Part shown: positions 1-40,624 of the stretch, one piece after another
How positions within the stretch are numbered: the stretch's first letter is position 1
Layout: each line of letters opens with the position of its first letter
The notes under the pieces: model-generated
What the model was told of the DNA's origin: nothing
The model's database searches: none
The model's input: the letters and a program-made list of their open reading frames with translations, nothing else
Position numbers and translations under genes: made by a program
From: a bacterium
GTDB lineage: Bacteria; Sysuimicrobiota; Sysuimicrobiia; Sysuimicrobiales; Kaftiobacteriaceae
NCBI GenBank assembly: GCA_044868695.1
Contig: JBIOWP010000027.1
Coordinates: 1 to 40,624 of the forward strand
Direction of reading: 5' to 3'
DNA: 40,624 bases

Positions 1-1800
1 TCAGAAGGGCGCCCCGAGCGACAGCCAGGTCTGGCGGCTGCCGTCCGCGGCCCATGCCAGGTCGATCCGGATGGGGCCCAGCGGGGTGTTGATGGCCAGC
101 CCGACGCCGTATCCCACGTCGGGATTCACAAACGACATCGGTGCGTTGCCGGCGTCAACGAAGAGGGCCATGGCCACGTCCTGGAACGACGGAACCAGTG
201 CGCTGAGCGGGAACCGGTACTCCAGGTTAGCGACCACGATGCTGTTCTCACGGATGAATCCCGATGGCCGTGCGCGCAGGGTGCTGGGGCCGCCGAATAC
301 GAACCGCTCCTGCAGGGGCAAATTCCCCGTCGCCGCGCCGAGGAACACGCGCCCGACAATGACGCTCTCCTTCCCCACCGGAAACAAGCGCTGGTAGTCG
401 ATGGTGTACTTCGTAAAGTCGAAGTCGCTCCCGAACGACACAATCGCCAGCTCGCCAGACGCCGCCACGCGATCGCCCGAGGTGGGGTTGAAGCGCGCAT
501 TTCTGGTGTCCCGCACGACGCCCAACTGCAGGCTGACAACGCGCCCGGGGACGAACCCTGACGGCGGCGGGGAGATAGGACTGCCGGGATCATTAGGGTC
601 GATCGGCAGCAGCGTGATCTCGGAGCGCTCGCTCCGCAGCCGGATCGATCCGGTCGTGGCGCCGTCGAACGGCCGGCTGAACGCGAGGATGGCGCCGTCG
701 CGCTGAAGGCTGTACCGCGACTGCACCGCGCCCAGCACATCGTACTCCTGTTCCACCGACGCGCGCGAGAACAGGCTGAGGTCGAGCGCGGTCGCCGAGT
801 CATCCAGGAACGGCTCGGTGAAACTGACTTCGTAGTTGAGCTGCTGGTCTGAGCCGGTCTGCACCGCGCGTTCCGCCCGCACGGCGAAGGACTGCGCGCG
901 GCCCTGCCAGTTGCGGTCGCGGTACTCGACGAATCCGAGCAACCCGTCACGGGAACTGTATCCCAGTCCGAACGACGCCTGCGCGGTGCGGGCCTCCTTG
1001 ACCTCGATCACAATCACCGCGGCGTCGGCCGTGCTCCCCGGTTCCGGACGCGCCCGGATCGACTCGAACAGTCCCGTATCGAACAGCCGCTGAAGGTCGC
1101 GCTGCAGCGCGTTCACGTCGAACGGGCCCCCGGGTCGGATTTCCCGGACGTAGCGCTGCGCGATGGCGGGGTGGGTCTTCTGGAGTCCCTCGAACCGCAC
1201 GCGTTCGATCGCGCCCTCAGAGATCCTGACTCGGAGGCGCGCCTGGTCGGGGCGGTCCGCGGGGAGGATTCCAAGATCGGCGACGCGGGCGAGCGCAAAT
1301 CCCTTCTCCTCGTACAGCTTCTGGACGGCCTGGGCGCCGTCGCGCATCTTCCTCAGGTTCAGCACCTCACCCACCGGGAGGCCCAGCGCCGCCTGGATCT
1401 CGGCGGCGTTGAGCACGGTGTTGCCCTCGATCACGACCTCCGCGATGACCGGGTTCTCGGTGACGAGAAAGATGACGACCACGCCGCTCTGCTCCGATTC
1501 CAGGCGGGCCGACACGTCGGTAAACCAGCCCAGATCGTTGATCGCGCGGACGTCGGCGCGGAGCTTCTCGTCGCCATACGGCTCCCCCACTTTCGTTTCG
1601 GTCACGGCGGCGAGAATCGTGTCGGCGGAGATGCGCGCATTCCCGGCGACGTCAATCCGCGTCACCACGGGGGCCGGCTGCTGCGGGGCGGGCGACGCAG
1701 GCTGGGAGCCCGGCTGCGTGAATCCCGGCACCGGCAAGACGGCCAGGCACACAAAGAGCGCGGCGGCCAGGATCGGACGGCGTGCAGAACGGCTCACCAT
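1..1800 (-). CDS. bamA: Omp85/BamA-family outer membrane protein with about 3 POTRA domains
   Basis: Sec signal peptide; three POTRA-like repeats (VTRIDVAGN, IAEVVIEGN, IERVRFEGL); barrel motifs GLGYSS, FVFGGPSTLR, TPLGPIRIDLA; C-terminal Phe; GAAGGAGG RBS before ATG at 1800. Could be a TamA-type paralogue. Confidence 0.88.
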   Translation of the reverse strand: MVSRSARRPILAAALFVCLAVLPVPGFTQPGSQPASPAPQQPAPVVTRIDVAGNARISADTILAAVTETKVGEPYGDEKLRADVRAINDLGWFTDVSARLESEQSGVVVIFLVTENPVIAEVVIEGNTVLNAAEIQAALGLPVGEVLNLRKMRDGAQAVQKLYEEKGFALARVADLGILPADRPDQARLRVRISEGAIERVRFEGLQKTHPAIAQRYVREIRPGGPFDVNALQRDLQRLFDTGLFESIRARPEPGSTADAAVIVIEVKEARTAQASFGLGYSSRDGLLGFVEYRDRNWQGRAQSFAVRAERAVQTGSDQQLNYEVSFTEPFLDDSATALDLSLFSRASVEQEYDVLGAVQSRYSLQRDGAILAFSRPFDGATTGSIRLRSERSEITLLPIDPNDPGSPISPPPSGFVPGRVVSLQLGVVRDTRNARFNPTSGDRVAASGELAIVSFGSDFDFTKYTIDYQRLFPVGKESVIVGRVFLGAATGNLPLQERFVFGGPSTLRARPSGFIRENSIVVANLEYRFPLSALVPSFQDVAMALFVDAGNAPMSFVNPDVGYGVGLAINTPLGPIRIDLAWAADGSRQTWLSLGAPF

Positions 1801-1885
1801 GCCTCCTTCACGAGACACAGATGCAGGACAGGCCGCAGCGGCGGCCCCGCGCACGATGGTCGAACACCACCTGACGGTACGGGGA

Positions 1886-2461
1886 CTATGGGCCGGTGGG
1901 TTCCCGCCGCAGCGCCCGCTCAGCGGTCAAGACGAGATCCAACAACTCAGGGACAGAGAGATGCAGCGATCCTCCGGTGGCCATGCGCGGACGGGGTTCG
2001 CCGGCCATCGGGTACGGCAACGGCCCGCCCGATGTTCCCCCGGCGGTAACCGGCGACGCCGGGACCGCACCCGGCGCGGTGACCGGGTGGACCGCCGGTC
2101 CCTGTGGAAACACCAGCGAGTCGAGCAGCGAGCCGGATGCCGCCGCCAGCCGCACGATCGGAGGTGCCGGCGCGGGCGACACCGAAGCCGGACCCGCGGG
2201 CCCCCGGATCGCCACCAGGAGCGCGGCCACCAGCCCCCCCGCCATCAGCGCAAGGGCCGGGCGCGCGTCCCGGCCTCGACGTTCCGCGTGGGGAACCCCG
2301 ACCGCCGCCAGCGCGTGGCGCACTTCGGCATCGGCCAGCACCAGCGTCAAGACGCCGCGGGCCACGTTGCCCTGCGCGCACTGCCGGCGCGCGCGGTCCA
2401 GCCAGCGCTCGGCAAACCCGATCCGTGCGATCACCTGTTCGCCGCTTTCAGTGACGCTCAT
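1886..2461 (-). CDS. Hypothetical single-pass membrane protein (candidate anti-sigma factor)
   Basis: Helical N-terminus, one hydrophobic segment (ALALMAGGLVAALLVAI), Pro/Ala-rich C-terminus; GGAG RBS; lies directly downstream of the sigma gene. Confidence 0.6.
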   Translation of the reverse strand: MSVTESGEQVIARIGFAERWLDRARRQCAQGNVARGVLTLVLADAEVRHALAAVGVPHAERRGRDARPALALMAGGLVAALLVAIRGPAGPASVSPAPAPPIVRLAAASGSLLDSLVFPQGPAVHPVTAPGAVPASPVTAGGTSGGPLPYPMAGEPRPRMATGGSLHLSVPELLDLVLTAERALRREPTGP

Positions 2462-2500
2462 CGCACCGCTCCCCTCTCGAGCGCGTGACATCCACAAATC

Positions 2501-3148
2501 CTAATATCCGTGTGCCTTGCCCGTCTGGTGCACGTCATCGAGGACCAATTGCCGGATGTGCGCGAGGGCTTGTTTGTGGAGGCGGTAGAAGTGTGACAGG
2601 CTGATCCGCAGGTCCGCGGCAATCTTCCGCGGGTCGCGCGATTCCACGTAGGCGGCCCGCAGGATCGCCCGCTCGCGCGCCGGCAGGCCCTCGATGGCGT
2701 CCCGCACCTGCGCCAGTATCGCGGCGTCTTCGACGCCACCCAGCGCGTCGTCGGACGCCGGATCAGCGAGCCGCGTGGCCAGCGCCATCTCCGCCTGCCC
2801 GTCCTGCTCCAGCGAATACTCGACCGGCCGGACGCGCCGCAGCGAGTTCAACACGCGGCCGCGGATCCGGTAGGTGGCGAACGTGGAAAAGCGGACCCCG
2901 CGCAGATGGTCGAAGCGCTCGACCGCCTCGATGAGCCCGACGGTCCCTTCCTGCAGCATGTCCATGAGCGAGGGGTCCGGCGGCCGGATCTGCATGACCA
3001 CTTTGAACACGAGCGGCTGATATGCCTCAATGAGGCGCAGGCGGCAGTCGATGTCTCCCCTCACGCGATAGTGCTCCCACAGCAGACGCTCTTCGTCTGC
3101 GGTCAGCAGGACGATGCTCTGCAGCTCTTTCAGATACTGAGTCAGCAC
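2501..3148 (-). CDS. Alternative sigma-70 family RNA polymerase sigma factor (regions 1.2, 2 and 4; region 3 short or absent)
   Basis: YLKEL..LLTADEE (region 1.2); DMLQEGTVGLIEAVERFD..RGVRFSTFATYRIRG (region 2); LPARERAIL..KIAADLRIS (region 4). GTG start chosen; the ORF is open to 3211. Confidence 0.9.
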   Translation of the reverse strand: MLTQYLKELQSIVLLTADEERLLWEHYRVRGDIDCRLRLIEAYQPLVFKVVMQIRPPDPSLMDMLQEGTVGLIEAVERFDHLRGVRFSTFATYRIRGRVLNSLRRVRPVEYSLEQDGQAEMALATRLADPASDDALGGVEDAAILAQVRDAIEGLPARERAILRAAYVESRDPRKIAADLRISLSHFYRLHKQALAHIRQLVLDDVHQTGKAHGY

Positions 3149-3190
3149 AGAGGGGGGACGCTCACACCTGCGAAATGATTTCCTGCCGAA

Positions 3191-3219
3191 GGTTCGCAGG
3201 CCGGAGGACAAAGTCCTGC
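3191..3219 (-). promoter_or_regulatory. SigmaH-like promoter candidate upstream of the sigma gene
   Basis: Minus strand GCAGGACTT-N12-TGCGAACC, similar to the RNAGGAWWW-N11/12-RNNGAAT consensus and to motifs at 9601 and 14791. Confidence 0.4.
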
Positions 3220-3232
3220 GCGCAAAACCGAC

Positions 3233-3306
3233 ACTGCGGGAGCCGGGATACGGGAGCAGATGACTGCAGTTTCGGATCCCTGATCCCAGATCCCTGATCC
3301 CGCAGT
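3233..3306. repeat. Inverted arrangement of 7-bp tandem repeats (hairpin)
   Basis: Left arm ACTG-CGGGAGC-CGGGATA-CGGGAGC; right arm GATCCCT-GATCCCA-GATCCCT-GATCCCG-CAGT; outer ACTGCGGG/CCCGCAGT are perfectly complementary; directly after the tamB stop. Confidence 0.8.
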
Positions 3307-3312
3307 TTCGCG

Positions 3313-6300
3313 TCAGTAGCGGTAGGCGATGCGGTAGAAAATGTCGTACGTCCCCTGGTTGTCCACGGAGAAACTCATCATGGTGATCGGGGTAAACCGG
3401 TACTCCAGCGACCAGACGTACCGGGGATCCACTCCGAATTCTGAGGTCATGGTCACATACAGGTTTCGTACAAGGGATTTGCCCAAGCGCAAGGTGAGGG
3501 GTCGCTCCGCATCATAGACGATGGTGAACTCTTCCAGACCGAACGCCTGCGCCATCGCCCGGCTCATCGATCCAAAGACGGCGGCGCCGACTTCCGCCTG
3601 GAGCACCGCCTCCACCTCGTCGCCGCGGAGCAGCCGTGTGACACCCACCCGGCCGGCCAGGCCGGCCAGGATTTCCTCGCGCGCCAGCGGGGGATCGGAG
3701 GCCAGGTCGACGACCAGCGCGTCCGGCGTGCCGTAGATGTGGAGGAAGACGCGGACCGTCTCCACCCGGCTTTCCTCTCCAAGGGCGTTGACCACCTGAA
3801 TCGTGGTTTCCGCCCTCGTGTCGACGTAGGGGGTCGTGGCCCGGAACTCCGCGAACGTCGCGTGTCCCTCCGTGAGGGTAAACGCGGAGTTGAATGCGGC
3901 AAATGTCCCGCGATCGGACTCCACCTCACCGGCGAGCCGGGGCCGCTGCCAGGTCCCGGAGGCGTGCACGCTGCCGTTCACCTGCAGCCGGAGCCGTCCC
4001 AGGTTGACCCACAACTCGTCGCCGGAAGCGAGCTCCAGGTCCAGCGCAGGGTCGAACCCTCCCGCTGGGCGCGCCGTGGGCGCAACCGACGGAATGAACA
4101 GGTCACCGTGCGACAGGGCCATGGACCCGCTGAGTGTCGGGTGCGCGACCGGACCATCCACACGGAGCATGCCGTCGGCGACCCCGTCGAAATATGGAGG
4201 GTATTGGAGGTGCGCCCCGTTCGCGTTGATCGTGAGCCTGACGCGGTCGGGCCTGAACCGCTGCAGGCCGATGGCCCCGGACAGCGCCAGCGTGCCTCCG
4301 CCGGCACGGGCTCGCAGGGTGTCCACCTGAATCTCGCCCTCCGCAAACAGCAGGCGGGCCTGCACGGCGGTCAGGGGCGAGGCCAGCCCGCGCAGCGCCA
4401 GCGTCCCGTCGGACGCCGTCACCTCGCCGGTCAGACGCGGCCGGGCGGGGGTGCCGGTGAGATGTATCTCGCCGGCCAATGGACCCTCTCCCTGCTCGAT
4501 TCGCTCCGTCAGAGCCGCCAGCAGGGTCAGGTCCGCGTCCACCAGCGACAGGCGGAGATCGATCGGCTGTGTCTCGTTCACGCGGAGCCGCATCAGGTCC
4601 AGCGGAAGCGTCCCTGTGATCTTCACCTTGTGGCGCTCCTGCTGCAGCAGCCCCTGCTCCACGTGAAGCTGTCCGTCCCGGTAGAATGCCTGCAGCACGA
4701 TACGGTCGAAGACGGCAGCACCCGCCGCGCCGGTGGTCACGCTCGCCGACACACCCATCACCGGATCCGACAGCACACCGCTCAGTTGGAGCGTAAAGTC
4801 CAGGTCCCCCCCGAGCGGCCGCGTCAGACCCGTCAGCGGGCGCAGGAGGTCCAGGGTCAGACCCTGGCCGCTGAGCTCCAACTCGGTGTGTCCGGCCAAG
4901 TCAAAGCGCCCGGCGCCGACCAGCCTCCCCTGGTCGGGTGTAACCGAGAGCGACCGCATGACAATCGCATGATCGGAGAGCGTGGCGCTGACGACCGCGT
5001 GCCGGATAGGATAGTCACCAAGGATCCCGTCGGCCATCTCTGCGGTGAGCGCCGCGGTCGGATTCCGCAACCGTCCGGTGATCGTCAGCTCCCCGTCCAC
5101 CGCGCCATCGACGCGCACCGGCGGCCGGACGCGCCCCAGGCCCAGCACGGTCGCGAGCCTCGCCCGCCGCGCCGTGCCCCGCAGATCCACCACGGCATCG
5201 TCACCCAGCAGCACCGCGCCCGACAGGGCCACCGTCCCGCCGCCGTGCGTCAGTGTCAGCGGGGCCAGCACCAGCCGGCTCCCTTGGTACCGCACGGTCC
5301 CATCGGCGCGGTCCAAGGGCTGCCCGTTCACACGCAGTGACGTCGACGACACCGTTGCCGCCACCGTCGGCGCAGCCAGGGTGCCGCCGAGTGTCCCGTC
5401 CACGTCGAGCGCTCCCACGATCCGGACGGTGTCATTGCGGAGCGCGGTGATATCGGCAACGTCGAGGTCCTTGGCCGCAAACGACAGGGCCAGCCTGCCG
5501 CGCTGATCGATGCTTCCGTGCATCGTGACGCGCGAGGCGTTGATCTCCAGCAGGGCATCGTCCAGCAGGAGGGTGGCCTGCTCCCAGCGGAACGCCGCCG
5601 CAACCCGATCCACGGGCTGACCGCGCACGAGGGCGTCCGCAATCGTGATCGTCCCGCCGGCCCGCGGGGCGTTGAGGGTCCCCGCAAACTGCAGCGTCCC
5701 CTCCACCGTCCCGGTGACGTCGACAGGAATTTTCCCAATATCGAGCAGCCGCTGCGCCGGGATGTGGCGCGCGCTCACCGTGAGATTCAGTCTCTCGGGA
5801 TCCGCCCACCGGATGTCTCCCTTCGCCTCATACGTGCCCTGGCCGTCCCGGAGCAGCAGCCCCCGTGTCTGCAGCCCGCCGGTCCCAATCTGCACCGGGC
5901 CACGGGCGCGATCGAACGGGAACGGTCCCAGCCGGCCATCGCGGGCGTCGAGCGCCCCCACGACCACGGGGGCGTCCGACGGACCGGTAACCCGGCCAAC
6001 CAGGTCCGCCGTGCCGGCCAACCAGCGGCGCGGTCCGGTGAGGTCGCCGATCGCCCGGAGGTTGACGTCACTTGCCACGAGGGTCAGATCAACGGTCCCC
6101 TCGCTGACCGCGCCCAACGCGTGCACGACGGTAGGGCCGCTGCGAATATCGACGCGATCCACGTCCACCACGCCGGGGGCGAACCCCAGAACGGCCTCGG
6201 CGCGATCAAAGGGCATCCCCACGACCCGGCCGCCCACCACCGTCAGCCGCGCGTGGCCGACGACGGCACCCGGTGATCCGGCGGCGGCCACGAATCCGGT

Positions 6301-7665
6301 GGTGGCTCCATGGAGTGGAACACGGCTCCGTGCAACGCCGCCGACGGAGGCGGCATCAACGCCGTCAAGACTGGCGAGGAGGAAGAACTCGCGCGTCGGG
6401 AGCGCGATGCGGGCGTACCCACGCGCGCGTCCCCCGTCCACGAGGGCATCGACATTGTCCAGCACCAGCAGACCGCCGTAGTATTGCACCCCAGTCGAGA
6501 GATCCGCAAACGTATGCCCGTCCGCGTGTCCGGCCGCGTTGGTGAGCGACCCCTCGACCAGCAGAGCGTCGAGCGGTCCCTGGACGCGGACTTCGCCGCC
6601 GGTTTCGCCGGAGAGCTGCAGGGCCGCATGCGAAAACAGCAGCCGCCGCAGGATCGCCAGATCCAGCGAGGGCGAGCGCACCGCCAGGTCGAGGTGCATG
6701 CCGGCGAGGTGCCTCACCTCACCGCGCACCCACACCGGCGAGGTCCCCACGGTCATCGCGAGCCCCTCACTGGCCACACGCCGGTTGTCCAGTTCCACCG
6801 GCCCCTCAATTCCTGAAATCGGGATCTGCTGGGGCATCAGCACCGCGCGGCTGTCGGACAGGCGGAGGCGTGCTCGATAGTCTGCCGCGGTCGCGACATT
6901 CCCCCGGGAGAGCACGACGCGCAGATTGCCGTCCACGGTGCCGCCGGTCCACCGCAGCCAGCCTACCCGGGAGAGGTACCGGCCCCAGTGGGCCACCGAG
7001 ACGCCTCGGACGTCTATGGCAACATCCACCACCCCGGCCGCCGGCACCGCCGTCCCCGAAAGATGCAGCAGCGCCGGAGTGCGCCCGTCCGTGTTCACGG
7101 CATCCACGTCCATGCGCAGCCGCGGTGAGGCCTGCCAGGACACGGTCCCCGTCACGCGCTCAAAGTGGGAGGTGAACGCGGCGGGGAGCTGCCAGGCGTC
7201 GGTGAGCACCAGCCGGCCCTCGCGGACCTCCACGGTTCCGGCAAACGCGCGTCCTGTCGCTGTCTGCCGCGGGATGTCGGGCAGGTCCCAGCGGCCATCC
7301 GCGCCGCGGGACAGCACGAGGAGCGGACGGTGGAGCTCAATCGCCGCCAGGCTCGGGGCCGGAGCGCGTCCGCGCAGCAGATCGGCGAAGAGGGTCAGAG
7401 CGCGAAACCGCAAGACAATGCGCGAGGCTTCGAAGAACGGTCCGGGGACGCCGGGCTGGGCAGCGATCCGGACGCCGTCGAGCACAATCCCGCGCAGCGG
7501 GTCGCCGGCCAGCCGCTCGACGCGGACCTCGCGGCCCAGGGAGCGGGACATCTGCTCCACGACGGTGGCCCGCAGGGCATGAGCCAGCGTCCCGGAGCCG
7601 GCCAGCCAGGCCAGGCTGACCCCGAGGACGACAATCAGGCCGATGATGAGAAGCGTGACGCGCAT
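3313..7665 (-). CDS. tamB: TamB/AsmA-like translocation and assembly module protein (DUF490-type C-terminus)
   Basis: 1450 aa; N-terminal membrane anchor; repeated beta-taco-like segments ending in G(T/S)xxxP; C-terminal DUF490-like region (LASDPPLAREEIL...LEYRF); near bamA. Confidence 0.88.
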   Translation of the reverse strand: MRVTLLIIGLIVVLGVSLAWLAGSGTLAHALRATVVEQMSRSLGREVRVERLAGDPLRGIVLDGVRIAAQPGVPGPFFEASRIVLRFRALTLFADLLRGRAPAPSLAAIELHRPLLVLSRGADGRWDLPDIPRQTATGRAFAGTVEVREGRLVLTDAWQLPAAFTSHFERVTGTVSWQASPRLRMDVDAVNTDGRTPALLHLSGTAVPAAGVVDVAIDVRGVSVAHWGRYLSRVGWLRWTGGTVDGNLRVVLSRGNVATAADYRARLRLSDSRAVLMPQQIPISGIEGPVELDNRRVASEGLAMTVGTSPVWVRGEVRHLAGMHLDLAVRSPSLDLAILRRLLFSHAALQLSGETGGEVRVQGPLDALLVEGSLTNAAGHADGHTFADLSTGVQYYGGLLVLDNVDALVDGGRARGYARIALPTREFFLLASLDGVDAASVGGVARSRVPLHGATTGFVAAAGSPGAVVGHARLTVVGGRVVGMPFDRAEAVLGFAPGVVDVDRVDIRSGPTVVHALGAVSEGTVDLTLVASDVNLRAIGDLTGPRRWLAGTADLVGRVTGPSDAPVVVGALDARDGRLGPFPFDRARGPVQIGTGGLQTRGLLLRDGQGTYEAKGDIRWADPERLNLTVSARHIPAQRLLDIGKIPVDVTGTVEGTLQFAGTLNAPRAGGTITIADALVRGQPVDRVAAAFRWEQATLLLDDALLEINASRVTMHGSIDQRGRLALSFAAKDLDVADITALRNDTVRIVGALDVDGTLGGTLAAPTVAATVSSTSLRVNGQPLDRADGTVRYQGSRLVLAPLTLTHGGGTVALSGAVLLGDDAVVDLRGTARRARLATVLGLGRVRPPVRVDGAVDGELTITGRLRNPTAALTAEMADGILGDYPIRHAVVSATLSDHAIVMRSLSVTPDQGRLVGAGRFDLAGHTELELSGQGLTLDLLRPLTGLTRPLGGDLDFTLQLSGVLSDPVMGVSASVTTGAAGAAVFDRIVLQAFYRDGQLHVEQGLLQQERHKVKITGTLPLDLMRLRVNETQPIDLRLSLVDADLTLLAALTERIEQGEGPLAGEIHLTGTPARPRLTGEVTASDGTLALRGLASPLTAVQARLLFAEGEIQVDTLRARAGGGTLALSGAIGLQRFRPDRVRLTINANGAHLQYPPYFDGVADGMLRVDGPVAHPTLSGSMALSHGDLFIPSVAPTARPAGGFDPALDLELASGDELWVNLGRLRLQVNGSVHASGTWQRPRLAGEVESDRGTFAAFNSAFTLTEGHATFAEFRATTPYVDTRAETTIQVVNALGEESRVETVRVFLHIYGTPDALVVDLASDPPLAREEILAGLAGRVGVTRLLRGDEVEAVLQAEVGAAVFGSMSRAMAQAFGLEEFTIVYDAERPLTLRLGKSLVRNLYVTMTSEFGVDPRYVWSLEYRFTPITMMSFSVDNQGTYDIFYRIAYRY

Positions 7666-7764
7666 GAGCCAGCGGCACCCAGCCGACGCCGGGAGTGGAC
7701 GGCGCCGGTCCTCTCCGAGACATTCCCTCGGCGCTGCCGGGGTATTCCCCCACCCGTCCCGCGG

Positions 7765-9570
7765 CTAGCGAATCAGGATGGGGATCTGGACCTCGCCCTG
7801 CACCACCCAGTCGGTGCGAACCATATCGCCGGCGAAGACATCGAACTTTAGGAACTCGCTGCTCTCCGGCGGGAGGCCAAACGGAATCAACTGCAGCAGG
7901 ATGTCCGTGCTCTTCCCGAAATCCTCGAACACCTGGATCGCGTCGGCCAGCGTCGCGGCGGTGCTCGGCGCGGGTTCCCCCAGGAGGAACTGCGTGAGCC
8001 GCTCCTGGAGCGAGAATTCCACGGGGAGCTGTTTGCCGGCTGAACTCACCACCAGGACCGTGGGGCCCCGCGGGTAGTTGCGCGGAATCGCCACCTCGAG
8101 GGTACGCGAAATGACCGTTTCTTCCTGGAACGGCCGCATCTTCAGCTGCACACGCAGCCGGTCGCCGGGGGCCACCTCGCGGCGCTCGACATCAACGTCC
8201 ACGATGGCCGCGGTGTGCCGTTTGGCGGACAGGCCGACCTCCACATTGATGTCGATCGGCTCGATCGACGCGAGATCGTTGTAGAACAGGAAATTCAACG
8301 CGTCGGGGAGCTCCAGGAGGGACGCCACGGCCACGTCGCGGCTGTTGTAAAAGACGTTCTCGCGCGTGATCACGCGCGGCAGCCCTTTCGCTCGAAGCGT
8401 CGTTTTGACCGAGGCCGTCCCCCCACCCAGAATCTGGTCCCGGGCGCGGTCGATGGCCGTGAGCGTCATGGCCGTCGCGAACAACTTGGCCAGGTCCTGG
8501 CGGCGCACGACCTGCATCCCCCGCTCGACCCGGCGGCCGGTGTCCTGGTCCACTACGGTGACGCGCACCGCAAACATGTGCGGCATCCGTCCCATGATAC
8601 CCCGGATGCCCGGACCGCGATCCTGGTCGATCTTCCCGATGAGCTCGCCGAGGTTCCCCTCCTTGAACGGACGCTCGAGGGTACGCACCACCGTGACAAT
8701 GTCGGAGGTCGTGAGGGCGTATTCGACGTCGCCCAGCTGCTCCCACGGATGCCCGCAGATGAGCATCTTGTCCCCCACGCGCAACGTCACCGTGCAGATG
8801 CCCCCGTAGCTCACATCGCCCCGCACCTGCAGGACCCCAACCGAACTCCCCCCGGTAATCGGCGCGGCCACAAATTTGGTCTGCGCGTCGTCATACTGCA
8901 GCAGCGGCTGCGCCGGCCCCAGGACTCGCTCGAGGAGTTGCATCGCCCGAGGAGAGAGCCCGGAAATCATCGCCGGAAAGGTCGCGGGGATGAACGCCGT
9001 CGTGCCCGGCAGTGCCGCCGCGTCAATACGCCGGGCCTGGTCCACGGTATCGGCAATCACGACGCGAGACACGCGCTGCCCGCCGATCCGCACCGGACGC
9101 GGGGCATCAAATACCCGCGGCCACGGCCCCTGCCCGGTCCCGCCAGGCAGGTCAAGCAGGGGCAGCATTTCCTCGATCGGCGTCCCCAGGGCGAGGTCCC
9201 GCTTGTCAGGTTGGAAGAGATAACCCGCGGACAGGGCGCCGGCCAGCCTCCCATTGATGAACAGCGGACTGCCGCTCATCCCGGCGGCGGTACCCCCGGA
9301 GCGGTCGATGACCGGACCGGAGACACGGAACAGGATGAGATGGCGCACGGGAATGATGCCCCCGCCGCCCCGGAGGATGCCGATGATCTCAATGGTGAAG
9401 TCCTCGATCTTCTGGCCCAGGATCACCGTGCGGCCGGTGCCGCGCATCCCGGGATGGATCTCCGCCAGCGGCAGGATCGGGGGGATCGCCGCCTTGGACT
9501 GAGCCCACCCCTGCAACGGCGCCAGCAGTACCGCCAGAAGCGCCGCTGCCACAACACAATGTCTTCCCAC
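7765..9570 (-). CDS. Secreted SpoIVB-like S55 serine peptidase with C-terminal extension
   Basis: Signal peptide; GTAAGMSGSP catalytic-Ser motif; ICGHP His motif; GGAGG RBS before GTG at 9570. Confidence 0.88.
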   Translation of the reverse strand: MGRHCVVAAALLAVLLAPLQGWAQSKAAIPPILPLAEIHPGMRGTGRTVILGQKIEDFTIEIIGILRGGGGIIPVRHLILFRVSGPVIDRSGGTAAGMSGSPLFINGRLAGALSAGYLFQPDKRDLALGTPIEEMLPLLDLPGGTGQGPWPRVFDAPRPVRIGGQRVSRVVIADTVDQARRIDAAALPGTTAFIPATFPAMISGLSPRAMQLLERVLGPAQPLLQYDDAQTKFVAAPITGGSSVGVLQVRGDVSYGGICTVTLRVGDKMLICGHPWEQLGDVEYALTTSDIVTVVRTLERPFKEGNLGELIGKIDQDRGPGIRGIMGRMPHMFAVRVTVVDQDTGRRVERGMQVVRRQDLAKLFATAMTLTAIDRARDQILGGGTASVKTTLRAKGLPRVITRENVFYNSRDVAVASLLELPDALNFLFYNDLASIEPIDINVEVGLSAKRHTAAIVDVDVERREVAPGDRLRVQLKMRPFQEETVISRTLEVAIPRNYPRGPTVLVVSSAGKQLPVEFSLQERLTQFLLGEPAPSTAATLADAIQVFEDFGKSTDILLQLIPFGLPPESSEFLKFDVFAGDMVRTDWVVQGEVQIPILIR

Positions 9571-9600
9571 TCGCCTGCCTCCCTCCCGGTCTGGTGTGGT

Positions 9601-9628
9601 GATTCCGCGTCCGCTCCTCAAATCCCGC
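9601..9628 (-). promoter_or_regulatory. SigmaH-like promoter upstream of the S55 peptidase gene
   Basis: Minus strand GCGGGATTT-N11-GCGGAATC. Confidence 0.55.
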
Positions 9629-9631
9629 ATC

Positions 9632-9708
9632 GGCACAACCTACACAAGCGACACAACTTCACGATGGAACCGGATTGTGTAGATTGTGTAGCTTGTGTAG
9701 ATTGAGTG
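9632..9708. repeat. Inverted arrangement of 9-bp tandem repeats (hairpin)
   Basis: GGCACAACC-TACACAAGC-GACACAACT (9632-9658) faces GATTGTGTA-GATTGTGTA-GCTTGTGTA-GATTGAGTG (9673-9708); TACACAAGC is the exact reverse complement of GCTTGTGTA. Confidence 0.8.
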
Positions 9709-9721
9709 GGTGTGGTTCGTC

Positions 9722-10021
9722 CTACTTGGGCTGCATTCGGAGGACGACGTCGCCCCGCTCGATCCGTTGACCGGCTCTGACCAGGACCTCGCGGACCACG
9801 CCGTCACGGGGCGCGCGGGCGGCCACGCCGACGGCACCGGTCAGGTCCGTCCGCACGTACACCAGCGGCTGAGCATCCTCCACCTGGTCGCCGGGCCGGG
9901 TGAGCCGGTCCTCCAAGACGACGCCGGCGAGGCTGCTCTTGACCTCCAGCAGGTCCGGCGGCGCGGCCCACGCCGCCGCACCGCCGGTCAGGATAGCGAT
10001 GAGGAATGCGACTGTCCGCAT
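9722..10021 (-). CDS. Secreted biotin/lipoyl-attachment-fold protein lacking the acceptor lysine
   Basis: Signal peptide ending AWA; barrel-sandwich hybrid pattern (PGDQVEDAQPLV..RAPRDGVVREVLVRAGQRIERGDVV); turn reads RTDL rather than ETDK/EAMK; GGAG RBS. Confidence 0.75.
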   Translation of the reverse strand: MRTVAFLIAILTGGAAAWAAPPDLLEVKSSLAGVVLEDRLTRPGDQVEDAQPLVYVRTDLTGAVGVAARAPRDGVVREVLVRAGQRIERGDVVLRMQPK

Positions 10022-10041
10022 GGGCGTCTCTCCCTCCCTTC

Positions 10042-11238
10042 TTACCCCGCAAACTCCTCCGGCAGATCGGTGCTGCGCCTAAAGTACCAACGCAGGACCT
10101 GCACGATTCGTTCGGCGGCACGGCCGTCCCCAAACGGGTTGTGCGAGTGGGCCATCGCCTGATAGGCGCCGGGGTCGGTGAGCAGCCGTGCGGCCTCGTG
10201 CACAATCCGCGGTCGGTCGGTCCCCACGAGCCGCATCGTCCCGGCGTCGAGCCCCTCGGGCCGTTCGGTGACCCGGCGCAGCACCAGCACCGGCCGCCCC
10301 AGCGCCGTCGCCTCCTCCTGAATCCCCCCCGAATCCGTGAGGATGAGGTAGGCCTGCTGCATCAACTGCACCCACGGACCGTACTCTGGCGGCTCGATGA
10401 GGCGCGCCCGCGCGTGCTCGTGCAGCACTTCGTGGACGGCGCGGCGGACGGCGGGGTTGGGATGCACCGAGAAGACCAGCTCGACGTCTGGGAACCGGTC
10501 GAGGAGATCCCGCAGCGCCAGGTAGACATCCCGCAGGGGCTCCCCCCAGTTCTCCCGGCGGTGGGTGGTGACCAGCAGCAGCCGCCGGCCGGCCAACGGC
10601 GGCACCCCAGGCACCGGCGGGAGATCGGGCCGGCGGCGCACTGCCTGCAGGGCATCGATCACGGTGTTGCCGGTGACGACGACCGATCGCTCCGGAATGC
10701 CCTCGCTCAACAGGTTCCGCTTCGCCCGGGGAGTCGGCGCGAAGTGCAGATCGGCCAGGACCGAGGTCATGCGACGGTTCAGCTCCTCCGGAAACGGCTG
10801 GTACTTGTCATGGGTCCGCAGGCCGGCTTCGACATGCCCGATGGGAATCCGATGATAGTAGGCGGCGAGGGCGCCGATGAAGGTGGTGTGGGCATCGCCC
10901 TGGACCAGCACCATCTCGGGCCGGCGCTCCTCCAGGACGCGGTACAGTCCGGCCAGCGAGCGGGTGGCGATGTCTGCGAGGGACTGCTCGGGCAGCATGA
11001 TATTCAGATCAACGTCGACCGTGATGCCGAACAGCCGGGTCACCTGGTCGAGCATCTCCCGGTGCTGGCCGGTTGCGACGACGACGGGAACGAAGTCGGG
11101 GGTGTCGAGCAGACGCTGCACCACCGGCGCCATCTTCAGCGCCTCCGGTCGTGTGCCGAAAATCGTCATCACTGGGACGCGTCCCGCGGATACGGGCGCG
11201 CGGGCAACGAGGGGCTGCGGCTCGATCAGGGTCGCCAT
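10042..11238 (-). CDS. wecB: UDP-N-acetylglucosamine 2-epimerase (non-hydrolysing)
   Basis: FGTRPEALK, TGQHREML, HVEAGLRT, PFPEELNR, TDSGGIQEEA, NPFGDG motifs. Confidence 0.96.
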   Translation of the reverse strand: MATLIEPQPLVARAPVSAGRVPVMTIFGTRPEALKMAPVVQRLLDTPDFVPVVVATGQHREMLDQVTRLFGITVDVDLNIMLPEQSLADIATRSLAGLYRVLEERRPEMVLVQGDAHTTFIGALAAYYHRIPIGHVEAGLRTHDKYQPFPEELNRRMTSVLADLHFAPTPRAKRNLLSEGIPERSVVVTGNTVIDALQAVRRRPDLPPVPGVPPLAGRRLLLVTTHRRENWGEPLRDVYLALRDLLDRFPDVELVFSVHPNPAVRRAVHEVLHEHARARLIEPPEYGPWVQLMQQAYLILTDSGGIQEEATALGRPVLVLRRVTERPEGLDAGTMRLVGTDRPRIVHEAARLLTDPGAYQAMAHSHNPFGDGRAAERIVQVLRWYFRRSTDLPEEFAG

Positions 11239-11266
11239 GGTCCCGCCCCCGCCGGATCCGGCGCGT

Positions 11267-12394
11267 TCAATGCGATTTGGCGGGATCGGCCAGTTCCGGA
11301 GCGCGGGCCTTCTGCAGGCGGAGGAGACCGAGACGCCAGGCCAGCATCCCGAGCAGGACGATGATCGCCGCCAAGAGGATCAGCGACGGCGTCCGGCTGA
11401 TCCCGGCCACCGCCAGGGCGCCGAAGCCGAACGTCGCGGACAGCAGCCACAGGAGGAAGACGACCTGCCGCTGGGACAGGCCACGGTCGAGCAGGCGGTG
11501 GTGCAGGTGCCCGCGGTCGGGATCGAAGATCGACACGCCGTTGCGGTACCGCCGGACGATCGCGTAGCTCGTGTCCAGGATTGGGACGGCCAGCGCCAGC
11601 ACGGGCACCGCGAGGCTAAGCGCGGTGGCGGTTTTGACCAGCCCCTGCACGGCGGCGGCGCCGAGCAAGAAACCGAGCAGCATCGAGCCGGAATCTCCGA
11701 GGAACAAGCGGGCGGGGTAGAAGTTGTGGCGCAGGAACCCCAGGGCCGACCCGGTGATGGCCGCCGCCAGTGTCATCGTCACGACGTCGTGTCGATGGGC
11801 GGCGCCGCTGAGCAGTGTGAGGCCCGTGATGGCCGACACCCCCGCGGCCAGGCCATCCACCCCATCTATGGAGTTCATCGCGATGGCCATCGATCCCAGC
11901 CACACGATGGTGAAGAGTTTTCCGGCCATGCCCAGAGGCACGGTGGCGCCGGTGACGGGGTGCGTCACGAACGCCGTCGTCATGCCAAACCACACCGGCA
12001 GGCTGGCCGCGGCGTAGATGAGCGGGAACTTGACGCGGCCCGGCAGCGGCCTGATGTCATCCGCGGCCCCCAGCGCCGTGATGGCCGTCGCCCCCAGGAG
12101 AACGCCGATCAGCGGGAGCGCCACCGGCCGGTATGGGACTGCCAGGACCAGGTAGCGCGGCTCACGCACCAGCGCCACCGGCTGGTCCACCGGGAGCATC
12201 GCCAGCAAGGCCAGCAGGGCGCCCCCGAAGATGGCCAGCCCTCCCAGGCGGGGCACCGGGCGGCTGTGGATGTGCCGGCCGCCGGGCGGCGTGACCGCAC
12301 CCAGACGCCGCGCCACCCAGCCCATCTCATATGCGATCGCGTATGTGCAAAGCAGCGCGAGGACGCCGGCGATGACATAGGGAGGGATGTGCAT
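11267..12394 (-). CDS. Undecaprenyl-phosphate GlcNAc-1-phosphate transferase (WecA/TagO, MraY family)
   Basis: Polytopic membrane protein; PRLGGLAI, GAADD, NSIDGVDGLA, FLGDSGS, DRGHLHHRL motifs. TAGAAT 6 nt before the ATG suggests a leaderless mRNA. Confidence 0.92.
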   Translation of the reverse strand: MHIPPYVIAGVLALLCTYAIAYEMGWVARRLGAVTPPGGRHIHSRPVPRLGGLAIFGGALLALLAMLPVDQPVALVREPRYLVLAVPYRPVALPLIGVLLGATAITALGAADDIRPLPGRVKFPLIYAAASLPVWFGMTTAFVTHPVTGATVPLGMAGKLFTIVWLGSMAIAMNSIDGVDGLAAGVSAITGLTLLSGAAHRHDVVTMTLAAAITGSALGFLRHNFYPARLFLGDSGSMLLGFLLGAAAVQGLVKTATALSLAVPVLALAVPILDTSYAIVRRYRNGVSIFDPDRGHLHHRLLDRGLSQRQVVFLLWLLSATFGFGALAVAGISRTPSLILLAAIIVLLGMLAWRLGLLRLQKARAPELADPAKSH

Positions 12395-12431
12395 GGTCCT
12401 ATTCTACGCGCCTGCCCGACGGCGCGACAGC

Positions 12432-13427
12432 TTAGTCAAAGAGTTGGCTCACCGACCTGTCCTCATGGATGCGGCGGATGGCCTCCGCCAGCAGCGGGGC
12501 TACCGACAGGACGCTGAACTTGTCGGTGATCTTCTCCGGCGTCAAGGGAATCGTGTTGGTGACGACCAGCTCCTGGATGGGGCTGCCGGTGATCCGCTGG
12601 ACGGCCGGACCCGACAACAAGGCGTGTGTCGCGCAGGCGTAGACGGCCGTCACGCCCCGCTTGAGCAGCGCCTGGGCGCCCACCGTCAGCGTGCCGGCGG
12701 TGTCGACGATGTCGTCGACGATGATAGCCGTCTTGCGGTGCACCTTGCCGATGACGTGGACGACCTCCTTCACTTGATTCGGGCGGTCGCGCCGCTTGTC
12801 GATGATGGCGATCGGTGCCCCGAGCTGCTTGGCGAACTCCCGTGCCCGCGGCACGCCGCCCACATCGGGCGAGACCACCACAAGATTCTCCAGACCCTTG
12901 CGGGCGATGTAGTCGCCCAGGATCATCCGCGCCGGCAGATGGTCGAGCGGGATGTCGAAAAATCCCCAGATCTGCCCCGCGTGCAGGTCCACGGTCAGGA
13001 TGCGCTGGCAGCCGGCCGAGGTGAGAAGGTTCGCCACCAGTTTGGCGGAGATCGGTTCCCTCGGCCGCATCTTTCGGTCCTGGCGCGCGTAGCCGAAGTA
13101 GGGAATGACGGCGGTGATGCGATCGGCGGATGCCCGGCGCAGCGCGTCGGTGATCACCAGCAGTTCCATCAGGCGTTCGTTCACCGGCGGACTGGTCGGC
13201 TGGATGACGAACACGTCCTCGCCGCGGACGCTCTCCTCGATCCGCACGCCGATCTCGCCGTCGGCGAAGCGAAACGTGCTCATCTCGGCCAGGGGCACGT
13301 CCAGGGTGGCCGCGATCTCCTGGGCCAGCGCCGGGTTGCCGCCGCCGGTAAACAGCTTCAGGCGGCGCCCGCCGGCCGCGGACGTGCGGGCGGCGGATTC
13401 CTCAACGTTGAGGATTTGCCGTGACAT
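12432..13427 (-). CDS. prs: Ribose-phosphate pyrophosphokinase
   Basis: FADGEI, PYFGYARQDRK, DLHAGQI, VDDIVDTAGT motifs; follows glmU with a 26-bp overlap. Confidence 0.97.
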   Translation of the reverse strand: MSRQILNVEESAARTSAAGGRRLKLFTGGGNPALAQEIAATLDVPLAEMSTFRFADGEIGVRIEESVRGEDVFVIQPTSPPVNERLMELLVITDALRRASADRITAVIPYFGYARQDRKMRPREPISAKLVANLLTSAGCQRILTVDLHAGQIWGFFDIPLDHLPARMILGDYIARKGLENLVVVSPDVGGVPRAREFAKQLGAPIAIIDKRRDRPNQVKEVVHVIGKVHRKTAIIVDDIVDTAGTLTVGAQALLKRGVTAVYACATHALLSGPAVQRITGSPIQELVVTNTIPLTPEKITDKFSVLSVAPLLAEAIRRIHEDRSVSQLFD

Positions 13428-14763
13428 AGCGAATCACCCGGGCCGGGACACCCACTGCCACTCCGCCAGGAGGCACGTCTTTGTTGACCACGGACCCGGC
13501 GCCGGTGACGGCGCCCTTGCCGACGCGGAGAGGCGCGATCAGCATGGTATCGCTCCCGATGAATGCGTCATCCTCGATGACCGTGTGGTGCTTGCGCTTG
13601 CCGTCGTAGTTGCAGACGACCGTCCCGGCCCCGATGTTGACCCGGGCGCCCACGGTGACGTCCCCCAGGTAGCTCATGTGGTGGACTTTCGCGTGGTCCC
13701 CGACCGTGGCGTTCTTCAGTTCGGCGAAATTACCGATCTCAACCGACCGCCCGACCCGCGTTCTGGGCCGCAGGTGACTGTACGGACCAACCGTCGACCC
13801 CTCCCCAATCGCACTCTGTTCCACGCTCGAGGCCACGACGGTGACTGCGTCCTCCACCGTCGCATCGACCAGCCGGGCCTGCGGGCCGATCGTGCAGCGG
13901 GCCCCCACGACCGTTGTCCCCTCCAGAAAGGTCTGCGGCTGGATGATGGTTTCGCGCCCCACTCGGACCCCGGCGTGGACGTACGTGGAGGCCGGATCGA
14001 TGATGGTCACCCCCGCGTCCATCAACCCGTCCAGGATGCGAACCCGCATCGCCGACTCGACCGCGGCGAGCTCTTGTCGGGAGTTCACGCCCATCGTCTC
14101 CTCCGCCCCAGCGACGAGCGCGCCGACCTTCTCTCCCCGCGCCAGCAGCCAGCCGACCGTATCCGTGAGATAGTACTCGCCCTGGGCGTTGTCGGGCGTC
14201 AGGGCGCGCAACGCCTCCCGCAGCGCAGGCTGGCTAAACACGTACGTACCGGCGTTGATCTCCCGGACCCTACGATCCTCGTCGGTGCAGTCCGCCTCCT
14301 CGACGATCTTGATCACGCGGCGATCCGGGTCCCGGATGACTCGGCCGTAGCCGGTGGGATCGGGCACCTCCGCGCTCAAGAGCGCCGCGGCGGTCCCGGA
14401 GGTCTGGTGGAGGGTGACGAGGGCCCGGATGATGTCCGGCCGCAGGAGAGGCGTGTCCCCATACAGCACAAGCACGGGATGGCCATCGTCGGGAAGGTGA
14501 GGGAGCGCCTGCAGGGCGGCGTGCCCGGTGCCACGCTGCTCCCCCTGCTCAACGTAGCGGGCCTGTGGGCCCACGGCGTCGCGCACGAGACCGCCGCCGT
14601 GCCCGACCACGAGGACCGGCGTGGCGATCCCGGCCTGGTGGAGCGCATCGAGCACGAACTGAATGAGGGGCTGGCCGCACACGCGGTGCAGAACTTTGGG
14701 AAGGTCGGACTGCATCCGCTTGCCCTTCCCCGCCGCCAGCACCACGGCGTGCACGTGTTCCAT
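13402..14763 (-). CDS. glmU: Bifunctional UDP-GlcNAc pyrophosphorylase / glucosamine-1-phosphate acetyltransferase
   Basis: LAAGKGKRM..PKVLH, GTGHA, YGDTPL, EINAG, EYYLTD, hexapeptide repeats, NYDG. Confidence 0.97.
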   Translation of the reverse strand: MEHVHAVVLAAGKGKRMQSDLPKVLHRVCGQPLIQFVLDALHQAGIATPVLVVGHGGGLVRDAVGPQARYVEQGEQRGTGHAALQALPHLPDDGHPVLVLYGDTPLLRPDIIRALVTLHQTSGTAAALLSAEVPDPTGYGRVIRDPDRRVIKIVEEADCTDEDRRVREINAGTYVFSQPALREALRALTPDNAQGEYYLTDTVGWLLARGEKVGALVAGAEETMGVNSRQELAAVESAMRVRILDGLMDAGVTIIDPASTYVHAGVRVGRETIIQPQTFLEGTTVVGARCTIGPQARLVDATVEDAVTVVASSVEQSAIGEGSTVGPYSHLRPRTRVGRSVEIGNFAELKNATVGDHAKVHHMSYLGDVTVGARVNIGAGTVVCNYDGKRKHHTVIEDDAFIGSDTMLIAPLRVGKGAVTGAGSVVNKDVPPGGVAVGVPARVIRYVTANPQR

Positions 14764-14790
14764 TCACCCCTCCGGAGATGCCTACTTCCG

Positions 14791-14819
14791 TATTCCGTGG
14801 CTGGGAAAGCGAATCCTGC
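14791..14819 (-). promoter_or_regulatory. SigmaH-like promoter upstream of glmU
   Basis: Minus strand GCAGGATTC-N12-ACGGAATA, a close match to RNAGGAWWW-N11/12-RNNGAATWW. Confidence 0.6.
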
Positions 14820-14838
14820 GGTAGGCGCATGAGTCGAG

Positions 14839-14912
14839 TGGCTGCGGGGCCAGGACTCGAACCTGGATACCCAGCTCCAAAGGCTGGTGGCTTGCCATTA
14901 GCCGACCCCGCA
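14839..14912 (-). tRNA. tRNA-Gln (anticodon TTG), CCA encoded
   Basis: Acceptor stem TGCGGGG/CCCCGCA; anticodon arm CCAGC-CTTTGGA-GCTGG; T arm CCAGG-TTCGAGT-CCTGG; 3' GCCA; extended -10 TGaTATACT upstream. Confidence 0.97.
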
Positions 14913-14969
14913 CCGGCAGGGCACCGCCGGAGAAAGTATATCACGCTAGCCCGCGGCATCCGGTGAGAG

Positions 14970-15356
14970 CTACTGCAGGGCAATCACGTCGATCTCAATC
15001 AGGGCATCACGCGGCAACTTCGCCACCTGCACCGTCGTGCGGGCCGGCGGCAGTTCCTTGAAGTAGCTCCCATACTCCTCGTTCATCGGCCCGAAGTCGT
15101 TCATGTCCTTGAGGAACACCGAGCACTTCACCACCCGGTCGAGCGACGACCCCGCGGCTTCCAGGACAGCCTTGACGCTGTCCATCACCCGCCGGGTCTG
15201 GGTCTTGATGTCCTGCCCGACCATCTGCCCGGTTCGCGGATCCAGCGCGATCTGACCGGAGAGAAACACGAACCCGTTGGCCTTGATCGCCTGCGAGTAC
15301 GGACCGATCGCCGCAGGCGCACGCTCCGACTTCACCAGTTCGCGTGGCACGTGCAT
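14970..15356 (-). CDS. ridA: RidA-family reactive enamine/imine deaminase
   Basis: APAAIGPYSQA, SGQIALDP, PARTTVQVAKLP, IEIDVIA. Start may be the GTG at 15350. Confidence 0.93.
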   Translation of the reverse strand: MHVPRELVKSERAPAAIGPYSQAIKANGFVFLSGQIALDPRTGQMVGQDIKTQTRRVMDSVKAVLEAAGSSLDRVVKCSVFLKDMNDFGPMNEEYGSYFKELPPARTTVQVAKLPRDALIEIDVIALQ

Positions 15357-15458
15357 CACTCCCGATTCCCAACGAGTTTCGCCATCGGCGCAGCGATCCG
15401 GTACGCCTCGGCGTCCGGTGCTCTTCGGCGCGCACGCCGCGTGACTCCTGCGATGCCG

Positions 15459-15863
15459 TCAGGGTGGAGCGGCCGCGCTTTCCACGGCGCGAGGAGGCGT
15501 CAGCAGCGGTTCAATCTGGCGGGTCACCTCCAGTTCAATCGACGTCAGCCGGCGGACATCGGCATCCCCGAGAAATCCCGCCCGCCGGGCGAAGTGGATG
15601 TAGTAGCTCAGCTCGCCCAGGGCGATCGAAGCGCCCAGCAGCGTCCGGCGTGCCTGCCAGCGCCCTCCGCGCCGGGCGGCCGTGATCCCGGCCGCCACCG
15701 CCACAGCCGCCGCCCGCATGCGCTGGACGAGGCCGGGATCAGCCTGCATGAACTTCCAGGTCAGCCGGTAGACGAGGTGGGCCAGATCATCGGCCCGCTG
15801 CCAGGCGGCGAGGTCGCGGTGGGGCGGCGCGGCGAGTGCCACGCCCTCATTGTCGCCGATCAC
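15459..15863 (-). CDS. Four-helix-bundle protein (23S rRNA IVP/bAvd-like), divergent
   Basis: HRDLAAWQRA..LVYRLT..F..GLVQRMRAAAVAV..ALGEL...GFL pattern; the usual NIAEG motif reads GITAA. Start uncertain. Confidence 0.7.
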   Translation of the reverse strand: MIGDNEGVALAAPPHRDLAAWQRADDLAHLVYRLTWKFMQADPGLVQRMRAAAVAVAAGITAARRGGRWQARRTLLGASIALGELSYYIHFARRAGFLGDADVRRLTSIELEVTRQIEPLLTPPRAVESAAAPP

Positions 15864-15944
15864 CCGCAGCCGTGTCTGCGCAACGGCGCCAGCAGGGGCA
15901 ATGGCCGCGGTGAGAGGAGCGCCGCGGCGGGCGAGTGGAACGGC

Positions 15945-16850
15945 TCAGGCCGTCGCCGCCTGCGGCTGAATCCGCGCGCGGATGGCGCGCACGGCCTGGG
16001 CCTGTTCGTCGGCATGGTAGGAAGAACGCACCAGGGGCCCGGACTCGACGTACTTGAACCCCATCTCCAGACCGACGCGCCGGAGCGCGCTGAATTCCTC
16101 CGGGGTGTAGTAGCGATCGATGGGATGGTAGTCCGGCCCCGGTCGCAGATACTGGCCGAGCGTCAGCACGTCGCAATCCACTGCGCGCAGGTCGGCCATC
16201 GTCTGGAGGAGTTCGTCCCTCGTCTCCCCCATCCCGAGGATGATCCCGCTCTTGGTAAAGGAGGTGTAGCCCCACTCCTTGCTGCGGCGCAGCAGCTCCA
16301 GGGACCGCCCATAATGTCCGCCGTGGCGGACGACCCTGAACACGCGCGGCACACTCTCGATGTTGTGGCCCAGGATTTCGGGCCCCGCATCCAGCACCGC
16401 CTGCAGCGCGGCGGCATCCCCTTTGAAGTCAGGGATCAACACTTCCACGGTGCACTGGGGAATGTACTCGTGGATGCGGCGGATGGTCGCCGCGAAGATG
16501 CCCGCGCCCCCATCGGCGAGATCATCCCGGTTGACCGAGGTGATCACCGCGTGGCGGAGACCCATCGCCTGGACCGCGCGGGCTACCCGCTCGCTCTCCT
16601 GGTGATCGAGCTCTGTCGGTAGCCCGTGCGTGATCGCGCAGTATGCGCAGTTGCGGGTGCAGAGGTTCCCCAGCACGAGGAACGTCGCCGTGCGCCGCTC
16701 CCAGCAGTCCCCGATATTCGGGCAGCGCGCCTCCTCGCAGACCGTGTGGAGCGCCTGCGTGCGCATGATGCCGACCAGGTCGCCGTAGTTGGGCCCGCCC
16801 GGCAGTTTCGCCCGCAGCCACGGAGGACGGCGCTGGATGGCCTCGTTCAT
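15945..16850 (-). CDS. lipA: Lipoyl synthase
   Basis: CEEARCPNIGDC and CTRNCAYC cluster motifs; C-terminal VRSSY. Confidence 0.97.
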   Translation of the reverse strand: MNEAIQRRPPWLRAKLPGGPNYGDLVGIMRTQALHTVCEEARCPNIGDCWERRTATFLVLGNLCTRNCAYCAITHGLPTELDHQESERVARAVQAMGLRHAVITSVNRDDLADGGAGIFAATIRRIHEYIPQCTVEVLIPDFKGDAAALQAVLDAGPEILGHNIESVPRVFRVVRHGGHYGRSLELLRRSKEWGYTSFTKSGIILGMGETRDELLQTMADLRAVDCDVLTLGQYLRPGPDYHPIDRYYTPEEFSALRRVGLEMGFKYVESGPLVRSSYHADEQAQAVRAIRARIQPQAATA

Positions 16851-16859
16851 GGGTCTCCT

Positions 16860-18089
16860 CTAGAAATCATCCACCGGCGCAGTCCCGCCCGCGGCACCCT
16901 CGAGTTTCTCGCGTATGCGGTGCAGGAACTGGTCGGCCACCGCGCCGTCAAAGATGCGGTGATCAAACGACAACCCCAGGTGCATGATGTCCCGGATGAC
17001 GATCGCGTCGTCCCGCACGACCGGGCGCTTCACGATCATGTCGGTGGCGAGAATCGCCGCCTGCGGCGGCACAATGATCGGCATCGACCAGATCGACCCG
17101 AACACGCCCGGGTTGGTGATGGTGAACGTCCCGCCCTCGACGTCGTCCAGTGTCAGCGTCCCTTCACGGGCCTTCCGGCTCAGCCCCTCCAGCTCCTTCG
17201 CGAGGGAGACCAGGCGCTTCTGGTCGGCCTGCTTGACGACAGCGACGATGAGGCCGTCATCGACCGCGATGCCGATCCCGACGTTGACCGCGCCGCGCTG
17301 AATGACGCCGGCGTCGCTCCACGCCGAATTGACGATCGGGAACGCCCGCAGGGCGTCCACCGCCGCGCGCACGAAGAATGCCGTGTAGGTGATGTTTACG
17401 CCTTCCCTCGCGCGCCACTCGTCCTTGTGCGCCGTGCGCCACTGCACCAGCGCCGTCATGTCGACTTCGATGACGCCGTAGGCGTGCGGGATCTCGCGCT
17501 TGGACTGCGCCATGCGCTGCGCAATCGACCGCCGCAGCGGGGTGAGCTTGTGGAGCTGATCGCCGGGATGGAGACTCGGGCCCGGAGGTGTGGGTCCGGC
17601 CCCTGGCGCGGAGCGCGCCCGCCGGGTCTCAACATACTTGACGACGTCTTCCTTCGTCACGCGACCGCCCGCTCCACTGCCCTGGAGCCGCGCGACCTCG
17701 TCAAGCGCCAGCCCGTGCTCCTCGGCGAGCCTGCGGACGACGGGAGACAACCGGAGGCGGTCCTCGGGGATCGCGGCACGCTCGTGAGCCACGGCCACAG
17801 CGGGACCGGCCTGCGCGCGCTCACCGGGTGCGTCCGCCGGAGCCGGCGCGTCCGAGGTCTCCATCAGCGCGATGGGAGTACCGACGGGCACCGTCTGGCC
17901 TTCAGCTACGAGCACTGTGGATAGCACACCCCCGAACGGTGCGGGCATCTCGACGTTCACTTTGTCGGTCATGATCTCGACGAGCGGCTCGAACCGTTCG
18001 ATCTTGTCACCCGGCTGCTTAAGCCACTTGCCGATCGTCCCTTCGAAGGTGCTCTCACCCAGCTGCGGGAGCTTCACTTCAACGGGCAT
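16860..18089 (-). CDS. 2-oxoacid dehydrogenase E2 (dihydrolipoamide acyltransferase; branched-chain type likely)
   Basis: One lipoyl domain (MTDKV), E3-binding domain (GSGAGGRVTKED), catalytic DHRIFDG. Confidence 0.93.
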   Translation of the reverse strand: MPVEVKLPQLGESTFEGTIGKWLKQPGDKIERFEPLVEIMTDKVNVEMPAPFGGVLSTVLVAEGQTVPVGTPIALMETSDAPAPADAPGERAQAGPAVAVAHERAAIPEDRLRLSPVVRRLAEEHGLALDEVARLQGSGAGGRVTKEDVVKYVETRRARSAPGAGPTPPGPSLHPGDQLHKLTPLRRSIAQRMAQSKREIPHAYGVIEVDMTALVQWRTAHKDEWRAREGVNITYTAFFVRAAVDALRAFPIVNSAWSDAGVIQRGAVNVGIGIAVDDGLIVAVVKQADQKRLVSLAKELEGLSRKAREGTLTLDDVEGGTFTITNPGVFGSIWSMPIIVPPQAAILATDMIVKRPVVRDDAIVIRDIMHLGLSFDHRIFDGAVADQFLHRIREKLEGAAGGTAPVDDF

Positions 18090-18106
18090 CTGACCTCTCC
18101 CGGGGG

Positions 18107-19090
18107 CTAGTACGCCGCGAGCGTCCGGATGGCAGCGGCGATCTTGTCTTTGGTGAGATAGAACCACTCTTCCAGGGGCTTCGCGAAGGGAATGCCGGGC
18201 ACGTCCGGACCAGCCAGCCGCAGGACCGGGGCATCCAGGTCAAAGAACGCTTTCTCAGCGATCAGCGCGGCGATTTCGGCCCCGTAGCCTAGGAAACGGT
18301 TGTCTTCGTACACGATGAGGGCGCGGTTGGTCTTCCCCACCGACGTCAGGATGGTCTCTGTGTCAAGCGGCGCCAGGGTCCGGACGTCAACGACCTCGGC
18401 ATCGATCCCCTCCGCGGACGCCATCTCGGCCGCGGCGAGCGATTCGTGCAGCATCCAGCCGTACGCGAAGACCGAGAGATCCCGGCCTTCGCGCCGGACC
18501 GCGGCCGGTCCGATCGGAACGGAGTAGTCACCGTCAGGCACCTCGCCGCGTACCGTCCGGTACATGCGTTTGTGCTCCAGGAAGAGGACCGGGTCGGGGT
18601 CGCGGATCGCCGCCTTCAGCATGCCCTTCGCATCGTAGGGGGTGGACGGCGCGACCACCTTGAGACCGGGCACATGCGCGTAGAACGCCTCGATGGACTG
18701 CGAGTGGTACAGCGCGGTGCCGTGAGACCCGCCGTACGGCGCGCGCAGCACGACGGGGCACCCGTACGCGTTGTTGGACCGGTAGCGCATCCGTGCCGCC
18801 TCGCTCACGATCTGATTGAACGCCGGGTGGATAAAATCGGCGAACTGAAACTCGGCGATCGGCCGCAGGCCGTTGCACGCCATCCCGATGGCCACGCCGG
18901 CAATCGAGGACTCCGCCAGCGGCGTATCGATCACGCGGTCCTCGCCGAACTGTTCCAGCAGCCCCATCGTCGCGCCGAACACGCCGCCCTTGCGCCCGAC
19001 GTCCTCGCCGAGCACCAGGACTTGCTCGTCGCGCGCCATCTCCTCGTGGTGGGCCTGGTTGATCGCGTCGATGTACCGGATCTCCGGCAT
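18107..19090 (-). CDS. 2-oxoacid dehydrogenase E1 beta subunit
   Basis: GEDVGRKGGVF, DTPLAES, EFQFADF, HSQSIEA motifs. Confidence 0.94.
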   Translation of the reverse strand: MPEIRYIDAINQAHHEEMARDEQVLVLGEDVGRKGGVFGATMGLLEQFGEDRVIDTPLAESSIAGVAIGMACNGLRPIAEFQFADFIHPAFNQIVSEAARMRYRSNNAYGCPVVLRAPYGGSHGTALYHSQSIEAFYAHVPGLKVVAPSTPYDAKGMLKAAIRDPDPVLFLEHKRMYRTVRGEVPDGDYSVPIGPAAVRREGRDLSVFAYGWMLHESLAAAEMASAEGIDAEVVDVRTLAPLDTETILTSVGKTNRALIVYEDNRFLGYGAEIAALIAEKAFFDLDAPVLRLAGPDVPGIPFAKPLEEWFYLTKDKIAAAIRTLAAY

Positions 19091-19098
19091 GGGCGTTC

Positions 19099-20118
19099 CT
19101 ACTCCCCCTCGTCAAACACGTAGCGCGCCGCGCTGTCCGCCTCAGGCACCGGTGCGCGATCGGCCTCGTCCGTGGCCGCGTCGATCTCCCGGCGGATCCG
19201 GTCGGTCATCTCCGCCAGCCGGGCCGCGGTCAGCAGGCCGCAGTGTTCCAGATAGGCCCGGAAGGTCAGCAGCGGGTCGCGCTTACGGACCTGTTCGAGC
19301 TCCTCCCGCGACCGGTAGCGTTCCTGCTGATCGTCGCTGCTGTGCGATCCGAGCCGCGGGACGTGGTATTCGATCAGCGTCGGACCCTCGCCGCGCTTCG
19401 CGCGGTCGTAGGCCTCCCTGGCGACACGATAACATTCGAGGACGTCGCTGCCGTCCGCGGAGATTCCCGGCATGCCGTACCCGGCGGCGCGCGCGGCGAC
19501 GCTGTCCACGGCCATCTGCTTGCGCAGGGGGACCGAGATCGCCAGTTCGTTGTTCTCCACGATGAGCAGCACCGGACAGCGGTGGACGGCGGCGAAGTTC
19601 ATCGCCTCGTGCCAGTCGCCCTGGCTGGTTCCTCCTTCGCCAATGCCGACCATGGTGATCTCACCGGTCTTGCGGAGCTTGGCCGCGTACGCGATGCCGA
19701 CCGCGTGCGGGTACTGTGTCCCAACGGGACTGCTGGTGGAAAGAATTTTGTACTTCGGGTGGCCGTAGTGGCCCGGCATCTGCCTGCCGCCGCTGCTGGG
19801 ATCGGTGGCGCGGGCGAACAGGCCCAGCAGGATGTCCGCCGGCGTCATTCCCTTGACCAGGCAGGCGGCCACCGAGCGGTAGAACGGCACCAGCCAGTCG
19901 CGGCCCTTATCCATCGGCCACATCGCCGCGACCTGGCAGCCCTCATGGCCGGCCCCAGAAATGACAAACATCGCTTTGCCGGCTCGTTGCAGGACCCACA
20001 TCCGTTCGTCGAGGGCGCGGGAGAGCGCGATATAGTAATACATCTCCAAGACGTCCTGGTCGGACAGCCCCAGCGCCCGGTGGCGGGCTTCCACGGTGGC
20101 CTTGGCTTTTGCGCTCAT
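19099..20118 (-). CDS. 2-oxoacid dehydrogenase E1 alpha subunit (branched-chain type likely)
   Basis: GRQMPGHY, TPP motif GEGGTSQGDW...ENN, HSSDD; gene order lpd-E1a-E1b-E2 as in the Bacillus bkd operon. Confidence 0.93.
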   Translation of the reverse strand: MSAKAKATVEARHRALGLSDQDVLEMYYYIALSRALDERMWVLQRAGKAMFVISGAGHEGCQVAAMWPMDKGRDWLVPFYRSVAACLVKGMTPADILLGLFARATDPSSGGRQMPGHYGHPKYKILSTSSPVGTQYPHAVGIAYAAKLRKTGEITMVGIGEGGTSQGDWHEAMNFAAVHRCPVLLIVENNELAISVPLRKQMAVDSVAARAAGYGMPGISADGSDVLECYRVAREAYDRAKRGEGPTLIEYHVPRLGSHSSDDQQERYRSREELEQVRKRDPLLTFRAYLEHCGLLTAARLAEMTDRIRREIDAATDEADRAPVPEADSAARYVFDEGE

Positions 20119-20129
20119 CCCGTCCCCTC

Positions 20130-20150
20130 CCCCCCGCGATCCGCGGGGGG
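20130..20150. other. Strong GC hairpin between lpdA and E1 alpha
   Basis: CCCCCCGCG-ATC-CGCGGGGGG, abutting the E1 alpha GGAGG RBS; no U-tract. Confidence 0.55.
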
Positions 20151-20155
20151 CGGCG

Positions 20156-21559
20156 CTACATGTGGATGACGCGGCCCAGCGCGTCCAGTGCGGCTTCCTT
20201 CAATGCTTCCGACAGCGTCGGGTGGGAGTGGACCGCCGCCCCCACTTCCGTGGCGGTCGCCTCCAGATACTTGGCCGCCACGCCCTCGGCCAGCAGCTCG
20301 GTCACGCCGGGTCCGATCATATGAATCCCTAGCAGCTCGCCGATCTTCGCGTCGGTCACGACCTTGACGAAGCCTTCGCGCACGCCGTCAATCGACGCTT
20401 TGCTGTTGGCGGAGAAACTGAACCGCCCGACCTTGACCTCATGCCCCTGCTCCTTGGCCTGCCGCTCGCTGAGGCCGACGGTGGCGACCTGGGGGATGGA
20501 GAACGTCGGGCGCGGGACGGCGTCGTAGTTCAGCGGGTGCGCCTGCTGGCCCGCAATCGTCTCAACGGCGGCGATCGCCTCATCGCTGGCGACGTGGGCC
20601 AGCCGGAACGGCGACACGCCGGTCAGGACGTCACCGGCGGCAAAGACGCCCGAGGCCGTCGTGCGGAGCTGGTCGTCGACTTTCACGGCGCCTTTCTCCA
20701 GGGTCACCCCCGCTTCCGCCGCCGCCAGCGTGCCGGTCACCGGCGCGCGCCCCACGGCCACGAGCAGGTAGTCCGCCTCCAGGGGGGTGGTCTGATCCCC
20801 CTTCGCGACGGTGATCTTCACGCGGTTGCCTGCGCGCTGCACGGACGTTGCCGTGGCCTGCGTCAACACTTTGATGCCGCGCCGGACAAACGATCGCTCG
20901 AGGGCCTGGCCGATCTCCTCATCCTCAAGGGGCACGAGCGTCGGCAGCAGCTCGATGAGCGTTACCTCGCTCCCGAACGCGCGGAAGAGGCTGGCGAATT
21001 CCACCCCGACCGGACCGGCACCGAGGATGGCGATCGACCGCGGGATCTCTTGGAGGCTGAGCGCGTCCGTGCTGTCGATGATGCGGGCGTGGTCGAACGC
21101 GATCCCCGGGATGCTCCGGGGAGCCGACCCCGTGGTGATAAGCACGTGGCGGGCCGTGAGCTCGGTTTCCGACCCGTCGGCGAGGGCCACGCCGACCTTC
21201 GTCGCGCTCAGAAACCGGCCCTCTCCGGAGAAGACATCCACCTTGTTCTTGCGCATGAGCGCCTGCACGCCTTTGAAGAGCTGCTCCACGACCCTGGTTT
21301 TTCGGCGCTGCACGGCGGGCAGATCCACCATCACCCGGTCCACGGCCAATCCGAGCTCCCGGGGATCGGTAAGGTGGTCCGCCAGTTCGGCGGTGTGAAG
21401 CATTGCCTTGGTGGGGATACAGCCGATATGGAGGCAGGTCCCGCCGACTTTCTCCCGCTCCACGAGCGCTACATGCAGCCCGAGCTGTGCGGCGCGAATC
21501 GCGCCGACGTAGCCGCCGGGGCCGCCGCCGATGATGATGAGCCCGTAGGGGTCAGGCAT
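20156..21559 (-). CDS. lpdA: Dihydrolipoyl dehydrogenase (E3)
   Basis: GGGPGGY, GGTCLHIGCIPTK redox disulfide, HPTLSE. Confidence 0.97.
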   Translation of the reverse strand: MPDPYGLIIIGGGPGGYVGAIRAAQLGLHVALVEREKVGGTCLHIGCIPTKAMLHTAELADHLTDPRELGLAVDRVMVDLPAVQRRKTRVVEQLFKGVQALMRKNKVDVFSGEGRFLSATKVGVALADGSETELTARHVLITTGSAPRSIPGIAFDHARIIDSTDALSLQEIPRSIAILGAGPVGVEFASLFRAFGSEVTLIELLPTLVPLEDEEIGQALERSFVRRGIKVLTQATATSVQRAGNRVKITVAKGDQTTPLEADYLLVAVGRAPVTGTLAAAEAGVTLEKGAVKVDDQLRTTASGVFAAGDVLTGVSPFRLAHVASDEAIAAVETIAGQQAHPLNYDAVPRPTFSIPQVATVGLSERQAKEQGHEVKVGRFSFSANSKASIDGVREGFVKVVTDAKIGELLGIHMIGPGVTELLAEGVAAKYLEATATEVGAAVHSHPTLSEALKEAALDALGRVIHM

Positions 21560-21617
21560 CGCGACGAGGTCCTCCGTGGTGTTCGGAGATGTTCACGGGC
21601 TTCCTGCTCACACGCGC

Positions 21618-22037
21618 CTAGTGGATGAGACGCCCCGGCATCGTGCCGAGTGGTTTGCGCCCGGCGAATCCCTCCTGCGGGCCGTGCCAGTAGCCGATGG
21701 CGGACTCGCCGAGATGCCAGCACAGGAAGAATTCGCTGCCGTCGGCCCGCGCGGGAAAGTCGACCAGTCCCTGTTCCACATCCCGCAGCACGCACCCAAC
21801 CTCTTCCAACCGGCCGAGGAGTTCGGTCACCTCGCGTGTGTGCGCGTCGGCGCGAGCCTGCAAGTCCGCGATCTCTTCGAGCACGCGCTCCCCGGCCTCC
21901 AGGCGCCGCCACAGCGCGTCGAGCTGCTCGGTCGTGGATGCCGTCTGCGCGTTCAAGTCTTTCAGGCGGGCCAGCAGGGGCGCGACCTGCACGAGCGCCC
22001 GATTTGCCTCGTCGAGGGAGAAATAGCGGATGGGCAT
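21618..22037 (-). CDS. DUF2203-family protein
   Basis: FSLDEAN...GCVLRDVEQGLVDFP...LCWHLGE...YWH...GFAGRKPL. Confidence 0.85.
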   Translation of the reverse strand: MPIRYFSLDEANRALVQVAPLLARLKDLNAQTASTTEQLDALWRRLEAGERVLEEIADLQARADAHTREVTELLGRLEEVGCVLRDVEQGLVDFPARADGSEFFLCWHLGESAIGYWHGPQEGFAGRKPLGTMPGRLIH

Positions 22038-22057
22038 CGATCCCGGATCCTGTTTCC

Positions 22058-22087
22058 ACTATACGGGCGCGGCGCCGGTAGCGTCAA
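22058..22087 (-). promoter_or_regulatory. Sigma70-type promoter for the DUF2203-lpdA cluster
   Basis: TTGACG-N18-TATAGT. Confidence 0.65.
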
Positions 22088-22103
22088 GCAGCCCTCACGC
22101 GCG

Positions 22104-23639
22104 CTATTTTGTCACGCGGACTCGGATCGTGTGATACCCTGAAGCGCCATCCGGCAGCGTGGGCGTTTCCTTTGACGTCTGAAGCACGCCCGCGCCGTCT
22201 TTTGCGCGGACCTTGAGGGTGTACTCCCCGGGCGCCGTCGGGGTCCAGAGCGCCGCCCACAGCACCCAGGTGAACCTGCTGAGCGGGGATTTCACCTCGG
22301 CCGGGCGCCACGTCGTGCCCGCATCGGTGCTGAATTCCACCTGGGTCACACCGCGGTCCCCGGCATAGGCGACCCCGCCGACTGCGACGTCGCCCATGGT
22401 CACGGTGCGCGGAGGGACGGCGAACAGCGACATCGTCTTCACGACTGCTTCGTCGCTCCACCCCGAAGCCTCCCAATATCCCCGGAAGTCATAGTTGACC
22501 ACCTCGATCTTGGTGATCCACTTGGGGTTCTTCATGCCGAACAGCCCCGGGACCAGCAGCCGGACGGGGAACCCGTGCTTCGTCGGGAGCGGCTCACCGT
22601 TCATCTCGTAGGCCAGCAGCGTCGCCGCATCCAACGCGTCTCCGATCGGGATCGACTCGGTATACCCGTCGGCGCACCGGAACGCGACTTTGACGGCGGT
22701 GGTCGCCGGCCCGCCGGCACGCTGCAGGACGTCTCGCAGGCGCACGCCCTTCCACCGCGCAGTGCTGATCAGGTCGCCGCCCACCTCATTGCTGATGCAT
22801 TCAAGCGTCTGAACCTGCTCGACGGGGAGCATCGCCTTCAAATCGTCATAGGTGAGGCGCAGCGGCCGTGAGACCAGGCCGGCGACCTCCAGGGACCATC
22901 TCGCCACGCTGACGACCGGATCGAAACTCGGCGGGTTCTTGCTCACTACGTAGAACTGCTCGTTGGGTGTGATCTCCGGCGGCAGGCCCTTGATTCGCGA
23001 GAAGAGACTCTGCGCAGACACTGCGGCCCGGCGCATCGCCACCACGAGCCACTGCGCCGCAGCCCCGCCGGAGGCGGACGCGAGCACGATCCCGACCGCG
23101 CGAGAGACCACCTCACGGCGCGTGAGACCGGTGTCGCTCCCCTTCGGCGCACCGGCGCCGCGGCGAAACCCCAGGCACAGCGCCGTGTACGGCACGGCGA
23201 ATAGCACGCCGTACGCCAGCAATGCCACGGGGACGGTCCAGGATCGTTCGGTCCCGCCTTCGGCGGCCAGCCGCTCGGCCAGGTAGCGCGATGCGGGGCG
23301 GAGCGTCAGGATCCCCAGGAGCCCGGTGGCGAGCGCCCATGATGCGAGCACCAGCCGAGCGGGTCTCCGACCGGCCCACCGCGCCACCACGGCGCCGATC
23401 AGCCCAAGCACCACCACAAGCGCGAACAGCATCCCCCAGAAGGCGGCGGGCTTGGCGGCAAACTTCAGACGGACGATCAAGAAGGAAAACAGCTCCATAG
23501 GAATCAACCGCATCTGCCGTTCCCACAGCGCAAGCGCCACGACCGGAATCCCACGGGTCAGGAATCCGAAGTAGATGGCGACCGTCGTGAGCGCGCCCGC
23601 CGCAAGGCCAGCCCAGAAGCCGGAACGAGCCGAAGCCAT
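22104..23639 (-). CDS. Membrane-anchored sulfite-oxidase-family molybdopterin oxidoreductase (about 5 TM, internal twin-arginine)
   Basis: Four N-terminal hydrophobic helices, then TRREVV plus a fifth helix; Mo-ligand TLECISN; MNGEPLPTKHGFPVRL; KNPKWI; C-terminal Ig-like domain. Start could be the GTG at 23645. Confidence 0.88.
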   Translation of the reverse strand: MASARSGFWAGLAAGALTTVAIYFGFLTRGIPVVALALWERQMRLIPMELFSFLIVRLKFAAKPAAFWGMLFALVVVLGLIGAVVARWAGRRPARLVLASWALATGLLGILTLRPASRYLAERLAAEGGTERSWTVPVALLAYGVLFAVPYTALCLGFRRGAGAPKGSDTGLTRREVVSRAVGIVLASASGGAAAQWLVVAMRRAAVSAQSLFSRIKGLPPEITPNEQFYVVSKNPPSFDPVVSVARWSLEVAGLVSRPLRLTYDDLKAMLPVEQVQTLECISNEVGGDLISTARWKGVRLRDVLQRAGGPATTAVKVAFRCADGYTESIPIGDALDAATLLAYEMNGEPLPTKHGFPVRLLVPGLFGMKNPKWITKIEVVNYDFRGYWEASGWSDEAVVKTMSLFAVPPRTVTMGDVAVGGVAYAGDRGVTQVEFSTDAGTTWRPAEVKSPLSRFTWVLWAALWTPTAPGEYTLKVRAKDGAGVLQTSKETPTLPDGASGYHTIRVRVTK

Positions 23640-23701
23640 CGTCACGGACGAGTATAGCGCACTACGGGTCACAGCGCTGTCACGCGATTCTCATGCTCCA
23701 G

Positions 23702-24253
23702 CTATCTGCCAATCTCCCCCGCCAGTACGGGCGTCCCCGGCCGAGGGTCGTACGCCCCCTTGTTGCCGTCGGACTCCAGCGTGACAACCACGGCGTTGTA
23801 GGGAGCGAGGCTGTTGGCGATCGAGAACGATCCGACGTAGGCGCGCATGCTGCCGGCGCGTGCTTTCAAGACACCGGTGCTCAGCGCGTACGGAATGTCG
23901 CGCGACAGCGCGGCGAACTCCGGGTTCCCGAAGGCGGCGCCGTATTTCTGGTCCGCGTCCGACGCATGGGACATACCGGGACCGCCCTTTTTCCCGGCAT
24001 CCACGACCCATCCCTCCAGGACGGAACCCATCGGGAGGCTCGTCCCGTCGGCCAACTGCACGGTGATCTGGACCATCCCTTTCTCGACGTCCACATCGGC
24101 GAATCCCGTAGCGCCCTGCAGCCCCGCGTTCCTCGCCAGCGGCGTGGGCAACAGCTTGACCCGCGTCATCATCATCGCCGCGTCGGACGAGGCGATACTG
24201 AAGATGACCAACACGACGGCCATTGCCGCCAGCCTCTCAAGTCTCCTGCGCAT
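23702..24253 (-). CDS. Secreted protein with an RskA (anti-sigma-K) C-terminal-like domain
   Basis: Signal peptide; EGWVVD and AVVVTLESDG..PGTPVLAG resemble RskA_C; the mature N-terminus starts with a Met-Met-Met run. Confidence 0.6.
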   Translation of the reverse strand: MRRRLERLAAMAVVLVIFSIASSDAAMMMTRVKLLPTPLARNAGLQGATGFADVDVEKGMVQITVQLADGTSLPMGSVLEGWVVDAGKKGGPGMSHASDADQKYGAAFGNPEFAALSRDIPYALSTGVLKARAGSMRAYVGSFSIANSLAPYNAVVVTLESDGNKGAYDPRPGTPVLAGEIGR

Positions 24254-24309
24254 GAGAACACCCCCGTCGGCCACACAGGCTCGGGACGCGCTGCGTCCCG
24301 GCGTGTCTC

Positions 24310-24363
24310 ATGCTAGCGACGCTGGATGAAGGGCGGATGAACAACGTGCTAAGGCTCGGTAAA
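24310..24363 (-). promoter_or_regulatory. Four 11-bp-period direct repeats plus -10 element (OmpR/PhoB-type box)
   Basis: Minus strand TTTACC-n5-TTAGCA-n5-TTCATC-n5-TTCATC-n9-TAGCAT. Confidence 0.65.
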
Positions 24364-24372
24364 GGTGGGAGA

Positions 24373-25416
24373 CTACGGGCGGACCTGGACGCGGACGCGG
24401 TGCAGGCCCGACGCACCGTCCGGCAGCGTCGGGGTCTCCTCAACCGCTTGCCACTGCCCGCTTCCGTCCTGCGAGTGAACGCGCAGCGGGTAAGTTCCCG
24501 GACCCGGCGGCGTCCAGTCCGCGTTCCACAGGACCCAGGTGTGGGGACCCAGGGCGGGCCTCACCCGGGCCGGCAGCCACGTGCGGCCGTCATCAACGGA
24601 GTATTCCACGGCGCGGGTCCCCCGGCTGCCCGCGTAGGCGACCCCGCCGAGCTGAACCAGCTGACCGGCGCGTACGGCAGCTCCCGATGCCGGCGTGGTG
24701 AATTTGGACATCGTCTTCACTACGGCCTCGTCGGTCCAACCCCGCTGTTCCCAGTACCCCAGGTGGTGGTCGGCGGGCTCGATGCGCGTAATCCATTTGG
24801 GATTTTTCATCCCGTACAACCCGCCAACCAGGAGGCGTACCGGGAAGCCGTGCTTGGAGGGGAGCGGTTCGCCGTTCATCTCGAAGGCCAGTAGTGTGTC
24901 CGGACGCAGGGCATCCGCGGTGAGGATGGATTCGGTGTAGCCGTCGGCGCAGCGGAACACTACCTTCCGGGCGGTCACATCTGTACCCGCCATCTCCAAA
25001 ACGGTCCGCAGCGGGACGCCCCGCCACTTTGCGTTGCCGATGAGGTTGCCGCCGACCTCGTTGCTGATGCACTCCAGCGTGTGGAAACGCTCAACGGAAG
25101 GGAGCGCGCGGAGCTCCTGGTATGACAGCCGCATGGGCCCGCCGCGGCCGGCTACCTCCAATCGCCATTTCGCTGCGTCGATGACCGGATCGAATCCCGG
25201 GGGGTTCTTGCTGACCAGGTAGAACTGGCTGTTGGGCGTCACCTCGGGAGGAAGCCCCTGCACCGTCACCCCTTGGGCCGACGCGATCTCCCGGCGACCG
25301 CCGGCCAGCGCCCACCGCGCCAGCTCGGATCCCACCAGACTCCCCGCCGCGATCAGCGCCGAGCGGCGCAGCAGTTCACGCCGGGTGACACCGGTCTTCA
25401 GCTCGCTGTGCACCAC
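24373..25416 (-). CDS. Tat-exported sulfite-oxidase-family molybdopterin oxidoreductase
   Basis: N-terminal TRRELLRRS Tat signal; TLECISN; HGFPVRL; close paralogue of the catalytic domain of 22104-23639. Confidence 0.88.
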   Translation of the reverse strand: MVHSELKTGVTRRELLRRSALIAAGSLVGSELARWALAGGRREIASAQGVTVQGLPPEVTPNSQFYLVSKNPPGFDPVIDAAKWRLEVAGRGGPMRLSYQELRALPSVERFHTLECISNEVGGNLIGNAKWRGVPLRTVLEMAGTDVTARKVVFRCADGYTESILTADALRPDTLLAFEMNGEPLPSKHGFPVRLLVGGLYGMKNPKWITRIEPADHHLGYWEQRGWTDEAVVKTMSKFTTPASGAAVRAGQLVQLGGVAYAGSRGTRAVEYSVDDGRTWLPARVRPALGPHTWVLWNADWTPPGPGTYPLRVHSQDGSGQWQAVEETPTLPDGASGLHRVRVQVRP

Positions 25417-25444
25417 TCACCACCTCCGAAGTCGGTCCCGACGG

Positions 25445-25927
25445 CTACTGCAGCTGCTGCAGGGTGGCCGTGGCGAACACGACGTGGAACCGCTGGCAGT
25501 AGACGACGACCGAGCGGTATCGGACCAGGTCGGTGCCCGGTGGAATCTGATAGTTCTGGGCGCCGATATTGCCCTTGAGCCTCCCCAGACTGACAAACCC
25601 CTCATCGACGTCGCCCCTCGACGCGGGACTGGGATGTGCCGCGAGGTACAGGTAGAGATCGGGTCCGTTGGTCACGCGAAAGTCCTCCAGCCGCACGATG
25701 AGATCCGCGCCGGCCTTCCTGATGAGGGCGACGCCTGACCCTTTGTGCACAGCGTCCGCGTCGACGAACGTGCCTCGCGCCAGATCGGCGCCAGCGACGG
25801 CCGGTGGCGTCTGCTCTACGACCGTCCGGTTGATGAAAAGCGGAGACCCCAAATACCACGCCACCGGTGCGAGAAGGAGGACGGCGGCGGTGATCCACCA
25901 CACCCACGTGCGCGTCACGCGCATCAC
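25445..25927 (-). CDS. DM13-domain exported protein
   Basis: N-terminal TM/signal; HKGSG..LEDFRVTNGPDLYLYL..LGRLKGNIGAQNY..SVVVYCQRFHVVF. Confidence 0.88.
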   Translation of the reverse strand: MMRVTRTWVWWITAAVLLLAPVAWYLGSPLFINRTVVEQTPPAVAGADLARGTFVDADAVHKGSGVALIRKAGADLIVRLEDFRVTNGPDLYLYLAAHPSPASRGDVDEGFVSLGRLKGNIGAQNYQIPPGTDLVRYRSVVVYCQRFHVVFATATLQQLQ

Positions 25928-25933
25928 CGCAGG

Positions 25934-26530
25934 CTACTCCCAGGGCGAAGAGTAGCGCTCCTCCTTCCAGGGATCGGCATGGTTGTGGTACCCGTTGCGC
26001 TCCCAGAACCCCCGGCGGTCCTTCGCTATCAGCTCGATGCCGCGGACCCACTTGGCGCTCTTCCAGAAGTATAGCCGGGGCACGACCAGGCGCAGCGGCC
26101 ACCCGTGCTCTGGGGTGAGGTCCTCGCCGTCGGCACGGTACGCAAGCAGCGCATCCTCAGCCAGCAAGTACTCCAGCGGCAGGTTGGTCTCATAGCCCTG
26201 CTCCGCGTGCACCATCGCAAACTTGGCCTCGGGGCGCGGTCGAGCCAGGTCCAGCACCGCCTTTGCCGGCACGCCCTCGAACTCGACATCCAGCTTGCTC
26301 CACGCGGTCACGCAATGGATGTCGCGCCGCAGCGTCGCCTTCGGGAGCGCCACAAACTCCGTGTAGGTGAGCCGCACGGGCTGCTCGACCAGTCCGTAGA
26401 CCTGGAAGTCCCACGTGGCCGGGTTGAACCGCGGCACCGAACCGGCGTGCAGCACCGGCCACTTCTGCGTGAGGTACTGGCCGGGCGGCAGCCGGTCTAC
26501 TAGATCCGCTCGCGCCGAACGGTCCTTCAT
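25934..26530 (-). CDS. Cytoplasmic sulfite-oxidase-like molybdopterin protein (YuiH-like)
   Basis: RLPPGQ, DIHCVTAW, HGWPLRLVVPRLYFWKSAKW, GFWERNGYH; no signal peptide; AGGAGG RBS. Confidence 0.9.
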   Translation of the reverse strand: MKDRSARADLVDRLPPGQYLTQKWPVLHAGSVPRFNPATWDFQVYGLVEQPVRLTYTEFVALPKATLRRDIHCVTAWSKLDVEFEGVPAKAVLDLARPRPEAKFAMVHAEQGYETNLPLEYLLAEDALLAYRADGEDLTPEHGWPLRLVVPRLYFWKSAKWVRGIELIAKDRRGFWERNGYHNHADPWKEERYSSPWE

Positions 26531-26550
26531 CGACTCCTCCTACCGTCACC

Positions 26551-26582
26551 ACGCTACCCGCGTGTTGTGAAGATCGTGCAAA
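26551..26582 (-). promoter_or_regulatory. Two 11-bp-period repeats plus -10 element
   Basis: Minus strand TTTGCA-n5-TTCACA-n9-TAGCGT; same geometry as 24310-24363. Confidence 0.55.
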
Positions 26583-26600
26583 CATCCGGCGGTGCGTTCG

Positions 26601-27674
26601 TCAGCTGGATGCGGGAACGGTCAACCAGACCGTCGTCGTGCCCCCGCCGCTGCTGGCCCCGACCCGCCCGCGATGAACCCCGGCCACTTCTTTGACGATG
26701 GCCAGCCCGATCCCCGCTCCCCCAGACTCCCGCGAGCGCGACTTCTCCGCGCGGTAGAATCGCTCAAAGATGAACGGGAGGTCGGCGGCGGCAATTCCCT
26801 CGCCGGTGTTGGTCACCGCGATCCGCACCTCCCCACCTGTCCTCGCGACGTCCACGGTCACCTCGCCGCCGGCCGGAGTGTACTTGGCGGCGTTGTCCAG
26901 CAGGTTGCCGAGGGCCTGCACCAGCAGGTCGGTGTCGGCGCGCACCGTGTCGTGGCCGGGCACGGTGACTCGTACCGCAATCCCCTTCGCGTCGAACTCC
27001 GGCCTGCGCAGCGTCAGCAGTCGCCCGATGAGCTCCTCGAGGGCGATGTCTGCCAGATGCGCGTGCGGGAGCCGCGCATCGAACTGGGACAGCGCGTGCA
27101 GGGCCTCCACCAGTCGCACCAACCGCATGACTTCTTCATGCAGCACGGCGATGACATCACCCGACGCTGGTGAGACGCCTTCGCCGATCGCCTCCAGATA
27201 GCCCCGCAGGTTGGTCAGCGGCGTGCGGAGCTCGTGCGCCACGTTGCTGACGAGATCCTTGCGGAGGCGCTCCAGCGTGGCCAGCGATTCGGCCATGCGG
27301 TTGAGCGACTCCCCCAGCGACTCTAGCTCGGCGGATGACGCCGTACTCACGCGGGCCTCGTAGTGCCCCGCGGCGATGCGGCCGGCCATCGCCATCATGC
27401 TGCGGACCGGCTGCACGACGCGCCGGAACAGTACGACGCTGAGCAGGACCCCGGCGCCGCCTGCCGCCAGGCTGGCCAGCGCCAGTGAGCGCCACAGCGT
27501 CGAGACGAACATCTGGTGCGGCTCGTCGGTCTGGATCTGGAACTCCTTCATCAGACTGGCGAAGGAGGCGTCGGCGAGGCGCCCGACCATGATCGCCGTG
27601 GTCCCTACTGCGACGCCGACGACGAGAAGGTTGATGCCCAGAAGCGTCCAGAACACGCTGCGCCGCACGCCCAC
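26601..27674 (-). CDS. HAMP-domain sensor histidine kinase (BaeS-like)
   Basis: Two TM helices with a short loop, HAMP domain, H-box VAHELRTPL, N-box NLLDNAAKY, FERFYR, GAGIGLAI. Confidence 0.93.
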   Translation of the reverse strand: MGVRRSVFWTLLGINLLVVGVAVGTTAIMVGRLADASFASLMKEFQIQTDEPHQMFVSTLWRSLALASLAAGGAGVLLSVVLFRRVVQPVRSMMAMAGRIAAGHYEARVSTASSAELESLGESLNRMAESLATLERLRKDLVSNVAHELRTPLTNLRGYLEAIGEGVSPASGDVIAVLHEEVMRLVRLVEALHALSQFDARLPHAHLADIALEELIGRLLTLRRPEFDAKGIAVRVTVPGHDTVRADTDLLVQALGNLLDNAAKYTPAGGEVTVDVARTGGEVRIAVTNTGEGIAAADLPFIFERFYRAEKSRSRESGGAGIGLAIVKEVAGVHRGRVGASSGGGTTTVWLTVPASS

Positions 27675-27690
27675 CTCAGGGACGGAACGG

Positions 27691-28368
27691 TTACAGAAGC
27701 TTGTACCCCAGGCCTCGGACGGTGGCAATAAAGCGGGGGTGGTCTGGGTCGTCGCCCAATTTCTGGCGCAATTTTCCAATGTGCACATCGATCGTGCGGT
27801 CCACGACGGCTGCCTCGTGATTGGCGTAGATGTGGCTCAGCAGCTGGTCCCGGGCGAAGGCCCGTTCCGGCGCTTCCATCAGCGCCCGGAGCAGCCGGAA
27901 CTCCACGGGCGTGAGCTGCACGTCGGCCCCGTCCACGGTAACGCGGTGCCGGTCCACGTCCAACGTCAGCGGACCTCGCCGGAGCACCTGGACGGGTCGC
28001 TCACGGGCCGCGCGCCTGAGGATCGTCTTCACGCGCGCAACGACCTCTCGCGGGCTGAATGGTTTGGTCACATAGTCATCTGCGCCCAGCGACAGACCCA
28101 GGAGCTTGTCGATCTCGTCGACGCGCGCGGTCAGCATCAAGATCGGCACGTCCGAGTTCGCCCGCAGCTTCCGGCAGACGTCAATGCCGTCCACCAGGGG
28201 CAGCATCAGGTCCAGGATCACCAGGTGCGGATGAACGCGGGCCGCGGCATCCAACGCCTCTCGCCCGTCACTCGTCGCGGCGACGGCAAACCCCTCCCGC
28301 TCGAGGTACATACGCAGGAGGTTGACGATCTTCGCGTCGTCTTCAACGACCAGGATGGTCTGGGACAT
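27691..28368 (-). CDS. OmpR/PhoB-family response regulator
   Basis: VVEDD, LDLMLP, GADDYVTKPF, DRTIDVHIGKLRQKL, TVRGLGY. Confidence 0.95.
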   Translation of the reverse strand: MSQTILVVEDDAKIVNLLRMYLEREGFAVAATSDGREALDAAARVHPHLVILDLMLPLVDGIDVCRKLRANSDVPILMLTARVDEIDKLLGLSLGADDYVTKPFSPREVVARVKTILRRAARERPVQVLRRGPLTLDVDRHRVTVDGADVQLTPVEFRLLRALMEAPERAFARDQLLSHIYANHEAAVVDRTIDVHIGKLRQKLGDDPDHPRFIATVRGLGYKLL

Positions 28369-28434
28369 CGGCGGCATTAGCCTAGTGGGGACGTGTAAAG
28401 CTTCAATAATGAAGAGGGGCGGGCGCAATCGCCG

Positions 28435-29097
28435 TTAGGCTCGCTCGCCCAGCCCGAGGCCTTCGGCGTCCTTCTGCCGTTCCTTGGCGATGTCCGCGAG
28501 CCAGGGCGGATCCTGGTACACGTAGTCTTTGCGGAGTGGATGCCCGATCCAGTCATCGGTCATCATGATGCGCCGCGGGTCGGGATGGCCGTCAAACACG
28601 ATCCCGAGCAGATCGTACGCCTCACGCTCGTGCCAGTTCGCGCCGTCCCAGATCCCGGTCACGGACGGCACGCGCGGGTCATCGCGCGGGATGCGCACCT
28701 TGAGGGCAAGCTCCTGTCCCGACTGGTGGGAGTACAGGTGGTAGAGGACCTCCATCTCATTCCGGTCGGGCCAATCGACCGCGCTGACGAACGACAGGTA
28801 GGTGAGCCCGAACTCCGGGTCCCCCGCGAGCGTGGTACAGACGGGCAGCAGCGTGTCTCTCGGTACGTAGACGCCCGGCGTGAGGTACTGGGTGGGTTGC
28901 TCATGGGCGGGACGGCGGGCCGGCGTCGCCGCGGATCCCGCGGGAGCCTCCGCGGGTGCCTGTGGCTCAGATTCACCCCCTGCCGTTCCGGTCCCCGGTC
29001 CCTGGTCCCTGGTCCCTGACTGTTCGTGCCCCGGCCGCGGGAACAGCTCCACGTCGGGGAATCTCGTTCGAAGTGCTTCCGCCAAAGCCCAGCTCAT
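28435..29097 (-). CDS. nuoC: NADH-quinone oxidoreductase subunit C, with a low-complexity N-terminal insert
   Basis: ANWHEREAYDLLGIVFDGHP..RRIM..GHPLRKDY. Confidence 0.92.
   Translation of the reverse strand: MSWALAEALRTRFPDVELFPRPGHEQSGTRDQGPGTGTAGGESEPQAPAEAPAGSAATPARRPAHEQPTQYLTPGVYVPRDTLLPVCTTLAGDPEFGLTYLSFVSAVDWPDRNEMEVLYHLYSHQSGQELALKVRIPRDDPRVPSVTGIWDGANWHEREAYDLLGIVFDGHPDPRRIMMTDDWIGHPLRKDYVYQDPPWLADIAKERQKDAEGLGLGERA
28990..29017. repeat. Four 7-bp tandem repeats inside nuoC
   Basis: GGTCCCC-GGTCCCT-GGTCCCT-GGTCCCT. Confidence 0.8.
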
Positions 29098-29107
29098 CTC
29101 CCCACCC

Positions 29108-29611
29108 CTATCTCCTCACCTTGACCACCCCGGTGGCAATGGGCTCCTTGGGGGCGGCGCGGTGGAGGTCGTCCAGGGTATACAGGAGGTTCGCGCGGTT
29201 GTACGTGCTGGCCTCGTAGTGCGGGACAAAGACAATCGCCTCGGTGGGGCAGACCTCCACGCACAACCCGCAGTAGCAGCACTTGTCCATCTCAATGTCA
29301 AAGCGCGTGAGGATCCGGTCTTTCGCCTTGCCGGTCGCCTCGATGTGGATGCAGCGGTCGGGGCAGACGCGTTCGCACTGGAAGCAGATGATGCACTTGT
29401 CGTTATCGGTTTCCTGATCGATCGGGAGGGCCAGCAGCCCGTGCCACCGCGCAGAGACGTTGACCTTCTGCACCGGATACGACACGGTGACCTTGCGTTC
29501 GAAGAGGGTCCGCAGCGTGGCCTTCAGCCCGACTACCAGGCCGAGCAGCCCCGCGAGGGAGCGCTCCAGCAGGGACTTCCTGCCATCGGGGTGCACCGTC
29601 ATCTCCGTCAT
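29108..29611 (-). CDS. nuoI: NADH-quinone oxidoreductase subunit I (2x[4Fe-4S])
   Basis: CIICFQCERVCP and CCYCGLCVEVCP; ATGA overlap with the nuoD stop. Confidence 0.92.
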   Translation of the reverse strand: MTEMTVHPDGRKSLLERSLAGLLGLVVGLKATLRTLFERKVTVSYPVQKVNVSARWHGLLALPIDQETDNDKCIICFQCERVCPDRCIHIEATGKAKDRILTRFDIEMDKCCYCGLCVEVCPTEAIVFVPHYEASTYNRANLLYTLDDLHRAAPKEPIATGVVKVRR

Positions 29612-30711
29612 CGGTCCACGTCCGCGAGCACGATGTCGATGCTCCCCAGGATCGCGATCACATCGGCGACTTTCCAGCCCCGCATCATCTCGGTCAGCGC
29701 ATAGAGGTTGCTGAAGGCCGGCGCGCGGATTTTCACCCGGTACGGCTTGTCCGCCCCCTCGCTGACCAGATAGATGCCGAGGTCTCCGCGCGGGGATTCG
29801 GTCCGGGCATAGACTTCGCCCTTGGGCAGCCGCAGCGTCACGGCCACCTTCGAGCGGATTTCCCCGGACGGCAAGCGCTCCAGGCACTGGCGGATGATGC
29901 GGACGCTCTGGCGCATCTCCTCCAGGCGTACGAGATACCGCGCGTAACAGTCGCCTTCGGCGCGTACGGGCACGTCAAACTGCAGGCGGTCGTACACCTC
30001 GTAGGGATGGGCCTTCCGGACGTCGTAGGCGAGACCCGACGCGCGGAGCACGGGACCGGAGGCCCCCAGCTCAATTGCTTTGTCCAGGGGCAGCACGCCG
30101 ACGCCCTGCGTCCGGGCAAGGAAGATCGGGTTGCCGGTGAGGAGCTCGTCGTACTCCGGCAGCCGGTCGCCAAGGTAGTCGCAGAACTCCGCGCAGCGGT
30201 CTGTCCAGCCCTCGGGCAGATCGTCAAAGACGCCGCCGATCCGGAAGTACACGTGGTGCAGCCTGCCGCCGGTGGCCGATTCAAAGAGGTCCATGATGCG
30301 CTCGCGCTCCCGCATCGCCCACAGGAACGCGGTGAACGCCCCGAGGTCGATCCCGAAGGTGCCCAGCCAGATCAGATGACTGCTGATCCGCTGCAGTTCC
30401 AGCATGATCGTGCGGATGTGGCGGGCACGGTCGGGCACCTCGACCTTGCCCAGCCGCTCGCATGCGAGGACCCACACCTCCTCATTGGCCATCGCGGCCA
30501 GGTAATCCATGCCCCGGTCGACCAGCGCGATGTTCTGGAGATACGTGCGGTTCTCCATCATCTTCTCCACGGAGGAGTGCAGGTAGCCGATGTCCGGCTG
30601 GACGTCGACGATGTTCTCCCCGTCGAGGGTGACGACCATGCGTAGGACCCCGTGGGTGCTGGGGTGCTGCGGGCCCATGTTGAGCATGAGCTCTTCGGTC
30701 CGGAGCGCCAT
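29608..30711 (-). CDS. nuoD: NADH-quinone oxidoreductase subunit D
   Basis: NMGPQHPSTHGVLR, ELQRISSHL, ESPRG, C-terminal DIVLADVDR; no NiFe CxxC motifs. Confidence 0.95.
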   Translation of the reverse strand: MALRTEELMLNMGPQHPSTHGVLRMVVTLDGENIVDVQPDIGYLHSSVEKMMENRTYLQNIALVDRGMDYLAAMANEEVWVLACERLGKVEVPDRARHIRTIMLELQRISSHLIWLGTFGIDLGAFTAFLWAMRERERIMDLFESATGGRLHHVYFRIGGVFDDLPEGWTDRCAEFCDYLGDRLPEYDELLTGNPIFLARTQGVGVLPLDKAIELGASGPVLRASGLAYDVRKAHPYEVYDRLQFDVPVRAEGDCYARYLVRLEEMRQSVRIIRQCLERLPSGEIRSKVAVTLRLPKGEVYARTESPRGDLGIYLVSEGADKPYRVKIRAPAFSNLYALTEMMRGWKVADVIAILGSIDIVLADVDR

Positions 30712-30715
30712 CGCG

Positions 30716-31306
<591 letters not shown>

Positions 31307-31332
31307 CCTCCTGACGGCTGGCGTCCCCTCTC

Positions 31333-31361
31333 ATCATAGATTCGGGGCCGGGGGGCGTCAA
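31333..31361 (-). promoter_or_regulatory. Sigma70-type promoter for nuoB-D-I-C
   Basis: TTGACG-N17-TATGAT. Confidence 0.75.
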
Positions 31362-31384
31362 ACCTACGGACGCGTAAATTTAAT

Positions 31385-31413
31385 TTGACACTTACGTAAG
31401 TACATGATTAAAT
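31385..31413 (+). promoter_or_regulatory. Promoter and palindromic operator for the ArsR operon (probably leaderless)
   Basis: TTGACA (31385-31390), perfect palindrome ACTTACGTAAGT (31390-31401), TGaTTAAAT ending 7 nt before the ATG at 31421. Confidence 0.65.
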
Positions 31414-31420
31414 ATGGTCG

Positions 31421-31777
31421 ATGGACACCGCCGTAAGAGCGATCGCCGAGCCGCGCCGGCGCGAAATCCTCCGCCTGATCTGGACGCGGGAGTTGCCGGC
31501 CGGGAGAATTGCTTCGCACTTTGCAGTCACGCGTCCGGCCATTTCGCAGCACTTGCGGGTGCTCAAGGAGGCGGGGCTGGTGCATGAGCGTCGCGATGGG
31601 ACGCGCCGCTTGTACCGCGCCCGGCCGGAGACCATTGCCGAGGTTCGACGGTTCCTTGACGCGTTTTGGGACGAAGGGCTACAGCGCCTCAAAGCGGCCG
31701 CAGAAGCTGAGGAGCGCCGGAAGCGGACGCCGACACCGCTCGGAAAGACACGACGCGACAGGAGGATCAACAGATGA
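31421..31777 (+). CDS. ArsR/SmtB-family transcriptional regulator
   Basis: AIAEPRRREIL..VTRPAISQHLRVLKEAGLV..GTRRLY; no Cys, so unlikely to be a thiol-type metal sensor. Confidence 0.92.
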   Translation: MDTAVRAIAEPRRREILRLIWTRELPAGRIASHFAVTRPAISQHLRVLKEAGLVHERRDGTRRLYRARPETIAEVRRFLDAFWDEGLQRLKAAAEAEERRKRTPTPLGKTRRDRRINR

Positions 31778-32229
31778 CCGTTGAAGAACGCACTGCCATC
31801 AGACGTGAGCTCCGGGTGGCCGCCCGGCCGGAGACCATCTTCGGATTGCTCACCGATCCGGCAAAATACACTCGCTGGAAGGGTGCGCTGGCGGACCTGG
31901 ACCCCCGGCCGGGGGGAGTCTACCGGGTGCAGATGAACAGCCATGACATCGCCAGGGGACGCTACGTGGAGGTCGTGCCCTACAGCCGGGTGGTGTTCAC
32001 CTGGGGGTGGGAAGGAAGCGGGGCGGTGCCACCCGGTCCCAGCACCGTGGAAGTCACGCTCACCCCTGACGGGGACGGCACGATGGTCCGGTTGGTGCAT
32101 CGTGACCTTCCCGAGGCGGCGCGCGACAAACATCTCCAGGGCTGGGAGCTCTATCTGCACCGACTGGCCACCGTGGCATCAGGCGCCGACCCGGGGCCGG
32201 ATCCGAACATGGAAGCAGGCAGGATGTAG
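31774..32229 (+). CDS. SRPBCC/AHSA1-like ligand-binding protein
   Basis: DLDPRPGGVY, RVVFTWGW, GTMVRLVH, HLQGW; ATGA overlap with arsR. Confidence 0.9.
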   Translation: MTVEERTAIRRELRVAARPETIFGLLTDPAKYTRWKGALADLDPRPGGVYRVQMNSHDIARGRYVEVVPYSRVVFTWGWEGSGAVPPGPSTVEVTLTPDGDGTMVRLVHRDLPEAARDKHLQGWELYLHRLATVASGADPGPDPNMEAGRM

Positions 32230-32262
32230 GGAAGGGGTTCCACACCAGAGGAGGTGGCGGGA

Positions 32263-32619
32263 ATGGGCAAGCCTGTCGTGCACTTCGAAGTCACGGGCAA
32301 GGACGGGACGCGGTTGCAGAAATTCTATCGGGAGTTGTTTGACTGGAAGGTCGATGCCAACAATCCCATGCAATACGGGATGGTGGAGACAGGCGGGAAG
32401 GGCATCAACGGCGGCATCGCGGCCACCCAGCAGGGTAGCCCGGGCGGCGTGACCTTCTACGTCGAGGTCGAAGACCTGGGCGAGTATCTCCGGATGGCAG
32501 AACGGCTTGGCGGGAAGACCATCCTGCCTCCGAGCGAGGTCCCGGGAGGACCGGCGCTGGCGCTCTTCGCCGACCCCGAAGGGAACAGGATCGGTCTGGT
32601 CAAAGCCGGCAGCATGTAG
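32263..32619 (+). CDS. VOC/glyoxalase-family protein
   Basis: VVHFEV..FYRELFDW..GINGGI..FYVEVED..FADPEGNRIGL; GGAGG RBS. Confidence 0.9.
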   Translation: MGKPVVHFEVTGKDGTRLQKFYRELFDWKVDANNPMQYGMVETGGKGINGGIAATQQGSPGGVTFYVEVEDLGEYLRMAERLGGKTILPPSEVPGGPALALFADPEGNRIGLVKAGSM

Positions 32620-32627
32620 CCCACAGA

Positions 32628-34493
32628 TCAGCGCCCGACCGGAGCCGGGCCGGCGTGCGCAATGAGCGCGCGGACCGCCCCGGCGATGTGCCTCGCGCTG
32701 ATACCGGCGGCGTCCAGCAGTTCGTCCGGTGTCCCAGACCCGGGCATCGCCTTCACGCCGAGGACGCGCACCTCAGGCATGGATCCACCGGCGGCCAGCG
32801 CAGACAGCACGGCCTCGCCCAGGCCGCCCTCCGGCCAGTGGTCCTCGACGGAGACGATCACGCCGGTCTCGCGCGCGGCCTCCAGCAACGTCGCGGCGTC
32901 GATGGGTTTGATCGAGTAGGCGTCGATGACGCGCACGGGGATCCCTTCGCGGGCCAGCAGGTCGCGCGCCCGGAGTGCCTCGTGGATGGTGATGCCCGCG
33001 GCGACGACCGTCGCCCTATCGTGCTCCGAGCGGGCCACCACGATGCTGCCCCCGATGGGAAACCGCTGGTCGGACCCATAGAGCACCGGGGTCTTCTCGC
33101 GTGTCGTGCGAAGGAAGACGATCCCGGGCCGGTCCGCCATCTGCGCGACCAGCTGCGCGGTCTGGTTAGCGTCGCAGGGATACAGCACCGTGCTGCCTGA
33201 CACGGCCCGCATCATGGCCAGATCTTCCAGACCCATCTGCGACGGCCCGTCCCAGCCGATGGACACCCCGGCATGGGAGCCGGCAAGTTTGATGTTCGCC
33301 CGCGACACGGCGGCCATCCGGATGAAGTCGTAGGCGCGCGTCAGGAACGCGGCGAACGAGGACGCAAACGGCACGTACCCGCGGACCTGCAGGCCCACCG
33401 CCGCCGCGACCATCTGCTGCTCGGCAATGTACATCTCAAAGTAGCGGTCCGGGTGGGCCCGCGCGAAATCCTCGGCATAGGTCGAGTTGCTGACCTCGGC
33501 GTCGAGAACGACCACCTCCGGCCTGGCCGCCCCCAGCGCCACGAGCGCATCTCCATAGGCGCGCCGGGTCGCGACGCTGTCCCCCGTGCGGTAGACAGGC
33601 AGCTGCGGCGGCCGGACGGCTCGAGGCGGAGCGGGCGGCAGGGGATCGGGAGGCCGGAGCTGGACCGTGTGACTGCGCGGCCCGCCCAGTTCGGCGATGG
33701 CCTGCGCGGCCTGCTCCTTTGACAATGCCTTGCCGTGCCAGCCGTCCTTGTTCTCGACGAGAGAGGCGCCCTTCCCCTTCACCGTGCGGGCGACGATCAT
33801 CACCGGCGTCTCTGACGGCGCCGCGGCGGCCGCATACGCGCGATCGATCTCTTCAAGGTTGTGGCCGTCGATCTCGATCGTCCGCCAGCCGAACGCGGCT
33901 GCCCGCTGCGCGTACGCGCTGGTGTTCCACCCCGGCATCGTCTCACCTCGCTGCCCCAGGCGGTTGACGTCCACGATGCAGGTGAGATTGCTCAGCCGGT
34001 AATACGCGGCATGCTCAACGGCTTCCCACACCGAGCCCTCGGCCATCTCACTGTCGCCGGATAGCACCCAGACCCGGTAGGAAATCCTGTCCAGGGACTT
34101 GCCGGCGAGCGCGATTCCCACGCCGATCGGCAGGCCCTGCCCCAGCGAACCGGTGGCCACGTCGACCCACGGCAGCACCGGCGTGGGATGCCCCTCGAGC
34201 CGGCTGCCGAAGCGGCGCAGGGTCATCAACTCATCGTCCGTGATCGCCCCCGCCGCCTTGAGCAGCGCGTACAGGAGAGGCGAGGCGTGCCCCTTGGACA
34301 ACACCAGGTGGTCGTTCGCGGGATGCTTGGGATTCTTGACGTCGTAGCGCAGGTGGCCGGCGAGCAACACCGCCATCAGGTCGGCGGCCGACATCGACGA
34401 CGTGGGATGGCCGGACCCGGCGGCGGTGGTCGCGCGGATACTGTCCACCCGCAGCTGCGCCGCGAGTTCCCGCCACAGCGCCGGCGTGGTCAC
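32628..34493 (-). CDS. tkt: Transketolase (short, about 620-aa type)
   Basis: SGHPTSSMS, LSKGHA, GSLGQG, TPP motif GDSE...VNRLGQ, IAEQQM, DGPSQM; GTGA overlap with the sufU stop. Confidence 0.94.
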   Translation of the reverse strand: MTTPALWRELAAQLRVDSIRATTAAGSGHPTSSMSAADLMAVLLAGHLRYDVKNPKHPANDHLVLSKGHASPLLYALLKAAGAITDDELMTLRRFGSRLEGHPTPVLPWVDVATGSLGQGLPIGVGIALAGKSLDRISYRVWVLSGDSEMAEGSVWEAVEHAAYYRLSNLTCIVDVNRLGQRGETMPGWNTSAYAQRAAAFGWRTIEIDGHNLEEIDRAYAAAAAPSETPVMIVARTVKGKGASLVENKDGWHGKALSKEQAAQAIAELGGPRSHTVQLRPPDPLPPAPPRAVRPPQLPVYRTGDSVATRRAYGDALVALGAARPEVVVLDAEVSNSTYAEDFARAHPDRYFEMYIAEQQMVAAAVGLQVRGYVPFASSFAAFLTRAYDFIRMAAVSRANIKLAGSHAGVSIGWDGPSQMGLEDLAMMRAVSGSTVLYPCDANQTAQLVAQMADRPGIVFLRTTREKTPVLYGSDQRFPIGGSIVVARSEHDRATVVAAGITIHEALRARDLLAREGIPVRVIDAYSIKPIDAATLLEAARETGVIVSVEDHWPEGGLGEAVLSALAAGGSMPEVRVLGVKAMPGSGTPDELLDAAGISARHIAGAVRALIAHAGPAPVGR

Positions 34494-34972
34494 GCCCGTC
34501 GCCCCGGAGGGAGCTCGCTGCTGGCCCTGGTTTCGATCCGGCCCCGAGAGGTCTCAAACTCGTCGACGCCCTGGTCCAGCGCCACCCAGGCCAGCGTCGC
34601 GCACTTGATGCGCACCGGGAACTTGCGCACCCCCTGCAGGGCGACCAGATCACCCAGCTCCTCCTCAGGCACGGCGTCTCCGTGCATCATCGCCTTGAAC
34701 CGCCCCACCAGCGCCCGGGCTTCGGCGAGCGTCTTCCCCTTGATCTGATCGGTCATCATCGACGCCGAGGCCTGGCTGATGGAACACCCCCGGCCGACAA
34801 AGCGGACGGCCGAGATCTTCCCGCCGGCGAGCTTGACATAGATCGAGAGCTCATCTCCGCACAGGGGATTGGCCCCTTCCACCGTGATGTCCGGGTCGTC
34901 GAGCGTGCCCTTGTTGCGCGGGCGGGTGTAGTGATCGAGGATCACTTCGCGGTACAGATCGTCTAAGGCCAC
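34490..34972 (-). CDS. sufU: SUF system NifU-family sulfur-transfer protein
   Basis: LYREVILDH, NPLCGD, GCSISQASAS, RIKCATLAW. Confidence 0.95.
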   Translation of the reverse strand: MALDDLYREVILDHYTRPRNKGTLDDPDITVEGANPLCGDELSIYVKLAGGKISAVRFVGRGCSISQASASMMTDQIKGKTLAEARALVGRFKAMMHGDAVPEEELGDLVALQGVRKFPVRIKCATLAWVALDQGVDEFETSRGRIETRASSELPPGRRA

Positions 34973-34990
34973 ACGAATCCTCCGGGTCTC

Positions 34991-36244
34991 CTACGTCGAC
35001 AGCCGTTGCGCCGGCGCGGGCTTCGGGGAGAACATCCGGCGCACGATGTGCAATCCGCGAATGAGCGCGTCGATGTCACTCTCCGTATTGTACAGGTAGA
35101 GGCTCGCCCGTGTCGTCGCCGCAACGCCCAGCCGCCGGTGCAGCGGCTGCGTGCAGTGGTGGCCGGCCCGGACCGCGATCCCCTCCTGATCCAGCACCTG
35201 TGCCACGTCGTGCGGGTGCACGACGTCCATTGCGAACGCGAGCACCCCGCCGCGGTGATCCAGCTGGCGCGGCCCGAACACGGTGAGGCCCGGCACCTCG
35301 GCCAGCCGCTCCATCGTGTACGCCGACAGGCGCCGCTCGTGCGCGCGGATCGCGTCCATGCCGATGCCCTGGAGGTACGCGACCGCGTCGCCCCAGACGA
35401 TGCAGTCGCCGATGTTGGGCGTACCGGCTTCGAACTTGTGCGGCGGCTCCTTGTAGGTGGACGCGTGCAGCTGCACGAGCATGATCATCTCGCCCCCGCC
35501 GTGAAACGGCGGCATCGCATCCAGAATCTCGTAGCGGGCCCACAGGGCCCCGGCACCCGTCGGCCCGCACATCTTGTGACCGGAGAAGGCGAAAAAGTCG
35601 ACGTCCAGGTCGGCGACAGATACCGGCATGTGGGGCGCGCTCTGCGCACCGTCCACGAGCACCTTGGCGCCCGCGGCGTGGGCCTTGGCGGCGATCTCCT
35701 TGACGGGATTGATGGTGCCCAGCACGTTGGACTGATGCGGGAGGGCCACCAGCCGCGTCCGATCCGAGAGCAGCCGGTCATACTCATCCAGCTGCAGGAC
35801 GCCCGCTCCATCGAACGGGATGAACCGCAGCGTCGCGCCCTTCTCTGCGGCCAGCAGCTGCCAGGGCACCAGGTTGCTGTGGTGCTCCATCTCGGTCAGG
35901 AGAATCTCGTCCCCGGAGCGGATGTTGGCGCGCCCCCACGCATAGGCCACCAGGTTGATGGCCTCGGTGGTGCTGCGCGTGAACACCACCTCCTCCGGCC
36001 GCCTCGCGCCGATGAACGCGGCGAGCGCGCCGCGGGCCTCCTCGTACCGCCGCGTCGCCTCCTCGGCCATCTCATAGATGCCGCGGTGCACGTTGGCGTT
36101 GTAGCCGGTGTAATACCGCACGAGTGCATCGATCACCCGGCGCGGCTTCTGGGATGTCGCCGCACTATCGAGGTAGACCAGCGGCTTCCCATGCACCGTG
36201 CGGCTCAAAATGGGAAAGTCGGCTCGCACGCGCTGCGGGTCCAT
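34991..36244 (-). CDS. sufS: Cysteine desulfurase, SufS type
   Basis: YLDSAATSQKP, SGHKMCGPTG (PLP Lys), RAGHHC; GGAG RBS before ATG at 36244. Confidence 0.96.
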   Translation of the reverse strand: MDPQRVRADFPILSRTVHGKPLVYLDSAATSQKPRRVIDALVRYYTGYNANVHRGIYEMAEEATRRYEEARGALAAFIGARRPEEVVFTRSTTEAINLVAYAWGRANIRSGDEILLTEMEHHSNLVPWQLLAAEKGATLRFIPFDGAGVLQLDEYDRLLSDRTRLVALPHQSNVLGTINPVKEIAAKAHAAGAKVLVDGAQSAPHMPVSVADLDVDFFAFSGHKMCGPTGAGALWARYEILDAMPPFHGGGEMIMLVQLHASTYKEPPHKFEAGTPNIGDCIVWGDAVAYLQGIGMDAIRAHERRLSAYTMERLAEVPGLTVFGPRQLDHRGGVLAFAMDVVHPHDVAQVLDQEGIAVRAGHHCTQPLHRRLGVAATTRASLYLYNTESDIDALIRGLHIVRRMFSPKPAPAQRLST

Positions 36245-36259
36245 GATCGTCCTCTCCTC

Positions 36260-36294
36260 GTTTCCCGGTTTCGGGTCCCCGGTCCCTGGTCCCG
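36260..36294. repeat. Five degenerate 7-bp tandem repeats between the ferredoxin gene and sufS
   Basis: GTTTCCC-GGTTTCG-GGTCCCC-GGTCCCT-GGTCCCG. Confidence 0.7.
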
Positions 36295-36297
36295 GTC

Positions 36298-36654
36298 TCA
36301 TGCCTTGTGCGGCATGCCCCGGCCCTTCTGGGGCACCGGCAGCACGAGCACCTGCCCGCCTTCGACCTTCACCTGGTAGGTGTTGACGGGGACCACCGCC
36401 GGCAGCGACAGCACGCGGCCGGTCGGCAGGTGGAACCGCGAGCCGTGCTTGGGACAGGCGACGATTTCCCCGTACACCGGCCCGGCGGCCAGCGACGTCT
36501 CCTCGTGCGTGCACGAGTCGTCGATCGCGTAGAACGTGCCGTTGACGTTGAAGAGGGCGATCCGCCGGCCGTCCACCGTCACGGCTCTCGCCGTTCCGGG
36601 CGGCACGTCTGCGGCCGACGCCACCGGGACAAATGCAGCCGTTCGCTCCGTCAT
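36298..36654 (-). CDS. Rieske-type [2Fe-2S] ferredoxin
   Basis: CTH...CPKHGSRF; ATGA overlap with the sufD stop. Confidence 0.93.
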   Translation of the reverse strand: MTERTAAFVPVASAADVPPGTARAVTVDGRRIALFNVNGTFYAIDDSCTHEETSLAAGPVYGEIVACPKHGSRFHLPTGRVLSLPAVVPVNTYQVKVEGGQVLVLPVPQKGRGMPHKA

Positions 36655-38048
36655 CCCGCCATCTTCGCTTCGATCTCGCCGAGTAGCCGTGCCCGGAGGT
36701 GCTCCAGGGGAATGCGGTCTAGTAGTTCTGCGAAGAACCCCTCCACGACCATCCGCACCGCCTGAGCACGGCTCAACCCGCGGCTCATCAGGTAGAACAG
36801 GTGCTCGTCGTTGAGACGGCTGGTGGCGGATCCGTGGGTGCAGCGCAGGTCGTTCGCCATGATTTCCAGGTTGGGAATGGAATCCGCCTTCGCACCCTCG
36901 GACAGAATCAGGTTCCGGTTGGCCTGGAACGCGTTGGTTTTCTGCGCACCGGGATGCACGCGGATCATCCCTGAAAAGACGCTCCGCGAGCGATCCTTCA
37001 CCGCGTTCTTGTAGAGCAGGTCGGACAGTGTGTGCGGCGCACGGTGCTCCTGCAGCGTGTGCAGGTCGACATGCTGCCGGGCGTCGCCGAACACCAACCC
37101 GAGCATCTCCGACGTCGCGCCGGGTCCGTCCAGGATGGACTCCACATTGGTCTTGCTTACCTTGCCCCCGAGGGTGGCCAGCAGGCTGCGCAGCGTGGCG
37201 TCCCGTGCGAGGACGGAGCGGATGATGCCGACCTCGACGACGTTGCGTCCCCACTCCACTAGCGTCACCAGGCGCACTTGCGCGCCGTCGCCGAGGATCA
37301 GCTCGGTCACGGGATCGGCAAACGCTTGGCCCTCGACGCGCTCGGGCCACCCCGGAGGCTTCGCGCCGTTGGGCCACCCTGAGCGTGTCGAAGGGTGCCA
37401 CTCCTCGGTGGGAGAGGCGGCGGCCGTGATCACCGTCACCGTGCTGCCCTTGCCGGCAAGAACCAGGAGATGCGGGAATACCGCGACCCCGTCGGCGTCG
37501 ATCCACGTCAGCGACACCAGGGGCTGCGCGACCTCGACACCGTCGGGGACGTACACCACCGCGCCCCCGCTCCACAGCGCGCCGTGCAGCGCGCGAAACC
37601 GCGACTCGTCGGGGTGGACACAGGTCGTCATGAAGTGCGTGCGGATCAGTTCGGGGTGCGCCCGGAGCGCGGCGTGCAGGTCCGCAAAGATGACCCCGCG
37701 CCGGGCGGGCTCCGCGTCCAGCTGCGACCGGACCGTCTGGGAATTGTGCTGCACCAGCACCCCCGCCGCCTGAGGCCACCCGTCGATCATCTGCTGGAGA
37801 CCGGGCGGAAACGGACCCGGCGGCGCCTCGGCAAACGGCCGGACCCCCTTCAGCTGGAACGCGGCGGGATCCGTGCGGCGCCACTCCTCGTCCGTAGGGA
37901 CCGGAGCCGGCAGCCGCTCGAACGCCTCCCAGGCCGCCAGGCGGAATTCCCGCATCCACGCGGGCTCGTCCTGGCGGTCCGAGAGCGCCAGCACCGCCTC
38001 GCGCGTGAACGGTCCGGTCCTCGCGATGTGTGTGATCTGGTCAGGCAT
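36651..38048 (-). CDS. sufD: Fe-S cluster assembly protein SufD
   Basis: EEWRRTD, SRSVFSGMI, AFQANRNL, PNLEI, CTHGSAT, FYLMSRG; carries an in-frame insert. Confidence 0.93.
   Translation of the reverse strand: MPDQITHIARTGPFTREAVLALSDRQDEPAWMREFRLAAWEAFERLPAPVPTDEEWRRTDPAAFQLKGVRPFAEAPPGPFPPGLQQMIDGWPQAAGVLVQHNSQTVRSQLDAEPARRGVIFADLHAALRAHPELIRTHFMTTCVHPDESRFRALHGALWSGGAVVYVPDGVEVAQPLVSLTWIDADGVAVFPHLLVLAGKGSTVTVITAAASPTEEWHPSTRSGWPNGAKPPGWPERVEGQAFADPVTELILGDGAQVRLVTLVEWGRNVVEVGIIRSVLARDATLRSLLATLGGKVSKTNVESILDGPGATSEMLGLVFGDARQHVDLHTLQEHRAPHTLSDLLYKNAVKDRSRSVFSGMIRVHPGAQKTNAFQANRNLILSEGAKADSIPNLEIMANDLRCTHGSATSRLNDEHLFYLMSRGLSRAQAVRMVVEGFFAELLDRIPLEHLRARLLGEIEAKMAG
37327..37400. repeat. 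Palindromic REP-like element inserted in frame in sufD
   Basis: Arms CCCTCGACGCGCTCGGG (37330-37346) and CCCTGAGCGTGTCGAAGGG (37377-37395); flanks TGGC/GCCA; internal direct repeat GGGCCACCC. Confidence 0.7.
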
Positions 38049-38123
38049 ATCGTCCTCTGACAACAAAGCGGGGCCGGCTGCGCCGCGGCGGCCGGGCCCC
38101 GGACGGGCACTCGCCGGGCAGGC

Positions 38124-39530
38124 CTATCCGACCGAGCCTTCCATTTCGAGCGCAATGAGCCGGTTGAGCTCGACCGCGTACTCCAGCGGCAGCTCTTTGA
38201 CGATGGGCTCCACAAACCCGCGGACGATCATGTTCATCGCCTCGTCCGCCTTCATCCCGCGGCTCATCAGGTAGAACAGCTGCTCGTCGGACACCTTGGA
38301 GACCGTGGCTTCGTGCGTGATGCTGACGTCCTGCTCGTCGATCTCCATCGTCGGGTAGGTATCGCTGCGGCTCGCTTCGTCGAGGATCAGGGCGTCGCAC
38401 CGCACCGCCGATTTGCTCCCCGTCGCCCCGGGGTAGATCTTGACCAGTCCGCGGTACCCCGCCCGGCCCCCGTCCTTGGCGATCGACTTGCTGACGATGA
38501 CGGACTGGGTGTGCGGTGCCGCGTGAATGACCTTCCCGCCGGGATCCTGATGCTGCCCCCGTCCGGCGAAGGCCACGGAGAGGATCTCCGCCTTGGCGCC
38601 GGGTTCGACCATGAAGACGCTGGGGTACTTCATGGTGATCTTGGACCCCAAGTTGCCGTCGACCCACTCCATCGTGGCGTCGCGGTAGGCGACGGCGCGC
38701 TTGGTGACCAGGTTGTACGTATTGGTCGACCAGTTTTGAATCGTCGTGTAGCGGCAGCGCGCGCCTTCCTTCACGATGATCTCCACCACCGCGCTGTGCA
38801 GCGAGTCGGTGGTGTAGATCGGGGCCGTGCATCCTTCCACGTAATGCACGTACGACCCGGGCTCGCAGATGATCAGCGTGCGCTCGAACTGCCCCATGTT
38901 CTGGGCGTTGATGCGGAAGTAGGCCTGCAGAGGGATGTCCACATGCACGCCCGCAGGGACGTAGACGAACGACCCGCCGGACCAGACGGCCGAATTCAGC
39001 GCGGCCAGTTTGTTATCTTCCGGCGGGACGACGGTGCCGAAGTACTCACGCACGATATCGGGATGCTCCCGCAGCGCCGAGTCGGTGTCGAGGAAGATGA
39101 CGCCGAGCTTCTCCCACTCCTCCTTGAGGTTGTGGTAGACAGACTCACTCTCGTACTGCGCGCCCGCTCCGGCCAGAAACTTCCGCTCGGCCTCCGGGAT
39201 CCCCAGTTTTTCGAAGGTGTTCTTGATGTTCTCGGGGACTTCGTCCCAGCTGCGTTCCTTCTTCTCCGTCGGCTTCAAATAGTAGTAAATGTCGTTGAAG
39301 TCGATCTGCAGGAGGTTGGCGCCCCAGGTCGGCATCGGCCGCTGCTGGAAGTGCTCCAGCGAATGCAGCCGGTACGCCCGCATCCACTCGGGCTCGTTCT
39401 TCATGGAGGAGATCATCTCCACGATCTCGCGGTCCAGCCCCTTGCGGGACTTGTACACGTATTTCTCGGGATCGTGGAAGCCCCACTTGTATTTGTCGAG
39501 ATCGATGCCCAGCTGGTTGGTGACTGCCAT
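38124..39530 (-). CDS. sufB: Fe-S cluster assembly protein SufB
   Basis: [54 protein letters not shown]; no intein. Confidence 0.97.
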
Positions 39531-39550
39531 CAGCGCACACCCTCCACTGT

Positions 39551-40381
39551 CTAGTGGGCCACCCAAAATACTTTTCCGGCGCGGCGGACGGCCCCCTCAG
39601 CCTGGACTTCCGACGCGATCACTTCGAATTGCGCCTTGATACCTTCGTAGCCGGCCTGCTCGAGCTCCTCGGCCAGCTCCGGACCGCCCGAGACCACGAA
39701 GCGCCCGTCGAACATGACGTGCACGTACGACGGCTTGATGAAGTGCAGGATGCGCGAGTAGTGCGTAATGAGCAGGATGCCCATCGACCCCTTGGCCTGC
39801 GCGATCATCCGGTTGACGCCTTCGGCCACGACCTTGACCGAGTCGATGTCGAGCCCGGAGTCGGTCTCGTCCATGATGGCCACCTCCGGCTCCAGCATGG
39901 CCATCTGCAGGATCTCCGCACGCTTTTTTTCGCCGCCGGAGAACCCTTCGTTCACGTACCGGGAGACTATGGCCGGCTCGACCTTCAACTCCTCCATCTT
40001 CTGCTTGAGCAGCTTTTGGAACTCGCCGACCGGCATCAGCTCCTTGTCATAGCCCCGGCGGGCCGAGACGGCGGTGCGCAGGAAGCTGCTCATCGTCACC
40101 CCGGGGATGCTCACGGGGTACTGGAAGGCGATGAACAGCCCCTTGCGCGCGCGCGCGTCGGGGGACATCGCCAGCAAGTCCTCTCCTTTATAGAGGACTT
40201 CGCCCTTCACCACCTGGTAGAACGGGTTGCCCATCAAGACGTTGGCCAGGGTGGACTTGCCTGAGCCGTTGGGTCCCATGAGGGCGTGGATCTCCCCCTT
40301 GTTGAGCGACAGGTTGGCCCCCTTGAGGATCACCTTGTCCTCAACCTGTACGGTCAGGTCTTTGATGTCCAGATCAGCCAT
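39551..40381 (-). CDS. sufC: Fe-S cluster assembly ATPase SufC
   Basis: [34 protein letters not shown]. Confidence 0.97.
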
Positions 40382-40420
40382 CACACCCTCGCAACGCCTT
40401 GATGATGGCGGGTAAAATTC

Positions 40421-40483
40421 TCGACTAATTTGGTCAACAACTCAGTCCAGGTTCATTGTGGCACGGCGCCATAAGCGTGTCAA
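40421..40483 (-). promoter_or_regulatory. suf promoter with downstream IscR/Rrf2-type operator
   Basis: TTGACA (40478-40483)-N17-CACAAT (40455-40460); imperfect palindrome TCGACTAATTTGGTCAA (40421-40437). Confidence 0.72.
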
Positions 40484-40624
40484 GGAAGGGTGGAAACCAG
40501 TAGTGGTTCAGTCTGGACTGTCATCCGTCTTCTGTTGGGCGAGTGGAAGGCCGCTCCGCTCTCGGGGCGGCTCACCCGCCGGGCGTAGCGCTCGGGCTCG
40601 CCAGCCACGATCGGCTGGGCTCAC

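Follow-up and report, generated by a model that had tools for sequence, protein, structure and literature searches.

The envelope stress pathway of Escherichia coli is formed by sigmaE, RseA, DegS, and RseP. The substrate of SpoIVB is SpoIVFA rather than an anti-sigma factor. In Bacillus subtilis, SpoIVB is a peptidase S55 with a determined structure (PDB 9lnf; PMC12502668). The outer-membrane cluster of diderm Firmicutes contains tamB, bamA, skp, and lpx genes together with a SpoIVB-domain protein (Antunes 2016, PMC5007114), which we matched by accession position, five genes from tamB, to the COG0750 "hypothetical" marker column of that paper. Moreover, Vpar_0521 of Veillonella is included in a published discussion of putative outer-membrane proteins without a known function (Poppleton 2017, PMC5491611). 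This protein is the Veillonella homologue of the S55 protease described here, and the place of the protease in the diderm cluster is, from these sources, already published.

We analysed a 40,624-nt stretch of bacterial DNA (the window) that carries six genes of this kind. We favor, with a probability of roughly 0.55, two neighbouring modules over one circuit: a sigma factor and a single-pass transmembrane (TM) protein with a putative promoter of their own, and an S55 protease and a lipoyl-fold protein that track BamA and TamB. The features are as follows.

1..1800 (ORF 1-1854), minus strand: BamA/Omp85; Omp85 and three POTRA stretches; likely start 1800; ~599 aa
1886-2461, minus strand: single-pass TM protein, candidate anti-sigma factor; likely start 2461; 191 aa
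2502..2532, minus strand: bipartite promoter-like motif TGCA-N19-GGATATTA; -35 box 2532-2529, -10 box 2509-2502
2501..3148 (ORF 2501-3211), minus strand: sigma-70 factor; likely start 3148; 215 aa
3313-7665, minus strand: TamB; PF04357 E 1.7e-55; 1450 aa
7765..9570 (ORF 7765-9636), minus strand: S55 protease; likely start GTG 9570; 601 aa
8620..8622, minus strand: invariant Asp of QDR (D289 of A2; 51/51 rows), candidate third triad residue by conservation
8749..8751, minus strand: invariant His of GHP (H246 of A2; 51/51 rows), predicted catalytic His
9274..9276, minus strand: invariant Ser of GMSGSP (S71 of A2; 51/51 rows), predicted nucleophile
9722-10021, minus strand: lipoyl-fold protein; PF00364 E 2.6e-7; 99 aa

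The sigma factor and its putative membrane partner

The six ORFs are all located on the minus strand, and their order is the one given by the sequence-only reading, namely lipoyl-fold protein, S55 protease, TamB, sigma factor, TM protein, and BamA. The order tamB-sigma-TM-bamA was observed in 40/40 loci of the window's phylum, chosen for long contigs out of 86 sigma-positive genomes; the S55 gene lies upstream in 36/36 and the lipoyl gene in 35/35 of the loci extending that far. The synteny survey that had been proposed therefore bore out conservation, both in CSP1-3-like genomes and in many double-membrane (diderm) Bacillota, and the gene order far exceeds chance expectation. Furthermore, tamB, bamA, skp/ompH, and lpx are co-located as in the outer-membrane cluster of diderm Terrabacteria: in 2/2 scanned relatives, ompH copies, lpxD, fabZ, and lpxC follow bamA, at whose stop codon the window's contig terminates.

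The sigma factor, which has the same length as in P0217, matches regions 1.2 (weakly, E 0.0035), 2, and 4 and shows no match to region 3; its NCBIfam equivalog scores are all far below cut-off. It is single-copy in 86/94 phylum genomes and occurs in 14/47 Omp85-bearing Bacillota versus 1/154 others, the lone exception being on a short contig. In the sigma tree, it forms its own clade (100/99) beside RpoD, FliA, SigE/K, and SigF/G, these families being labelled by their motifs. Membership of the ECF group (group 4) was rejected based on the region 1.2 match and a position outside the ECF clade. Similarly, activation of the pro-sigmaK/pro-sigmaE type was rejected because homologues begin directly at region 1.2, with no conserved pro-peptide, and the clade is separate.

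The TM helix spans residues 69-87 (about 2257-2201). A single hydrophobic window is present in 82/84 family members, and a K/R excess on the N-terminal side of the helix in 80/84 indicates an N-in bias. The cytoplasmic N-terminal ~45 residues form a predicted helical hairpin (WLxRA...G...L.LA.AE) and are the most conserved part of the protein, with nine invariant columns in 40 rows, and the helix is followed by a Pro/Ala-rich linker and a conserved C-terminal periplasmic segment (LIDLVLxAERxLR). The gene directly follows the sigma gene in 40/40 and 73/74 loci. A single TM helix, a conserved cytoplasmic N-domain, and a gene placed after sigma together make up the layout of a membrane anti-sigma factor. 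No Pfam or NCBIfam match was found for the protein itself, no Pfam family recurred among 41 members (best DUF3619, 2/41, E 0.02), none of the known anti-sigma families matched, and the atlas neighbours are unnamed hypothetical clusters. Sigma-TM fusions were absent among proteins of 490-2000 aa, a range that does not include the ~405 aa expected of such a fusion.

The two genes are lost together across lineages. In four phylum genomes (three of one genus, 94-99% complete, and one other), tamB abuts bamA and both genes are absent. Among sigma-negative Negativicutes, tamB and bamA are at most 329 nt apart in 16/16 assessable genomes, and the TM protein is absent from 18/20, the other two having weak matches outside the N-terminal motif. 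Both genes persist in two genomes in which the sigma gene has relocated. The TM protein is likewise found in 0/33 Omp85-positive, sigma-negative Bacillota; since the genomes in these counts and in the S55 counts below are not independent, the numbers reflect a handful of loss events. Collectively, the shared losses and the anti-sigma-like topology suggest that the two proteins are a unit, as the sequence-only reading proposed, and that they likely act as a sigma/anti-sigma pair.

Alternatively, the TM protein might be the first target of the sigma factor, an inner-membrane-anchored accessory that reaches BamA/TamB and was lost once the sigma factor of its promoter was lost. In the two genomes with a relocated sigma gene, the TM gene is still directly upstream of bamA (2/2), and a Pro/Ala-rich linker that leads to a conserved segment in the periplasm would suit a trans-periplasmic tether; the lack of an anti-sigma family match is also consistent with this. 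However, a periplasmic accessory would not need the cytoplasmic N-terminal residues in which conservation peaks, and the absence of the protein from all 33 BamA-positive genomes that lack the sigma factor also argues against this role, which we regard as quite improbable. The sigma/anti-sigma pair is the reading retained below.

A promoter-like motif before the TM gene

The motif is embedded in the last sigma codons, 40 nt before the TM start, and is the best-scoring site in the genome, though part of the training set. Its consensus, TGCR-N19-GGATAnTA, occurs just before the TM gene in 33/40 junctions, and exact GGATAnTA is found in 33/40 junction windows versus five sites elsewhere in these loci (1.45 Mb). 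The terminal Gly codon of sigma is GGA in 19/19 genes versus 18/175 internal Gly codons, and the motif lies outside the sigma reading frame in nine loci. GATATTA, the -10 box, is similar to the mother-cell -10 box CATATTAT (PMC3789822).

In Bacillota, a related GAnTATA motif upstream of the TM genes scored at least 8 in leave-one-out tests in 31/57 cases, with position-limited scoring and near-identical rows dropped before counting. The same threshold was reached in 4/54 regions at bamA, 2/58 at tamB, 3/57 at sigma, and 1/14 at bamA in sigma-negative genomes. This motif is weaker, and in some genomes sigmaA-like -10 boxes overlap with its TATA part; a matrix trained on the window's phylum alone finds it in 9/57, and an earlier motif EM on 176-nt regions was noisy (mean 10.2 versus 7.5-8.4 in five shuffles).

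A wider regulon did not emerge clearly: 39 off-junction matches were found in 94 genomes versus 23 for a reversed control pattern, and nine rearranged control patterns gave 10-122 sites in the window's genome, a range that includes the 47 sites of GGATAnTA. Most of the 34/39 off-junction sites inspected lie within long open frames, and only a site before prs recurs convincingly. This site, 21 nt upstream of prs at the cluster head, is carried by two genomes of a phylum family that keeps sigma and TM genes without the junction motif (7/7 loci examined).

That family, together with the two moved-sigma genomes, where the motif is missing upstream of the TM gene (0/2), could mean that another sigma factor, such as sigmaA using an extended -10 rich in G, or a transcription factor reads the motif, with the regulon of the cluster sigma elsewhere; several Negativicutes sites also continue in a TATAAT- or TATAGT-like manner. 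However, T occupies the position of the sigmaA -7 T at just 1/32 phylum sites, the upstream TGCR box is held at a fixed 19 nt, and the motif is weak before bamA where sigma is absent. FliA was rejected as the reader: four Megasphaera genomes have no FliA above cut-off, and the three that were scored each have a -10-like box at 7.2. We thus view another reader as very improbable. The motif is likely the promoter of the cluster sigma itself, serving TM-bamA and, in relatives, skp-lpx, and this would direct the sigma factor to bamA and the outer-membrane genes downstream, in agreement with the earlier suggestion that it controls such genes.

Sigma factor, TM protein, and motif are likely parts of a feedback switch that controls outer-membrane genes. 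In this switch, the TM protein would hold the sigma factor through its cytoplasmic hairpin and read an envelope signal through its tethered periplasmic C-terminal segment. The signal would lead to removal of the TM protein, probably through site-1 proteolysis together with M50 site-2 proteolysis. Once free, the sigma factor would transcribe TM-bamA-skp-lpx from TGCR-N19-GGATAnTA, which may raise outer-membrane protein and lipid A capacity. It would also remake its own inhibitor, a negative feedback like that of sigmaE/RseA. The S55 protease would not be required for this loop to exist and would be at most an optional trigger.

The S55 protease and the lipoyl-fold protein

Based on predicted models, the S55 protein is an exported, PDZ-less, circularly permuted SpoIVB-like serine protease. 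It starts with a hydrophobic stretch (KD19 2.03). The PF05580 match covers the Ser half only (E 2.5e-5; 24.9 bits versus a cut-off of 25, and 25.8 in a search of the whole genome), and the TIGR02860 score of 25.7 does not reach the curated SpoIVB cut-off of 305.25 bits. The Ser barrel comes first, the His/Asp barrel second, and a C-terminal Ig/macroglobulin-like beta domain last; the canonical SpoIVB order, with the His barrel before the Ser barrel, is thus reversed (GMSGSP at position 71 and GH at 246 of A2). The putative catalytic Ser and His are both conserved in 51/51 rows, as in SpoIVB, and the Ser aligns with S378A of 9lnf.

The Ser half maps onto 9lnf 311-426 (Z 7.0, rmsd 4.4, 111 aligned) and the His half onto 9lnf 108-301 (Z 5.3, rmsd 3.5, 90 aligned, 23% identity). 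No PDZ domain was found by Pfam, and the 99-residue His half, aligned across 9lnf 108-301, skips the PDZ domain that canonical SpoIVB carries inserted in its His barrel. Because the two barrels are pseudo-symmetric, the His half obtains a better score (Z about 7) against the second barrel of other chymotrypsin-fold proteases. Sequence profiles (hmmsearch, hhalign) gave no significant match of the His half to SpoIVB. With Foldseek, the whole model found nothing under E 0.001 (9lnf rank 21, prob 1.00), and the His half alone ranked 9lnf first (E 0.09).

The lipoyl-fold protein is a stand-alone lipoyl/biotinyl (barrel-sandwich) fold with an N-terminal hydrophobic, signal-like stretch (KD19 1.66) that predicts export. 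Its description as lysine-less is true of the modification site, but two Lys occur elsewhere in the protein. As read by eye from the alignment, Lys follows the conserved turn Thr at either position in 0/35 homologues; this absence and the signal-like stretch led us to reject a biotin/lipoyl carrier.

The S55 protease is a near-universal companion of BamA in Bacillota, present in 46/47 Omp85-positive versus 2/154 Omp85-negative genomes, and it occurs in 149/151 Negativicutes. Its retention after loss of the sigma-TM pair, in 33/33 Omp85-positive Bacillota, in 24/25 sigma-negative Negativicutes, and as an intact gene in 3/4 phylum relatives, argues against the proposal that it is the dedicated site-1 protease of the pair. 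The lipoyl gene is also kept beside S55 in 4/4 phylum loci without the pair. Both proteins appear to travel with BamA/TamB, and they likely serve outer-membrane assembly or quality control; for S55, a part in outer-membrane building is likely, not that of a dedicated trigger of the pair.

A single circuit, in which permuted S55, besides a general envelope role, cleaves the TM anti-sigma at site 1 and frees the sigma factor, would fit an exported protease whose Ser, His, and Asp are invariant and whose gene belongs to the same cluster in 36/36 phylum loci. Nearly all sigma-positive genomes also have S55 (125/126 Negativicutes), loss of the pair in G022 accompanies reduction of S55 to a 135-aa remnant, and a multi-substrate protease would also give such nested presence. 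Against this stand the retention counts, the missing PDZ sensor, the position of the gene four genes upstream of tamB in Negativicutes, and eight other trypsin-like (PF13365) loci in the window's genome that could supply the site-1 protease. We consider the single circuit rather unlikely. Of the regulated-proteolysis circuit that the sequence-only reading envisaged, the sigma-TM pair and its outer-membrane link gained support, and S55 as its dedicated protease did not.

Comparison with known systems

Our search found no description of the sigma/TM pair, the motif, or the S55 permutation in a literature in which subscription papers were thinly covered, nor one of outer-membrane regulation in diderm Firmicutes and related Terrabacteria. 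The available parts of Antunes 2016 and Poppleton 2017 do not mention the motif, the permutation, or the two genes between tamB and bamA (Vpar_0526/0527 are adjacent in Veillonella parvula), and a text search of both Antunes supplements gave no mention of sigma, SpoIV, S55, polymerase, or peptidase. The locus offers concrete candidates for a regulator, an inhibitor, and a promoter sequence, testable in culturable Negativicutes. The window's cluster also lies in a phylum outside Bacillota, unlike the diderm Firmicutes cluster.

The S55 protein resembles B. subtilis SpoIVB in its GMSGSP Ser motif and two-barrel chymotrypsin-like core, both halves of which map onto 9lnf. It differs in reversed barrel order, an absent PDZ domain, and extra C-terminal domains, and the SpoIVB analogy drawn earlier is therefore loose. 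At the position of its invariant Asp (QDR), canonical SpoIVB has Asn (KNT), as aligned by eye; in the SpoIVB crystal, the nominal Asp363 is about 24 Å from His236, and the invariant Asp may help to identify the third catalytic residue of S55 proteases, which is disputed. The permuted form coexists with canonical SpoIVB in spore formers and is the only form in the window's genome. Permuted S55 is probably a piece that has been missing from ancestral outer-membrane biogenesis, and it probably provides a link to how SpoIVB arose. It is quite doubtful that the locus represents an ancestral envelope-stress system of double-membrane Terrabacteria that is not of the ECF type, in which an own-clade sigma factor would drive BamA/Skp/lipid A genes from a sporulation-like promoter, a new anti-sigma family would be released by permuted S55, and SpoIVB and the sporulation checkpoint would derive from S55 via permutation and PDZ insertion.

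The window's sigma factor is short and without a region 3 match, like SigE/SigK, and its region 2.4 (RIRG) resembles that of FliA. Unlike the sporulation sigma factors and FliA, it belongs to a separate clade, has no conserved pro-peptide, and is also present in non-flagellated genomes.

Finally, as in E. coli sigmaE-RseA, the sigma gene is followed by that of a single-pass N-in membrane protein, the predicted regulon includes bamA, skp, and lpxD, and chymotrypsin-fold and M50 proteases are available in the window's genome, as in the DegS-RseP cascade. In contrast to sigmaE, the window's sigma factor is not ECF, and it has a region 1.2 match and its own clade; the TM protein has no RseA domain, the pair lies inside the bamA cluster, and the motif follows the sigma gene instead of preceding it, lying ahead of the TM gene.

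Organization of the tamB–bamA locus

The window covers one entire contig, which stops at the bamA stop codon; the genome it comes from measures 2.59 Mb and is 95% complete. The six minus-strand genes described in the sequence-only reading were all found as stated:

9722–10021, minus strand: exported lipoyl-fold protein
7765–9570, minus strand: S55, an exported, PDZ-less SpoIVB-like protease
3313–7665, minus strand: tamB
2501–3148, minus strand: sigma factor
1886–2461, minus strand: TM, a 191-aa single-pass membrane protein
1–1800, minus strand: bamA

The phylum comprises 94 genomes of one order, and the sigma factor is single-copy in 86 of them. The sequence-only reading had proposed a synteny survey; the order tamB-sigma-TM-bamA is kept in 40/40 phylum loci, selected for long contigs, and also in many diderm Bacillota. 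Additionally, S55 lies directly upstream in 36/36 phylum loci, in 17 of which it is present as two tandem copies, and the lipoyl gene lies upstream in 35/35. A search of all species genomes with a sigma-specific codon pattern returned at least 120 stretches, 80 with DNA, mostly from Negativicutes and other Bacillota. At these loci, tamB is directly upstream of sigma in 76/78, bamA is downstream in 73/74, and TM follows sigma in 73/74 (68 within 300 nt and 5 at 300–327 nt). Negativicutes carry S55 at a position four genes before tamB, and PMC10665443 names the genes in between as mlaEFD and tolC.

Downstream of bamA, two relatives have an unknown 428-aa gene, then ompH copies, lpxD and either fabZ or lpxC. 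The 428-aa gene (L031:13149–14432 and L041:5891–7174) has no Pfam match, and most Bacillota loci likewise have a gene of about this size after bamA. In the window, the co-oriented genes glmU-prs-wecA/mraY-like-wecB (10042–14763) run directly up to the lipoyl gene, leaving a gap of 20 nt; in all the phylum loci, the gene ahead of the lipoyl gene is wecB. Elsewhere, 15459–15863 encodes a four-helix-bundle protein (23S rRNA IVP family) flanked by lipA and a RidA-family gene. The block at 22104–28428 contains three molybdopterin oxidoreductase genes, a DM13 gene, a response regulator/histidine kinase pair and a 190-aa gene that matches RskA_C weakly (E 9e-4).

The sigma factor, the TM protein and the junction motif

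The sigma factor matches regions 1.2 (weakly), 2 and 4, with no region 3 match and no conserved pro-peptide. In a tree of 42 rows, whose family labels were assigned from characteristic motifs, it forms one clade across both phyla (support 100/99), outside SigH and ECF, with its placement among RpoD, FliA, SigE/K and SigF/G unresolved. The SigE/K and SigF/G clades contain none of the window genome's own sigma factors placed in the tree (the best-scoring of 15 region-2 matches). No FliA scored over the cut-off in four Megasphaera genomes with the sigma locus.

With E-values of at most 0.001, the TM family extends to 285 representatives, and its atlas neighbours are unnamed clusters of Bacillota and Synergistota. 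Its members share a conserved N-terminal block of ~45 residues. A single hydrophobic helix is present in 82/84, with basic residues N-terminal to it in 80/84. After the helix come a linker of low complexity and, at the C-terminus, a short conserved segment. This layout is that of a membrane anti-sigma factor and makes TM a candidate anti-sigma; comparison with known anti-sigma domains gave no match.

A promoter-like motif, TGCR-N19-GGATAnTA, which the sequence-only reading did not see, lies at the sigma-TM junction (window 2502–2532). Exact GGATAnTA occurs in 33/40 junction windows, versus 5 sites elsewhere across 1.45 Mb of sequence from these loci. Across 32 aligned sites, the TGC(A/G) located 19 nt upstream is conserved at T 0.81, G 0.94, C 0.78 and A/G 0.91. 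Where the motif overlaps the last codons of sigma, glycine is encoded by GGA in 19/19 genes, versus 18/175 internal glycine codons, and in 9 loci the motif lies outside the sigma reading frame; therefore, the constraint acts on the DNA. In Bacillota, a looser GAnTATA box occurs about 35–45 nt before the TM start. Its leave-one-out score reaches at least 8 in 31/57 TM upstream regions, versus 2–4 of 54–58 in controls upstream of bamA, tamB and sigma and 1/14 for bamA of sigma-negative genomes. The -10 box of the junction motif is similar to the SigG consensus. It also resembles the mother-cell box CATATTAT (PMC3789822).

On the negative side, the junction motif was not found in one phylum family (7/7 loci). 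In one genus of this family (L274:1951–2010 in genome G072; L272 in G037), TGCR-N19-GGATAGTA occurs at a distance of 21 nt from the prs gene downstream. The G072 cluster runs prs-wecA-wecB-lipoyl-S55-S55-tamB-sigma, with prs at its head, and a motif at this position would make sigma autoregulatory. A search for a wider regulon yielded nothing that stands out, with 39 off-junction matches versus 23 in the control.

Architecture of the S55 protease

The Ser (GMSGSP), His (GHP) and Asp (QDR) of S55 are invariant in 51/51 sequences and occur in that order. In the AlphaFold model (pLDDT 87.6), residues 1–118 align to the Ser barrel of HtrA/Deg proteases and SpoIVB; against residues 311–426 of the SpoIVB structure 9lnf, the Ser half gives Z 7.0 and rmsd 4.4 over 111 aligned residues. 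When the His half was folded separately (pLDDT 91.3), its top Foldseek match was 9lnf (prob 0.99, E 0.09), and 90 residues align to 9lnf 108–301 with 23% identity, Z 5.3 and rmsd 3.5, skipping the PDZ domain. With Z values in the middle range, and with the His half unconfirmed by sequence profiles, a circular permutation of S55 relative to SpoIVB is well supported but depends on predicted structures. In the SpoIVB crystal, Asp363 is ~24 Å from His236 (PMC12502668). In S55, a candidate for the third catalytic residue is the invariant Asp of QDR.

No canonical SpoIVB was found in the window's genome; in spore formers, S55 and canonical SpoIVB occur together in one genome. The tandem S55 paralogues (L042, L044, L047, L051–L054, L056, L057, L059–L064 and L067, plus the frameshifted L048) are diverged, with about 36–58% identity to the window's protein and the invariant Ser/His/Asp in both copies.

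Natural deletions and the regulatory reading

In three genomes of one genus (94–99% complete) and one other, tamB abuts bamA and both sigma and TM are absent. In the three, both the lipoyl gene and S55 are intact, and another S55 copy lies elsewhere. The fourth genome (G022) keeps the lipoyl gene, and its S55 is cut to a 135-aa C-terminal remnant (L195:9554–9961). Among 151 Negativicutes, sigma was found in 126 and S55 in 149; S55 is retained in 24 of the 25 genomes without sigma. TM searches in 20 of these 25 gave no match in 18 and 2 weak matches outside the N-terminal motif, and the tamB-bamA gap is at most 329 nt in 16/16 assessable genomes. Omp85 was found in 47/201 Bacillota; S55 occurs in 46/47 Omp85-positive versus 2/154 Omp85-negative genomes, and sigma in 14/47 versus 1/154. 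Furthermore, the 33 Omp85-positive, sigma-negative Bacillota have S55 in 33/33 and TM in 0/33. Therefore, the presence of TM follows that of sigma, and the presence of S55 follows that of the outer membrane. The genomes are related, so the loss counts represent only a few independent losses. Collectively, natural deletions divide the locus in two, with sigma and TM on one side and S55 on the other.

Several loci depart from the common arrangement. In two Selenomonadaceae genomes (L082, L145, L216, L217 and L218), sigma has moved away and TM has stayed before bamA; the motif was not found before TM in these genomes, and sigmaA-like boxes, judged by eye, lie upstream of it. An S55 His-barrel match lies 2–3 kb from an Omp85 match in G287, G340, G366, G377, G409 and G437, where S55 appears to be directly beside bamA, with no tamB between. 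L098, titled Candidatus Nitrosymbiomonas, has S55-tamB-sigma and may widen the range to another phylum. The sigma-TM gap of L114, titled Fusicatenibacter, is almost identical to that of Dialister L091, which suggests a mislabelled or mixed bin.

The sequence-only reading had proposed a single circuit in which S55 cleaves TM and frees sigma. We regard this as unlikely given the division of the locus, but it retains some probability because an S55 with several substrates would give the same nested distribution. The most likely reading, at somewhat better than even odds (about 0.55), is a sigma/anti-sigma feedback loop beside an independent outer-membrane protease with a small exported partner. 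The loop would raise TM-bamA-skp-lpx transcription under envelope stress, and S55 and its partner would form the separate protease module. Candidate proteases in the window's genome include the M50 site-2 type at 5 loci and other trypsin-like proteases at 8 loci.

The outer-membrane cluster, with its SpoIVB-domain gene, is already published (PMC5491611 and PMC5007114). In a table of the latter, tamB and bamA accessions are often three apart, as would be expected if two genes between them were left off the list. The sigma/TM pair, the motif and the permutation were not described in the mostly open-access literature searched; the present analysis tested the permutation of S55, the promoter motif and the counts of joint sigma and TM loss. 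Compared with sigmaE/RseA, the proposed loop would work likewise, yet it is made of unrelated parts.
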